Shown here piece after piece: positions 1 to 64,000 of a stretch of 64,000 nt of DNA (positions are counted from its first letter, which is position 1; each line of letters opens with the position of its first letter). Source of the DNA: Trichoplax sp. H2. Taxonomy: Eukaryota. Location of the stretch: positions 62,001-126,000 of the forward strand of contig NOWV01000148.1 of NCBI GenBank assembly GCA_003344405.1. Reading direction: 5' to 3'. The translations under genes and the position numbers were made by a program. The notes under the pieces are model-generated. The model saw only the letters and a list, made by a program, of their open reading frames with translations, did no database searches and was not told the DNA's origin.

Positions 1-3000
1 TGCTTTAAAATCTTGTAAGATTGTACTGAGAGGTTAAGCATAACAATGTGAACTAATTTATTAAAAAAGGGCTGTTTGCAGTATCTAAAATTAATAAAAC
101 AACGAACGTGTTACGAAATAGCGAATCTCAGGATCTTTCTGGTTAAGCTTTGCTTTTATTAAATATGTTTATTCTTTTAATCAGATCTGACAGATATTTA
201 AAACTGGTTGTATCATACAAGTTGAGCTTAATTATTTGATTGAAATAGCAATAAATTGGCGTATTTCTCATTTCTTTTATTATTGAATGTGAATAATGCG
301 CCTAATCTGTATATTTTATTACTAAACTACTTCATAATAGAATGCACGCAATAATCTGATTGAGTTGGCCATAAATTGCCATAGTTATTTATTCCTCTTC
401 AATTTCCCAACTTAATTCAATGTAAGCAAATGCAATCAGTATGGTTTTATAGTATTCAAAAGTCATTATATTCGTAAGTAGAAGCTACACTGTCACAAAG
501 GCCAAAAGACCCTATCTGTACTATAAATTGATTTTTAAGCAGTTAATTTACACATTCAAAGTCTTGAGCATACACAATTACTTCAGTGACTTTGAATAGA
601 ATATAATAAAGCACTAATAATTTCATATAAATATCTAGAACAAAGTGAAGGCTGAGATAAATTCTACTGAGCATTCATAAACGTAATAGTCGAGTATGTT
701 TCAAATTGTCTAGCCCGATTGTTGCATATGTTATGGTGTTATGAACAATGAAGGCATCACTAAATGCAATTTTATTTTCATATGCCAGACTTTATGATAG
801 CATAAAACTAGTGAAATCTTACCTGGTACTTTCCAATTTTAAAACTGTGTGATTTGCACTGTCCCCAGAAAATAGCTTGACAATCTATTAAAGTGGTAAT
901 TTTGCATTAAGTTGAAATATATTACTGATACGTTAAATATGTATAAATAAATTTTAAAGCTATAAATGGAGATCTTTTCCTTATTCGTAAGTAAATTTTT
1001 ATGACCCTAATTAAATGAAGTAACCTTATTATGAAGGAGACGTTAACTAAGTAAAGAGATCAGAAAGTATAGACTTCATAATTGCATCAATATACTCGTT
1101 TCTTGTGCGCATATAATATTAATCAAATATTATAGTACTCATAACAACTTTGAACTAGTGGCATAAGGATTTCTATTATAAATTTTTAAAATTAATTTTT
1201 TTCTCGCTGATTTATCTTGAAATCTATTGTTATCCTGACTTAGCAATCCTTCAAAAAACGAAGCATAAATCATATCTAGACTTTCTCAGACAAGGTACAT
1301 AACATCTTGATCATACGCACAAAAGTTGTAAGCCGTATGATCATGACAGTAAATGAATATGCAGCTACTAACACTAGCTTCGAATTATATTTACTCGATC
1401 ATAGCAATACGTGACAAATTATTGGGAAGTTTAATATCGATCTTGATATAACGTAATTTTAACAGATAATAAACAACTACTGATTTGACGTTTTTGGTAT
1501 TCAAGAACTAATATTTCATTTTCAACGGTATCTGTAGAAGCTAGCACTATACTTCAAGATAATATAAAGCCAATAAATATGATATCGATTCAATTAAATC
1601 ATATACTCGTAAGAAGAATTCCACTGACGCTATATTGTAATTGATATATTACATATTTAAGTAAAGTTATCAAAATATATTTAAAGCTTCCAGTTATGTA
1701 ATCACGACCAACTATATAAGTCTAGAATAAAAGGATTAAAAAATTCATGAAAATAAACTAAATGTTCTATAGCATACAGTTTTTTGGATGTCTTTCGTTA
1801 GCTGTGGAGAAATATCAAAGTTTCCTGTCTCCCTTAAGGAATTGAACTCCAGATTTTTGATAACCAAGCTGCAATTCCAGTAAAGTCGTTTTATAGGGCT
1901 ATTGGTTGCACCTTCAATAGGAAAATAATTCATACGATTTTACGAATGTAAAAATGTTGTGGTTATAACAAGACCCAAATTTATCTGTGTTATAAGATGC
2001 CGTTAAGCTTCGCAAGAGATAATTCAATGATTAGCAATTTAACCAGTTTTGGTAGCGTAATTGATATTCTTATTATTGTTATCTAATAATTAAATGATTA
2101 TCACATAACCGAATACATCTTAAATTATTAGAAAAAAGTTTGTAGTTTGTAATACATAATATCTCTTATAATTAATATTACCTAATATATCCTAGCTGCA
2201 TGTATATCAATCAGTGTAATATACCAACGAATTAACGTGACAAAAAGGATTTTTTATTCAAAATGTATAGAGTATTTCAGTTAAATTATAACATTTAAGA
2301 CTTGTTAATTAATTTATCTAATTGTAAAATTCCTCAAATAATTTTACAGACAGGATTACTAACCGGCACTTGTTAGTCCCAGGAGCACCAATAGTAAAAT
2401 TGCAATCATTTTTCTCAATGCGCTCATATTTTGGCTTTCTTTACTGCGGTGATTATTGTAGCATTAAGAGAAATGAAAATAAATCTTGAGTAAGATCGCA
2501 AGCCCTAAAATATCGTCGTTACTGTACTGTAGCGCATATAGATTTCTTATCATACATGCCCTTATATGTATACAACTGGTCTGCTTTGGTGGAATAATTC
2601 ATTTGAAAATGACTATTTGACGTTAATAATAGATTATCTTGAAATGAAAAGAGTTCAAAGTTTAAAATTTGATGACGCTTGACAAGAAGACTTTAGCGAA
2701 ATACAAAACATCCTTGATATTGGTAAAATACGGGTAATTCAGTACGAATAGTTATTCACATACGTATAATTCTCATTTAATTAATGAATAGTGAATGAAA
2801 ACTAGCTCAATTGAGGCATTAGATATTAAAATTATACAATAGATAGAACGACAGTTATATTCATCCATTCTCCTTTTAAGTATAGCCAACAATGACACGC
2901 AGACATTTCAAATAGAAGAGCTAAACTCTTTTGTTGTTAAGGTTAAATATTGATGGATACTATTCCATGCGAAACCGTTTTTAGCCTCAATTAAGCTAAT

Positions 3001-3380
3001 TAATTTAAAGATATTTGTTAGTCTACCCATTCCTAAATTATTAGCGATGCATGATACTTGCTACCAAAATTAGCTGCTGGAAGGAATTCTGAAAATTCAA
3101 TTTTAATATGGAGTTAGGTAGTTAGGATTGTAGATCTCACGAATGCTTATTGGCTAGAATCATGTAAATACACGTAAAGCATTCTTTACAATTTCTGTCA
3201 ATTTTTAAGCTAATAAAAGGAATAAGCCATATCCTGGTGTATTTGCTTTTGACATATTGCCATAATCATTGTAAAGCAGAAATTATATTAAATGACCCAT
3301 TTGCGTAAGGTTACAAATATTGAGTTGCTAGATGATAGATTTTGCAGAGATTAAATTTTCAGAAGTTAGTCTTCCGACGC

Positions 3381-3806
3381 TGTTACAGTGGTATGGAAAT
3401 GTTCCGTGATAGGACATATCAGAATCTGACTATTTTGTATTTTTAGTCATTAGACGTCTGTGTTCGTAAATACCGTTGTCATTAGGCGGTGTTTCATTAG
3501 GCAGCACTAGGTAAAATTAGCTATTGATTCATAGGTAGGTTTCAATGTTTATATCACTAACTAGGATATCTAAACTATTGTAAAAGAGTATATAAATGCG
3601 GTATATCGCACAGTAAAGTTAATTCTTAACAATTAGTGTTTAACGTATAATATGAGGGGTCGAAGTCTTTGTGTAGTCTAATATTATATAATAATTATAG
3701 TAAAAAAGTTCATGATAGAGTAGATATTGCTCCCTGATACGCGGTTCAGGGGATTGACCTATTGATCGTGCATTACTTTACCTTGTAGCAAAGCTGTTTT
3801 GTCGCA
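3381..3806 (+). mobile_element. Solo LTR, family A, diverged and internally deleted variant
   Basis: Starts TGTTACAGTG, ends AAAGCTGTTTTGTCGCA; flanks GACGC/GACAC (5-bp TSD, 1 mismatch). Aligns to 13886-14514 but lacks about 230 bp near the 5' end. GAGTATATAAATG TATA retained. Confidence 0.85.
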
Positions 3807-5579
3807 GACACTAATAACGAATAAAGCTTTTACTTGAGGGTAATTCTGCGGTATATGGAATAGAGCACGATGCATTTACGCTGAAATTTCATTTCATCAT
3901 GTTTTAGCTTCCGCAAAAGCTTATCCAATCAATATAGAGACGTAGGCCTTTATTCACGCGATATCCTTAAACATTTATATCTGTTTCAAGAATATGATAT
4001 CAAAAAAGTTAGAGAATCGATCTTCTTAAATTTGTACGATAAATTACTTATTATGACATTTAAAAGAATTTTAATTAAAAAACTTAAACTTGGCCGTCGT
4101 AAAGAAATTACGGTACTTAACAAATTAAAATCTGCATTAGCTTATTGAACTTTGGTAACGTAATATCATTACAGTTTTCTTTCTAAACATGTAATTATAC
4201 TAAATTCTTTTAGGTATAGACTCGTCAGGTGAAATTGGAAAAAAAATCGAAGGAAATCAAATTCATTATATTTCTAGTTCGCATTCACTACTCGTATTAA
4301 ATATTTAAGAGCTGGTTAACACTTAGAGACCATATCTTAGTTTTTTCTAATTATAAAGCTTCTTGAATTTGGTAAAATATTCATTAGTTAATCAAATTAA
4401 TTCTGATGGATGATGAAAGCCTTGTCTTATGATGTGAAATAAAGACTAATTCATCCTATAAACTACTCAAATAGACTCATTAAACAACATCAAAATTTAG
4501 GAATATTAAATGAAAGTTAGTTTATTACTTAATAGGGTTAGAAACAATCTTTAACATAGTCAAAAATCTAACAACGCATCTACCTATAATTCTGCTACTA
4601 GCAATCCTGAATCGTAACACAAAACGATAACTTTTATAGATTCTTTAATAGCCTAATTTACAGTTATTTACTTAAATAATCCTTAATTTAATTCTGACAT
4701 ACAAGATATTGAATCTTCCTGTATTAATGATTTATATCAATCATAGGGCATTGATGTAATCGTCACTTTAGGTGCATACTTATTACTAGTCTTTAACAAT
4801 TTTACTCTTTCTAACAAATTCCTTTAATGGACTAATATTGTCCACAATCGAGATTTAAATTCTATATCCTCTATAATTCTCTACAGCTAATTACTAAACC
4901 TGCAGAAATTGTCTAGTACTAATACTGTTTTTATTTACAAAATACGCGGTTTCTATTTAAATGGGAATATTTGAGTTGAGTTATGAAAAGCTATAGATGT
5001 GTCTACCTTTATAAAATTTCTGTCTTTACGGTACATTGTTGTGTATTTAACGTAGAGTAAAAGAGCGTTTAAGTCAGTAGTTCCAAATAAACCTAAACTT
5101 TATGTTTCTTTCTCGCTGAGCATAAACTTTGAAACCTTGATTTTGGTATCCCTAGCTTAATTTAATCGAGTCGAAATCATCTGCGTGATAAGTAAAGTAG
5201 ATGAATAGGAGTAGGGCTTACAATCACTGTTAAGGCAATTATTAATTCTAGCCATATGAATAGGACCCTTTCTATTTAAATTATCTTAAACAATGGGCTG
5301 CTTACTTGATAAAATGAATTGTAATCCTTAACAACTAAGCTGATGTAATTACGTACTGTAGTAATCGATAGATTCTAAGTCGATTAACATTTATTATTGA
5401 GAAAAAATACGCGTAATGTTACCCGTTATAATTCATGGATATTTTGATGATCGATTGCTAAAATTTATCGCCAAATATGGAATCAAGATACAATCTTTAT
5501 ACCTTATTCAGGAGTCTAGACTACTATGGTGAATAGATTCAAGTTTTTAGGTCACAATTATCTAAATAGAAAGAATTTT

Positions 5580-6021
5580 TGTCACAAACCAGCTTCGTGA
5601 CATGGATAACGTAAAATAAATCTCGAAATTACTATAGTCTCCTGGATTCAGTATCATTTAACTACCTCACAAGAATTTAGACGCCTTTGATTCTACGTTA
5701 AACACAACTAGACAATTGAGAACTACTTTATTCAACTATCTGACGAGCTTACATACCCTTCTACAGCAGCTAACATTCACGAGTCATCTTATAAAAATAC
5801 TTAGGTGAGAACATCTACTAACTAATTTTTCACAGTCGGACTTCGGTATGTCCATTCACAGAATCATTTCAGTGCACATTACAGCACAGCATTAAATCTA
5901 CTGTAACACATTTATAGTTAGAGTAATTCCTATTGTAAGTAACTAATTGTAATATATTATCACTATATTATATTAACCAAATTTAGATAGCTATTTCTTC
6001 ACGTTATTTCGTACCGTGACA
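5580..6021 (-). mobile_element. Solo LTR, family B
   Basis: TGTCAC...GTGACA inverted ends; flanks ATTTT/CTTTT (1 mismatch). Highly similar to 60897-61342 and, inverted, to 18925-19337. Confidence 0.88.
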
Positions 6022-8243
6022 CTTTTATAAGCTTAAATTAGAATAGTGTAATTATTTCTAAAGTATGCCTATAACTTGTATCAATTGTTGTATCCCTTAG
6101 CAACAATTATCATACAAAATTTGTTCGTAAATAACAGTAAAAATTTTCAAGTTTACTGATTTTATAAATAAAGTCTTAGACAATGATGCTAATAATTTGT
6201 AGTATAATAAATTTTACTGATTGCAGATAAATTTGTATACCATAATTCGAGTAGGAGAGTATTATTATGAAGGCTAACCTTGTTAGTTGACGAACAGTAT
6301 TATGTCAGTTGTCGACTATTCAATATGATAGTTCATCGAGGTAAAAATTCAATTTAGGTACACCTAAAATATCCATGACCAAATACATAAGTTAAGCTTC
6401 GTCTAAGATTGATTATATTATTATTTCATCTACGAAAAATTTAGAACATTGGCTATATTCGAGTTTTTGACCAATCGTTTGATGGCTCATACATAATATT
6501 TAAAACTTTATAATTTCATTGGCCTCGGTCTAAATTGATACTTATTTCAGCTTAAGGTGCCTTAAAGATTCTCTGCTAACCTACCCTACGAGAAAACAGT
6601 TGATAAATACTATTATAAATGCTCGCTGAAATAATGAGCAGGTCTTTTCAATACAACGATTTTGATAGATCAAACTTTTAGAATCTAAAATTTAAGTTGT
6701 TTTATCATTGACTCTCTACCAAATTATTTACTGAATAGATTTAAATTGATATCAGTTACGGATTATACTAATAATAATTAATATAGCGTTTACTTGTGTG
6801 ATTATTAGTGTGCCTAATATATAACCAACGTTAAGTTCTAAAAGTAGTCATATTTTCTTATTCTCCAGACTATGAAATTATTTCATATAGTATGCACTTG
6901 AATTCGTACCGGTCTAGATTTTTATGAATAATTTATCCTGTATTTCTTTTTGTGATTTTCGAGATGCCTTAATATGCGAAATACTTTATATCTAAATAGA
7001 CGTTGAGCGAAAGATATCTTGAAATTAAAAGAACCAACTACTTCAAAAAAGAAACTAGCAGGTAGCTATTTGATTTAATGTATTTAACTGTGAATGATTA
7101 AATCATTACGAAATATTAAGCAATCTTAGCTTCCACTTTATGTTGTTAATAATAAATTAGCTTCTCCATTGATTAAAAATATGCACTACATTTATATCCG
7201 CGAAATTTAGTGGCGAAATGCAACTTAAAATAAGTACGCTATACGGTGAAATTCCAGATTTGAAGCGGGCTTCACTATGACAGATTCTGTGCCTTGACCT
7301 TTCCGTATTTATTCGGATTTTATTTATTGATAAAAGCTTCATATTAGCTGCGCTAGCAATTTGATCAATTAGTTACATTTTGTAAATAAGCTACCCTTAG
7401 TATTTGCAAAACATCTCCATTAAAATATCTACGTGCTACGTAAGTATAATTTATCATTTACTTAGCTGCTAAGGTGCTTTCCAATTTAATATAACACTAA
7501 AATAAAAGCTGCAATCAATAATGATCTCTAGAAAGAAGACCAAATAACTTATCGCTATTATAATATAAAATGCAACATAACTGTTTATTTTCTAATCGTA
7601 TGTAGCTCAGTGATAGAGAGAAAAGCAACAGCACTTTAACATCGAAGAGAGTCAAAAACTAAACTTTAGCATACATTAAATATATAAGACTGGATCAATC
7701 TGTTTTATTTCAAACATAAACAAATTGAATCAAAAGAAACATAACTTTAAAGGCAGCTGTTTATACCATAGAATCATCAAAGTAAAGTTTAACTATCAAA
7801 ATAAGTAACTCACATTGGTAATTTTGTATACTATCCACCAACTTATTATAAATTAAAAATTAAGGCACTATGTAATAGGTAATATTTGTCACAAAGTCCG
7901 AAATTTTAATTGTCAACTTTTAAATGCATCAAATATTGAAGCCGCTGGTAATGCTATTGAATTTTTTTAAAATTTCAAGCTAGCAGGCAACGAATGCATA
8001 ATAAATTTATTCAATTCATATGAATTATTTAGAAAAAGATTTGTCTGACCTGTACCTAAGCATCGGAAGATAATACTGTCCAGTTAATAAACAGTATTAA
8101 TTTTTAAGTAGAATTCTTCTATATTGGTCAATAAATCTAGCTAAATACCGTTAACTTAAACAGACATTGATAAAAATTAAATAATTTTCAAGAATTCCAC
8201 CGAGATTTATTAACTTTATCTTTAACTAGCTATTTTGTCATAG

Positions 8244-9854
8244 TTAGGAAATTAAATCCATTAACTGCTGATTATTAGTTGTTTTTGATTTTCGAATGCA
8301 CTGCTTCCAGACAACAGTAAAAAATACACTAATGATTAATGTGCCAATTAAACCCGCAACAACATATATTATAGCAAATTGATTGGATTGATTGCAATTA
8401 GGGATTCTCCGACAAGGTGCGTTGCCAGACATATCCATAAAACTATGAAAAGCTGGAGTGCAGCAAGAATCATTACAATTGCTTTGATATCCGCAATCGC
8501 ATTCTTCCCCTTCATCTATAATTCCGTTACCGCATATTGGATAATGCTGATTAATTAAGCACCCACGCTGCTTATTCCAACCTTTTGTGACGATGGAATG
8601 ATAAATTGCTTGTCGACTACACGGAGAAAATAAATAATTATTCATTTTTTCCCCACTAGAAACTGCTGCATGCATAAGATAAAACCCTTTTTCGCCAGTC
8701 GGTGAACATAACTTGGTAAAGTTATCGTGTTTAGAACCAAATATATGGCCAATTTCGTGGGCTGCAATCATTTCACGTAAAGGATAGATTAAAGTTTTAC
8801 TTAGTCGAGACACTGATAATAAACCTACGTTAGAACTGGACAGAACTCCATTGTCTTCATAATGATATTTAGTACAGATTCCTTCGTCAATTTTGTAGCC
8901 ACTGTTTGCAATTCCTGTCACTTGCTGCTTGAAATGATGATCTATGAATAGAAATCCCATACAGTATTGACTGTAGTTATAATAGGCCGTCCAATTATTG
9001 AAGTAATATGTTGGATTCGCTATCGGATCCAACCGACTAAAATTCGTTTTTGCTGAAATAGATTGGATAGCAATGCCAATGCTGTCGGCTTGTCCATCGC
9101 CATTAAAGTCAGTCTTCCTGAAGATTTGATTAACGCCTTGCAGTAATACCGAAATACCAATAAGAGCATGAAATGGATCGCCATAGCGTTGAAGAACATG
9201 CCGATCAATATCAATACGTGCCAAACAAGTATTATTGATATTGTTAAAATTATGATTCTGCTGTCTAGCTTGCCTCGTATTTAAATGATGATTGTAAGAT
9301 GCAAAAGATGAGAATAACGGATCATGTAACCATCTGTCGGAAGATTGAACATCCCTAGAAGCTCGAAAGCGTGAACTAATATCGATGTTGCGATAGATGA
9401 TGAACTGATTACCGTTGCTTGCTAATGAAGGAAAGAATTTTGCGTATTCGACGTAGTATTTAACACGATCAAGAGTGAAGACGCCTTGAAACTGACCAGA
9501 ATTATAGATGTATCCAAATGCTTCCGTTTCAGGATGTGATTGGATTGAGCCATATACAAAATGTGATCGATCGAAGGAAGCTATGGTGCTAGGATCAAAT
9601 TCTAATACTAAATCAGAATGAAATAGTAGTGACTGACTATGTAAGACTAACTTAAATACTCGATTATAAGCTTCGACTTGCAATTCAAACTGATAAACGT
9701 TGCTATGCTGATTGGAAGAATTGAACAGTGCTTTAGAATAAGAAGTAAACTTAGGAACTTGATAATCCTTAAGATAGGCAACCTTACCACTTGAGCATAG
9801 AAAAATGTCACAGCTGATTATCGTTATGACGAGGAGGAGCGATGATTTAATCAT
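8244..9854 (-). CDS. ADAM10/ADAM17-like membrane zinc metalloprotease (M12B), single exon, truncated disintegrin region
   Basis: The ORF track starts at TTG 9905; the first ATG (9854, MIKSSLLLVITII) gives a signal peptide. Contains a prodomain (GYIY..GQFQG..YYVE), furin-type site RQAR, zinc motif HEIGHIFGSKHD (8724-8759), Met-turn YLMH, FSPCS, disintegrin start CGNGIIDEGEECDCG, one TM helix and a short tail. AATAAA on - strand at 8206-8211. Confidence 0.92.
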   Translation of the reverse strand: MIKSSLLLVITIISCDIFLCSSGKVAYLKDYQVPKFTSYSKALFNSSNQHSNVYQFELQVEAYNRVFKLVLHSQSLLFHSDLVLEFDPSTIASFDRSHFVYGSIQSHPETEAFGYIYNSGQFQGVFTLDRVKYYVEYAKFFPSLASNGNQFIIYRNIDISSRFRASRDVQSSDRWLHDPLFSSFASYNHHLNTRQARQQNHNFNNINNTCLARIDIDRHVLQRYGDPFHALIGISVLLQGVNQIFRKTDFNGDGQADSIGIAIQSISAKTNFSRLDPIANPTYYFNNWTAYYNYSQYCMGFLFIDHHFKQQVTGIANSGYKIDEGICTKYHYEDNGVLSSSNVGLLSVSRLSKTLIYPLREMIAAHEIGHIFGSKHDNFTKLCSPTGEKGFYLMHAAVSSGEKMNNYLFSPCSRQAIYHSIVTKGWNKQRGCLINQHYPICGNGIIDEGEECDCGYQSNCNDSCCTPAFHSFMDMSGNAPCRRIPNCNQSNQFAIIYVVAGLIGTLIISVFFTVVWKQCIRKSKTTNNQQLMDLIS

Positions 9855-12800
9855 GGTAAAATAACCAGTTAAGATTATATTTTCAAAGTGCGAAATTAAG
9901 AGCAATGAAGGCAGCAGTAAAATTTAAAAGCTTGATATCAGCGATAAAATTGGCCTAGCCTACTTATAATGATTCGCGTAAGAATTTAGGAATTTACTAA
10001 GTATATCACCGGATCTTGGTACAATGTTGCTGTGGCTTTTAATCCTGAAAGAAGTTATTCGATCAATCTGAGCAATCTTATAATTTACGAATAATAAATA
10101 TAAGAACAACATTGAAAATTTAAAATAAAAGTTTGAATAAAACATAAAATTATATAAATATGATACAATTTGATAAATTAAGGTCTAACTTACAAAAGTT
10201 GAATTTGCTATAATTAACTATTTATTCCAATTGACGATATCAGATTAACATTTAATGAAGCAGCTGCAGACGTTGATCTAATTTTGTTTACTTAATGGAA
10301 TCAAATTTAATGGAAGGCGAATTACTTTAGATGAAGTGGACGAAAAACAGGTGATCAATTGCTACTGCCATAAGATTCTTGCAAACGTCTTTATGTTTTT
10401 GATCATAAAAGTCTATTCCAAGGCTCAGAAATAATGTCTTTGCAGCGAAAATACATTTGTGAAGTACGCTTTTATAGGTCAGAATGGCATGTTTGGTGTA
10501 GATCTAGATATGACAGTATTATATAATAATAGATGCCCTAGATAGCATTTGTTTCAGAGGTGGCAATTTTTAAATAACGTGAAATGTTAGCAAATGCCTT
10601 AAGCTAGCACTTAAAAAGTGCAAGGCTGAAGGAGTGCTAAACGCTTAAAGGAAGTGTCTGAATTTCAGTTTCTATCTTATTTATCCAATTTTAATTATAA
10701 ATTTCAATAGTAATCTTGATACTATTATAATTTATGTTCACTAGACTTTCTTACGAAAATTTTAAGAACTATAAACGAGATAACTACAAATACAAAGAAA
10801 AACTTGTGAATCAATTAATAATAAACACTTAGGGAACTATATTCATGAAAAATCGGTGAAATAATTGATGTTTTTGAAGACAGAAACTTCCTTTGGTATG
10901 AGAAATAGCCCAGTAAAATACTTTGTTTAAATGAGATATCGAAATTCAATTTTCTTTGCAAAGTATACATCACTCTAACGTTTAATAAAGTTCAAATAAG
11001 GATACTATTAAATCTAAGATTTCGAAAACCAAACCTTTTTTATCGATTTATTCAGGTATTTCATTAGCAGGTGATAATGAATGAGAACATGATAAGAACT
11101 ACAAGTTAATTCTGGTAATGCATTTTGGCATTAATGCAGCCCGAGGTGGATTTAAAATTTGTGAAATTGAGTAGAGTTAAAGTCGTTTCATTGATTGAAA
11201 ATTGGATAATATTATGAGCAGACATTAAGAAATTCTATATTAACAACTTCGTTTTAGCATTCCTTTCGCTATAACGTAAAAAATTGCGATATGATACCAA
11301 ATGAGGTAACTTTTACTTGTTCCAGAATATCGTGAACTCGATTTTGAATAATTAAATGAAGCGCGATGTAAATATTTCTATATAACCTGAAAAAGCATAT
11401 TAATTAACACCTGGCCTACGCATATGTCACGCATGATTACTCAGTTGGTAAAATATATTTCGAAAATATTTTAATGTTAAGATCAATAGATGTAAATACT
11501 ATTATCAGATCGCTTCATCGATTACTCAAACGAACGAAATGACGGAAAATGATCATGTTCGGTTAATCAATTTTACTTATTTTCTCAAGTACAATTTCGA
11601 TAATCATAGTTCCATCCAAAACATTGTCTCTGTTACCTAGATTAGAATAAAATTTTCTGTTCATAAATCCAAAAACAACTGCAAGTAGTCTACTGAAGCA
11701 TAGTTAAGACTGTATTCTGTATATGTGTCAAATTTTTTTGACAGAGATTCGTTTTCAAACTGAAAACTACCATAAAGCCTTATGAAGCCTCTATAGCCCA
11801 ATATATTCGATTCTTAATCAATTAATAACCTGTTAACATATGAGAGGGGTTCAATCTTAAAAGCTTATGGAATGAAAGCCACAAAATCCGATCTATTAGG
11901 CATAAATAGTTCTGAACCCGTAATTGTGAATTAATCAAGATTTATTAGGCTGTACTCTAGCTAGAGCAAATTGCAAAACATTTAAAGCATATTACAATAA
12001 AATCTCTCTGAACGCGCAAAAGATTAATTTTTAATTACGATCATAGACACATTGCCATTCAAAGCTGTGCTATAAATCTCTAAATTCGATTTGCGTTACA
12101 AAGCAAACTATTCACTCTTTTTAAATAAAAGATTATCTCACCATTGGATCAATAGGCTTTACTAATTCTGATAAGGTCTCAGATTGAAATCGATAATAAT
12201 AAGATTTAACCCTATCTTAGACAAAAAATTGTTCTTGAGGCTATAATAAGTAAAGGATACCGATGTAAAATTGCAATGTGTAATAATGGGAAAGCGACCC
12301 TGATTGCTTTCTTTATCCATGCTTTAAGGTTATTATTCCAATATGAGATAATTCATGTTACAGTATCAGTATGTCCTTTTTCGGTAAATTATTAAATCAG
12401 TATCCGTACAGCATATCACATCAAATAATATACTGAACTGTCTTTCTGTATCAGTTCCGTAGAAGATGCAGGTATGAAGTTGATCAACAATTTAAATTAC
12501 GAATTTGAAAATACTACATAGGATTATTGAGATCCAATCATTATTTTTCTATACATTTATCACGCAAGCTTGACGTAAGTCAATAAAATAGATTTCCATG
12601 ATTCCGCCGTTCTTTTTCGCCTATTTAATAATCAATACTGCTGCAATGTTTCCGTCCGTAAATAAAAAGGCGATAGCTGAATATAAACTGATTTCAATAA
12701 TATTGATTAAACAAATATATTCTTAATGAAAAGTAAAAAAGTTTAAGGAAGCACCTTATGTAATATAATATTAATGAATACAATTTTTAGTCTGGCAAAA

Positions 12801-13885
12801 TACTGTTCTTAAGAGGTTAAAATAAAATTGCCCTTATCTTGTAATGCATTTAGCTAAAGATAATTTTCTATTTATATTCTTAAATTTGCTTTTTACTGTT
12901 CTTAATTTATTAATATATTAATACCACATTTCCCCTTTAAGCTTATGATTGAACTATTACATTCTGATCATGATGCATAAGTAATCAAGCAGTTTTAAAG
13001 CACTCGATTGTCAGTATTTTATAGCGAAGTCTGTCGTCATAAAACTAGATGCACTAAGCAAACGAATATTCTATAAACGATGCTTCATTACGAATATCAT
13101 TCTACTTAGTAGAAATAGAATCAAGTCGTACGCTTCCTCAAAATGGCAGAGTAGAAATTCTTATAAGATGATTCACCTATTTCACTGTCTGACGCCAAGT
13201 TCAGAAATGTATAACGAAATATTTATATTGACATTGCCGGACTTGAGCAATGCACTCTTCCAGATTTCTTCTCCTTAGATTTGTAGGATGCTGAAAGTCG
13301 CAATCCAATATTCTACCCACCGCTTTTTCAATTACAATACTGCATAGTAGAAAGGATCAACCTTATGTGTAGTAAGTTAGAATAGTAATAGCTACGATAG
13401 AGCCATGGTAAAGATATCTAAAATATAAATTGCATGGTAGCTTCAACATTTTCTTCCAGACTGGAAAGCAGTACATGATTTATTGATCTTTATTGAGAGC
13501 CACTGATGAAATTTGTTATGTAGGTGATACAATGCGCTTAAAATAGTGTTAGTACACATTGAAGCTGCGAGGAGACTCTTATAACTAGTTTTCTACGTAA
13601 TTCCTTCCGTTGACCCAGTTTAGTAAGCAAAAGCTTTCAGTACGAGTCTAATTGCTTGCAATGAGGATAATGAATGATGTGGGAAAGATAGCCCTCTTAT
13701 TACGTTACAAGAGAAATAGATATAACTTAGAATAAAATGAAGGATGTGAAGTGATCAAACGAATGGTCATTTCTTTATTCCGTTTTTTGATTAATTGAAG
13801 ATTAACTATGAAAAGAAAAACTAGTGTAGTACGGTCTTAATATCACATACTCGTATATCAATACACTATGATGGTTGATTATCAT

Positions 13886-14514
13886 TGTGACAGTGTTATA
13901 TACTGTATTACAGTAGAAATATCTATGCTAGGATTATTCTGTTAGCCTATCCTATTTAGTTAACTTCTAATTTGGATATACTGTGTTTTAATATAGCACT
14001 GACTTTTTATGACAGTGATACATATACTTATACTGAAATTAACGGTTATAATACGGAATGCAAATCATCTACATACAGTTCCAATCGTTGTGATTGTAAT
14101 TTACTTATGATAGATTGTAAATTATCGCGGAAATGTTCCGTGATAGGACATATCGTGATCTGACTATTCTGTATTAGTCACCAGATGTCTATGTTCGTAA
14201 ATACTGTTGTCTGCATTAAGGGAGCAGTAGCTAAAATTAATATCTAATTCAGTAAATAATTCCAAACTTAATCGTACTAACTATGACTCATAAACTATTG
14301 AGGAAGAGTATATAAATGCAGTATATCGTGTAATAAAGTGGATTCTTAAACTTAGCGTTTAACGTAAAATACGAGGCGTTTAAGTCTTTGTGAAGTCTGC
14401 TAATAGAGCAAAAGTGTTTCCGATAGTGCAGATATCGTTCCTTGATACGTGGTTCAAGGAATTGACTTATTGATCGTACATTACGTTTTCTTGTTGCAAA
14501 GCTGTTTTGTGACA
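13886..14514 (+). mobile_element. Solo LTR, family A (about 630 bp, Ty3/Gypsy)
   Basis: TGTGACAG...TTTTGTGACA; flanks ATCAT/GTCAT; TATATAAA at 14309-14316 and AATAAA at 14332-14337. The same family is attached to a PPT and Gypsy RNase H at 34451-35686. Confidence 0.92.
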
Positions 14515-17428
14515 GTCATAAATCAATATTACTCAAGTAACATTCACGCCTTCGAATAGAGTTGATAGTTCGTTCAGGAACTAAACTCGATGTGAATCAC
14601 AACTGCAGCCATGCTTGATTAATTATTTATAGCTTATTTATATTGTCCATATCAGTCTTTGGCGTACATATATACGCATTCCACAGAGTTCTTGCATTCA
14701 CAAGATAAAATCGAATAGTGTCCAAAAAGATAGCATAAATAAAGGGTACAGATCTATTATAAAAGTTTGCCAAAGATCTTTCCATAAAAATCTTGAATTT
14801 AGTTAAAATAAATAAAAACGAAGTAGTCTATATTTTCTCCACTGTATCAAAAAGAGTAAAACTTTTTAAGCAATGTGTAAATAAATAGTTTATAATTACG
14901 TTGAAGAAGCCATTTACAATTAAATATTCCCGATAAAGATTAAGGTTAAGACGTTTGATCTGAAATTTTATCAATTTGATACTTTGCTAGATTGAATATC
15001 AATCAGTATTTTGCGTGATTTATTCAGTTATATCAGTTAGCTAAATTTATTTTAATATTAATAAAAATAGAAGAGTCCACGTTAGCTCTACTACCATCAA
15101 GTAGAATAGCTTTTTTCAAGTAATATATAAATAAACCGTTTAGACTAGTGTAAAAATTATCATCTGCAACTTAATATCCTCCTTTATAAAGTTTAGGGCT
15201 ACCGACCTGAAACTCCTTCGATTTTATTTTTCTTTGCTAAGATGAATGTCAATCTGTATTTCAAATTATTTATTCAATTATATCAGTTTCCATCTCACTA
15301 CAGCCTTTTCTCTTCGTACAAAACTGTTCTAGATTGGTTTGTTTTAATTACAGCCTATTTTAAGTGCTGAAACTATTGCTGCTACTCAAGCAATCAAACC
15401 TTACTTGCTTTTAGGCGAATACTTATGTAGAAAATTTTCATATTCCATTAAACGTATGAAGTAGTAATCAAAACAGATAGAAATATGATTATAGAATTAG
15501 TCATTAGTTTCTATTAAATTATTTAGCTAGAAATAAATCGCTCATTTTTTACTTATCATTTTAATGCATTTCTGGGCACAGTTTTTAGTTACAATCACAT
15601 TAAAATAGGCAATTACTACAACGCTCGTGATGAACGTCTATTATAAAACTACGGTAAAGCCATAATCCAAAATTATCAAAGATGTACAATTACATGTCAT
15701 TAACTAAAAGTTCATTGTGCAAGATAGCTATTTATAGGGATTGCTTAGATTAAATCGATAAGTGACAAAACAAGGATCAATCATACGAAGAAAAATATAA
15801 ACCAAAAAATTTCTTAATGAATATGATGTTTAAAACTACTTCTGTCTGCTTTAATTTGTTATATTAATGAACTAATGATAAGAAGTAGCTGTTAGCGAAT
15901 GGGAATCACAAATATTAAGGACAAATCTATAGCAGAAACATGATAATATTAAATAACTAAAATCTCTAAAAGCTGGAATAATTTCATATTTAACTCTCTT
16001 TTAGTACTATCTTCTATCTAAAAATCAGTAAGTAGTATCAACCTAGTAGCCTAAATTAATTCAATTATTATCTCTCAAGAAGTCTAAATTTTAAATTAAT
16101 TATAATTCTGTACCATGCATGTAACGAATATCACTATTCACAACATTAATCTTACCTTTAATGGCGGCTAACTATTTTTAATCTAGGTCTGCTGAATGTT
16201 TTTCCAACCTTGGAAGTAACCGCAATTAGAAGTACTACTCTAAACGTAAAATTTGTGCTATTAAATCAGCTAGCAGTAGCATTTAAAACTAAGATTGATC
16301 TTTAAATTATACACGAAGCCAGCACTTGTTGACATTTCTATTTAGTAATGTAGAAATCATAGCAAGTTATAGTTTGTGAAATCATGGTAAACTAGCATCG
16401 GTAGCAAACGTACTGGAACTTTGTCGCATTTAATCAGTCCAGACAGACTATCATCATTAAGTATGCAAAGATATTTTGATTTAGTATCTGTTACTATGCC
16501 ATATTGTTTTCCCTACATCCAATCAAAATAGATCAGAAATTATACCCGATAATGACGTAATAGCTAACAAATTGTAAAGGAAGCCATACATCATTACTAT
16601 TATCAAACCATTATTTAGGAGTTCTTTTATTAACTTTTTGTTTTAAATGAGATGATGCGTCTTTATGCTATGAAAGCAGAACAAATAGTACAGCCTTTAT
16701 TTCTTTTAAATAAATAAAGTTTGTAATAAATCTTGCAGTAAAACTAGAAGTCTGAATCATTATGATATCATGAAGATGTAGAATATTGATTATAAAGGTC
16801 TAATTTATTTCATCACTAGTCCTTTTTATGCCCAGGTTTATATCATGAAATGGGCCTATTTAAATGATAAAATTCATAATTTAAGTGAAATTGATCAAGA
16901 ATAGCTTTCAGGCTTGCTATTAAAACCCAATCTTGCTTTGGTAGTACTCTATACGTTATATTAGGAGTGGCCAATATCGCAGCAATGACATCATTAAAGA
17001 CGGTATTTTATATAATATTTATTTACATCAATTAGTAGCTATTTTAAACATTAAATTTGATATAGGGTGAGCAATAGATTACAAATTTGCTTTCAGATAA
17101 AACTCAAACTTCATGAAATTCGTAGAATTTATATTATTAGGAGTAGACTGGTACAGGGACTAAAATAGTTGAAGCTATATCAACTGTAGTATAATAGTAA
17201 GTACCATACGATGCTATTACCAATACTTACTTCTTAATGCACTGTAATCTAAACGTTTCAAAATACCAAAAGAAACTTTCAGATTAGATTTGTAATATCA
17301 AATTAGCATTTAAAAAAGTTCCACTGGAAAACCTAACGTTATCGGTATTAATTAATTAAATAGCTAATAAAAAATAACCTCTAAAGTATACATTACTCTA
17401 AGTCTATTGATGGCTTCCGTTTCTCAAT

Positions 17429-18090
17429 GAGGTCTTGCGATAATTTCAGTTTCAGAATAAATTATACCATGTAAACTATGAAATCGTCTTAGTATCTAGC
17501 TCGCATGTGGTCAAGTCGTATCCATCTTCCTATCGAACATGCATCTTAAAGAAAGTTACAGTAACAACCTCTAAACTATAAATTATTTCTAGTTTACTAA
17601 TTACTTCAGTGTTGCAATGAGATCTTACAGTAACTCTAGCATAAGAAATAATTTAAGCAACACAAACTAACTGATGAGCATATTACTCAACTAACATCCT
17701 ATCAAGTCATTTCCATCTTAAAATCAACCTTAACATACTACGGTAATTAAAAAAAATTTCTGTAAAAACCCTTAAACCATGCTTCATTCCTATATTATTA
17801 ATTGCTTTCGTTTTACAATAAGGTCTTACAGTAACTCCAGCTTAAGGAATAAGTTAGGTTATGCAAAATATATCAACGTTATAGTATCTTACTTATATGT
17901 ATTAAAATACTACCCAATTTTATGTCATACATGCTACTTTAAGAAAAATTATTTCAACAAGTTTTAAGGCATGCCTTAATTCTAGTCTATTAGACGTTTT
18001 TATGTCGCTTTGAAGTCTTACGGCAACCTTAGCTAAAGAAATGAATTAGACTATGCAAACTATTGCACTAGCTTAGTGCCTTACTTATAT
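17429..18090. repeat. Degenerate tandem array, about 195-bp period, 4 units
   Basis: Motif GTCTTACAGTAACTCYAGC..AAGAAAT.A.TTAG..ATGCAAA recurs near 17429, 17619, 17820 and 18013. Confidence 0.65.
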
Positions 18091-18924
18091 CTAATTGAAT
18101 CATTTCTGTCTTAATAGCAAGCATACTACCTTAAGAAAATTATAATATTCAGACATGGTTTCATAAATTACAGATTTGGCCATGCTTCGACAATGCAAAC
18201 AGCTAGAATTTACAGTGTGATGTAAGCTAAGCCTATAAATTCATTTAAATTAATACTTAAAAGCTATGATATTTTAAATATAGTATGAAGCATCGGTTTT
18301 TCTTACTTTGCTTCTAGTGGCGCAATTGGCCACGCTAACAATTTTTTAGTATGGTGAAGGCTATTTGGTGAGTTTCGACAATATTCATATTGAATTCGAG
18401 ATGGAAATCTACGTAGTAACGATAAAGCTGATATTTAGCATAGGTAAATAGTAATTCATGATTTCAAACTAATATTTGTTATTAGATCTGATCTAATTTT
18501 GAAATTTATGAAGTATTCGAAAAGGAAAAATAAATCACCGATATTTAATCTAATTGCCGTAATTAATTCATTTTGTTCCTCGTAAATACTATAGCAAATT
18601 CGCTAAATACCCCTAGCAATTGCACTGGCAATCAACTTATAAATTCAGGTAGAAATGCTTCGAAATTAACAAACGCGTATATCATGAAAATAGTTTGAAA
18701 ATCGTGGTCAAGGTTTGTCGCTATGAAATACAGTCAAGGTAGCTAATAACAAGCTAAAGATAGTATCAAAAATATGCTTTTAGACATCATATGTCAATTA
18801 GTATAGCAATGATAAATTTTGAAATAAGAGGATGTGGCGATCGACTTTGCTTGGTTGAAATATACAACATTTTGGTTGAAGAAATACGTGCTTTGAACAT
18901 AGTATTAACAGTTGTTCATATCAG

Positions 18925-19337
18925 TGTTACGATACGAACTACCGTGAAGAAATAGCTATCTAAATTTGGTTAATATAATATAATATAGTGATAATATATT
19001 ACATCTAGTTCCTTACAATAGGAATTACTCTAATTATAAATGTGTTACAGTTAATTTAATGCTGTGCTGTAATGTGTACTGAAATGATTCTGTGAATGGA
19101 CATTTTGTAGTCCGACTGTGAAATATAAGATGACTTGTGAATGTTAGCTGCTGTAGAAGGGTATATAAGTCCGTCAGATATTTGAATAAAGCTTTTTCTC
19201 AATTGTATAGTTGTTTTAACGTAGAAGCAAAGGCATCTAAATTCTTTTGAGGTAGTTCAGGGATACTGAATCCCGGAAGACTATAGTAATTTCGAGATTT
19301 GTTTTACGTTATCCTTTCACGGAGCTGGTTTGTGACA
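18925..19337 (+). mobile_element. Solo LTR, family B
   Basis: TGTTACG...TTTGTGACA; perfect TSD ATCAG; GTATATAAG near 19161 followed by AATAAA near 19185; small internal deletion relative to the other B copies. Confidence 0.92.
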
Positions 19338-21230
19338 ATCAGGTACTTTGGACTTTTAGCACCATAAACTCTAATTCTAATTCAGCAACTACTTCAACAA
19401 CCAAGGTAGTATTTTCTAATTTGTATTAATTTATGATGAAATATACAATGCAAAGATCTTCTTTATTAAAATAAATTTAAATAATTAAATAAATCTCTAA
19501 TACTATTCGGCTATAAATAAATTGAAGGATCTATGTAATGGACTAGTAATAATCTTTTGCTATTACTGTTGGTCCGCCTACGTAACGTAAAATTTGAGTG
19601 AACAAAAATTAAGTAATACCGTAATGTGGCTACGAAGGTCAACACCGAAAAAATAGCCTTGAATAATAATATTTATTGAAACATCAATTTGTCGCAGAAG
19701 ATTTCCAATTTCTTTTCCTCATAAAAGCAATCGAAAATGACTAAAGATAACCGGATAATACCCCTTAGACAGATTTGAACATAAATTACTTCTATATAAA
19801 CTATGCTAATAAATGCTTTTATTATAGTAGTAGACATACAATTAAACACATTAAAAGCTCGATTTATTATCTGGCTAAGATAAACCGAATAATTATACTT
19901 TAACTCTTATATGGAAGACAGTCTATTTAATCCTATATTTGGCTATCAGATACGGCCTTAACAGGAGAGTCCCGGTCTTATACTAGAAATAGTGCTAGTG
20001 CGACGTCTCATCCTGTTAGCCATCCTACTGTACCAATACAATTCTTTGAAATCATTACAACCTAATTTAATTAGAAACATTTTACATTTATATCAACATT
20101 GGATTTACTGGTAAGGCGGTACTTCTCTTAGGTATTAGTAGTTTTAAAGATCTGCAATACATTAAGATATTGATTGTACGAATATGCTCTATTTTCGTGA
20201 AATATATCAGTTTGAATAGCACACACAAATTTCTTTCTATCGTTAGCAGTAATGAAATTAGAATGAATTCATCCTAATCGATATAATTGGATAATATTTG
20301 CTTAATGATATTAGTTATAACCATTCTATAAAATATGATGGCAGAATATGAATGTAATTAAACTATAAGATTTAAACTCAATAAATATATACTTTTATTC
20401 GAAATCAATGTTGAAACTTAATTCGATAAAACATAAAAGGTAAGATTTGAATTAAGTTCGATAACAATACTATATCATGCTTTAATTAAATAAGAACAGA
20501 TAAGTATGAAAATTGCCAGTCATTTACCTGATCATATTTAAGAATTTCTCCGTTAAAACAGCTTACTCTAGATTTTAAATTGATCTGACATAAAGTTAAA
20601 TAAATAAATCATTTTTTTAAGTCGAATTAACAACTGCTATATCCTATACTAAGAATTCTATTAATTCGGTAATTTTACAGGTAAGGCCATGGTTATGCTA
20701 TACCTATGTTCTATGTTCATATATGCTAAAGACTGCTGTCGTTGTTAATGTATTCAATTAAATATTGGAATTTATTAAGCTTGAGTTATAATATAGATCA
20801 AAAAAGTATTTCGAATTCTTTCCGTCCTCTTTCCAGGATTACTGTATTGATTGAATAGATTATCTATTGATGTAGTAACTTGTGTACCGCAAATTTTATT
20901 AAATTAGCAATAGTAATTGGATTAAATTTATTTCCATGCTCCCTTCAAAAGGAAAAGATGGCTATTTCGATCTATTTAATCGTTATCAAGTGTAAAGAAA
21001 AATGGTATATTACAGACTCCTCTTCTGTTTCCGTAATTTTCTGGTCACATCGAAAAAGATGAAAAAATTATTCTTTATCTTCCTAATTGGCAATATCTGA
21101 AAGATACATAAGTCAATTAATTTTTTTCATGTTGAACTTGCTAACACGATGCCAGCCACGTATCAGTAGCCACATTTTCCTATTATGTCTATGTGGCAGC
21201 TAAAGTTCCATCTTCTTCTGGAATGGTAGT

Positions 21231-21759
21231 CGTGATATATACCAATCACGAAATTCCAAATTTTAGAAAAATAAGGGCTTTATTCAATCTTATACAAAGA
21301 TTAACTACACACCACTCTACTCTAGCCGAATACTGCTACTAAAGACTTCTAGAACGAACTAACTGAATAATCTGAAGTTGCATGCTTTTATACTTTTCGT
21401 AGCATTCGCAGCTACAATCCGCATGGCAACCTTTTACCTTATTTTACACATAGTTAAATTATTCTTAGAAAGACTATTCTACTGCGGACTATCATTAATC
21501 CAATATGGATACGATTACAGTACTTACGTAGACATTATTCACACCAGCCAAAGTACAATGAATTAATGATATCCTAATATATGATTTATAGTTCTATTTT
21601 TACCTATAGCCTTATTATTAAATTAACTCAACACCTTACTGCATATAGTCATCTGTACTCTAGCATAGAGTCTCTACCACTACAGTCTATAGTTATAGCT
21701 ACCAAATATCTCTTAGGATAAATATCTACCGTACATTATACTAAACTAGTTACATTACA
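21231..21759 (-). mobile_element. Solo LTR, family D
   Basis: CGTGATAT (mutated TG) ... ATTACA; perfect TSD GTAGT; near-identical to 30065-30616. On the - strand, GTATAAAAG (about 21385-21393) is followed by AATAAA (21279-21284). Confidence 0.88.
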
Positions 21760-23503
21760 GTAGTGCGAATGAGATAGTTATAATTTTACTTTCATAAGCA
21801 AGTGTTAATAGATAAGGAATTTACTGCTTCTTATATCCAGAATTATCGGATTTTACATCTCCGGAGCAATAGATTCTTAGCTGTTATCATAACTATCAAG
21901 CAATCGCCATATCAGAGATGGGTATCTTAATATTATTTTCTAGAAATAATTCACTGCAACCAGTTGAAAAGTTTAATTTGTTATCGCTGTATTTTTCTGT
22001 TGGTAAAAATTATTCAGAGATAATTTTCTGTGAACAATATTGCATCTAACGTAAGTTTGATTCTTATCTCTAAACACACTTTACATTGTTTATTTTCTGT
22101 TTTATAGTCCTATTATCTATGCATTAATGCAAATGTCTGTACTAAATTAAAAATACATATAATATCATAGTGTCATATATAACCTCTAATTTCAGCTGGT
22201 TTTATATTTTATATTATTTAAATAGTGATAGAACTGTATATATGTATGAACGACAGAGACGAAAATATATCTAGATATCAGTTAGAATCACTAATTTAAG
22301 GTATGCAAACAGCTTATTAAAGGCACAGATCGCAACAGATACAAGAAACTAATTTACAAAGAGAATCCATTGACATGGTTAAGAACCTGACTCCTAAGCT
22401 GTATAATTTTAATGAACCAGTTTCAAACCGCAAAGAAATTTAATTACAGGGTGCTAGTACTCTATAATTACGTAGTTTTCTATTGGCAAAATTGACGCCC
22501 AAAAAGGTCCTGATCTGTGAGCCATATAACCTTTACGTTAATACTTAGTAAAAGTAAAAATAATATTCTATACTCAACGATTACCGTGCATAGAACTTGC
22601 TGTTCGAAAGACGTCGACGATAATGCATTGGATTAAATAATATCCTTTATGGTGTTATTTTAAGTAAAAACTCTATTACCTATTGTTAAAATAATATTTG
22701 TCGAGCAAATCAATTTCCAGGTTAGAAATTTGTAATTGGATAAAAAGAGACAATCTTAAAATATATTGCATCTATAAAAACAGATACCTAATTAACTGCA
22801 TCACGATATAATCGATTAATTTAGTAGTTAAAATCGCCCATTGAATACGATGTGTTTATTTCAAAATACTGTTTTGTAAATAGGCCAAAATGGGATAGAG
22901 TGATGATAATGATATAAAATTTGATACAGCAACTTCGTTAAGCCCCAAAATTTTAAATCAATTACTAGATATATCAGCTAGCTGATTTCGATAATTTACT
23001 GAAGTTCAGAATCGATTTACTAAGAATCAATTGCTTCTCCCTTGTAACGAATTTTTTACTATAAAATTTGCACCTTGGTGAATGTAATTAATTAATAAAA
23101 CACTCAATAAGTAATTTTACTAGACAAAATTGTGAACATTTTTAATATTAGCAGATCATTATGAAATCAAACAGTACAATTTTCAGTGACATTCATTTTA
23201 AGTTATTCTACGTTAGAACAATAGTTATATATAGTTTAGAATAATCTATTTATTCTATATTACAATATTCAATTACAGAAATTCTGTAGCTAAGGAAGAA
23301 AATTGAAATCTTTTTAGTATTTTTGATTCATTCTATATCGATCAATGCATTTTAGTAGCCCCAGATTGATCATTCACAGCAGCATATGATCATTATTCTA
23401 CTTTACAGGTCTAGGAATTTTTTTGCTATAGAATCATGCACTGGGCATTTTAATCTTTAACGGACCATCTGGATATAGCGTCAATAGATTTAATTTATTA
23501 TTT

Positions 23504-25640
23504 ATTATAAAATATTATTTTTAATAATATCTACCGGGATGTTAGTAAAATTCTATTTAATTATGCCCTAACTGATCTAAATGTAATACAAATTAGATTG
23601 TAAAACATATACCAAATTTTTTCTTTTCATTTAATTATGAGACAAAGGTGAATAAACAACTACATTTGAAATAAGTCATGCTAATCGTTAATCGGATCAA
23701 TNNNNNNNNNNNNNNNNNNNNGACACTTGAGTTATCTACGTTACTATTATCAAAATAAAAGTAAATGGCCTATGGATATTTTCAAAAATTTGAATAGTAT
23801 GAACATATCCAAAAAATAATTTCCTCAATTTATGGTACCAACAAATTGGGTTAACCGGGGAGGGGAATTGCCTTAAAAGGTCGCAGCCATAGAAGGCCAT
23901 AGGTAATGGATAAGAATACTTTCTTTCACGTGCGTAGGTCATCAATTTATCAACTGATTTAAATAAAGGCAAGAAATTAAAAAAAAATAATTAAAAAAAA
24001 AAATATATAGATAGCAATTATTTTATCGAAATTAAAAAATAAAATCTTTAAATGGGTACCTTTAATTATTTGCGATTAGAACAATGGCAGATGATAATTG
24101 TTCGAGAATCGATACCATTTCGATGTGAATTGAGAACTACTGGAATAGCTGATTAGTTTANNNNNNNNNNNNNNNNNNNNATTATAAAATATTATTTTTA
24201 ATAATATCTACCGGAATGTTAGTAAAATTCTATTTAATTATACCCTAACTGATCTAAATTTAATACAAATTAGATTGTAAACATCTACCAAATTTTTTCT
24301 TTTCATTTAATTATGATACAAAGGTGAATAAACAACTACATTCGAAATAAGTCATGCTAATCGTTAATCGGATCAATCTATGTCCATTTCGAATGATAGA
24401 TGATTCAGTTAAAATAGAACATATTATATAAGATTCAGCTTTCTTTTAGACCAAAACTTCAAGAGCAGCTTATCTACCAGAAGCGTCATTTCTATATAGA
24501 ATAACAAACTTTGCTTAAATAAAATATTAAAATTAATACGCATGACCGACCAAAAATATACAGGATGAAATTCTAGTAAAATAGACTGATTCTAGCCAAG
24601 ACTATCAATACGAGATATTGTTTGCATAGCAATTCTATTATAGAAAATTAGCCTTATTTGATTACTTATTTCCTTACCAAGGTATTGCGCCATAATAAGA
24701 AAAATGGGTTAAGTTCATTATATTTCTAACCAATTTTGATTAACTCGTGCTCAATTTTAGTATTTGAAAGGTTATCGTTTATGTGAATAAATTGAATCCA
24801 AAGTGGATAAGCAAATCATTTTCCCTACAGCTACACCTTCTATTGATCGAGAGTTCTCTTTTACTGAATAAAGAGTAAACGAAATAGTGTTCTATTATTT
24901 CTATAGTTTTATTCTAATAAATTTTAGCATTGAATTTATAAGAAAATAAGCATGATAAACCTAATTTAATAAAAGTAAGTAAAACCGTATTTGTCTAATT
25001 GATATTTTAATACAGATTTTAAACTGATCTGATGAACAAGGCTTGAACTAGACAAAAATAATGAACCAACTAATAATAAAGTTGTGATAAGATTGATTCA
25101 ATGATTTCATTAATTTCATCTAGATGATAATAATAAGCTCCAAGCTGAACAAAAGTATCCGGTAAATAGTCAAAAAGTTAATGATGATAGATAAAAATGT
25201 GTACAACTTGCCTGAAGGCGACATTGTTAACTATTGATTTAAATTAAATGAATACTCAACCCTTGGCAAATAGCCAAGTAGTGATGACGTTAAGCAGACA
25301 CTTGAGTTATCTACGTTACTATTATCAAAAGAAAAGTAAATGGCCTATGGATATTTTCAAAAATTTGAATAGTATGAACATTTCCAAAAAATAATTTCTT
25401 CAATTTATGGTACCAACAAATTGGGTTAACCGGGGAATCAATTTGTCAACTGATTTAAATAAAGGCAAGAAATTAAAAAAAAATATATAGATAGCAATTA
25501 TATTATCGAAATTAAAAAATAAAATCTTTAAATGGGTACCTTTAATTATTTGCGATTAGAACAATGGCAGATGATAATTGTTCGAGAATCGATACCATTT
25601 CGATGAGAATTGAGAACTACTGGAATAGCTGATTAGTTTA
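23504..25640. other. Assembly gaps with allelic (haplotig-like) duplications
   Basis: N runs at 23702-23721 and 24161-24180. 23504-23701 is repeated at 24181-24377, and 23722-24160 at 25297-25640, with scattered SNPs and one 79-bp indel. Confidence 0.85.
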
Positions 25641-26134
25641 ATATTGTTAACACTTCAATTTTAATCTCATTCTTGCCAAAATTATTTTATGATAGCCTTA
25701 AAGCGATGTCGTGCAATCGATTGTCTAAGTTGATTTGCTACTATTCTTACTGACTGCTACTTATTAATATATATTCAGGTTACTCAAAAGATTCAAAGTT
25801 GGCCTAAACCAAAACTGAATTGGTAATACTTCATCTTTTGCATTTCAATACGTTGAAACTAAAGTATATATCATCGTGTTTATAGCAGTTACCGATGTCT
25901 ATTCTTTAGCAATAGCGAGAATTCTAAATAAAATGATTCTATCACAAAAAATCATTCTTGGTCTTTTACTACGATCAATTCTGAACACACTCAGATAGAG
26001 ATAATTTAATTTGTACAAATTATACTTACATAGTCATCATATCAGCTTGATCCTTATAGCCGCATTTAGAAATTAATTAAAAAAGCAGAATTCAATTTGG
26101 AAATCGACTAATATCAGTCTGATTGATCATCATC

Positions 26135-27199
26135 ATGGTGATAAACTGTACGCAAGATTGCCTTGTTCGTGCCGAAAGCATGAGCGAATCTTACGATTAC
26201 TTACGTATGGTTTATATCATTATCTGTTTTTTCTCATTTTTTGGTAATTGTTTGGTTTGTGTAATTATTTTTACGATTAAACGCATCCATTTGCTATCGG
26301 CTGAAGTCTTTATTCTGAGCTTAGCCATTACCGACATGTTTACAAGCATTGTGGTGATATTTTTGCCTGGTTTGATCATATCGGAAAAAAGTTATCCCTA
26401 TCCTATTAGGTCGGTCATGCCTTTCTTTTGCTCCATCGTTAGTTCCCAATATCTACTCTTCTATTTTGGATTTATATCGCTCTACACAGTGACAGCAATT
26501 AGCCTAGAGCGATGGTTTGCAATTGCATTCCCATCGCGCTATCGCTACTTATTTAGTCTAAAAAATGTTCAGATTGCAGTTCTTTTCATCTGGCTACTAG
26601 GCTTGCTCTTGCCAATAGACAATCTATTTAAGCAAGTTCCAAGCGAAAATGGAACATTTTGCCGCTGGACTTTCTTGTTCAACGATATTAATATCGACCG
26701 AATGATTTTTATTATAGTTGAAATCATACGTGTCTTTTTGCCAGCTTTCATAACCCTGTTCTGCTACGCCGATATTGCTCGTCGTATCTGGTCTGCTTCT
26801 GCTTATCAAAGTCAAGAATCTTCAAACCGAAATAGTAAATTTCGTAAGCGCGTTACGATTATGGTCTGTGTTTCTGCCATTACATTTTTGTTGTGCTGGT
26901 TGCCAAATGAAATCTATTTCACTCTTGTTACATTTGGCCTTACGCGAGTAGAATCCGTAGCTCATAGATCGACTAAATCACTGATTATCCTTAGCTCTTG
27001 TCTAAATCCAATTATTTATGTGGTTACTAATTCCAAATATCGCGTGACATTACTGCAATTTTTTACTCGACGAAATCGTATTAGCTCATTAGGCACCAAG
27101 CAAGGCAGCAAACCATCGAAACCCAAATCCGATGTTATCGTTGTTAAACCACGTAATGGTCCAACATCATATAGCAGATTGCATAATACAGCTGTATAG
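26135..27199 (+). CDS. Class A (rhodopsin-like) GPCR, single exon, orphan; paralogue 1
   Basis: Seven hydrophobic segments; GN (TM1), LAITD (TM2), ERW (TM3), CWLP (TM6), NPIIY (TM7). First ATG at 26135 (the track starts at TTG 26123) and gives an N-terminal NCT sequon. Confidence 0.95.
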   Translation: MVINCTQDCLVRAESMSESYDYLRMVYIIICFFSFFGNCLVCVIIFTIKRIHLLSAEVFILSLAITDMFTSIVVIFLPGLIISEKSYPYPIRSVMPFFCSIVSSQYLLFYFGFISLYTVTAISLERWFAIAFPSRYRYLFSLKNVQIAVLFIWLLGLLLPIDNLFKQVPSENGTFCRWTFLFNDINIDRMIFIIVEIIRVFLPAFITLFCYADIARRIWSASAYQSQESSNRNSKFRKRVTIMVCVSAITFLLCWLPNEIYFTLVTFGLTRVESVAHRSTKSLIILSSCLNPIIYVVTNSKYRVTLLQFFTRRNRISSLGTKQGSKPSKPKSDVIVVKPRNGPTSYSRLHNTAV

Positions 27200-30064
27200 C
27201 TATATTTTATTTTTACTCTTTATTGTATTAATCCCCTCCTAAAAATCGATTCGTTTAATGGAATGGCTGAACAATTAATGGTAATGATTATTATTTGAGA
27301 TATAATTTTTCATTTCATCTATAAACTTACTGAACCCAAATTTCGATACATTTTTCAGAAGAAAGTAAAGATCTAATAGCGAATTTATTATTTTAATGGT
27401 GCTATTACAGAACGGATAAAAATAATTACTTAATCCAGATAAAATTCAATCGCATTGATACTGGGCTAATTGTTACTACTAGAATAAGCTGACTTAACTT
27501 GGATACTAGCCTGCTCTGTATAAAGATCGACCTCCTCTTAATATAACTTCTTGTAGAATCAATTTAAATCCTTTGATACAATATCTATTCGATCGCTTTA
27601 TTTTCAATAAATTGTTGTATTATAATTCATTCCTTGCCTATAAATTTCGATAGAGCCGATGCTCTTGTAGGATCTCAATTTAGTATAGCTCTATCGTCTA
27701 CTGTTTTAGCCTGAGATCGATATATTATAATTGTTTTAATTCAACCACTCTTGCTTTCCCTTATAAAGATAGATTATTACCAAATTTTCAATCTTCATAT
27801 AAATCTGTATTTCTGTTCCTTATCATGCGCTTATTAGATGTGGCATAGTTATCATTTTCAAAATTTTAATCCTTAAATAAATTTATATTTCTGTTCTTTT
27901 CATAAATTTGAATAGGTATCGGATAATTACAATTTTATTTTTAATGTATAGATTCGAAAATCTAGAGTCACATTTAGTTCACGAAAAATACTGAATAAAA
28001 TTAATATAACGATTTGATACAGCAATTTACTTGCCTCGCTTCTTGATGTGAGAGTAACCTACTGCTGATTAGTCTTACAGAAAGTAGACTTCAACTTAAT
28101 GGTCTTCAAAATGCTTCGCTTCAGTGGCCTGATGCACAATTTGATTTAACATATATAAAGTCATTTTTTCTAGCTTTTTAAGCTTTTATTCTTATAGAAG
28201 AAAGCTATTCAATCTTTTATTCATCTACTTATGAAAGAAATCAATGACGGCGCAATGCTATTTTTCCCTACCTGGAAAGATTGTTTTAGGCCTACTTTTC
28301 ATGAAACACTGCTACCCATTTTCGAATAAATTGCTCAAAATATGAATCCCTTGCCTGTTTGCAGATAGCATCCCAATTTAAAATATGGCCAAACGTGCTT
28401 GACTGTTGACTGTCCAGACAAGAATGTTACGGTTTAATTGTAAAAGGAATAAAGTTAATCTCAATGAGAATGATGAAAAGGGAACTGCTTTTTATCTTAT
28501 GTATGATTGTAATAACAAAATAGATATCAAGACATCTGATTTTATGAATAACTCAGTCTTGTATTAGATCAATTAATTAATAGAATCCGAAGACAGCAGT
28601 ACAACTTGACCGAGTCACAATCTGATCATTAATGTCGCTTTATTAAGATGCTTTGATGAATAAATTATTCTAACCCAGTCAGATGCACTCTTGTGCAGAT
28701 TGTGAAGATAATGTTTTTTTGACAAAGTGGCAAGAATTGTATAATGACGTTTAAGCCTAACAGCAATGCACTTGTGATCTCACATACTGCTCCTACCCAT
28801 TTTAATGTATTTTCCTAAAATGGGCACTTAAAGCCTTTACATCGGTGTTATGCAGACGTTAAAGGAATTTAAAATTACAGGATGTAAACTAAATTTATCA
28901 CTATTATCGTCACGTCAAGAAAAAGATAAACATTATTATTACTGTAACTTTGCCTATAAATACATTGGTCTGTTTTGGTAGATTGAATTTCTGCTGTTAT
29001 CATACCCTACCAATAAATAGATTCATAATCCAAAGTTCAACATTACTTATTCGATGATGGCAAGAATATTCTTGTCTTTAATAGGAATATTGACGGATAA
29101 TTCAGTTCTCGTATGTTATTTGAAGGTTAAGGATTTGAAGGAGAAACTTATAATTCTCTATCTTTCGAGATAAACGATAATTATATAATGTAAATAGGTC
29201 ATGGAAAAATCAGAAGATAACCTACGGCATTTTCGTATCCTACCTTTTAAATGCTATTAACTCAAAATCAAACGAATCAACTGCTGCTTATGAAAGGAAT
29301 TCAAAGACATACCAGAATCAAATTACCAGATATAAGACATTATAAGCAATTAAGCTGTCAAATGCGTAATGAATTTCAAATTGAACTTCATATAGATATT
29401 TTTCCATTTTATTTACTTGACAATTAATTTAATTATGATTGGCATTGAAATTGTTTCAAATATAATTGTAATCTAAATTTTGGCCATTATGAAGTTCTTG
29501 TCTTGCCGATACTGACAACTGAAGGTAAACAAGCTTTTAACAGTATTTAGAGAAAAAATACACAATCTTAAATTTACTCCAAATGGCTTAAAGTTTAAGA
29601 ATTTTCTTTTATCGTATATAACAGAACGGAATAATTTTCAATCTAGCTTTTAAGCATTGTTTTAAACTATAATAGTTAACAGCTTTCTCATCGACAATAT
29701 GCTAGATATTTAAAGATGTATTTAGTGCTCTACTGATTAGGAACTAATTAGCAGAATTCACAAATGAAATAATTTAAGGTCAATATTTTCTTAATATTTC
29801 AATATTTTGACCTACTATTCGTTTCTCTTACTAATCAAGTATAGCATTTATTACATTATTCCTTCAAGTCCCAGTTAATGAACTCAATTGGATCTTAATT
29901 CTCAATAACGGTAGCAGAAAAATTCGGTGCTAGTATTTTAGAGCAATGTCTATTTCCACCAGAATAAAAATCTCTAACCTTCGGTTTCTGGTGTTTCTGT
30001 TCACTTTCTTAACGAATGAATATCAATTAAACTTTTCGAACTGAATTAGATGTGATTAAATGAC

Positions 30065-30616
30065 TGTAATATATACCAATCACGAAATTCCAAATTTTAG
30101 AAAAATAAGGGCTTTATTCAATCTTATACAAAGATTAACTACACACCACTCTACTCTAGCCGAATACTACTTCTAAAGACTTCTACAACGAGCTAACAGA
30201 ATAATCTAAAGTTGCATGCTTTTATACTTTTCGTAGCATTCGCAGCTGCAATCCGCATGGCAACCTTTTACATTATATTATACATAGTTATATTATTCTT
30301 AGTAAGACTATTCTACTGCGGACTATCATTAATCCAATATGGATACGACTACAGTACTTACGTAGACATTATTCACACCAGCCAAAGTACAATGAATTAA
30401 CCATATCCTAATATATGATTTACAGTTCTATTTTTACCTACAGCCATATTAGTAACTCAACACCTTACTGTATATAGTCATCTGTACTCTAGCATAGAGT
30501 CTCTACCACTACAGTCTATAGTTATAGCTACCAAATATCTCTTAGGATAAATATCTACCGTACATTATACTACACATGGCTAACAGTCTACAATCACAAT
30601 ACTAAGTTACATTACA
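30065..30616 (-). mobile_element. Solo LTR, family D
   Basis: TGTAAT...ATTACA perfect 6-bp inverted ends; flanks ATGAC/ATGAT; matches 21231-21759. Confidence 0.9.
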
Positions 30617-33466
30617 ATGATTAAATGTACTGAAATGATTTGGACAGCGCTTGTTTATATGGCCTTTGATATTTGCTGACCATTTTAAAGATATGATGCC
30701 AGTACTATTTTTTGGCATAAAAGTTGCAATAAGCTCTGTATCATATAAATTTGGATGTATACGAGCTATGTATCGAGAAATACATAGACAATCTTAATAC
30801 TTGATTTAGGCTTTTTTAAATTTATGAAGAATCCTGCACTCAATTCTATGTAAGGTAAGTACATCCCGCTTTCTTTCATGCAAGTGAATTTTATTTACCT
30901 AAGTAATGCCTAAAATCCTTTCAACGCTATGTGAACACATAGTAAATATTATAAATTTATATGAGAAGAAGATGCAATTAAAGGATCACTTTACATCCAA
31001 AAATATTGTAACTAATTGCCAATGCTCAATGATCAAGGGTCAATTAACATGTTAGCAGCCAAAAGATATCGCAAAGAATATAAAATAGAACCTTAGTAAG
31101 TTTAAAAAAATGTGTAAAACGCTTTGACTACTCATTAATAATTTTGAATGCATCGTAAAAGCGGAATATTAGTAAAGTATGGTACTCTCTCACTAGGAAT
31201 TTTATACCTATTCTAAAAGCTATAGCAGCTCCCATTGTATAAATATTACAATATTTAAAGAAAAGTTTAATTTTATGGCCTGATATTTAGAGAGTTTTAA
31301 ATACGTTATTAGTAACTCATGATGGAGAAAATTACAATGCTATGCTGTAGCTTATCGGTTACGAAAGCTATCACGGTATATAGCTATCAAGGTGTATAAG
31401 CTGTAACTCTGTACGAGTAGTAAATAATAACAAACCTGCTCTTTATTATCTTGATAATATCAGAATAACAGATATTGTTTTTTCAGTCCCATTGGATTTC
31501 AAAAGAAAATTTATTGAACTATATCAAAGCTGTTTTGCTACAAATGGTATAACGGTAAAACTGAAATATTGACTCTATCTTGAATCAATACAATAAATCA
31601 TAATTGTTCAATAATTTATGATAGTTTTGCTTGCATCTTACTCATAAATAAGATAGCTGCTGAACTAACTGCATATGTTTATGATGCTACTTCCTTATTT
31701 ACTCTAGAACATCAAAACTATTGGTTCTGGTACATTTTCACCTTCTAAGTTCATTGTATTTGCGTAGTTGTATAGATCTGATAAAATTTAATCATAAACT
31801 ATTTCTTAACTAACACCTTGTTTACAATCTTAGGCTATCTTAACCCATTTAATTGTAAATTTTGTCGTTTTTTTAATTCACGATGAGCATATTGATTACT
31901 GGGACATTTACAATTGTTATTGGCTAATGAAGTAGCAGATACCTTAACGTGCGATAATTTCTTCGTAGACTTATACATAATTAATTTGATATTCTGAAAG
32001 CATAGATTACTTTTAAAAACATAAGTTTTCTCAATTGTCGTGATAAAATTTATAGCACATGCACTGCACCACAATGTTTTACGAAATTCAAAATCAGACC
32101 CAATATTAATTCATTTAGGATAAAGTGATTAACTGTTATTATCTCTAATGAACAGTCAATATTGAGTTGTACTAAAAATTTTAGCGTATTTAAACTAATT
32201 CAATATATTTAAATATTTTGTTTGAACTCCTTTATAGAAAAATTTTTTCCTAGCAAACTGAATTATTGAACTATATTATCGAACTTCTTGAAAACGGAAC
32301 GTATTATAATGTTTTACTTACTTTCTTATTAAATTAAATTCGTAAAGTAGTTTATGGCTTTGCCATCATTTGATCATGCTATTGCTTCAAACCAATTATC
32401 ATAAAAGTGCAGATAGTGATTAAAATTATTAATTATCTATTATAATTATCATATTTACAGTAGGATTAATATAACTCTTTAATTTTTTATTTAATAGTTA
32501 CTGTCACTTTTGATCAGTAATAAAGATAAATAGCGATGTTGCAGAGCTTATAATCAGTTCATATTATTGTTTCCAATCGCGAAAATACATCAACAGAAGG
32601 ATGATAAACGTACCATTCATGACATCAGGTAGACCCTAGTGAAAAACAGCTATATGGAAGAGATAGCGATGGCATAAGTAAAGCATCTTAATTTGTGTTG
32701 TATGTGCTAGCTTCTTTAATAACACAGTTATGGTCATGTTGCTTCACTGTATGTCTCATTTGCTGATAAAAAATCAGCTAATAGGAGGTAATTGCAGTCA
32801 GATTGCGAGTTCAATTAAAGACAAAAGTAAAAGTAAAAGTATCAAAAAGCAAGTATTCAATTTTCTCTTATGGTCAGTTTCCATAAGCGTTAATCTAAGA
32901 TTATTTCTTCCTCAACAATAAACGCAAAGAAATCAATTTATCTATACCAAGTCGAATATATAATAATAATATGTATAGTATAAAGATGAAAATTATATTT
33001 TTTGTAAAATTAAGATGCAAGTACTTAAATTTTTCTTCTGATAACGAGACGAGCATGATTTAGATCTTTGCCGGTGCTATAATCTAAAAATAGTTAGTAA
33101 GAAAGCCATCTCTATGTTATCATGACCACGAAATTATCGCTATGCCTAAATAGTCATTCTAAGACTACTAAAAATAACAAACAGTTTGATAGATAGCTTT
33201 CACCGAGTAACTCTGCAACAATGGACAAGGCAGCAAGTTTTTTCGTTCTCTGACTTTCACCATCTTCGGTTAACAGGTTGAATTCCACCCTTGAGTGAGC
33301 CATTTTCACTTTTTGGCATTTCAACAGATCAGGTTATCATCGTGAGACTACTCTGACCTCTTTAAAAGAACTCAAAAAAGTCTTCTTACCTTTTTCTGCG
33401 GTCAGTTAGTCGGGTGGTAAGGTACCAAGGAGTTCCGATTTCAGGGCAAAGTGGTTTCTTTTTAGG

Positions 33467-33484
33467 ATCCCATCTCTGCCACCA
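33467..33484 (-). promoter_or_regulatory. Retrotransposon primer binding site, tRNA-Leu type
   Basis: - strand TGGTGGCAGAGATGGGAT, 1 nt after an LTR-type end (AAAGCTGTTTTTGTGAC). It differs at 2 positions from TGGTGGCAGCGGTGGGAT, the complement of a eukaryotic tRNA-Leu 3' end as recalled. Confidence 0.8.
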
Positions 33485-33485
33485 A

Positions 33486-33883
33486 AGTCACAAAAACAGC
33501 TTTTGTGATCGTTTCTAAGCTAAACTATCTACTCTTAAGGTTCCCTGACTAACTCAGGAGATCCTCAGTCAAGGAAAACTAATATGTTCCTATATTATAG
33601 AAAACGAGTCCAACGATAGGTTCAAGTTGATAAATATTTTATTACCAGCTATATTGCAACTTAGCACCAGTACATTTTAGTAGGACCTCAGTGGAACTGA
33701 GATTAAAAATTGATAATCAGGCTTATATACAATCTCGTATGTCACATAAATTCCCTGGTACTAATCTGCCACATTAAATTATATAATACGCGTTGCAGGC
33801 TTGCTATAGGCTAGACCGAGTGTTATTTAATACATCTCGCTAGTTAATATCAATTAGCAAGTTCAATTATTTATCATACCACA
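33486..33883 (-). mobile_element. 5' LTR of a truncated LTR retrotransposon, family E (5' boundary uncertain)
   Basis: 3' end resembles family A and is followed by a PBS and a GC-richer leader to about 33190. - strand GTATATAAG at 33722-33730 and AATAAA at 33638-33643. It may start at 33883 (TGTGGT) or extend across the family F insertion to about 35805. Confidence 0.7.
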
Positions 33884-34450
33884 ATAGTGCAATATCGCAT
33901 CTTGAATTAGTTATATCGCTGACTTCGGCATAATTAATTGATAACAATCCATTTAGTATGACATAATTCAAAAGTCATAAGTAATAATAATAGTCAGTTA
34001 ACAATTGAGGATTGCTGTCTACAACTGTCATGGACTACTCTTCTGACAAGGGAAGAAGTAAATTATTCTGTTCCTCTAAGTTGCTAGTGTCAACCACTAT
34101 TTTACTTTCCGCCTAGAACTTCCCTTCTAGGATGTAGTTACACAGATAAACTACACAACGTGGAGCTACTTTTACTTTATTTCAACTAATTCGAACAACG
34201 CAATGTACTCGTAAAAGACTACAGAAATCATCTGCTAACGAGCAATATTCGTAATTACAAGTCAAATCGTAAAAGTTTAGTCGACCCAACTTATATAGGT
34301 AGAACTATAGGCAAAAACATCATTCTTTGTTTAATTATAGATAAGAGAAAGATAAGGAGTCTGGAATTCTGTTAATAGACTCCCCACACAGTTCTTTAAG
34401 ATTAAACATACTAATGGGTGTAGCCGGTATGGAAAATATGCAAATGACTT

Positions 34451-35083
34451 TCTCACAAAACAGCTTTGCAACAAGATAACGTAATGTATGATCAATAAGT
34501 CAATTCCTTGAACCACGTATCAAGGAACGATATCTGCACTATCACAAACACTTTTGCTCTACTAGCAGACTACACAAAGACTTATACTCTTCGTATTTTA
34601 CGTTAACCACTAAGTTTGAGAATCCGCTTTATTACATGATATACTGCATTTATATACTATTCCTCAGTAGTTCATGAGTCATAGTTAGTACAATTAACAT
34701 AGGAATCATTTACTGAATTAGATATTAATTTTAGTTACTGCTCCCTTAATGCAGACAACAGTATTTACGAACATAGACATGTAATAATGACTAATACAGA
34801 ATAGTCAGATCACGATATGTCCTATCACGGAACATTTCCACGATAATTTACAATCTACCATAAGTAAATTACAATCACAATGATTGAAACTGTAAGTAGA
34901 TGATTTGCATTCCCTATTATAACTATTAATTTCAGTTTGTGTATAAGTGTCACTGTCATAAATAGTCAGCGCTATATTAAAACACAGTATATCCAAAGTA
35001 GAAGTTAAATAAATAAGGATAGGCTAACAGAATTATCCTAATATAGATATTTCTACTGTAATACAGTATATAAGACTGTAACT
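34451..35083 (-). mobile_element. 3' LTR, family A
   Basis: Full-length reverse complement of 13886-14514 and 54369-54998, with both terminal dinucleotides mutated; abuts a PPT rather than a TSD. Confidence 0.93.
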
Positions 35084-35095
35084 TTCCCCCACCTT
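35084..35095 (-). promoter_or_regulatory. Polypurine tract (plus-strand primer)
   Basis: - strand AAGGTGGGGGAA immediately 5' of the family A LTR. Confidence 0.85.
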
Positions 35096-35206
35096 AAACT
35101 GTGGTCAGGGTATCATATTTTTAACATGAAGTACATCACAACATGAAATAATACAGCGCTAAAATAATAATTATTTTGTAGTGTCATTTTAACTATTGCT
35201 TAAACG

Positions 35207-35686
35207 TTACAATAATCTAGACAAAGTATCAGCAGCACGGTTATCTTTACTGGGGCGATGCTTTATATCGAATCGATATTGGTCCACAGCCAGGGCCTAT
35301 CGCATCAGTCTTTGGTTATGATTCTTCATCCGATGTAACCAAAGTAAGGGTTGGTGGTCCGTGTAAAGCATAAAATATTGTTCTTCTAAATAGACTTGGA
35401 AGGAGCGTAATCCCCGTACCAACGCTAGATATTCTTTTTCAGTTGTTGAATAATTTTTCTCAGCTGCAGTTCATTTTCGACTTGCATAAGCCACAGGGTG
35501 TTCGGTATTATCGTAAACTTGCATAAGCACAGCGCCTATGCCCAAGTCTGAAGCATCAATTTGCACGGAAAACGGTTGATCTTCATTTACTGCACGCAAA
35601 ATTGGTTCTTTAGTTAGACATTGTTTGAGTTCTAGGAAGGCTTGTTCGCAGTCTTTTGTCCATCGGACCTTTGTTGGTAGCGAGTC
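35207..35686 (-). pseudogene. pol: Ty3/Gypsy pol remnant: RT connection plus complete RNase H
   Basis: One frame: WTKDCEQAFLELKQCL..PIL..FSVQIDASDLGIGAVLMQ..HPVAYASRK*TAAEKNYSTTEKEYLALV..YTDHQPLLWL..RLMR*AL..FDIKHRPSKDNRAADTLSRLL*. Premature stops at 35471-35473 and 35297-35299; final TAA at 35207-35209. Confidence 0.95.
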
Positions 35687-38600
35687 ATACACGAACGAAT
35701 AAATCATATAGAATCAATAATATGTATGAAAACCTATCAAGACACAAATACTTAATTTGTACTGTATCATTCACGGTGTAGTTGCACCGCGACAACAACA
35801 TAACAATCTCTAATAATATTTTTAATCACACGATAGTATTTTGCAAGGTGAATTATAATTTTTACAGTTATTCTACTATCTTAGATTACTACTAGCTATT
35901 ATCAAATAGCTTCAAGCTCAGTAACACATATATTTAATAAATTTATAAATATAATAATAGCGTGTAAATTTACCGTTGGCATTATGTGAAAACCGCAGAT
36001 TCTATTACTAGTAGCCGCAGCTAATAAGCTTGCAGATTATCTTATAGCATGATAAAGCAAATTATTAAATTAATGCAGAAGTGGTCAGAAACAAATATCT
36101 ATAATTCTTCTCTAACGTTATTAACCAAATAAGGGAAGCGCAGTAGGACCCATCACGCACAAACAGTTCTATTCTTATCGTTGTGTGATACTTTCTTTTT
36201 TCCTTGGAGGTAATATTTGAATTGGATACTATACAGATATTAGCGAGGGACGAAATATTTGAACGAATTATTCATCTAGTCCTCCTTGCTTAATTTTATT
36301 AAACTATAGCATATTTTGAACCTCAGATCTGAATGGCGTAGTAGAAGTTTATTTACTTTTACTTTATTCTTCTCTAACATTCTACAATTTTTCCAGTCAA
36401 TATCTGATTAATAATAGATACCTTATCGTCAATATCCATCATTAATGATGAACTCTGTCTGAGATAAGTAACTGAGCCATAAATGCCCAGTCTTACAGGT
36501 GGAATAAGGAAAGAATTATTTATCAATCAGAAGCCAAATTTGTAACATTTATTGAAATATTGTGATTGTCATTTAAAAGATGTATAAGAGCCATGGGCTT
36601 AATTATGTTACATGTCAGCATATTGTGTAAACTTTGATAATTACATCTATTTACATTTCGCGTCTGACAATTGAGCTGACAGAAAGTCAAGCTTAAAATT
36701 TGTTGAATTATTAATCGAAGCCGGTACAACGCTGAAAATGATAATAGTAGCTTTACGTCAATAAGAACGAAGAATTAGTCATGATATAATAGATTTGTAA
36801 TTATGTCTACTATTTAGAAATGAGAGCGCAGCTGCAACCGTAAATAACTAATATATCTTCTTTCTACTCTGATCTACTCTTTAAATTATTTAACATCCGC
36901 AGAAGCTTACACAATCATCGATTGATTATTTAAGCAAACAAAAGTGTTAAACTAATGATGAACTCACGGTCATTAACGAGCTGTTTCAGTTGTGCTTGAT
37001 GCCGATTTAATTCATAAATAAGGTTTGCGCTAATTTCAGCATGTACAATTAATGTTCGTCGATAATAACTGTGATCGTGGATAAATTACTAGGATAACTA
37101 TGGAGGAAACGGGTTCATTGAACGTTAAGAAATAAAACGATCAGTTTCGCTTGATCTTTATCGTTTACAGATTCTAGCTGAATTTGACTAGCTCATTGCT
37201 GCTAAAGAAACATACAAAAAGTAGTAATTCTCCTCGTAATGAGGTCCATTGATATCCACGTTAATCATTATCATAGTAATTAAAGTAATAGAAATAATAA
37301 AATGATGATATACTATTTCAAACTATTTAATAATGCTATTATTACTCAAATTTTCCAGTTCTCGTTCCAGCTGCTAAGCTATAAGGTCAATGCCAATTAT
37401 TCTCAGGCTTATACTAACATAAATCATACGTATTAAGAGCAACATATAAATTCAGTAATAAAATTCTTATATGAGTCATTTCTCTATTTATTTCCATTAT
37501 AGTGCTGTGAAAATTTCATAATACAAGGTAAAACTCTGAAGTAGGTAGGAAAACTAAAAATTGTGAACGTTTGAGCATTGCGTGTAAGTAAAGATTATGA
37601 GGCATATGTATATAAAAGATGTAGAGTTAAGATAAGTTTTGAAAATGTTTTGTATCTTATTAATATCAGACTTGCTTGTTAGACAATTTTAACCTAAACC
37701 TTCAAATAAATCGTCAATTCTACTATTGATCGAGTCGCATTGTGCGGAGTAAATGCGATTCTGATTCCTAAAAGAATCAGTACGTTCAAGCTTTAAATAC
37801 TAGCTTATATTTTTTTCTAAATTAATAATCAAACCTCTAATTCATATAAAATTCCAGCAATAATATGTACCAAGAAACAAGTTGATATTTGGTTAATTTA
37901 TTTTATCTTAGGATTAAATAAACTTATAGTAGCTTCGTCATTCTATTTATGCAAACCTTAAAGACTAGACTTTTAGATATTTAAAGCTTACTATATCATG
38001 AACGGGATAGGTAGTAGCATTTGGATTATGGATCCTGTATAATAAAATTTTATTGATTACTAACAGTCTTCCTTAAGTTTTGGATCAAAAATTAATTTAG
38101 ATAAAGTGTGGCATATAAATCGTGTCAAACCATGTTAAACCATGTTATCCTAAAAAGATACATCGTAAACAAGTATCAAATAAACAATATACAGGGAAAT
38201 GTTATTACTATTAGTAATATTTCTAAAATCCATTGTTGTATCGAAGAATAAGCTGTTCTATTTTCAATTTTTTAAGCAAAACATCCACTGATATTTCTGG
38301 TATTTTACTCCTACTTTTATTTACAGAAATGTTTTAAATTCAGTCGAGAACGTTAAGTAAATTTAATAAATTATCCTCATGTACAAGTATAGCTTTATTT
38401 AAGTTTAACAATGATCCCTTAAAAGACCCTTTAACTTTAATTCAACTTTTCTTAAATCTAACTAGTCAATAATAAACGATAGTTCTATAATGTATTTTAG
38501 AAAGTAAAATTCTATTTTGAAGAAAGACCAGCTAGTTTGAATAAATGGATAATAGAATCAAATGGCATTCGTAGTACTTACTTCTCAGATAATCAATTTG

Positions 38601-41600
38601 ACAGTAAATATTTGATCAAAGGCTCTATATTTAAATCATCATATTTGATTTTGTAAAATTTTATTTTACTTTGTAGAATATAGATATGCTCGTTCATGAA
38701 TGAGAAATTAATCTCATTCTATTTTATCTTGCGATACTAAAAATAATTCATACCCTTATATTTTACTTTAGCCTATCATTAAATCAATTTAACAGCATTT
38801 TGCTACGGCTTTATAGTCTGACGGAAGTAATGCTACTGCGACTACCATATTAGCAGTTTCAGCGCTGCAAAATCGGTATGAATTCGTAGTAGGATCTTAA
38901 AATTTTAAGAAAAAAAGGAAAAATAGCTAAATATATTAAGTAAATTTACACATTTTCTATTTTGGTAAAATTATAAGTTTAAATATAATAATTAATTGCA
39001 GTCTAATATTTACCTAGTCACAACTTTCAAAGCAAAAAATATCAAAATAGCATCGTTAACAGAAGGTAGTCATAACTGAACTAGAAGAAGTAAAGATTAG
39101 AAAGTTATTAAAGTTTGTTCGAAAACAGATATTTTACGACCGCATATGATTTATAGCTATCGTTAATAAAAATTGATATTGCAGCTCAATGTTCAAACGC
39201 TTAAGATCATAAATTAGAAAAATTAATGAAAACGTTGTTCATATTGATTTATAAATTAATATTAATTGGACATAAATTATCAACTCATAGAATATTTTAT
39301 GACTATAAAGCGTACATCAAAGCGAAAATTTTTTTCTTAACTTATGTATATTTTGAATGTTACTGCACAATTGGTCCTGAGAATTGGCAATCCCATCAAA
39401 GACTAAACCACGTTATATTACTAGAAGATAATAAACTATTATAAACTATATTTTTTCTGTTATATGAAGACAATTGTGATATCGAATGACTTTCCAAAGC
39501 CTATTACGAATGGATTCACACTAAATTAATTTTAATCTTTAGTTCTGTTGTTTTCCAACAGGATCATCGCCATTAGAGCTGCATTCGGTCTCTGCATCTC
39601 TCACCTTAAGTCTCAGCTATTAATGTGTATATCAATTTTTATTTAAAATTTTTATTTATATTTAAAACCCACTTTTGATTTATCTTCTTGAATTATAATT
39701 ATTAATAACTCTTTCAGTAACAATAACTCCTGTTGATGTTATTAATCCAAAAATCCTATTTATATTTACCTAACGAAACCTTTCTACAAGAAGAAAGGAC
39801 ATGATTACCTTCCAGCTGCCAATTCATCTTATAAATAATAGCAAAAATGATTTAAATTGATCTGCCATTATTTGCTAAGCTATTCTAGGCTAGTTCAAAG
39901 TAGTTGCAGCTAAACTCTGATTATATGTAATTAGTCGTACTAAATAGGCACTGAACGTCAATGTAGTAGTTCTGTATGATATTTTCATTCAAGAATTCGG
40001 CCAAAATATAGCTAAGAATTTCCATGGTAATATAATTCCGATTTTCAGCGAAGAAAATTATTGAATTAAAATAGTATGACATTTTAAAATGAGCGTTTAC
40101 ATTTTAGGACGACAAAAATAATGTTCGTTTAACATTATCAGAGGGTTAAGGCGTTCCCTATTAAGTAATTGACAGATCTTCTAAAGGAAATTCTATATTT
40201 ATAAATCAGCTAGTTCCATTACCATTTCGAGCCATTAGTATCATTTGCATTATAATAGAAAGAATAATAGCGATAAAATCACTGATGTTAATCTGACGTC
40301 AATCTCACTCAATAGAACGCTAAATCAAAAACTGCTTAGAATTGACAGCGAATTAATACCAGAAACTAATGGAATCCATAAAGTTGACGATATTAGAGAA
40401 TACAGAAGTAATTCGCTGAACTGTATTCCAAATTGGAACCAGAAGAACTTTATAAAATCTCAAAAGTTAGGAAGCAAATAAATTAATGCTCTATTCGATA
40501 ACATACAGTATTATCGTTGACTATAATTAAATTTGCAATATCATCAAATCGTCAAGTGTAAGAGAGGAAAATTTTACATTGCTTTTATCTATCATAGTTA
40601 AAATGATTGATAAGCAATAAATAAGAAAAGAGATCTCCAGAATGCTATGCTAACTGTATTGTCTTAGCTATTCTTTCAATAATCATAATGGTTAAGTTTG
40701 CATTGAATTTATTCGTAGAATGAAATTGTATTTTAATTTATTCCTGAGAAGAGACCAAAACTGTATCAGTACCGTGAAAGATATTAAATAATTTAGGAAA
40801 ATTATTATTGCCTTAATTAGGCTATAAATGTTTATAAGTCCTTCTTAGTTTCAGTTATAGGAGCAAACATAAGAAGATGAGATATATTTAAAATTTAATT
40901 TTAAAGGAGGAAATCAATTGTAATTGATTGAGGCTAACAACGATTGATAGCCTAAATCTATTTTATATATCATCCCAGTTTAATTATTCAAGATAATATA
41001 ATATAAAATTTAAAATGGGAAATTGGCTTACAGGAAGTGTTAAGAAATTAGAGGTGGCAGCTATTATTAATTATTACTCCTGCCTCTGGGGTTTCAAACA
41101 TGAACTTGTGATTACGTGATTAATTATTTGATAAAAATGGATGGCTAAATGTTAATGCAAATCACAAAGTAGTTAGTATGTTACAGATCTGCTAATTAAT
41201 CTGTAATTACCTCTCAAACCAGTTACAGTAGCATTACATTAGCTGAACAACATAAACCTAGAAGGCGTGTTCATATTATAATTTTCAACAGATAATCTGA
41301 TATTAGGCATCGAAGTAAACTACCATATTTAATCATCAATTTTTACACAATATCATAGCAAAGCAATACATGATATAAATATCGTTTGATACTTGCCCAG
41401 TGCCCACCCAATGAACTTAAATCATGCATTCGAAACTGAAAGAAGGCCTAGAATGCTCAATAAGACAGTAATTGTGGGTAAATATATAGTGGCTATATTT
41501 TTTAGTTCGCTGCACCTTAAATCGATACTGCAACAACTTAATCCACAAAGATTACATTCAAAACTGTATAGCTAATTAATTTACCTATACACCTAAATTT

Positions 41601-42551
41601 CTTATCAATGTTTATGTTATCTATACTTACTAAATCTATATTCAAGGTAAATCTAAACATACTTTTGAAGGAATCTTTAATTCTACTCCGTAGGCAATAC
41701 AGCTACCAATTTATTAATAAATATCGATATAGATACAAATTCCATAATATAGAAAATCATATTGATATGTCAGCTATGGACTATCTGGTATCCAATTATG
41801 AACCTATGTTGCTATGATCATGTTCTTGCCATAAGTGGACATAATTTAGTTCATTCATTCAGAGGAAAGTACGTCTGCTGCCTATTTTCTATATCTGTTT
41901 ACCAGGGAAACTGATTATTACAAGCCATTATTTTTTTCCAAATTTAATTTATTAATTACTTCATTACTTTACAGTATATGAAAGCATTATCTAATAATAA
42001 CAGATTTTAAATATAACAATTTCACAATTAATTGCCTTATCAAGATACCAACTCTGATTTAATAAGCAATAAAAATTTACTGTCCTTTTTGATAGGGCTA
42101 ACTGCCTTTCTAACCATTCAATTATTTTGATTTAATCGCATGGGCGTATACAACTAACAATAGTCCAACTTATATCGCTTATAATATAATCTGAACATAT
42201 TTAAATAGATTCTCATAACTAAATTACATGAATTAAAATTTAACACAATATCTAAAAGCAAGTTTCCGTAATTAATATATGAGAAAAAAACTTCATCAAC
42301 AATGTGCCATTATATTAGCAATGGCTGTTTCCAAAGAGTTACATTTCCGTAAATACTTCATTTTTGAAAAACAGTAATCTCTAATAACAGAAATTTCTAT
42401 TTTATAGACTATACCTTTCATTTGCCACTATTCTAATTTTCTTAACGAAAATATTTACGGATCAAATTTTCAAATTCGAATTGATTTGGAGATTCCCTTC
42501 ACGAAATTGGAAATTTCAATACTGCGAATTTCATATAATACAAGTATCGAG

Positions 42552-43676
42552 ATGGAAAATTGCATTTCTGCAAATTGTTCAAATCATAGCACACTCCAAC
42601 CAGCAAATGTTTCGTCACGAGATGAAATTTATAAGATTTTCAATATCCTTTATGCTATTATTTCAGCCTTAGGCATGACAGGTAACGTTCTTGTATGCTG
42701 TATTGTTACTAAAACTAGGACCTGTCAATTTCAATCCACCGAAATGTTTATACTGAGCTTGGGAGTTACTGACATGCTTGCTAATCTGGTCGTTATCTTT
42801 TTGCCGGATTTAATAATACCGAATAGTTTATATCCGTATCCTATAAAACATCTTGCATTTTTTTGCCCATTTATTGGTTCTCAATACCTTTTATTTTATT
42901 TTGGATTTACATCCCTTTATACGATGATGGCAATAAGTTTTGAACGCTGGTGTGCTATTGCTTTTCCTTCTCGATATCGGTCTATATTCAAAGCTACCAA
43001 CGTCAAAATTATAGTGGCTTGCATCTGGATATTAGGTTTGCTATTGCCAATTGACAATTTACTTAGATATGTGGAGAATAAAAACGGAAGTACACCATGC
43101 CATTTTATCTTGCTAAGTAATGATCAATCTTTGGATTTAGCAGTTTACTTAACATTGGAAATTACTCGGGTATTTTTACCAGCTGCAATAATTATTCTTA
43201 TTTATTGTGATTGTGCCAGGCGTATTTGGTCTACAACAGTTCTTCGTCAGTCGAGCATAAGATCAAACAGGGACGTAAAAATTCGCAAAAGAGTAACATT
43301 AATGGTGTGTACATCCGCCATCGTATTCTTAATGTGTTGGCTACCAAATGAAATCTACTTCACTTTAATCAATTTTGGTTTGGCAAGATTAGAATCCGTT
43401 GGACATCGATCAGCAAAGACGTTGATAATTTTAAATTCATGTCTTAATCCATTTATCTACTTTGCTACAAATTCCAAATACCGATTGGCTATCAGGCAGG
43501 CGTTTACGTGTAAAAAAGGGGTTGCCTCTTCTCCTACTTCTTTAATAGAAGTGGAATGCAAAGCAGTAACTATCATCAGGTGTAGCCAAAATTCGCCTAA
43601 ACCAGTAAAGATAACTTCAGTTACAAAGATCAAAACGGACATCGAGCTTCATCTAGCCGATGTTTGTGAATCGTAA
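42552..43676 (+). CDS. Class A GPCR, single exon, orphan; paralogue 2
   Basis: 7TM; GN, LGVTD, ERW, CWLP, NPFIY. First in-frame ATG at 42552 (the track starts at TTG 42486), followed by NCS/NHS/NVS sequons. Confidence 0.95.
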   Translation: MENCISANCSNHSTLQPANVSSRDEIYKIFNILYAIISALGMTGNVLVCCIVTKTRTCQFQSTEMFILSLGVTDMLANLVVIFLPDLIIPNSLYPYPIKHLAFFCPFIGSQYLLFYFGFTSLYTMMAISFERWCAIAFPSRYRSIFKATNVKIIVACIWILGLLLPIDNLLRYVENKNGSTPCHFILLSNDQSLDLAVYLTLEITRVFLPAAIIILIYCDCARRIWSTTVLRQSSIRSNRDVKIRKRVTLMVCTSAIVFLMCWLPNEIYFTLINFGLARLESVGHRSAKTLIILNSCLNPFIYFATNSKYRLAIRQAFTCKKGVASSPTSLIEVECKAVTIIRCSQNSPKPVKITSVTKIKTDIELHLADVCES

Positions 43677-46600
43677 ATATCTGTCATATACAGCAGCAAT
43701 TTCATCCGAAGTAATGAACTATCACGCTAAAAGTAATCAGAAATAGAATTATTTTCTTAATTAGCATTACAAAGTTATAGCTATTTTTAATCTCCCTGTG
43801 TAAGTTAAAAACTTAGCCTAAGCCATTGCACCTTCATTCTATCAGTAATATTATAAAATGTCATGAATGAATGATACCGCATACAGTAAATGAATTATTA
43901 TCGATAATTTTTAATGTTTAAATCTTAGCTGCCATTTCACTCGTACGAATCGACTATATAAGAAAAGTTAAACTATCTTCGACAATTATTCGGAGTATAG
44001 ATATTAAAATTTCAGACCTAGTCAATGAATATTTAAACTATTTATAACTTCCAATTCTTTTTCGCTAGTAGGGTAATCTTATAAAAACGTCCAATTCAAG
44101 CGTATGGGATCTTGAAAAGTTAATCTAATTTTCATTATAATCCAATATTTTGCCATCATAGGATTGAATTTTGATTGTAATAGTCAACTTGAATTTTTTT
44201 CATTTCGACTTTATGGTTTTCTAAGCGATCCATAACATTGAATCACAGCATCATAGCAGTATACTTGGAATTTCATCCTCCTTTCTAATATAATATGTCG
44301 AGAATAATGCGATAAATTAATGACCATAAGCATTTCTCGATATTTATATTACCTTCTAATTTTATTCCAAAATATGGCTATAAATATAGATTTTATAAGA
44401 TTATTTAATGACCTGTACAAGTTCATGTTAATAGAGAGAAAAATAAGAATGAAAAGGATCCATAAAGTATATACATCTTATCTTATATCGAGATTATTTC
44501 TGTCATGTGCATTATAGAATATATTCTAATTTAATGGCTCAGAAATTAAAAAAAAGGAGATAAATAGATTTCATTGTTTTTACCGCTTTTGCGTACTCTA
44601 TTATTTACGCTATAAAATGTTCTGTATTACCTATCCAAAATAGCTACGCAGTAAAATTCTGAATATTTAATTACAGCTATAAATTAACGGTTAACAATAT
44701 TTTGGATAAATAAACAAATAATCTGTTAATTACCCCCAAATTCCCTTAAGCTTGAATGGGAGAAGTTTACCTTAATTACAGTCCACGAGCAAATTATGCT
44801 GTATCGAAATATTTAAGATCTCATGCATAGTGATCCAAAAATATTTTTTACTGGTAAAATAATCTCTTGCCATTTTTATTACAAATAAGGAATGCTACAG
44901 TACACATAGAAGCATAATGGCTTATGGTTTGTGCATTTTTTGCTGCAATCATTTCTTGCATTATTTATTTTAGATTTAATTGACTTTATACATTTATAGT
45001 AAAACGGCGATTGTTATGTTCTTCAATAATAAGTTCACTCCGTGAGTAAGATTGATAACTGCATTTTATTATTAGTTGATCGGTATTTATAGCCACACGA
45101 GGTTGCACCTCGATACGATTACAGTTTATACTTCGCTCTACAATTAGAAACTTATCAGTCCGCCTTTTTGCAATGTTATCACCTACTGTATTACAATTAC
45201 TACCGTACAATCATCACATACGTACATATATAGTGTTTCCTTTATTTATGCCTTTATGGTTAAGATATCGTATTTAATCTATTACTAACTATATATACAA
45301 CAGCGATACTTAGAGCAAATTTCATATTGCACAGCACGAATGATAGCATTGCTTATTTTTTCCAAATAATAGCATCTACCGGAAATACTATTAGAATCTT
45401 GTAAAAAAATATCGATATAAGCTACGTGCACAATAAATCTGGGTCTAATTTCTTTAGTATGAACTATTAATCGCGGCACCGTAGAAGCAAAAATGTACCA
45501 TAAATTAAAATTAATTGTATTAGATAATTTCTAATAGCTGCTACTATTTCTTGCAATTAACTGTGAAAATAAAAATACTATTAACTGAATGAACTTAATG
45601 CAACCGACAATCAAAAGCAACTAATACGATAGAAGTTTCATTCTTAAAATTACCCTGTAAATGAATTAAGCGATATTTAAATAAATACTACCTCATGAAG
45701 TTGTAAAAGCGATAAGTGAATGATTATTTGGATATGTTGCCTTCCGTTAAAATAAATAATGAGAAAAGCTTGCTAAATGAATTCATACCATCGAGGTTAG
45801 CATGATTCGGATTCTGGAGTGAACAATGCAAATATATATGGATTCTAGGTAAAGGTATTTTAAATTTATTTCTGATTATGGCTTAGCTATGACTTGCAAC
45901 ACGATTTTTTAAATTATTTGGGAGTTAGAAAAATATTTCTTGCGAAGCAAATGATCATGCAAAGCCGGCAGCAGTTATAATTATCAATTGATTCCTCAGT
46001 TGTTCACTAGCAAAGCATCTACCATAGTCTGTTACATATAGAATTACTAAGACATCGTTAGCTAAACAAAAAATAGAAATATTAAGTTATTTAGCACTCA
46101 ATCAAATACTGTATTAAAGATGCTACAGTTCGTATTTTGACTTCAGCAAGAGAATATCCTGTGTTATTTTGCCATTGGTATTTGATGTAGTGCAATACAA
46201 TTTATATTGATCTGTTAATTGTTACCTAGTATTTATAAATAGTAGTAAGAGCTTAAACATTAGTTTAATGATTCAAATCACGCCGATTTTCTCAACAGTA
46301 TATCTAAATGACACAGACAAGTTATTCAAATGCCAAAGTTGTGGCAAACATCAGATCTGTTTTGTTTTCAACGTCATTGAAGTTAAATACGGCAGGTTTA
46401 TGCTGACGTCCTGATACTGTTTATTGCAAAATTTCTCTGCTAAAGTAAAGCTATTTCTTCAACTTAAATATGATAAAAGCAAATTCTCAATATGGCCTGT
46501 ATATGATCGCCTTAAAATACAATACATATTAGCTGGCGGAAAACTTTTCCCGGAATTAGTACCCATAAATTATGAATTCAAAATCATATTACTTGCTGAT

Positions 46601-47298
46601 AGATATTAGATTTCATTAATTTTATTTCTCAGATCGATTTCCAAGATTACTTCTCTTTAATTATGCTAATATTTATGCATTAGCTTTATCTAATCCAGTA
46701 ATCATATATAAAGTAAAGATCAGCAACAACAGTTTACTGATACCTAAATAACGCTAGTCTAATAATTTTTAGACAATGTCTTTACTGAACTAAGAAAGAT
46801 CTATAAGATAAATAACTAAACACTATCGAGCTACTTCGTGAATGCGAAATAAATGGTAACGTGCTTTATAACATAGGAATATTAGAACGAAAATAAATTA
46901 GTGTTTAGATAGATTGATACCAGCCCTTAATTATTATTATTAAGAATTCACCTAGCACAGAATGTATGAGCATCTTACTATCTTGTTGAATTGTAATTAT
47001 TTCTTAGAAGTACATGCATCCTTCCGGCAATAATGCACAATGCCCACTGTGCATGGCTTAATAAAATAATTTAATTAGATAACTTAGGGTAATTTTCAAA
47101 AGTAAAATTTAAAAATTATCGGTCAATAATTAATTAATCATATCGCTTTAAATAATTTCGCTCATGAAAGTTATTAGATCAAACCATGAAGTAAAGTCTA
47201 AATAACTAATATGTGCCATGCAGTAGAATAAAATTTAAAATATTTCAGTTATGGTTTTTATGTACCGTTTTCCTGCATTACGTTAAATACATAGTCAC

Positions 47299-47714
47299 TG
47301 TGAGGTTGATAGATCAAGAATCTTCAAAGTTTTAGAAAATTAAGATTTATTGAACAAAACCTCGTTTACGAAGGTATAACGTAATCGATTAGCTGAGGAC
47401 CTCTATCGAGAAAGAACTCCCTTACTATACTAAACTACTCGCTTATATACTTTTCCACGTTTACAGTCTTAGCACCTTTACTTACTACACACTTCAGTAT
47501 TAGCATCTTAAATACAGGCTAGTTTACACCTTTCACGTGAAGCTCTAGTGTGAGCACTGTAGCACTCCTCTTCAAAAGGATTACAGTTACTAAGCTAGCT
47601 ATATTTAATACTTAAGCTTCTAGCGAGAATATCAATCCCATGCTGAACACAGCCTTACGGTAGACATTACTAAATATATCATCAACTTAAAATACAATAT
47701 TACACTGTCTTACA
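47299..47714 (-). mobile_element. Solo LTR, family C
   Basis: TGTGAG...CTTACA; perfect TSD GTCAC; matches 60034-60445. - strand GTATATAAG at 47442-47450 and AATAAA at 47346-47351. Confidence 0.92.
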
Positions 47715-49782
47715 GTCACCACTAAATCAGAGATCAAGTTAATTTCTTCTTTGTTTGGAAAAAAATTGAGGAGAAACTGATTATAAGATATCCAAATGCA
47801 AAATTTTTATCCTAGATCTCTGTTTTGGAACTTATCGTGATACCGTATGAATTACTATGCTATGATGTAAAAAATTAACGCCCGATAATAAGTCGTAGTA
47901 TTATCACAGCATATGTTTATATATCTTCTTTCTGAGAGCTCAAATTACGCCAGCGGATCATAATAATTCGTAAATTTTCAAAAATGATAAAATTTATCTG
48001 CTTGGAAAATAAATTTGTATAAAATCGACTAGCTATTAACTAGACATAGCCATAACCTCGTATACTGTAACCATTATTTATTAATAAGTTAAAAATTGAA
48101 ATTTGTTTTCCAAAAATCCATTTTAATAGCGAAGATGAAGCGAAGCAACTTTAAGAAAGTATTTATAATCCAATAAAGGAGAGCTATGTTCAATCGTAAT
48201 ACGAGCATGGAGATATATTAATCGGCAGAATTTTACTAAACATATATTGAGTATTCGATGGTACTGAGAAGAAATTTTGTACCAGATACTCAAAAGGCAA
48301 ATGGAATTAAATTTATTATGGAAAATGTCTAATAATTTAATTTGTCATTTGTAAGATTTAATTTAATTCAATTTAGATTTATTTTATCATTAGATGATTC
48401 GTAAAAATTAGGATGGCGTCCAATCAAATTTTCTTCAAATGATTCCGAAGAGTGGAGATGCTGTAGTCACAGTAGATTTTCGTGCTGCGTATGATCTTAC
48501 GTCAGTCTTTGGTAAATAAATCTTGATCTGATGATTTAAATCAGTCCTGGTATCAGCCAATTTATTAAATATGAAGATTTACCGTATATTTACATATCCT
48601 TGGATATCAGGCAGCGCTACGCATATAGTTATGTAAATTAATATCAAAATCATAATATCCATTCTATAATATCGGACATAAAAAAATTAAAGGTAAAATA
48701 GCATGAAGAATAAAAATATTGCATATGCGACATCTTACTGGATTATTATTAGACCTAGTGAATCATATGTTTTCTGTTCAATTTTAAAACAGTGGTAATG
48801 TAAAGAAATGGCTGTTGCGGTTTATCCTATATTTTAGTATTTCAACCTCTATCTTGCGATTTGATTTGATGTCGATATCAGTTAAAAGAAAGAAGCTTTA
48901 AACAAAACAAGCTTGAACCATCAGTAAGAAATCGACTCGTTGTTATTTAGTGGCCTATCTGGGCAGATTGGTTAGGATGCTTTTGTGCTATAAAACATTT
49001 CGAAAATACTGATTTAAAATATATTCGATAACTCTTGATTTTGTAAGCTCCTTATTAAACTATTCTCCTCCATTTGTAGGAAAATGATATTAGTTAATTA
49101 AGCATAAGTATATTAAGAGATTCTATCTCGAAATAGTAAAACGATTTACTGAACAATAAGCAATGTATCATAGTTTTCGGGATCAACAAATATTTAGATC
49201 ATTAAAAATGCTCACAAGAGCTATAATAAAAATCTGAAAGAATATAAATATATTAAAGATGAACTGTTTATTACGATAAAAGAATGATCGGTGTAAAAGA
49301 TAAATATTAAAGTTACGCATCAAATGCATCACTTCGAAAAAAACTAAGGCCCATAATTAGATCCAATATTCACGATCGCAGAAACCCTAAGATAGCAAAT
49401 ATTAATTTTATTTTTAAGTTCCCTTTGTATATAGTTACAGATGCATTCGACCATCACTAGCTAGATTGACATTGGATTTCCATCTATTGTTTGTAAGAGC
49501 TGGTGTTTTGTTAATACTTTTTAAATTATTCTTACTATTAATTGTAATATGCTAACAAATTATAATTATCCAGAGATAATTCATCCTTAACAAGCGACTT
49601 GATAAAAGTTGGATGGAGATTGGGCAAAAGTAAGACTTTGAATATCTAGCAACTTGAATGTTCAAAAATTCTTAGAAATGACGGAAACATTTTTATAGCA
49701 TAATTTTATTCTTAGTCAGAGTGTTCTGGTATTAACTTACCCTTATGATAACTTTATAGTACAGCAGTAGCTAATATAAAAA

Positions 49783-49857
49783 GTATTCATAGTTGAAGTG
49801 CTAGGTAAGATAAGTAATGCATTGACGTGGATATTATTTGTGATAGTTTATTACATA
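49783..49857 (-). repeat. Inverted partial copy of the 216-bp tandem unit
   Basis: GTATTCATAGTTGAAGTGCTAGGTAAGATAAGTAATGCATTGA...TTATTACAT is a diverged reverse complement of about 51487-51560. Confidence 0.8.
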
Positions 49858-50037
49858 TTTGATATTGATCGTTATTATATGTAGATATTACTAAGATGAT
49901 TCAAGTTCTAGCTAATGATAGTTTAACTAGACAGCATAAATGCTGTGATTAAGATTAAGTATGAGCGAGAAATCAAAATACTCATTGATAGAAAAGCTTT
50001 ATATGGAACATATCATTTCGAGATGCCTCTCTTAGTG

Positions 50038-50267
50038 TGGCATAATAATAATACTTTTGATGTTTACAAGTTGGACAATACATATATAAACGGGAACATT
50101 CTGAGTTGAGTAGTGTGAGTAGTCACAGATGTATCTATGCTAACAAAAGTTTTATCTTTACGGAGTTTGTTGTGTGTGTTTAACGTTTGGCATTAGAGCA
50201 TTTATGTTAGTAGCTACCAATAGACTTTTACGTTTCATTTCCGTGTCGCAGAGTTTACATTATGACA
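50038..50267 (+). mobile_element. Possible short LTR, family G
   Basis: TGGCATAAT...ATTATGACA (8/9 inverted match), TATATAAA near 50083, and GTGTTTAACGT and TTTTACGTT motifs shared with families A/B. The TSD is poor (TAGTG/TATGG). Confidence 0.4.
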
Positions 50268-50365
50268 TATGGCTAGAATGATTTCGCAACTCAACATGAT
50301 CCTTAATTAAGTGTTAAACGAGTAAAGTGCCTGGTCAATAACGTTNNNNNNNNNNNNNNNNNNNN

Positions 50366-50630
50366 GATAATTCTATTAGACTATCCTTATTTAGTTAACT
50401 TCTAATTTGGATATACTGTATTTTAATATAGCACTGACTTTTTATGACAGTGACACTTATACACATACTGAAATTAATAGTTATAATAGGGAATGCAAAT
50501 CATCTGCTTACAGTTCGAATCATTGTGATTGTAATTTACTTATAGTAGACTGTAAATTATCATGGAAATGTTCCGTGATAGGACATATCGTAATCTGACT
50601 ATTCTGTATTAGTCATTATATGTCTACGTT
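50366..50630 (+). mobile_element. Partial family A LTR (5' part) next to an assembly gap
   Basis: Matches about 13933-14195. Bounded by the N run at 50346-50365 and fused at TTC to a second copy of 50099-50345 (50629-50875). Confidence 0.88.
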
Positions 50631-51349
50631 CTGAGTTGAGTAGTGCGAGTAGTCACAGATGTATCTATGCTAACAAAAGTTTTATCTTTACGGAGTTTGT
50701 TGTGTGTGTTTAACGTTTGGCATTAGAGCATTTATGTCAGTAGCTACCAATAGACTTTTACGTTTCATTTCCGTGTCGCAGAGTTTACATTATGACATAT
50801 GGCTAGAATGATTTCGCAACTCAACATGATCCTTAATTAATTGTTAAACGAGTAAAGTGCCTGGTCAATAACGTTTCTTTATTCTCCATCTTGATAATTG
50901 GATAGTATCATTATAATAGATTTAAACTGTGAATTGATACACACAGCCTACGGATATGTACAGTAATTGTACACCCACTGGTAGACTATTTAAAAATTTC
51001 AGTCAGTGAGCTTTGCGTTCATATTGTAATCGTCTTCTTTTCTAGCCACACGTTTCCGTATTCTTCATCTTGATAGATAGATGCAATAATTACAATAAAT
51101 TTATATAGATACTAGTAAACCGCTAAAAAATTTATGCTTAATTATAAATATACTCCCAACAGCTTCTCGGTTTAATATACTGTATACAAGTGGCAGTAGG
51201 CAGCCTCCTGATCCGTAAAGCTGTCAATACTGTACCATTATGCGCTATCAGTATAAATGTTGGTATTCTATCGTAGTTTACTATATAGCACAATAATACC
51301 GCATTCTGCGCGTGAAATACTGTTTTTGGATGCGGTGCTCGCACTATAG

Positions 51350-52125
51350 TATGACTAATAGAAACATAAGTCAATCACTTACTACGAGTTCGGCCTTCTC
51401 AGCCAATCAAATACCATCGTTTATGGACACACATGAGAAATTGGGACCCAATCTTTTCATCATATTGTATGGATATGGATATGAACATGTAATAAACTGT
51501 CACAAATAATATCTGCTTCAATGCATCACTTATCTTACCTAGCGCTACAAATACGAATACATATTGTATGAATAATAGAAAGATAAGCCAATCAGTTACT
51601 ATGAGTGTGGCCTTCTTTGTCAATCAGATAATATCGTTTGCAGACGCACATGAGAAATTAGGACCCAATCTTTTCAATATACTGTATTGTATGGATATGG
51701 ATATATAATAAAATGTTATAAATATTATCCTCGTCAATTCATTACTTATTTTACCTAGCACTAACAATATGAATACATATTGTATGCATAATAGAAATAT
51801 AAGTCAATCGGTTACTATGAGTACGGTCTTCTTAGCCGATCAGATACTATCGTTTGCGGACGCATATGAGAAATTAGGACCCAATCATTTTAATATACGG
51901 TATCATATGGATATGAATTCATAATTATCTGTCAAAAATAAAGTTCGCGTCAGTGCTTTACTTATTTTACCTAGTACTACAAATATGAATACATATTGTA
52001 TGAATAATAGAAACATAAGCCAATCACTTACTATAAGTACGGCCTTCTCGGCCAATCAGATGCTATCATTTGTGGACGCACATAAGAAATTAGAACTCAA
52101 TTTTTTTAATATATAGTATGAATGA
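51350..52125. repeat. Tandem array, 216-217-bp unit, about 3.6 copies, CCAAT-rich
   Basis: TATGAATAATAGAAA..TAAGCCAATCA-type unit starts at 51350, 51567, 51783 and 51999. Confidence 0.92.
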
Positions 52126-53587
52126 ACTTAAAGGAGCCAATTGATCATGATGTAAAAATTTTATTCAATTTAATCTCAATTCACTTAAGAAAATTTTTGA
52201 TAGATTTATAACAATCAATTTACTAATCATTTCTAACTAATAATAACTTTTATTTTATGCACGTACCACAGCTGTCTACGTAATAGTCACTACCATATTA
52301 ATGCATAAGTATTTAAACATCAAATCCATTTCCTTGCATATTCTTAATGCAACTGAATTTATTCACCAATTTAAGCATCAATTAAGAACTGAAGGATATC
52401 TTACATATTATTCACGATTTGCGTGATATTTACTATTTCAGATATAGAAACAGACTAATGGGTAGTATCTTCAAGAATTAGAAAAAAAATCTGAGCATTA
52501 TAGCTGTTCTTCGCCTCTTATTTGATATTTATATCTTGTTACGTTCACCATTTCATGCTGTTAGCTTAATTTAACTTAAATTCAATAAAGATATGTAATG
52601 ATAAGCAATACAGTAATAAAATTATAGCCAGCTAAGGAAGATAAATTGCTTAATGTTTTAGAATATATTTTAGTTTAAATCATTCAATATCAAATAATAC
52701 CTGACATTCATGTGAGTTTGCAATCAATTTACTTCTTCAAATTTTAAAGTTTTGAATTTCAGCTTATAACTTAAGATAATGGTGAATGCCCTTTCTTCAG
52801 CCTCCAAGTGAAACTTCAGTTTAAAGCACAGTATCTCCTCATAAATTTAAAAGTTCATGCAGTGTAAGAACTTAGATACCAGTATGCAAATTGAAATTTC
52901 TGCTATTTTAGTGTACATTTCATAACGAAAATATCGTTAATCGCGCCATTTTAGTAGCCGCAATGATGTGAATTAAAAATTCTACAATTTAATTACACTT
53001 TGCAAGTACGATTGTACAATTTCCTTTATTATTTTTTAAGAAAAAAACGAATGGCTAAACAATATTGCAGTTATAGAAATTGATCTTTTCGTATATTGCT
53101 AATCATTATTTTGTTTTGGCTTATGGCATCTATATTATACAATATTTATTTACAGTTCAAAGTGCATTTACTTCTAAAATGGCACATGTGACAAGAACTA
53201 ACTTTTTTTTATTTCCTTATAAATAAAGAATTTAGGATAATAAAGCTACCTTTTGTAACACCTTCAAGGGTTGAACTATCTTCGTATGTGCAAGAGTCGT
53301 AATTTTTTATTTCTGTCCGCGTCCTAAATGACCTCATTTTATTGCCAGTGACTTAAAATTAATTGCAATAACTGAACAAGTATCATCGCAACAAAATATG
53401 AACAAAAATAAATGGAATAATGGATTGATTCTTTGAAAATATGATTTATCATAAAATTGTCCACATATACAAAAAGCAAGAGTCTAAGTCACACTTCTTT
53501 GGAAATTAACTTACAACATACAAATTATATTATTCATTTGAATGGCAATATTGAATATTGGGTGCAAATAATAAAATTTTCCGTGAA

Positions 53588-53765
53588 GAAGCAATTGAAT
53601 AAGCTGATTATACCAGATGCAACAATGTAATCAATTAAATTAGATCATTAATGAATAGCATCACTTCTCTTAATATTATGAATGTATTTGATCCTATAAG
53701 GAAGCAACTGAACAAGTTCAGTTTGCTCGATACAACAATACAATCAATTAAATTAGATTATTAAT
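53588..53765. repeat. Short diverged direct duplication (about 65 bp, 113 bp apart)
   Basis: GAAGCAAYTGAAYAAG...CAACAAT..AATCAATTAAATTAGATYATTAAT near 53588 and 53701. Confidence 0.6.
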
Positions 53766-54368
53766 AGATAAAGCTCCTTTTCTTTAGGTTTTGATTAATT
53801 TCATTGAAAATATGATTAAAATTTAAAAATATCAACTATTGTCATGTGGCCTGATAATTGTACTTCCTTTTTATTTATATTTGTTTCAAAGCAATGAATG
53901 TTGTAGCAACTGGTCAATAAAACTAATTGTCTGATAATTGTTAAGTTATAACTATGCAATTAAAATCATACGTCCATCGTCAGATGTCTAAATCAATCGA
54001 TACTTATAACATTTAATTTTAAATTTATCCTGCTATAATAATTGCTGCTACTTTAGTCACCAGTCTTGAGATAGCCAAAATCGTTTAGTAAAAAAGCAGA
54101 GAAAAACTTTCAATAAAATCTACAATTTAGATCACTTCATATCGTTATTAAATCGGCATTCGGCCAGGCTTCAGAGTTAATTAAAAAGGTAAATACGTTC
54201 ACTTTTTAGACAAATAATGATTTTTTCTTGAATTAGAATGTTTGCACTTATGCTGTATTATACGGTAAGTGATAGTAATATTTGATCATCATGGCCATAA
54301 AATGTTTAATTTAATGCATATCATTACCTCGTTAGATTTTTGTAGCAATCGCAATTATGTTTAACAGG

Positions 54369-54998
54369 TGTTACAGTGTTATATACTATATTACAGTAGA
54401 AATATCTATGTTAGGATAATTCTGTTAGCCTGTCCTTATTTAGTTAAATTCTAATTTGAATACACTGTGCTTTAATATAGCACTGACTTTTTATGACAGT
54501 GACATATATACACATACTGAAATTAATAGTTATAATAGGGAATGCAAATCGTTCACTTATAGTTCGAATCATTGTGATTGTAACTTACTTATGGTAGATT
54601 GTAAATTATCGTGGAAATGTTCCGTGATAGGACATAGCGTAATCTGACTATTCTGTATTAGTCATCAGATGTCTATGTTCGTAAATACTGTTATCTGCAT
54701 TAAGGGAAAAGTAGCTAAAATTAATATCTAATTCAGTAAATGATTCCAATGTAAATTGTACTAACTATGACTGATGAACTATTGAGGAAGAGTATATAAA
54801 TGCAGTATATCGTGTAATAAAGTGGATTCTTAAACTTAGTGTTTAACGTAAAATATGAGGCATTTAAGTCTTTGTGTAGTCTGCTAGTAGAACAGAAAAG
54901 TGTTTCTGATAGTGCAGATATCGTTCCTTGATACGTGGTTCAAGAAATTGACTTATTGATCGTATTACATTATCTTGTTGCAAAGCTGTTTCGTGACA
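54369..54998 (+). mobile_element. Solo LTR, family A
   Basis: TGTTACAG...TTCGTGACA; flanks ACAGG/GCAGG; collinear with 13886-14514. Confidence 0.92.
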
Positions 54999-55760
54999 GC
55001 AGGATCCCGTAATACTCCTCTATTATAATTACAGGAGATAAAATAATAAAAAGCAAATTACTGTAAGTTTTGATACGTTTTATGAATGCTATATCAAAGA
55101 TAATTTAAATTTAATCCATTACCTCTGATACAATTGGGCAATAGGCCTTAAGTCCTTTGGTCACTTTTAGACATCAAACTGTATAGGAAATTTTGTCTTA
55201 ATTTATTTTAAAGTAAATCCCAGGCATTTAAGATAAAAAAATTTTAGTGATCTATTACTCTAGATAACATTAGGTGATGCAACAAACCATTAAATAAAAT
55301 ACTTAAAATAGAGTAAGTTACAAAAATTCTGAAGACTTAAACTAAAAATAACCTTTAATTGATATTTGAATGAAACGAATTAAAATAGTAGGAGTTTGGT
55401 AAATATCAACTTCTGCTGTAAATCTGCCCGAAAATAATATTAATGATATTTTACAGTAAAAATTTTAGTGGTTCAGCTTGACAATGTAAATTATAGCGCT
55501 TTATTCCATCAACTTTATAGTTAGCTATAATCGATATTGTTTGGATACAATTATTGATAAATTATTACATATACTATATTATTAGAGCATTGCAGGCAAT
55601 AAATAATTCTCAAACGGTCGTTTATCATAGGATTATTCACTGCATTTAAATATTTAAAATAATACGATACATCAGATTTAGGACTGAAATGCTGACGAAT
55701 TTGTATACCAGTCGTTAAAGATATAAAGTAATTGAAAGCTATTCTTATCTATTGAATTTC

Positions 55761-55782
55761 AGAGAGAGAGAGAGAGAGAGAG
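55761..55782. repeat. (AG)11 microsatellite
   Basis: Read directly from the sequence. Confidence 0.95.
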
Positions 55783-57773
55783 ATAATATTTAGTTGCCTC
55801 CTATTTAATCGTATTATAAACTATTACTTTCTGATAATCACTGCATTTCCTATCTGTAAACTTGATTTCTATCTAATAATTATTTTTTGCATAGAATTAA
55901 AAAATTGACCACCTATGATCAATCATACGTATTATTAATAGTCTTTACCTTAGTAATCGCATGTTTAATTTTATGTTGAGTGGCCATTGGTTTAAAATAG
56001 ACTAGAAGACAAGAACAAAGTTAGAAATTGTATTTAACATTATTATTATGATGGTTTTTAGGCGCACTATTCATGACATCTTAAACCTGATCTTCATTGA
56101 CTATATTAAACGGCATACCGAATTCACTAACTCTAAGTTATGATTACAACTTACAAGATTAAATCGTAAATGACACTTATTTAATCAGTACCGTAACTTA
56201 CTGAAATATTACAACTGACAATTACATCAATTTAATCAGCATTACTGTAGTTGATGCTATCGCTATTTCAACTCTAAGATCGAATCAATTCGACAGAATT
56301 ACTATACCATTCGTAAATATAGTATATAATTAGATTTGATTTAATATTCAAATTTAAAAATTTATTTTTTATCGTTCACTCTGAAATGCATGATTTTTCT
56401 TCTTTTATATTAACCTTGATCATCCAAGCACTAGCAATGATGCAGTAGAATTTAAAAGGATATAATTAAGCAAGAAGTTTGTTCTAAAGTTTTAAAATAA
56501 CTATCAAAGTATTGATTTTATTGCACAAAAGTAGTAGTGTTGGGACTATTACTGTAATGAATTAAATTAGATCTTAACATACTTTGATTTATGAAATTTA
56601 ATACCAATCCTTGGTTTATTAATATTAAGATTTTGCATTGTTAATACGAAACTCATTCTATAAGGTGCTCAATGACGTATGTCACCCTATGTTAGTTTAC
56701 TATTCAAATCGCTAGAAACATTTTCAAGCAGGAAAACAGTATGTTATTTCTGAAATAAATTTGATTATAGTGGATGAATTTACTTATAGGGCGCTTACCT
56801 AATACTAATTTATAAATAATTTGATTCTAAGTCTAAGTATTACTATGGTAATTAGTAACCAATTTAAATTCCATCTTAACTGATTTCGCGTACGCTGATA
56901 TCATGAAAAGCTATTATAAATTGCATATATTCGAATCGTGTATTTCTAGTCTATTAATTATACGTGCACTCAACCGATTTTGTATCGTTAATTTGAATTA
57001 AAATGAAGAATTGTAAGTTAACATATTATATTAAAGAACTAATTGCAAAGTAAATTTTAACTAATTAATTCCGTAAGCGTTCCAGGCTACATGGTAAAAG
57101 AGATGGCAAATGTAATTTATCAGTAAATCTATCTACTTTAAAAACGGGATCCTGACATAAGATATAATCGGATTGAATCTTTATTATAATTCTAACTTGC
57201 ATAACCTAATATCTTGTAAACAGTATTTAAGACTCTTATGTCTTCAATGCGTAGCATTAATAGCGCTAATTCTAGCTAGCAGTCGTTATCATTATCAGTT
57301 ATTATAATTAATGAGATATGCAATCCCGTAAAACTCGCTGTTGCCTTTTAGTAGGTCTTTCATAACGTCAAAATAATTTTAATGTAATAAGATTAATATC
57401 AGGCTAATCAATATGTTTATCTTATTTACTTTTAATATAAAGAAACTGTAAAATACGTCACAATTTCAAAATCTTAGTCAACGCAAATAGCTTGATTAAT
57501 GATCATTCTGAATTTCGATAGCGAAATTTTTTAACAAGATCAGTGCTAGTTAACAATTTAAATTATTAGAAAAATCTAATAATATTTGATTACTTGATAT
57601 TTTCAAAGATTTCACATGCAATAAATAGTATCTATATATCTAAGCACTTTCATTTATTACAACTATAACATACTAGAAGTAACCATTACTTCTGCAGCGA
57701 CGATTTAAATTTCATCTGACATGCTTTCATAATAACTCTTTCTAGTACTAGATATTGTAAGGAGAATTATTAA

Positions 57774-58748
57774 ATGGTACAAAACGATAGCGTTCTTAAT
57801 ATGATGGACAACTGTTCTGACTACCATAGCTCCCAAAAAATCTCTGGCCTTCATCCTGTTTATGGCATATTATCCGTCTTGGGAATTATTGGAAATGGGA
57901 TAGTATATCGAGTGATTAGGCAACAGAAAGGATCTAATGCACAATCAGCTGAAATATTTATCACCAGTTTAGCGGTTGCCGATATGCTAACTGGATTATT
58001 CGCTATAGCTGTACCCGATTTTGTTATTCCTTACAAATATTATCATTATCCATCAATAGGTTTACCAGTTTTCTGCGCTATGGTCAGCTCGCAATATTTT
58101 ATATTTTACTTTGGCTTCATATCATTATATACGATAGCAGCTATTAGCTTTGAACGATGGTGCGCTATTGCAGTTCCTTCGAGTTATCGCTGTTTATTTC
58201 AAGCTCATCGCACCAAACGTTATGTCATGATAATCTGGTTAGTCGGGTTAATCTTTCCTATTGACAATATATTTAAACATGTATTGGTCAATAAAGATGG
58301 TTGCGGCCGTTGTAGATGGACCGTGATGTTTAATAATGATAGCATCGAAAGGATTGTCTTTCTGAATTTAGAACTTATTAGAATCTTCCTTCCAACTATT
58401 TTAATTGTATTTTTCTATGGTGACATTGCTAGACGTATTTGGTCTATAAATTCGCATTTTCAAAATCGTGATACTTTTTGTATCAAAATTACGGTTATGG
58501 CTTTCTTTGCAGCATTCGTTTTCTTATTATGTTGGATACCTAATGAATTATATTTCACATTAGTTATCTTTAAAGTTACCAAAATGGATTCGGTAATACA
58601 TCGAACAACGAAATCCATGATTATCTTAAATTCATGCTTAAATCCAATCATTTACATGTCTGCAAATTCAAAATATCGAAAATGCTTTAGGCAATGGTTA
58701 TTGGGTCACAATCGAACTACTTTTGTTGCACCCAAAATGGCAGCTTAA
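57774..58748 (+). CDS. Class A GPCR, single exon, orphan; paralogue 3
   Basis: 7TM; GN, LAVAD, ERW, CWIP, NPIIY; shorter ICL3 and C-tail than paralogues 1 and 2. Confidence 0.95.
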   Translation: MVQNDSVLNMMDNCSDYHSSQKISGLHPVYGILSVLGIIGNGIVYRVIRQQKGSNAQSAEIFITSLAVADMLTGLFAIAVPDFVIPYKYYHYPSIGLPVFCAMVSSQYFIFYFGFISLYTIAAISFERWCAIAVPSSYRCLFQAHRTKRYVMIIWLVGLIFPIDNIFKHVLVNKDGCGRCRWTVMFNNDSIERIVFLNLELIRIFLPTILIVFFYGDIARRIWSINSHFQNRDTFCIKITVMAFFAAFVFLLCWIPNELYFTLVIFKVTKMDSVIHRTTKSMIILNSCLNPIIYMSANSKYRKCFRQWLLGHNRTTFVAPKMAA

Positions 58749-60033
58749 GCCAATTTCATAATTGGACTAATAGTCACGAGAAGAAACAAGTCAAGTTATC
58801 CTCTATCAAAGATTGCTAAGAAAGAAACCCCGATTTGGAAGCAATTTTTATAATTTCCCTGGCTTAATCAGAGATAGGTAAAATTGCTTTCTCATGAAGA
58901 TGTCATATATACTTTCAAAAATAAAACTTCTTCATCCTTTTGAAAACGGATAATTTGAATTGCTAGCATCTATTATGATAATGATAACACAATTATAAGA
59001 TATTACAAATTTTAACATTAAACTATCAAATTAAAGTAAGCTTTTCTCTCCAGCCGACGTGTACCTACGAGATACTGCAAGGTAAATATACTATTAATGC
59101 CGTCCAAAGAATGAATAGTGAAAAAGGAATAAATGCACTAAAACAATTCAAATAAAGTCGGTCGTGGTTGACAGTAAATCTCATCAAGTTCAGTTTCTTC
59201 TCTCACTATTAGCTACTCCAAAAATATTTATTCCAACATAAAATTTAAATTTACATACTCTCAATACCCTTCTTATCTATAAAGAGTTTAAGATTCATAG
59301 TTTTACTACATAGTGATCACCCTTACTTTCCCTTGGGAGGTAAGTAATACTAATGAATGATATACGATTTGAGCTCACTTATTAAAAAATGGAATCGTTA
59401 ATTTTTCTCAAATTAGTATCCCAGATTCTTCGCTACTTCCTTGCTAACTACTACTACAAGCCTTTAAAAGTGATCACAATATGTGGTATAATCATATCAT
59501 TACTTATTTGCGTATGCTAATGATATCACTTATGGTTACGCTATGTCAATAATTATATAAGCAATATGCAAGGAATGTGACAAGTTCATTCAAGTAGTGA
59601 AATTGCTTCGTTGTTGGCATTTTAAGATTTACTGTTAGATACAAATAGATGATAAAATAGAAGCTCCTAAATTAGTGATATCACCCATACGTGAATTAAA
59701 CTCAGTTAAAGATATCATTAATTTATTTAAATAAGAATCCTTGATCCTATGCTACCCCATTGCTTACTTCTACTGGCAGCCTCAAAAAGTGAAGATAATG
59801 TCTGGCATAATCAAATTATTTCTGCTATGCTCATGCTGACGCTCTTACTTTTAAGTTACCGTACGCTAAATAAAAATAATATTGGAAAGATTCAAAGAAT
59901 GTAAATTCATTTAAGCATTCAAATTGTTCCGTTGCTGGCAAGTTTAAAGTTTTCACTTAGTAACAAATCCGCGTATGAAATAGAAACTCCCAAAATAGAC
60001 TACATTTAATATAAAGTATTGAATTTTACTAAC

Positions 60034-60445
60034 TGTGAGGTTGATAGATCAAGAATCTTCAAAACTTTAGAAAATTAAGATTTATTGAACAAAACCTCCA
60101 TTACGAAGATACAACGTAATCGATTAGCTGAGGACCTCTAACGAGAAAGAACTATCTTACTATACTAAACTACTTGCTTATATACACTTCCTCGTTTACA
60201 GTCTTAGCACCTTACTACACACTTCAGTATTAGCATCTCAAATACAGGCTAGTTTACACCTTTCATGTGAAGCTCTAGTGTGAGCACTGTAGCGCTCCTC
60301 TTCAAAAGGATTACAGTTACTAAGCTAGCTATATTTAATACTTAAGCTTCTAACGAGAATATCTATCACATGTTGAACACAACACCTACGGTAGACATTA
60401 CTAAATATATCATCAACTTAGAATACAATATTACACTGTCTTACA
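60034..60445 (-). mobile_element. Solo LTR, family C
   Basis: TGTGAG...CTTACA; perfect TSD CTAAC; matches 47299-47714. Confidence 0.92.
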
Positions 60446-60896
60446 CTAACTCTAAACCCTTCTTGACGAATATTGCTGTCTTTAATGCAGACTTATTTTA
60501 TTATTTAATATCCGCAATTTGCTGTTGAATTATAGGATCGGAAATTCGATGTCCACAAGCATCGAAAAGCACTACTGACGTCAATCTGATTTTCAGTAAT
60601 AGGTTCCAAAAATCCAGCGATATAATACTTGTCCTTTGACTCTTTGCTAACGATATCCTTCATTTAAAGTAAGGTACTATATTACAATTCTCGAATCTTC
60701 AATTCCGATTTCCCAATTGGTTACCGTGCTGTCTCCTAAAAGCTTATTATCTGATCTTCGTGATTTTGTTTCTACCAAATTATTTCTAAAAGTAACTTAC
60801 CAGCAACAAGTTGATTGAAATTTCTTCGATAAAGTAGCCTTACATTTGTTGTTGATGGTAACCTTCCGTTGACTGAAATTAAGCAGGCTATCCTGC

Positions 60897-61342
60897 TGTC
60901 ACAAACCAGCTTCGTGACAAGGATAACGTAAAACAAATCTCTAAATTACTATAGTCTCCCAGATTCAGTATCCCTTAAACTACCTCACAAGAATTTAGGC
61001 GCCTTTGATTATACGTTAAACTCAACTAAACAATTGAGAACTGCTTTATTCAACTATCTGACGGGCTTATATACCCTTCTACAGCAGTTAACATTCACGA
61101 GTCATCTTATAAAAATACTTAGGTGAGAACATTTACTAACTAATTTTTCACAGTCGGACTACAATATGTCCATTCACAGAATCATTTCAGTACACATTAC
61201 AGCACAGCATTAAATTTACTGTTACACTTTTATAATTAGAGTAATTCCTATTGTAAGTAACTAGTTGTAATATATTATTATCACTATATTATATTAACCA
61301 AATTTAGATGGCTATTTCTTCACGGTAGTTCGTACCGTGACA
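60897..61342 (-). mobile_element. Solo LTR, family B
   Basis: TGTCAC...GTGACA; perfect TSD CCTGC; matches 5580-6021. Confidence 0.93.
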
Positions 61343-64000
61343 CCTGCATAATTTCTTAACTAATTGATATAAATTTTACGTAACAGCCGTATTTGCTTTA
61401 GTTTAGGCTTTGGCTAATTTTCTTAATTAATTTATGTAGGATCACAGAATTTTATTCAAAATCCTAATAATTATCTTCAATTATTAACAATATAAATCAA
61501 GCGCACATGGAATGGATTAAAGTAAGCCTTCATTACCACGAAGATATAATCTTATACGATATAAGAAACCATACCCTACAAACGTTAATAGATTTCTTTA
61601 ACAGATTTATTTAAAACTTAGCGAGCTGGTGATAATGTTATAATACTATGATATCAGGTTCCACTTTATCGAGAGATGATAGAGATTACCCGGAAAAACA
61701 TTGAATATCATGTTAATAGTAGCAGTATTCTTGTATAGACTAGTTATGTGAAATTTTATAATCATATTTTTCAAGTTCTAATTCCTTGGGCACGTGCCCT
61801 TTCATTTATATCCCTAATTTATGTCACCTTACCTGTTAATAGCATAGTAGCCCACACGGTAACATATTATCCATATACAAAGGATTCTTTAGCTTCAATG
61901 AAGGTTTCATTTAGTTTTTAGGAGTTACAGCTCGATTTTAAATTATCTAAAGATGATGATTGTTCAAATTACGACCCCATTTTCATTATCATTTTAATTT
62001 TGGAAAAAGCTGAGATCTAATGTAAAATCTTTGCGTAGAAGGTGTTTCAATTATTTGAATATGTATCTTTTCAATAGCTGAACTTACTATATAATAAATA
62101 AAAAAATTTATAATATCTCAAGGTTTAAAACTTACTCCTAAATAAATAATAATTCTAGATCATAAAATTACTTGCTTTCAGAATAGGACCTTATGTGCAT
62201 CGAACTTTTGCGTTTTTTTGCTTAATCAAATTGTTACTTGATACTATATACTAATGAATATCATTATGGTTGCTACAAACTAGAGTTGTTGTGAGGCATT
62301 TTGACTAGTCAGAAGAGAATATTGAATCTATTTTTATATCCAGACAGTAAAAAATCTCATAGCAGAGACGAATTAAATTCTTTTTGTGAAATAGATTTAA
62401 CTTATACCTAAGGCATCTTTCAATAATAAAAGCCAGTAGAGGGTATATGATAAATACTGTATGTTGTGATATAATGACGCAAACAGATCAAAAACTCATT
62501 GTTAGTAGGTCCGTGAAAGGATATATCTTTTTTAGCCGTGAATACCAGGTGCTTATACTCTAATGATTGAATCAAGTAGAATTTTATGTCTGGATAGAAA
62601 TATTTGACCGATACATTTTTAAATCTTAGGCCATTAGTAGATCTATGATATTAATAGGTCAAAGATTCAATCTTAGTCAATCCAGCAATTGTCTCATCAA
62701 GTATCATAGTATTATATCAAGATTCTTCTTTCTATATAGCATTGCCTAAAAATCGTGGAACCATTTATGAAGTAGATATGCTTCAGATAATCAGCAATAA
62801 TCTTATTTCCATCAGTGTCTCCTATGCCGTTATTGAGCGTTCACATTTGCAGTAGTCTGTCTAAGATTGATTTGAATTTAAAGTAGGGTAAAACATCCCT
62901 TAAAAACCGCATTAGTAAAATTGAAAGAAAAGTGCTGCCTAGAAAGATTCTTATCTCTATTCCTCTCCACTAAAATAATGTATCGGTAAAAGCACCTTAT
63001 TCTTATTTTATACAATGAGTTAGGAACAAGTAATTGTAATATTGAATCTCCTTAGGCATATCTCTAATAAGGAGTGCGATACGCTACATATTTTCATTTA
63101 TGAATGATTTTATAGGAGTCTGATTTCGGAATATCATAGAATAGATGGTTGATTAATGATGTAATTATTATGCAAACTTTTTCTATATGAGTAATTAATG
63201 AAAATAATAGAGATTTATGTCGATCTATTTTGTATTAAATATCGTAATTTTATTAAGCAATTGTGCAAAGTTGATGTAACTTAAAATGATTATTACGAAC
63301 CAAATAGAATCAACTAAAAACAGTCATGTTATCAGATATTTATTAATTGATGTTCTGTACAGATTTGAAACAGAGTAGCATAAAAGCAGTTGGATTACTA
63401 TACTTATAGATCAACATGAATTATTGTAATTGTAACAAAATAACTTTTACCCCTATCTTAACTTGTTTATTTGAACGGATAAAGAATCGATTGTAAAAGT
63501 TGGATCATGAAGCTTTTATCGTCTCAAATTTTTAAGGCAAATATCAATAGTCTCCAACTAACGTAAAATAATTTTAATATTAGTTATTGTAATGCTAAAT
63601 AAGAGGTAGCCTATAAACATTATAACGTTATTGCCACAAAGTATCGATGGGGTATTTAACGGCTAAATATCGGTAAATTTAAATTTAGTAGTGCATTAAC
63701 TTCCTTCTCTATTGATCGACATTAATGTGGCTGTCGCATTCGTTTATGCTAACGTGATCGGATGGTATATAGTTTAAATAAATAAGTAAATTTAGGATAA
63801 TTTTCCTCTTTTCGTTATTGTTCTTCATTTTTGAATATTAATTAAAGGTACTAAAATTATTTTATGTGCTTATTATGAAAGTAATTGGCGAATTCTTCGC
63901 GAATTTTGACCGCTTTCACAGAAGCATTACTTCCTTGCTTTTTCAACGGTTTTAGACCAGCAGGTTTATCAAACATTCGCCAATTACCTTGCAGTGGAAC

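What the first reader, a model, noticed from the sequence alone, without database searches (positions are those of the whole stretch)
34451..35686. Gypsy element whose pol ends at RNase H: Gmr1-like (integrase before RT) architecture
Seen: Gypsy-type RNase H ends ADTLSRLL-stop at 35207, followed after only about 110 bp of AT-rich sequence by a PPT and the family A LTR. There is no room for integrase. Known: canonical Ty3/Gypsy order is PR-RT-RH-INT, while the Gmr1-like clade has PR-INT-RT-RH and was first described in fish and other deuterostomes. Inference: family A is Gmr1-like, which would be notable in an early-branching animal. This fragment also identifies the anonymous 630-bp repeats in the window as its solo LTRs.
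Basis: partly seen in the sequence, partly recalled or inferred. Interest (0 to 1): 0.75.

Follow-up and report, generated by a model that had tools for sequence, protein, structure and literature searches.

The report
Dead Gmr1-like retrotransposon end in Trichoplax
This is the broken tail of a jumping gene of the known Gmr1 type, whose integrase sits in front of the reverse transcriptase, and it explains hundreds of anonymous 630-base repeats in a placozoan, extending a known animal transposon lineage to this simple animal.

Summary
Confirmed. On the minus strand a Gypsy RNase H (two in-frame stops) ends at 35207, followed by 111 bp, a polypurine tract and a 633-bp LTR. A second, independent insertion (C251) has the same junction. 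Its nearest relative is a Trichoplax element on C754 with order gag-PR / INT-RT-RH; the two RNase H domains are sisters (97/99) and fall among integrase-first polyproteins, though an AU test did not reject the alternative (p 0.12). Family A's own integrase was not found, so its order is inferred. The LTR has 269 exact 18-mer hits genome-wide; 15 of 27 examined copies carry perfect 5-bp TSDs; only 2 PPT junctions exist. The remnant is nested in another solo LTR and is dead. The 2010 'Tag' clade of Trichoplax is probably Gmr1-like (Ta8 RT 78% identical to C754; no Gmr1 in that paper's panel). Gmr1 is already known from crustaceans, annelids and flatworms, and sponge database proteins share the order, so this is a range extension. 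The scan noted abundant solo LTRs in this genome before, on other DNA, but not their Gmr1 identity.

The parts
35210..35681 (-). RNase H remnant of the family A pol (tether plus RNase H), broken by two in-frame stops at 35473-35471 and 35299-35297; homology to the relative starts about 35677
   Evidence: Pfam PF17919/PF17917; 57% identical to C754 RNase H
35207..35209 (-). Natural pol stop codon, one codon after the ADxLSR motif
   Evidence: same stop in the C251 copy; 126 of 130 integrase-first homologues end within 40 aa of this point
35096..35206 (-). 3' untranslated spacer, 111 bp
   Evidence: with flanks 89% identical to the C251 copy over 162 columns
35084..35095 (-). Polypurine tract abutting the LTR
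   Evidence: pattern found twice in the genome, both times directly before a family A LTR
34451..35083 (-). 3' LTR of family A, 633 bp, termini mutated (AG...GA), no TSD partner
   Evidence: mean 93.6% identity to 25 other copies
34026..34449 (+). Left part of an unrelated solo LTR ('family F') that hosts the remnant; starts TG after target copy ACAAC
   Evidence: 25 genome matches
35682..35794 (+). Right part of the family F solo LTR; ends CA before target copy ACAAC; about 105 bp of F are missing at the junction, which shares 5 bases with the remnant
33954..35926 (.). Outer, older LTR-like fragment split into 33954-34025 and 35795-35926; matches the LTR that follows another RNase H end on C1007
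   Evidence: 83% and 74% identity to adjacent stretches of L031
35669..35973 (-). Putative GT-AG intron (305 nt) of an RNA that joins flank 36156-35974 to the RNase H remnant and runs into the LTR
   Evidence: one contig of one RNA run, X17 record 15; splice-site letters
13886..14514 (+). Family A solo LTR, TG...CA, 5-bp TSD with one mismatch
54369..54998 (+). Family A solo LTR, TG...CA, 5-bp TSD with one mismatch
50366..50631 (+). Partial family A LTR (93%)
3394..3806 (+). Diverged relative of the family A LTR, 3' part (73%)

Best explanation
The stretch is the dead 3' end (RNase H, spacer, PPT, 3' LTR) of a Gmr1-like Ty3/Gypsy retrotransposon, a lineage whose pol runs PR-INT-RT-RH, so that RNase H is the last domain. 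How the family worked: RNA from the 5' LTR was reverse-transcribed (tRNA-Leu priming is shown for the C754 relative, inferred for family A), the PPT primed the second strand (inferred from position), and integrase inserted the copy with a 5-bp duplication (shown on solo LTRs). Recombination between the two LTRs then removed almost all internal regions and left hundreds of solo LTRs (inferred from 269 LTR hits against 2 PPT junctions). This copy inserted into an older solo LTR; a later deletion, probably joined at a 5-base microhomology, removed its 5' LTR, gag, PR, INT and RT plus about 105 bp of the host LTR (junction shown, mechanism inferred). It cannot move by itself.
For: Second independent copy with the same RH-stop-PPT-LTR junction and a different 3' flank. 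Best non-self match in the genome is C754 at 57% (1st of 26 others), where Pfam puts H2C2 101-141, rve 173-268, RVT_1 575-734, RNase H 799-927 in one 949-aa frame. All 4 loci seen with both integrase and RT or RNase H (C754, C401, C307, C698) are integrase-first. All 17 RNase H ends examined stop within 29 codons (includes near-duplicate loci). In 239 homologues, integrase-first proteins end a median 6.5 aa after RNase H (126 of 130 within 40 aa), integrase-last ones at least 215 aa (n=72). Trees: window+C754 SH-aLRT 98 (74 rows) and 97/99 (36 rows); canonical-order rows split off at 100/98. 15 of 27 near-full LTR copies have perfect 5-bp TSDs, 5 more one mismatch. C754 PBS matches the 3' end of two tRNA-Leu genes.
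Against: No family A copy with integrase, RT or a 5' LTR-PBS junction was found (0 of 19 rows; 0 of 11 PBS junctions), so the order is not read directly for this family. The AU test did not reject placing the window RNase H with the canonical-order rows (p 0.122, 155 columns). C754 has a different LTR and only 57% RNase H identity, so it is a sister family. No named Gmr1 reference was in the trees. In the RNase H-only search 72 of 119 new hits were integrase-last, although the best scores were integrase-first (174-192 bits against 152).
Confidence: 0.92

Rival explanations
1. Family A is a canonical-order Gypsy whose master copy lost integrase (a non-autonomous deletion lineage), and both surviving 3' ends descend from it.
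For: Only two 3' junctions exist and no family A integrase was found; AU test p 0.122.
Against: The stop falls one codon after the RNase H end motif, as in integrase-first proteins and 16 other RNase H ends of this genome; the RNase H is sister to an integrase-first element; no integrase-after-RNase H locus was seen among the fetched loci.
Confidence: 0.04
2. Integrase-first order arose separately in the Trichoplax families, so they work like Gmr1 but are not in its clade.
For: No Gmr1 type sequence was in the trees; the C754 capsid matches SCAN only weakly (E 0.018, 15 bits against cut-off 27); integrase-first rows were not one starred clade; C754 has gag-PR and INT-RT-RH in separate frames with a host-like insert between them.
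Against: C754 pol is 43-50% identical over most of its length to SCAN-bearing PR-INT-RT-RH polyproteins of amphioxus, echinoderms and sponges and to a sturgeon protein; the weak SCAN hit covers 87 of 90 profile positions just before the zinc knuckle, the expected place.
Confidence: 0.05
3. The LTR is an unrelated solo LTR that landed by chance just behind an RNase H fragment.
For: Family A solo LTRs are common (269 hits) and insertions here are nested.
Against: A PPT abuts the LTR; the same RNase H end, spacer, PPT and LTR recur on C251 with another 3' flank; neither LTR has a TSD pair, unlike solos.
Confidence: 0.01

Closest known systems
Gmr1 clade (Gmr1-like) of Ty3/Gypsy (Metaviridae)
   Same: Integrase upstream of RT (PMC8220671, PMC3587641, PMC6238403 passages); SCAN-PR-IN-RT/RH order (bioRxiv 10.1101/2025.03.03.638093 passages). 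Pol ends at RNase H; Gypsy-type RT/RNase H; TG...CA LTRs; 5-bp TSD.
   Different: Host is a placozoan; my searches found no paper placing Gmr1 there. Family A survives almost only as solo LTRs. The C754 relative has a SCAN match below cut-off and a 248-bp host-like piece between PR and INT.
'Tag' clade (Ta1-8) of Trichoplax gypsy elements, Wang et al. 2010 (PMC2871265)
   Same: Ta8 RT and C754 RT are identical at 137 of 176 positions without gaps (78%; my hand count). Ta5-Ta7 look similar by eye.
   Different: Tag was defined on RT fragments against 23 references that include Osvaldo but no Gmr1; domain order, LTRs, PBS and TSD were not described in the parts I read. The paper called the elements inactive and found no true LTR elements.
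Sponge SCAN-PR-INT-RT-RH polyproteins (Amphimedon P0038, Halichondria P0005, P0094)
   Same: Same domain order and about 48% identity to C754 pol for P0005 and P0038.
   Different: Single gag-pol frame with a clear SCAN domain; database entries are named only generically, not as Gmr1.

Membership tests
Ty3/Gypsy LTR retrotransposon | Gypsy-type RNase H | tested here: met
   PF17917/PF17919 far over cut-off
Ty3/Gypsy LTR retrotransposon | LTR with TG...CA ends, PPT before the 3' LTR, 4-6 bp TSD | tested here: met
   TG...CA in most copies, 15 of 27 perfect 5-bp TSDs; PPT at 2 junctions. The window copy's own ends are mutated.
Ty3/Gypsy LTR retrotransposon | tRNA primer-binding site after the 5' LTR | tested here: inconclusive
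   Met for C754 and 10 other junctions (tRNA-Leu); none has a family A LTR directly upstream
Gmr1-like clade | No integrase between RNase H and PPT | tested here: met
   2 of 2 family A junctions
Gmr1-like clade | Integrase upstream of RT in the same element | tested here: inconclusive
   Met for the sister element C754 and 3 other loci; no family A internal copy found to test
Gmr1-like clade | Groups with integrase-first Gypsy elements in phylogeny | tested here: met
   RNase H trees, (sister to C754 97/99; split from canonical 100/98); AU test p 0.122 does not exclude the alternative
Gmr1-like clade | Groups with the named type elements (cod Gmr1 and GyDB/Repbase references) | not testable with these tools
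   No tool returned those sequences by name
Gmr1-like clade | SCAN-like capsid C-terminal domain in gag | tested here: inconclusive
   C754 gag PF02023 E 0.018, under cut-off; family A gag not available
Tag clade (Wang 2010) | RT groups with Ta1-8 | tested here: inconclusive
   78% hand-counted identity of C754 RT to Ta8; no joint tree built; family A has no RT

The most novel reading that the evidence does not exclude
Integrase-first (Gmr1-like) Gypsy elements are the main LTR lineage of placozoans and are what was named 'Tag'. With sponge copies, the rearranged pol order would date to before the bilaterian split, near the base of animals. In Trichoplax these families moved recently (solo LTR pairs up to 99.7% identical) and were stripped to solo LTRs at more than 100 to 1, which would explain why the genome was read as nearly free of active LTR elements. 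This particular remnant may also have been captured as the 3' exon of a spliced RNA.
Probability: 0.5. Interest if true: 0.55.

Novelty: new member of a known kind. Interest (0 to 1): 0.38.

Why it matters
It gives hundreds of unclassified Trichoplax repeats a parent, probably folds a supposedly placozoan-specific clade (Tag) into Gmr1, and extends the lineage that gave tetrapods the SCAN domain to a non-bilaterian phylum. If all 269 hits were full-length LTRs they would make about 0.18% of the genome, against 0.04% (PMC2871265) and 0.11-0.16% (PMC6057997) reported for all LTR retrotransposons. It does not reveal a new mechanism.

Tried and rejected
Search for a family A 5' end: the pattern LTR-end + TGG gave 19 rows; the two real PBS loci (C47, C174) belong to other LTR families that share only the last 17 or so bases. 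The tRNA-Leu PBS pattern gave 13 hits: 2 tRNA genes and 11 junctions, none with a family A LTR directly upstream. Same-strand LTR pairs on C267 and others held no pol. Pfam rve gave 5 places; only C754 aligned as Gypsy pol, C546 is Polinton-like. The RNase H-only protein search found no family A polyprotein; its best single-domain hit was the C754 protein. Contig depth over the RNase H part was similar to the unique flank in three DNA runs (about 37 vs 50, 33 vs 32, 14-19 vs 21), a hint, not a proof, that no collapsed multi-copy internal region is hidden. Four short window motifs were not in the 2010 supplement 2, whose cells are cut at 400 characters. The careful C20 tree did not finish (one search reports the quick tree). 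The idea that C754 is a contaminant was rejected: it carries 248 bp that match C231 at 98% and its RT matches T. adhaerens Ta8. Recent horizontal transfer was not supported: best non-placozoan identities are 40-50%. Literature searches 'Gmr1+retrotransposon' (112 papers, 40 listed), 'Gmr1-like' (12), 'Trichoplax+LTR retrotransposon+gypsy' (4), 'Tag clade' (1) and searches showed no listing that links Gmr1 to placozoans; subscription papers, Repbase and GyDB were not searchable, and Emerson and Thomas 2011 was not held.

Full report
Observation. The minus strand from 35686 to 35210 translates as a Gypsy-type tether and RNase H, with in-frame stops at 35473-35471 and 35299-35297. Read with X at those stops it scores E 2.1e-35 on PF17919 and 5.5e-35 on PF17917. 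The frame ends ADTLSRLL-TAA at 35207. A 111-bp spacer, a purine tract (35095-35084) and a 633-bp repeat (35083-34451) follow. The repeat recurs in the window at 13886-14514, 54369-54998, partly at 50366-50631 and, diverged, at 3394-3802.

The repeat is an LTR. A genome search gave 684 candidates, of which 40 were scored, giving 40 non-self matches at 93-94%. An 18-mer present in 25 of 27 examined copies has 269 exact matches, with 0 for the reversed control; this counts partial copies and misses diverged ones. Of 27 near-full copies (mostly best hits, so biased to well-kept ones), 15 have a perfect 5-bp target duplication and 5 have one mismatch. The other 7 are the two PPT-bearing LTRs, three copies at gaps or contig ends, and two on C267 without a pair. 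Pairwise identity among 325 pairs averages 95.3% and reaches 99.7%. The window's LTR averages 93.6% to 25 others and has mutated ends.

Is this copy merely deleted? The family A PPT pattern occurs twice in the genome: here and on C251. The C251 copy has the same last RNase H codons, stop, spacer, PPT and LTR at 89% identity, and a different 3' flank. So the missing integrase is a family trait. Seventeen RNase H ends from several families were inspected (some are near-duplicates, two end positions were extrapolated); all stop within 29 codons, and many show a purine tract and TG soon after.

Domain order of the relatives. The best of 26 non-self RNase H matches is on C754, 57% identical. That contig holds an LTR end, a primer site, a gag-zinc knuckle-protease frame, and a 949-aa frame with H2C2, rve, SH3, RT and RNase H in that order, ending at a purine run at the contig edge. 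Its LTR is not family A. Three decayed loci (C401, C307, C698) also have integrase upstream of RT or RNase H; I saw none with the canonical order among the loci fetched. A database entry for the C754 protein is labelled Trichoplax, which names the host as a placozoan. Of the 120 best homologues of C754 pol, 119 are integrase-first (expected in part from the query), including named sponge, amphioxus, echinoderm and sturgeon proteins. Pfam confirms SCAN-PR-INT-RT-RH for Amphimedon P0038 and Halichondria P0005. In the independent RNase H-only search, 72 of 119 new hits were integrase-last, 11 integrase-first, 30 without integrase and 6 multi-copy; yet the top scores in the pooled set were integrase-first (192 and 174 bits against 152). 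Integrase-first proteins end a median 6.5 aa after RNase H; integrase-last ones at least 215 aa. The window frame ends 1 aa after.

Phylogeny. A 74-row RNase H tree (quick search, C20 model; 32 of 129 integrase-first and 36 of 69 integrase-last rows) put the window with C754 at SH-aLRT 98, and 35 of 36 canonical rows in a group without it (94). A hand-picked 36-row tree, without five long-branch canonical rows and one partial local row, gave 97/99 for the pair and 100/98 for the split between orders. The AU test for holding the window with the canonical rows gave a 20-unit likelihood loss but p 0.122, so 155 columns do not formally exclude it. No named Gmr1 sequence was available.

What was not found. 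No family A 5' LTR with primer site, gag, RT or integrase turned up. The primer site of C754 and ten other junctions is complementary to the 3' end of tRNA-Leu genes; two of those other families share family A's last bases. Integrase-first order for family A itself is therefore an inference from its 3' end and its sister family.

History of this copy. The flanks 34026-34449 and 35682-35794 are the two halves of another solo LTR with a perfect ACAAC duplication; intact copies elsewhere have about 105 more bases between them. So family A inserted into that LTR, and a later deletion took its 5' three quarters and part of the host LTR, joining at 5 shared bases (inferred). That host LTR sits in a still older LTR-like fragment. 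The locus is present in runs of two organism labels, whose contigs differ from the window at several places, so it is not settled that both breaks are fixed. One RNA contig of one run covers 36156-35972 and 35666-35054, which fits a GT-AG intron at 35973-35669 on the element's sense strand. This is a lead only.

Comparison with print. Gmr1 elements are Gypsy elements with integrase upstream of RT; passages read report them in cod and Ciona, an annelid (PMC8220671), crustaceans (PMC3587641) and 40 Gmr1/Osvaldo families in a flatworm (PMC12801592), and call the clade present in several phyla (PMC8556966). SCAN derives from their gag (passages in bioRxiv 10.1101/2025.03.03.638093, PMC8321522, PMC3424704). 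Passages of PMC6238403, PMC3670739 and PMC2836005 added no placozoan record. The original Gmr1 papers and Emerson and Thomas 2011 I did not see. Wang et al. 2010 (PMC2871265; parts 1-2 of 4 of the text, part 1 of 2 of supplement 3, the first rows of supplement 2) named a new 'Tag' clade from Trichoplax RT fragments using 23 references without Gmr1, and judged the elements inactive. By hand count Ta8 and the C754 RT agree at 137 of 176 positions, so Tag is probably Gmr1-like; a joint tree is still needed. PMC6057997 (passages) reports 0.11-0.16% LTR content and mostly unclassified repeats. My eight literature searches listed nothing that places Gmr1 in placozoans, but Repbase, GyDB, subscription papers and unread supplements may. 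Earlier notes of this scan describe abundant solo LTRs in this genome without a parent clade; word and sequence look-ups for Gmr1 found none.

Verdict. It is a new member of a known kind. The value lies in the range extension, the likely Tag = Gmr1 correction and the evidence for many, partly recent, solo LTRs in a genome described as transposon-poor. A specialist would find it useful more than surprising: interest 0.38.

Noticed in passing
L004 2789-3036 (G000:C754) and L039 4920-5167 (G000:C231): The integrase-first element on C754 carries 248 bp between PR and INT that are 98% identical to a stretch of C231; one frame has a weak PADR1 zinc-ribbon (PARP-type) match, E 0.0076. Host-sequence capture, or an assembly join.
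   Followed up: partly
window 36156-35054, minus strand: One RNA contig (X17 record 15) joins upstream flank to the RNase H remnant across a GT-AG intron; an ATG lies three codons before the junction in the RNase H frame, which in this assembly closes at the first premature stop. One contig, one run.
   Followed up: partly
window 33954-35926: Triple nesting: family A remnant inside a family F solo LTR (perfect 5-bp TSD) inside an older LTR-like fragment.
   Followed up: yes
L005 1-9000 (G000:C546): Polinton/Maverick-like element: rve integrase and a run of compact ORFs that look like protease, capsid and packaging ATPase (these names recalled from motifs, not scanned).
   Followed up: no
L014 (G000:C267:20000-29999): Four family A LTR pieces in 10 kb; the 5 bases before one copy equal the 5 bases after another, which suggests a rearrangement between copies.
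   Followed up: no
L090-L102: Eleven LTR-PBS junctions share one tRNA-Leu primer site across several LTR families; three loci besides C754 hold gag-like matches to C754 gag.
   Followed up: partly
window 5580-6030, 18923-19338, 60897-61351; 21232-21746, 30066-30575; 47297-47714, 60032-60445: Three further dispersed repeat families; the first begins TGTCAC like an LTR.
   Followed up: no
window 26123-27199, 42408-43676, 57774-58748 (+); 8244-9923 (-): Three related single-exon GPCR-like ORFs and a single-exon ADAM-like metalloprotease ORF (names from motifs by eye, not scanned).
   Followed up: no
window 51345-52123 and 17356-18062: Tandem arrays with periods of about 216 and 190 bp.
   Followed up: no
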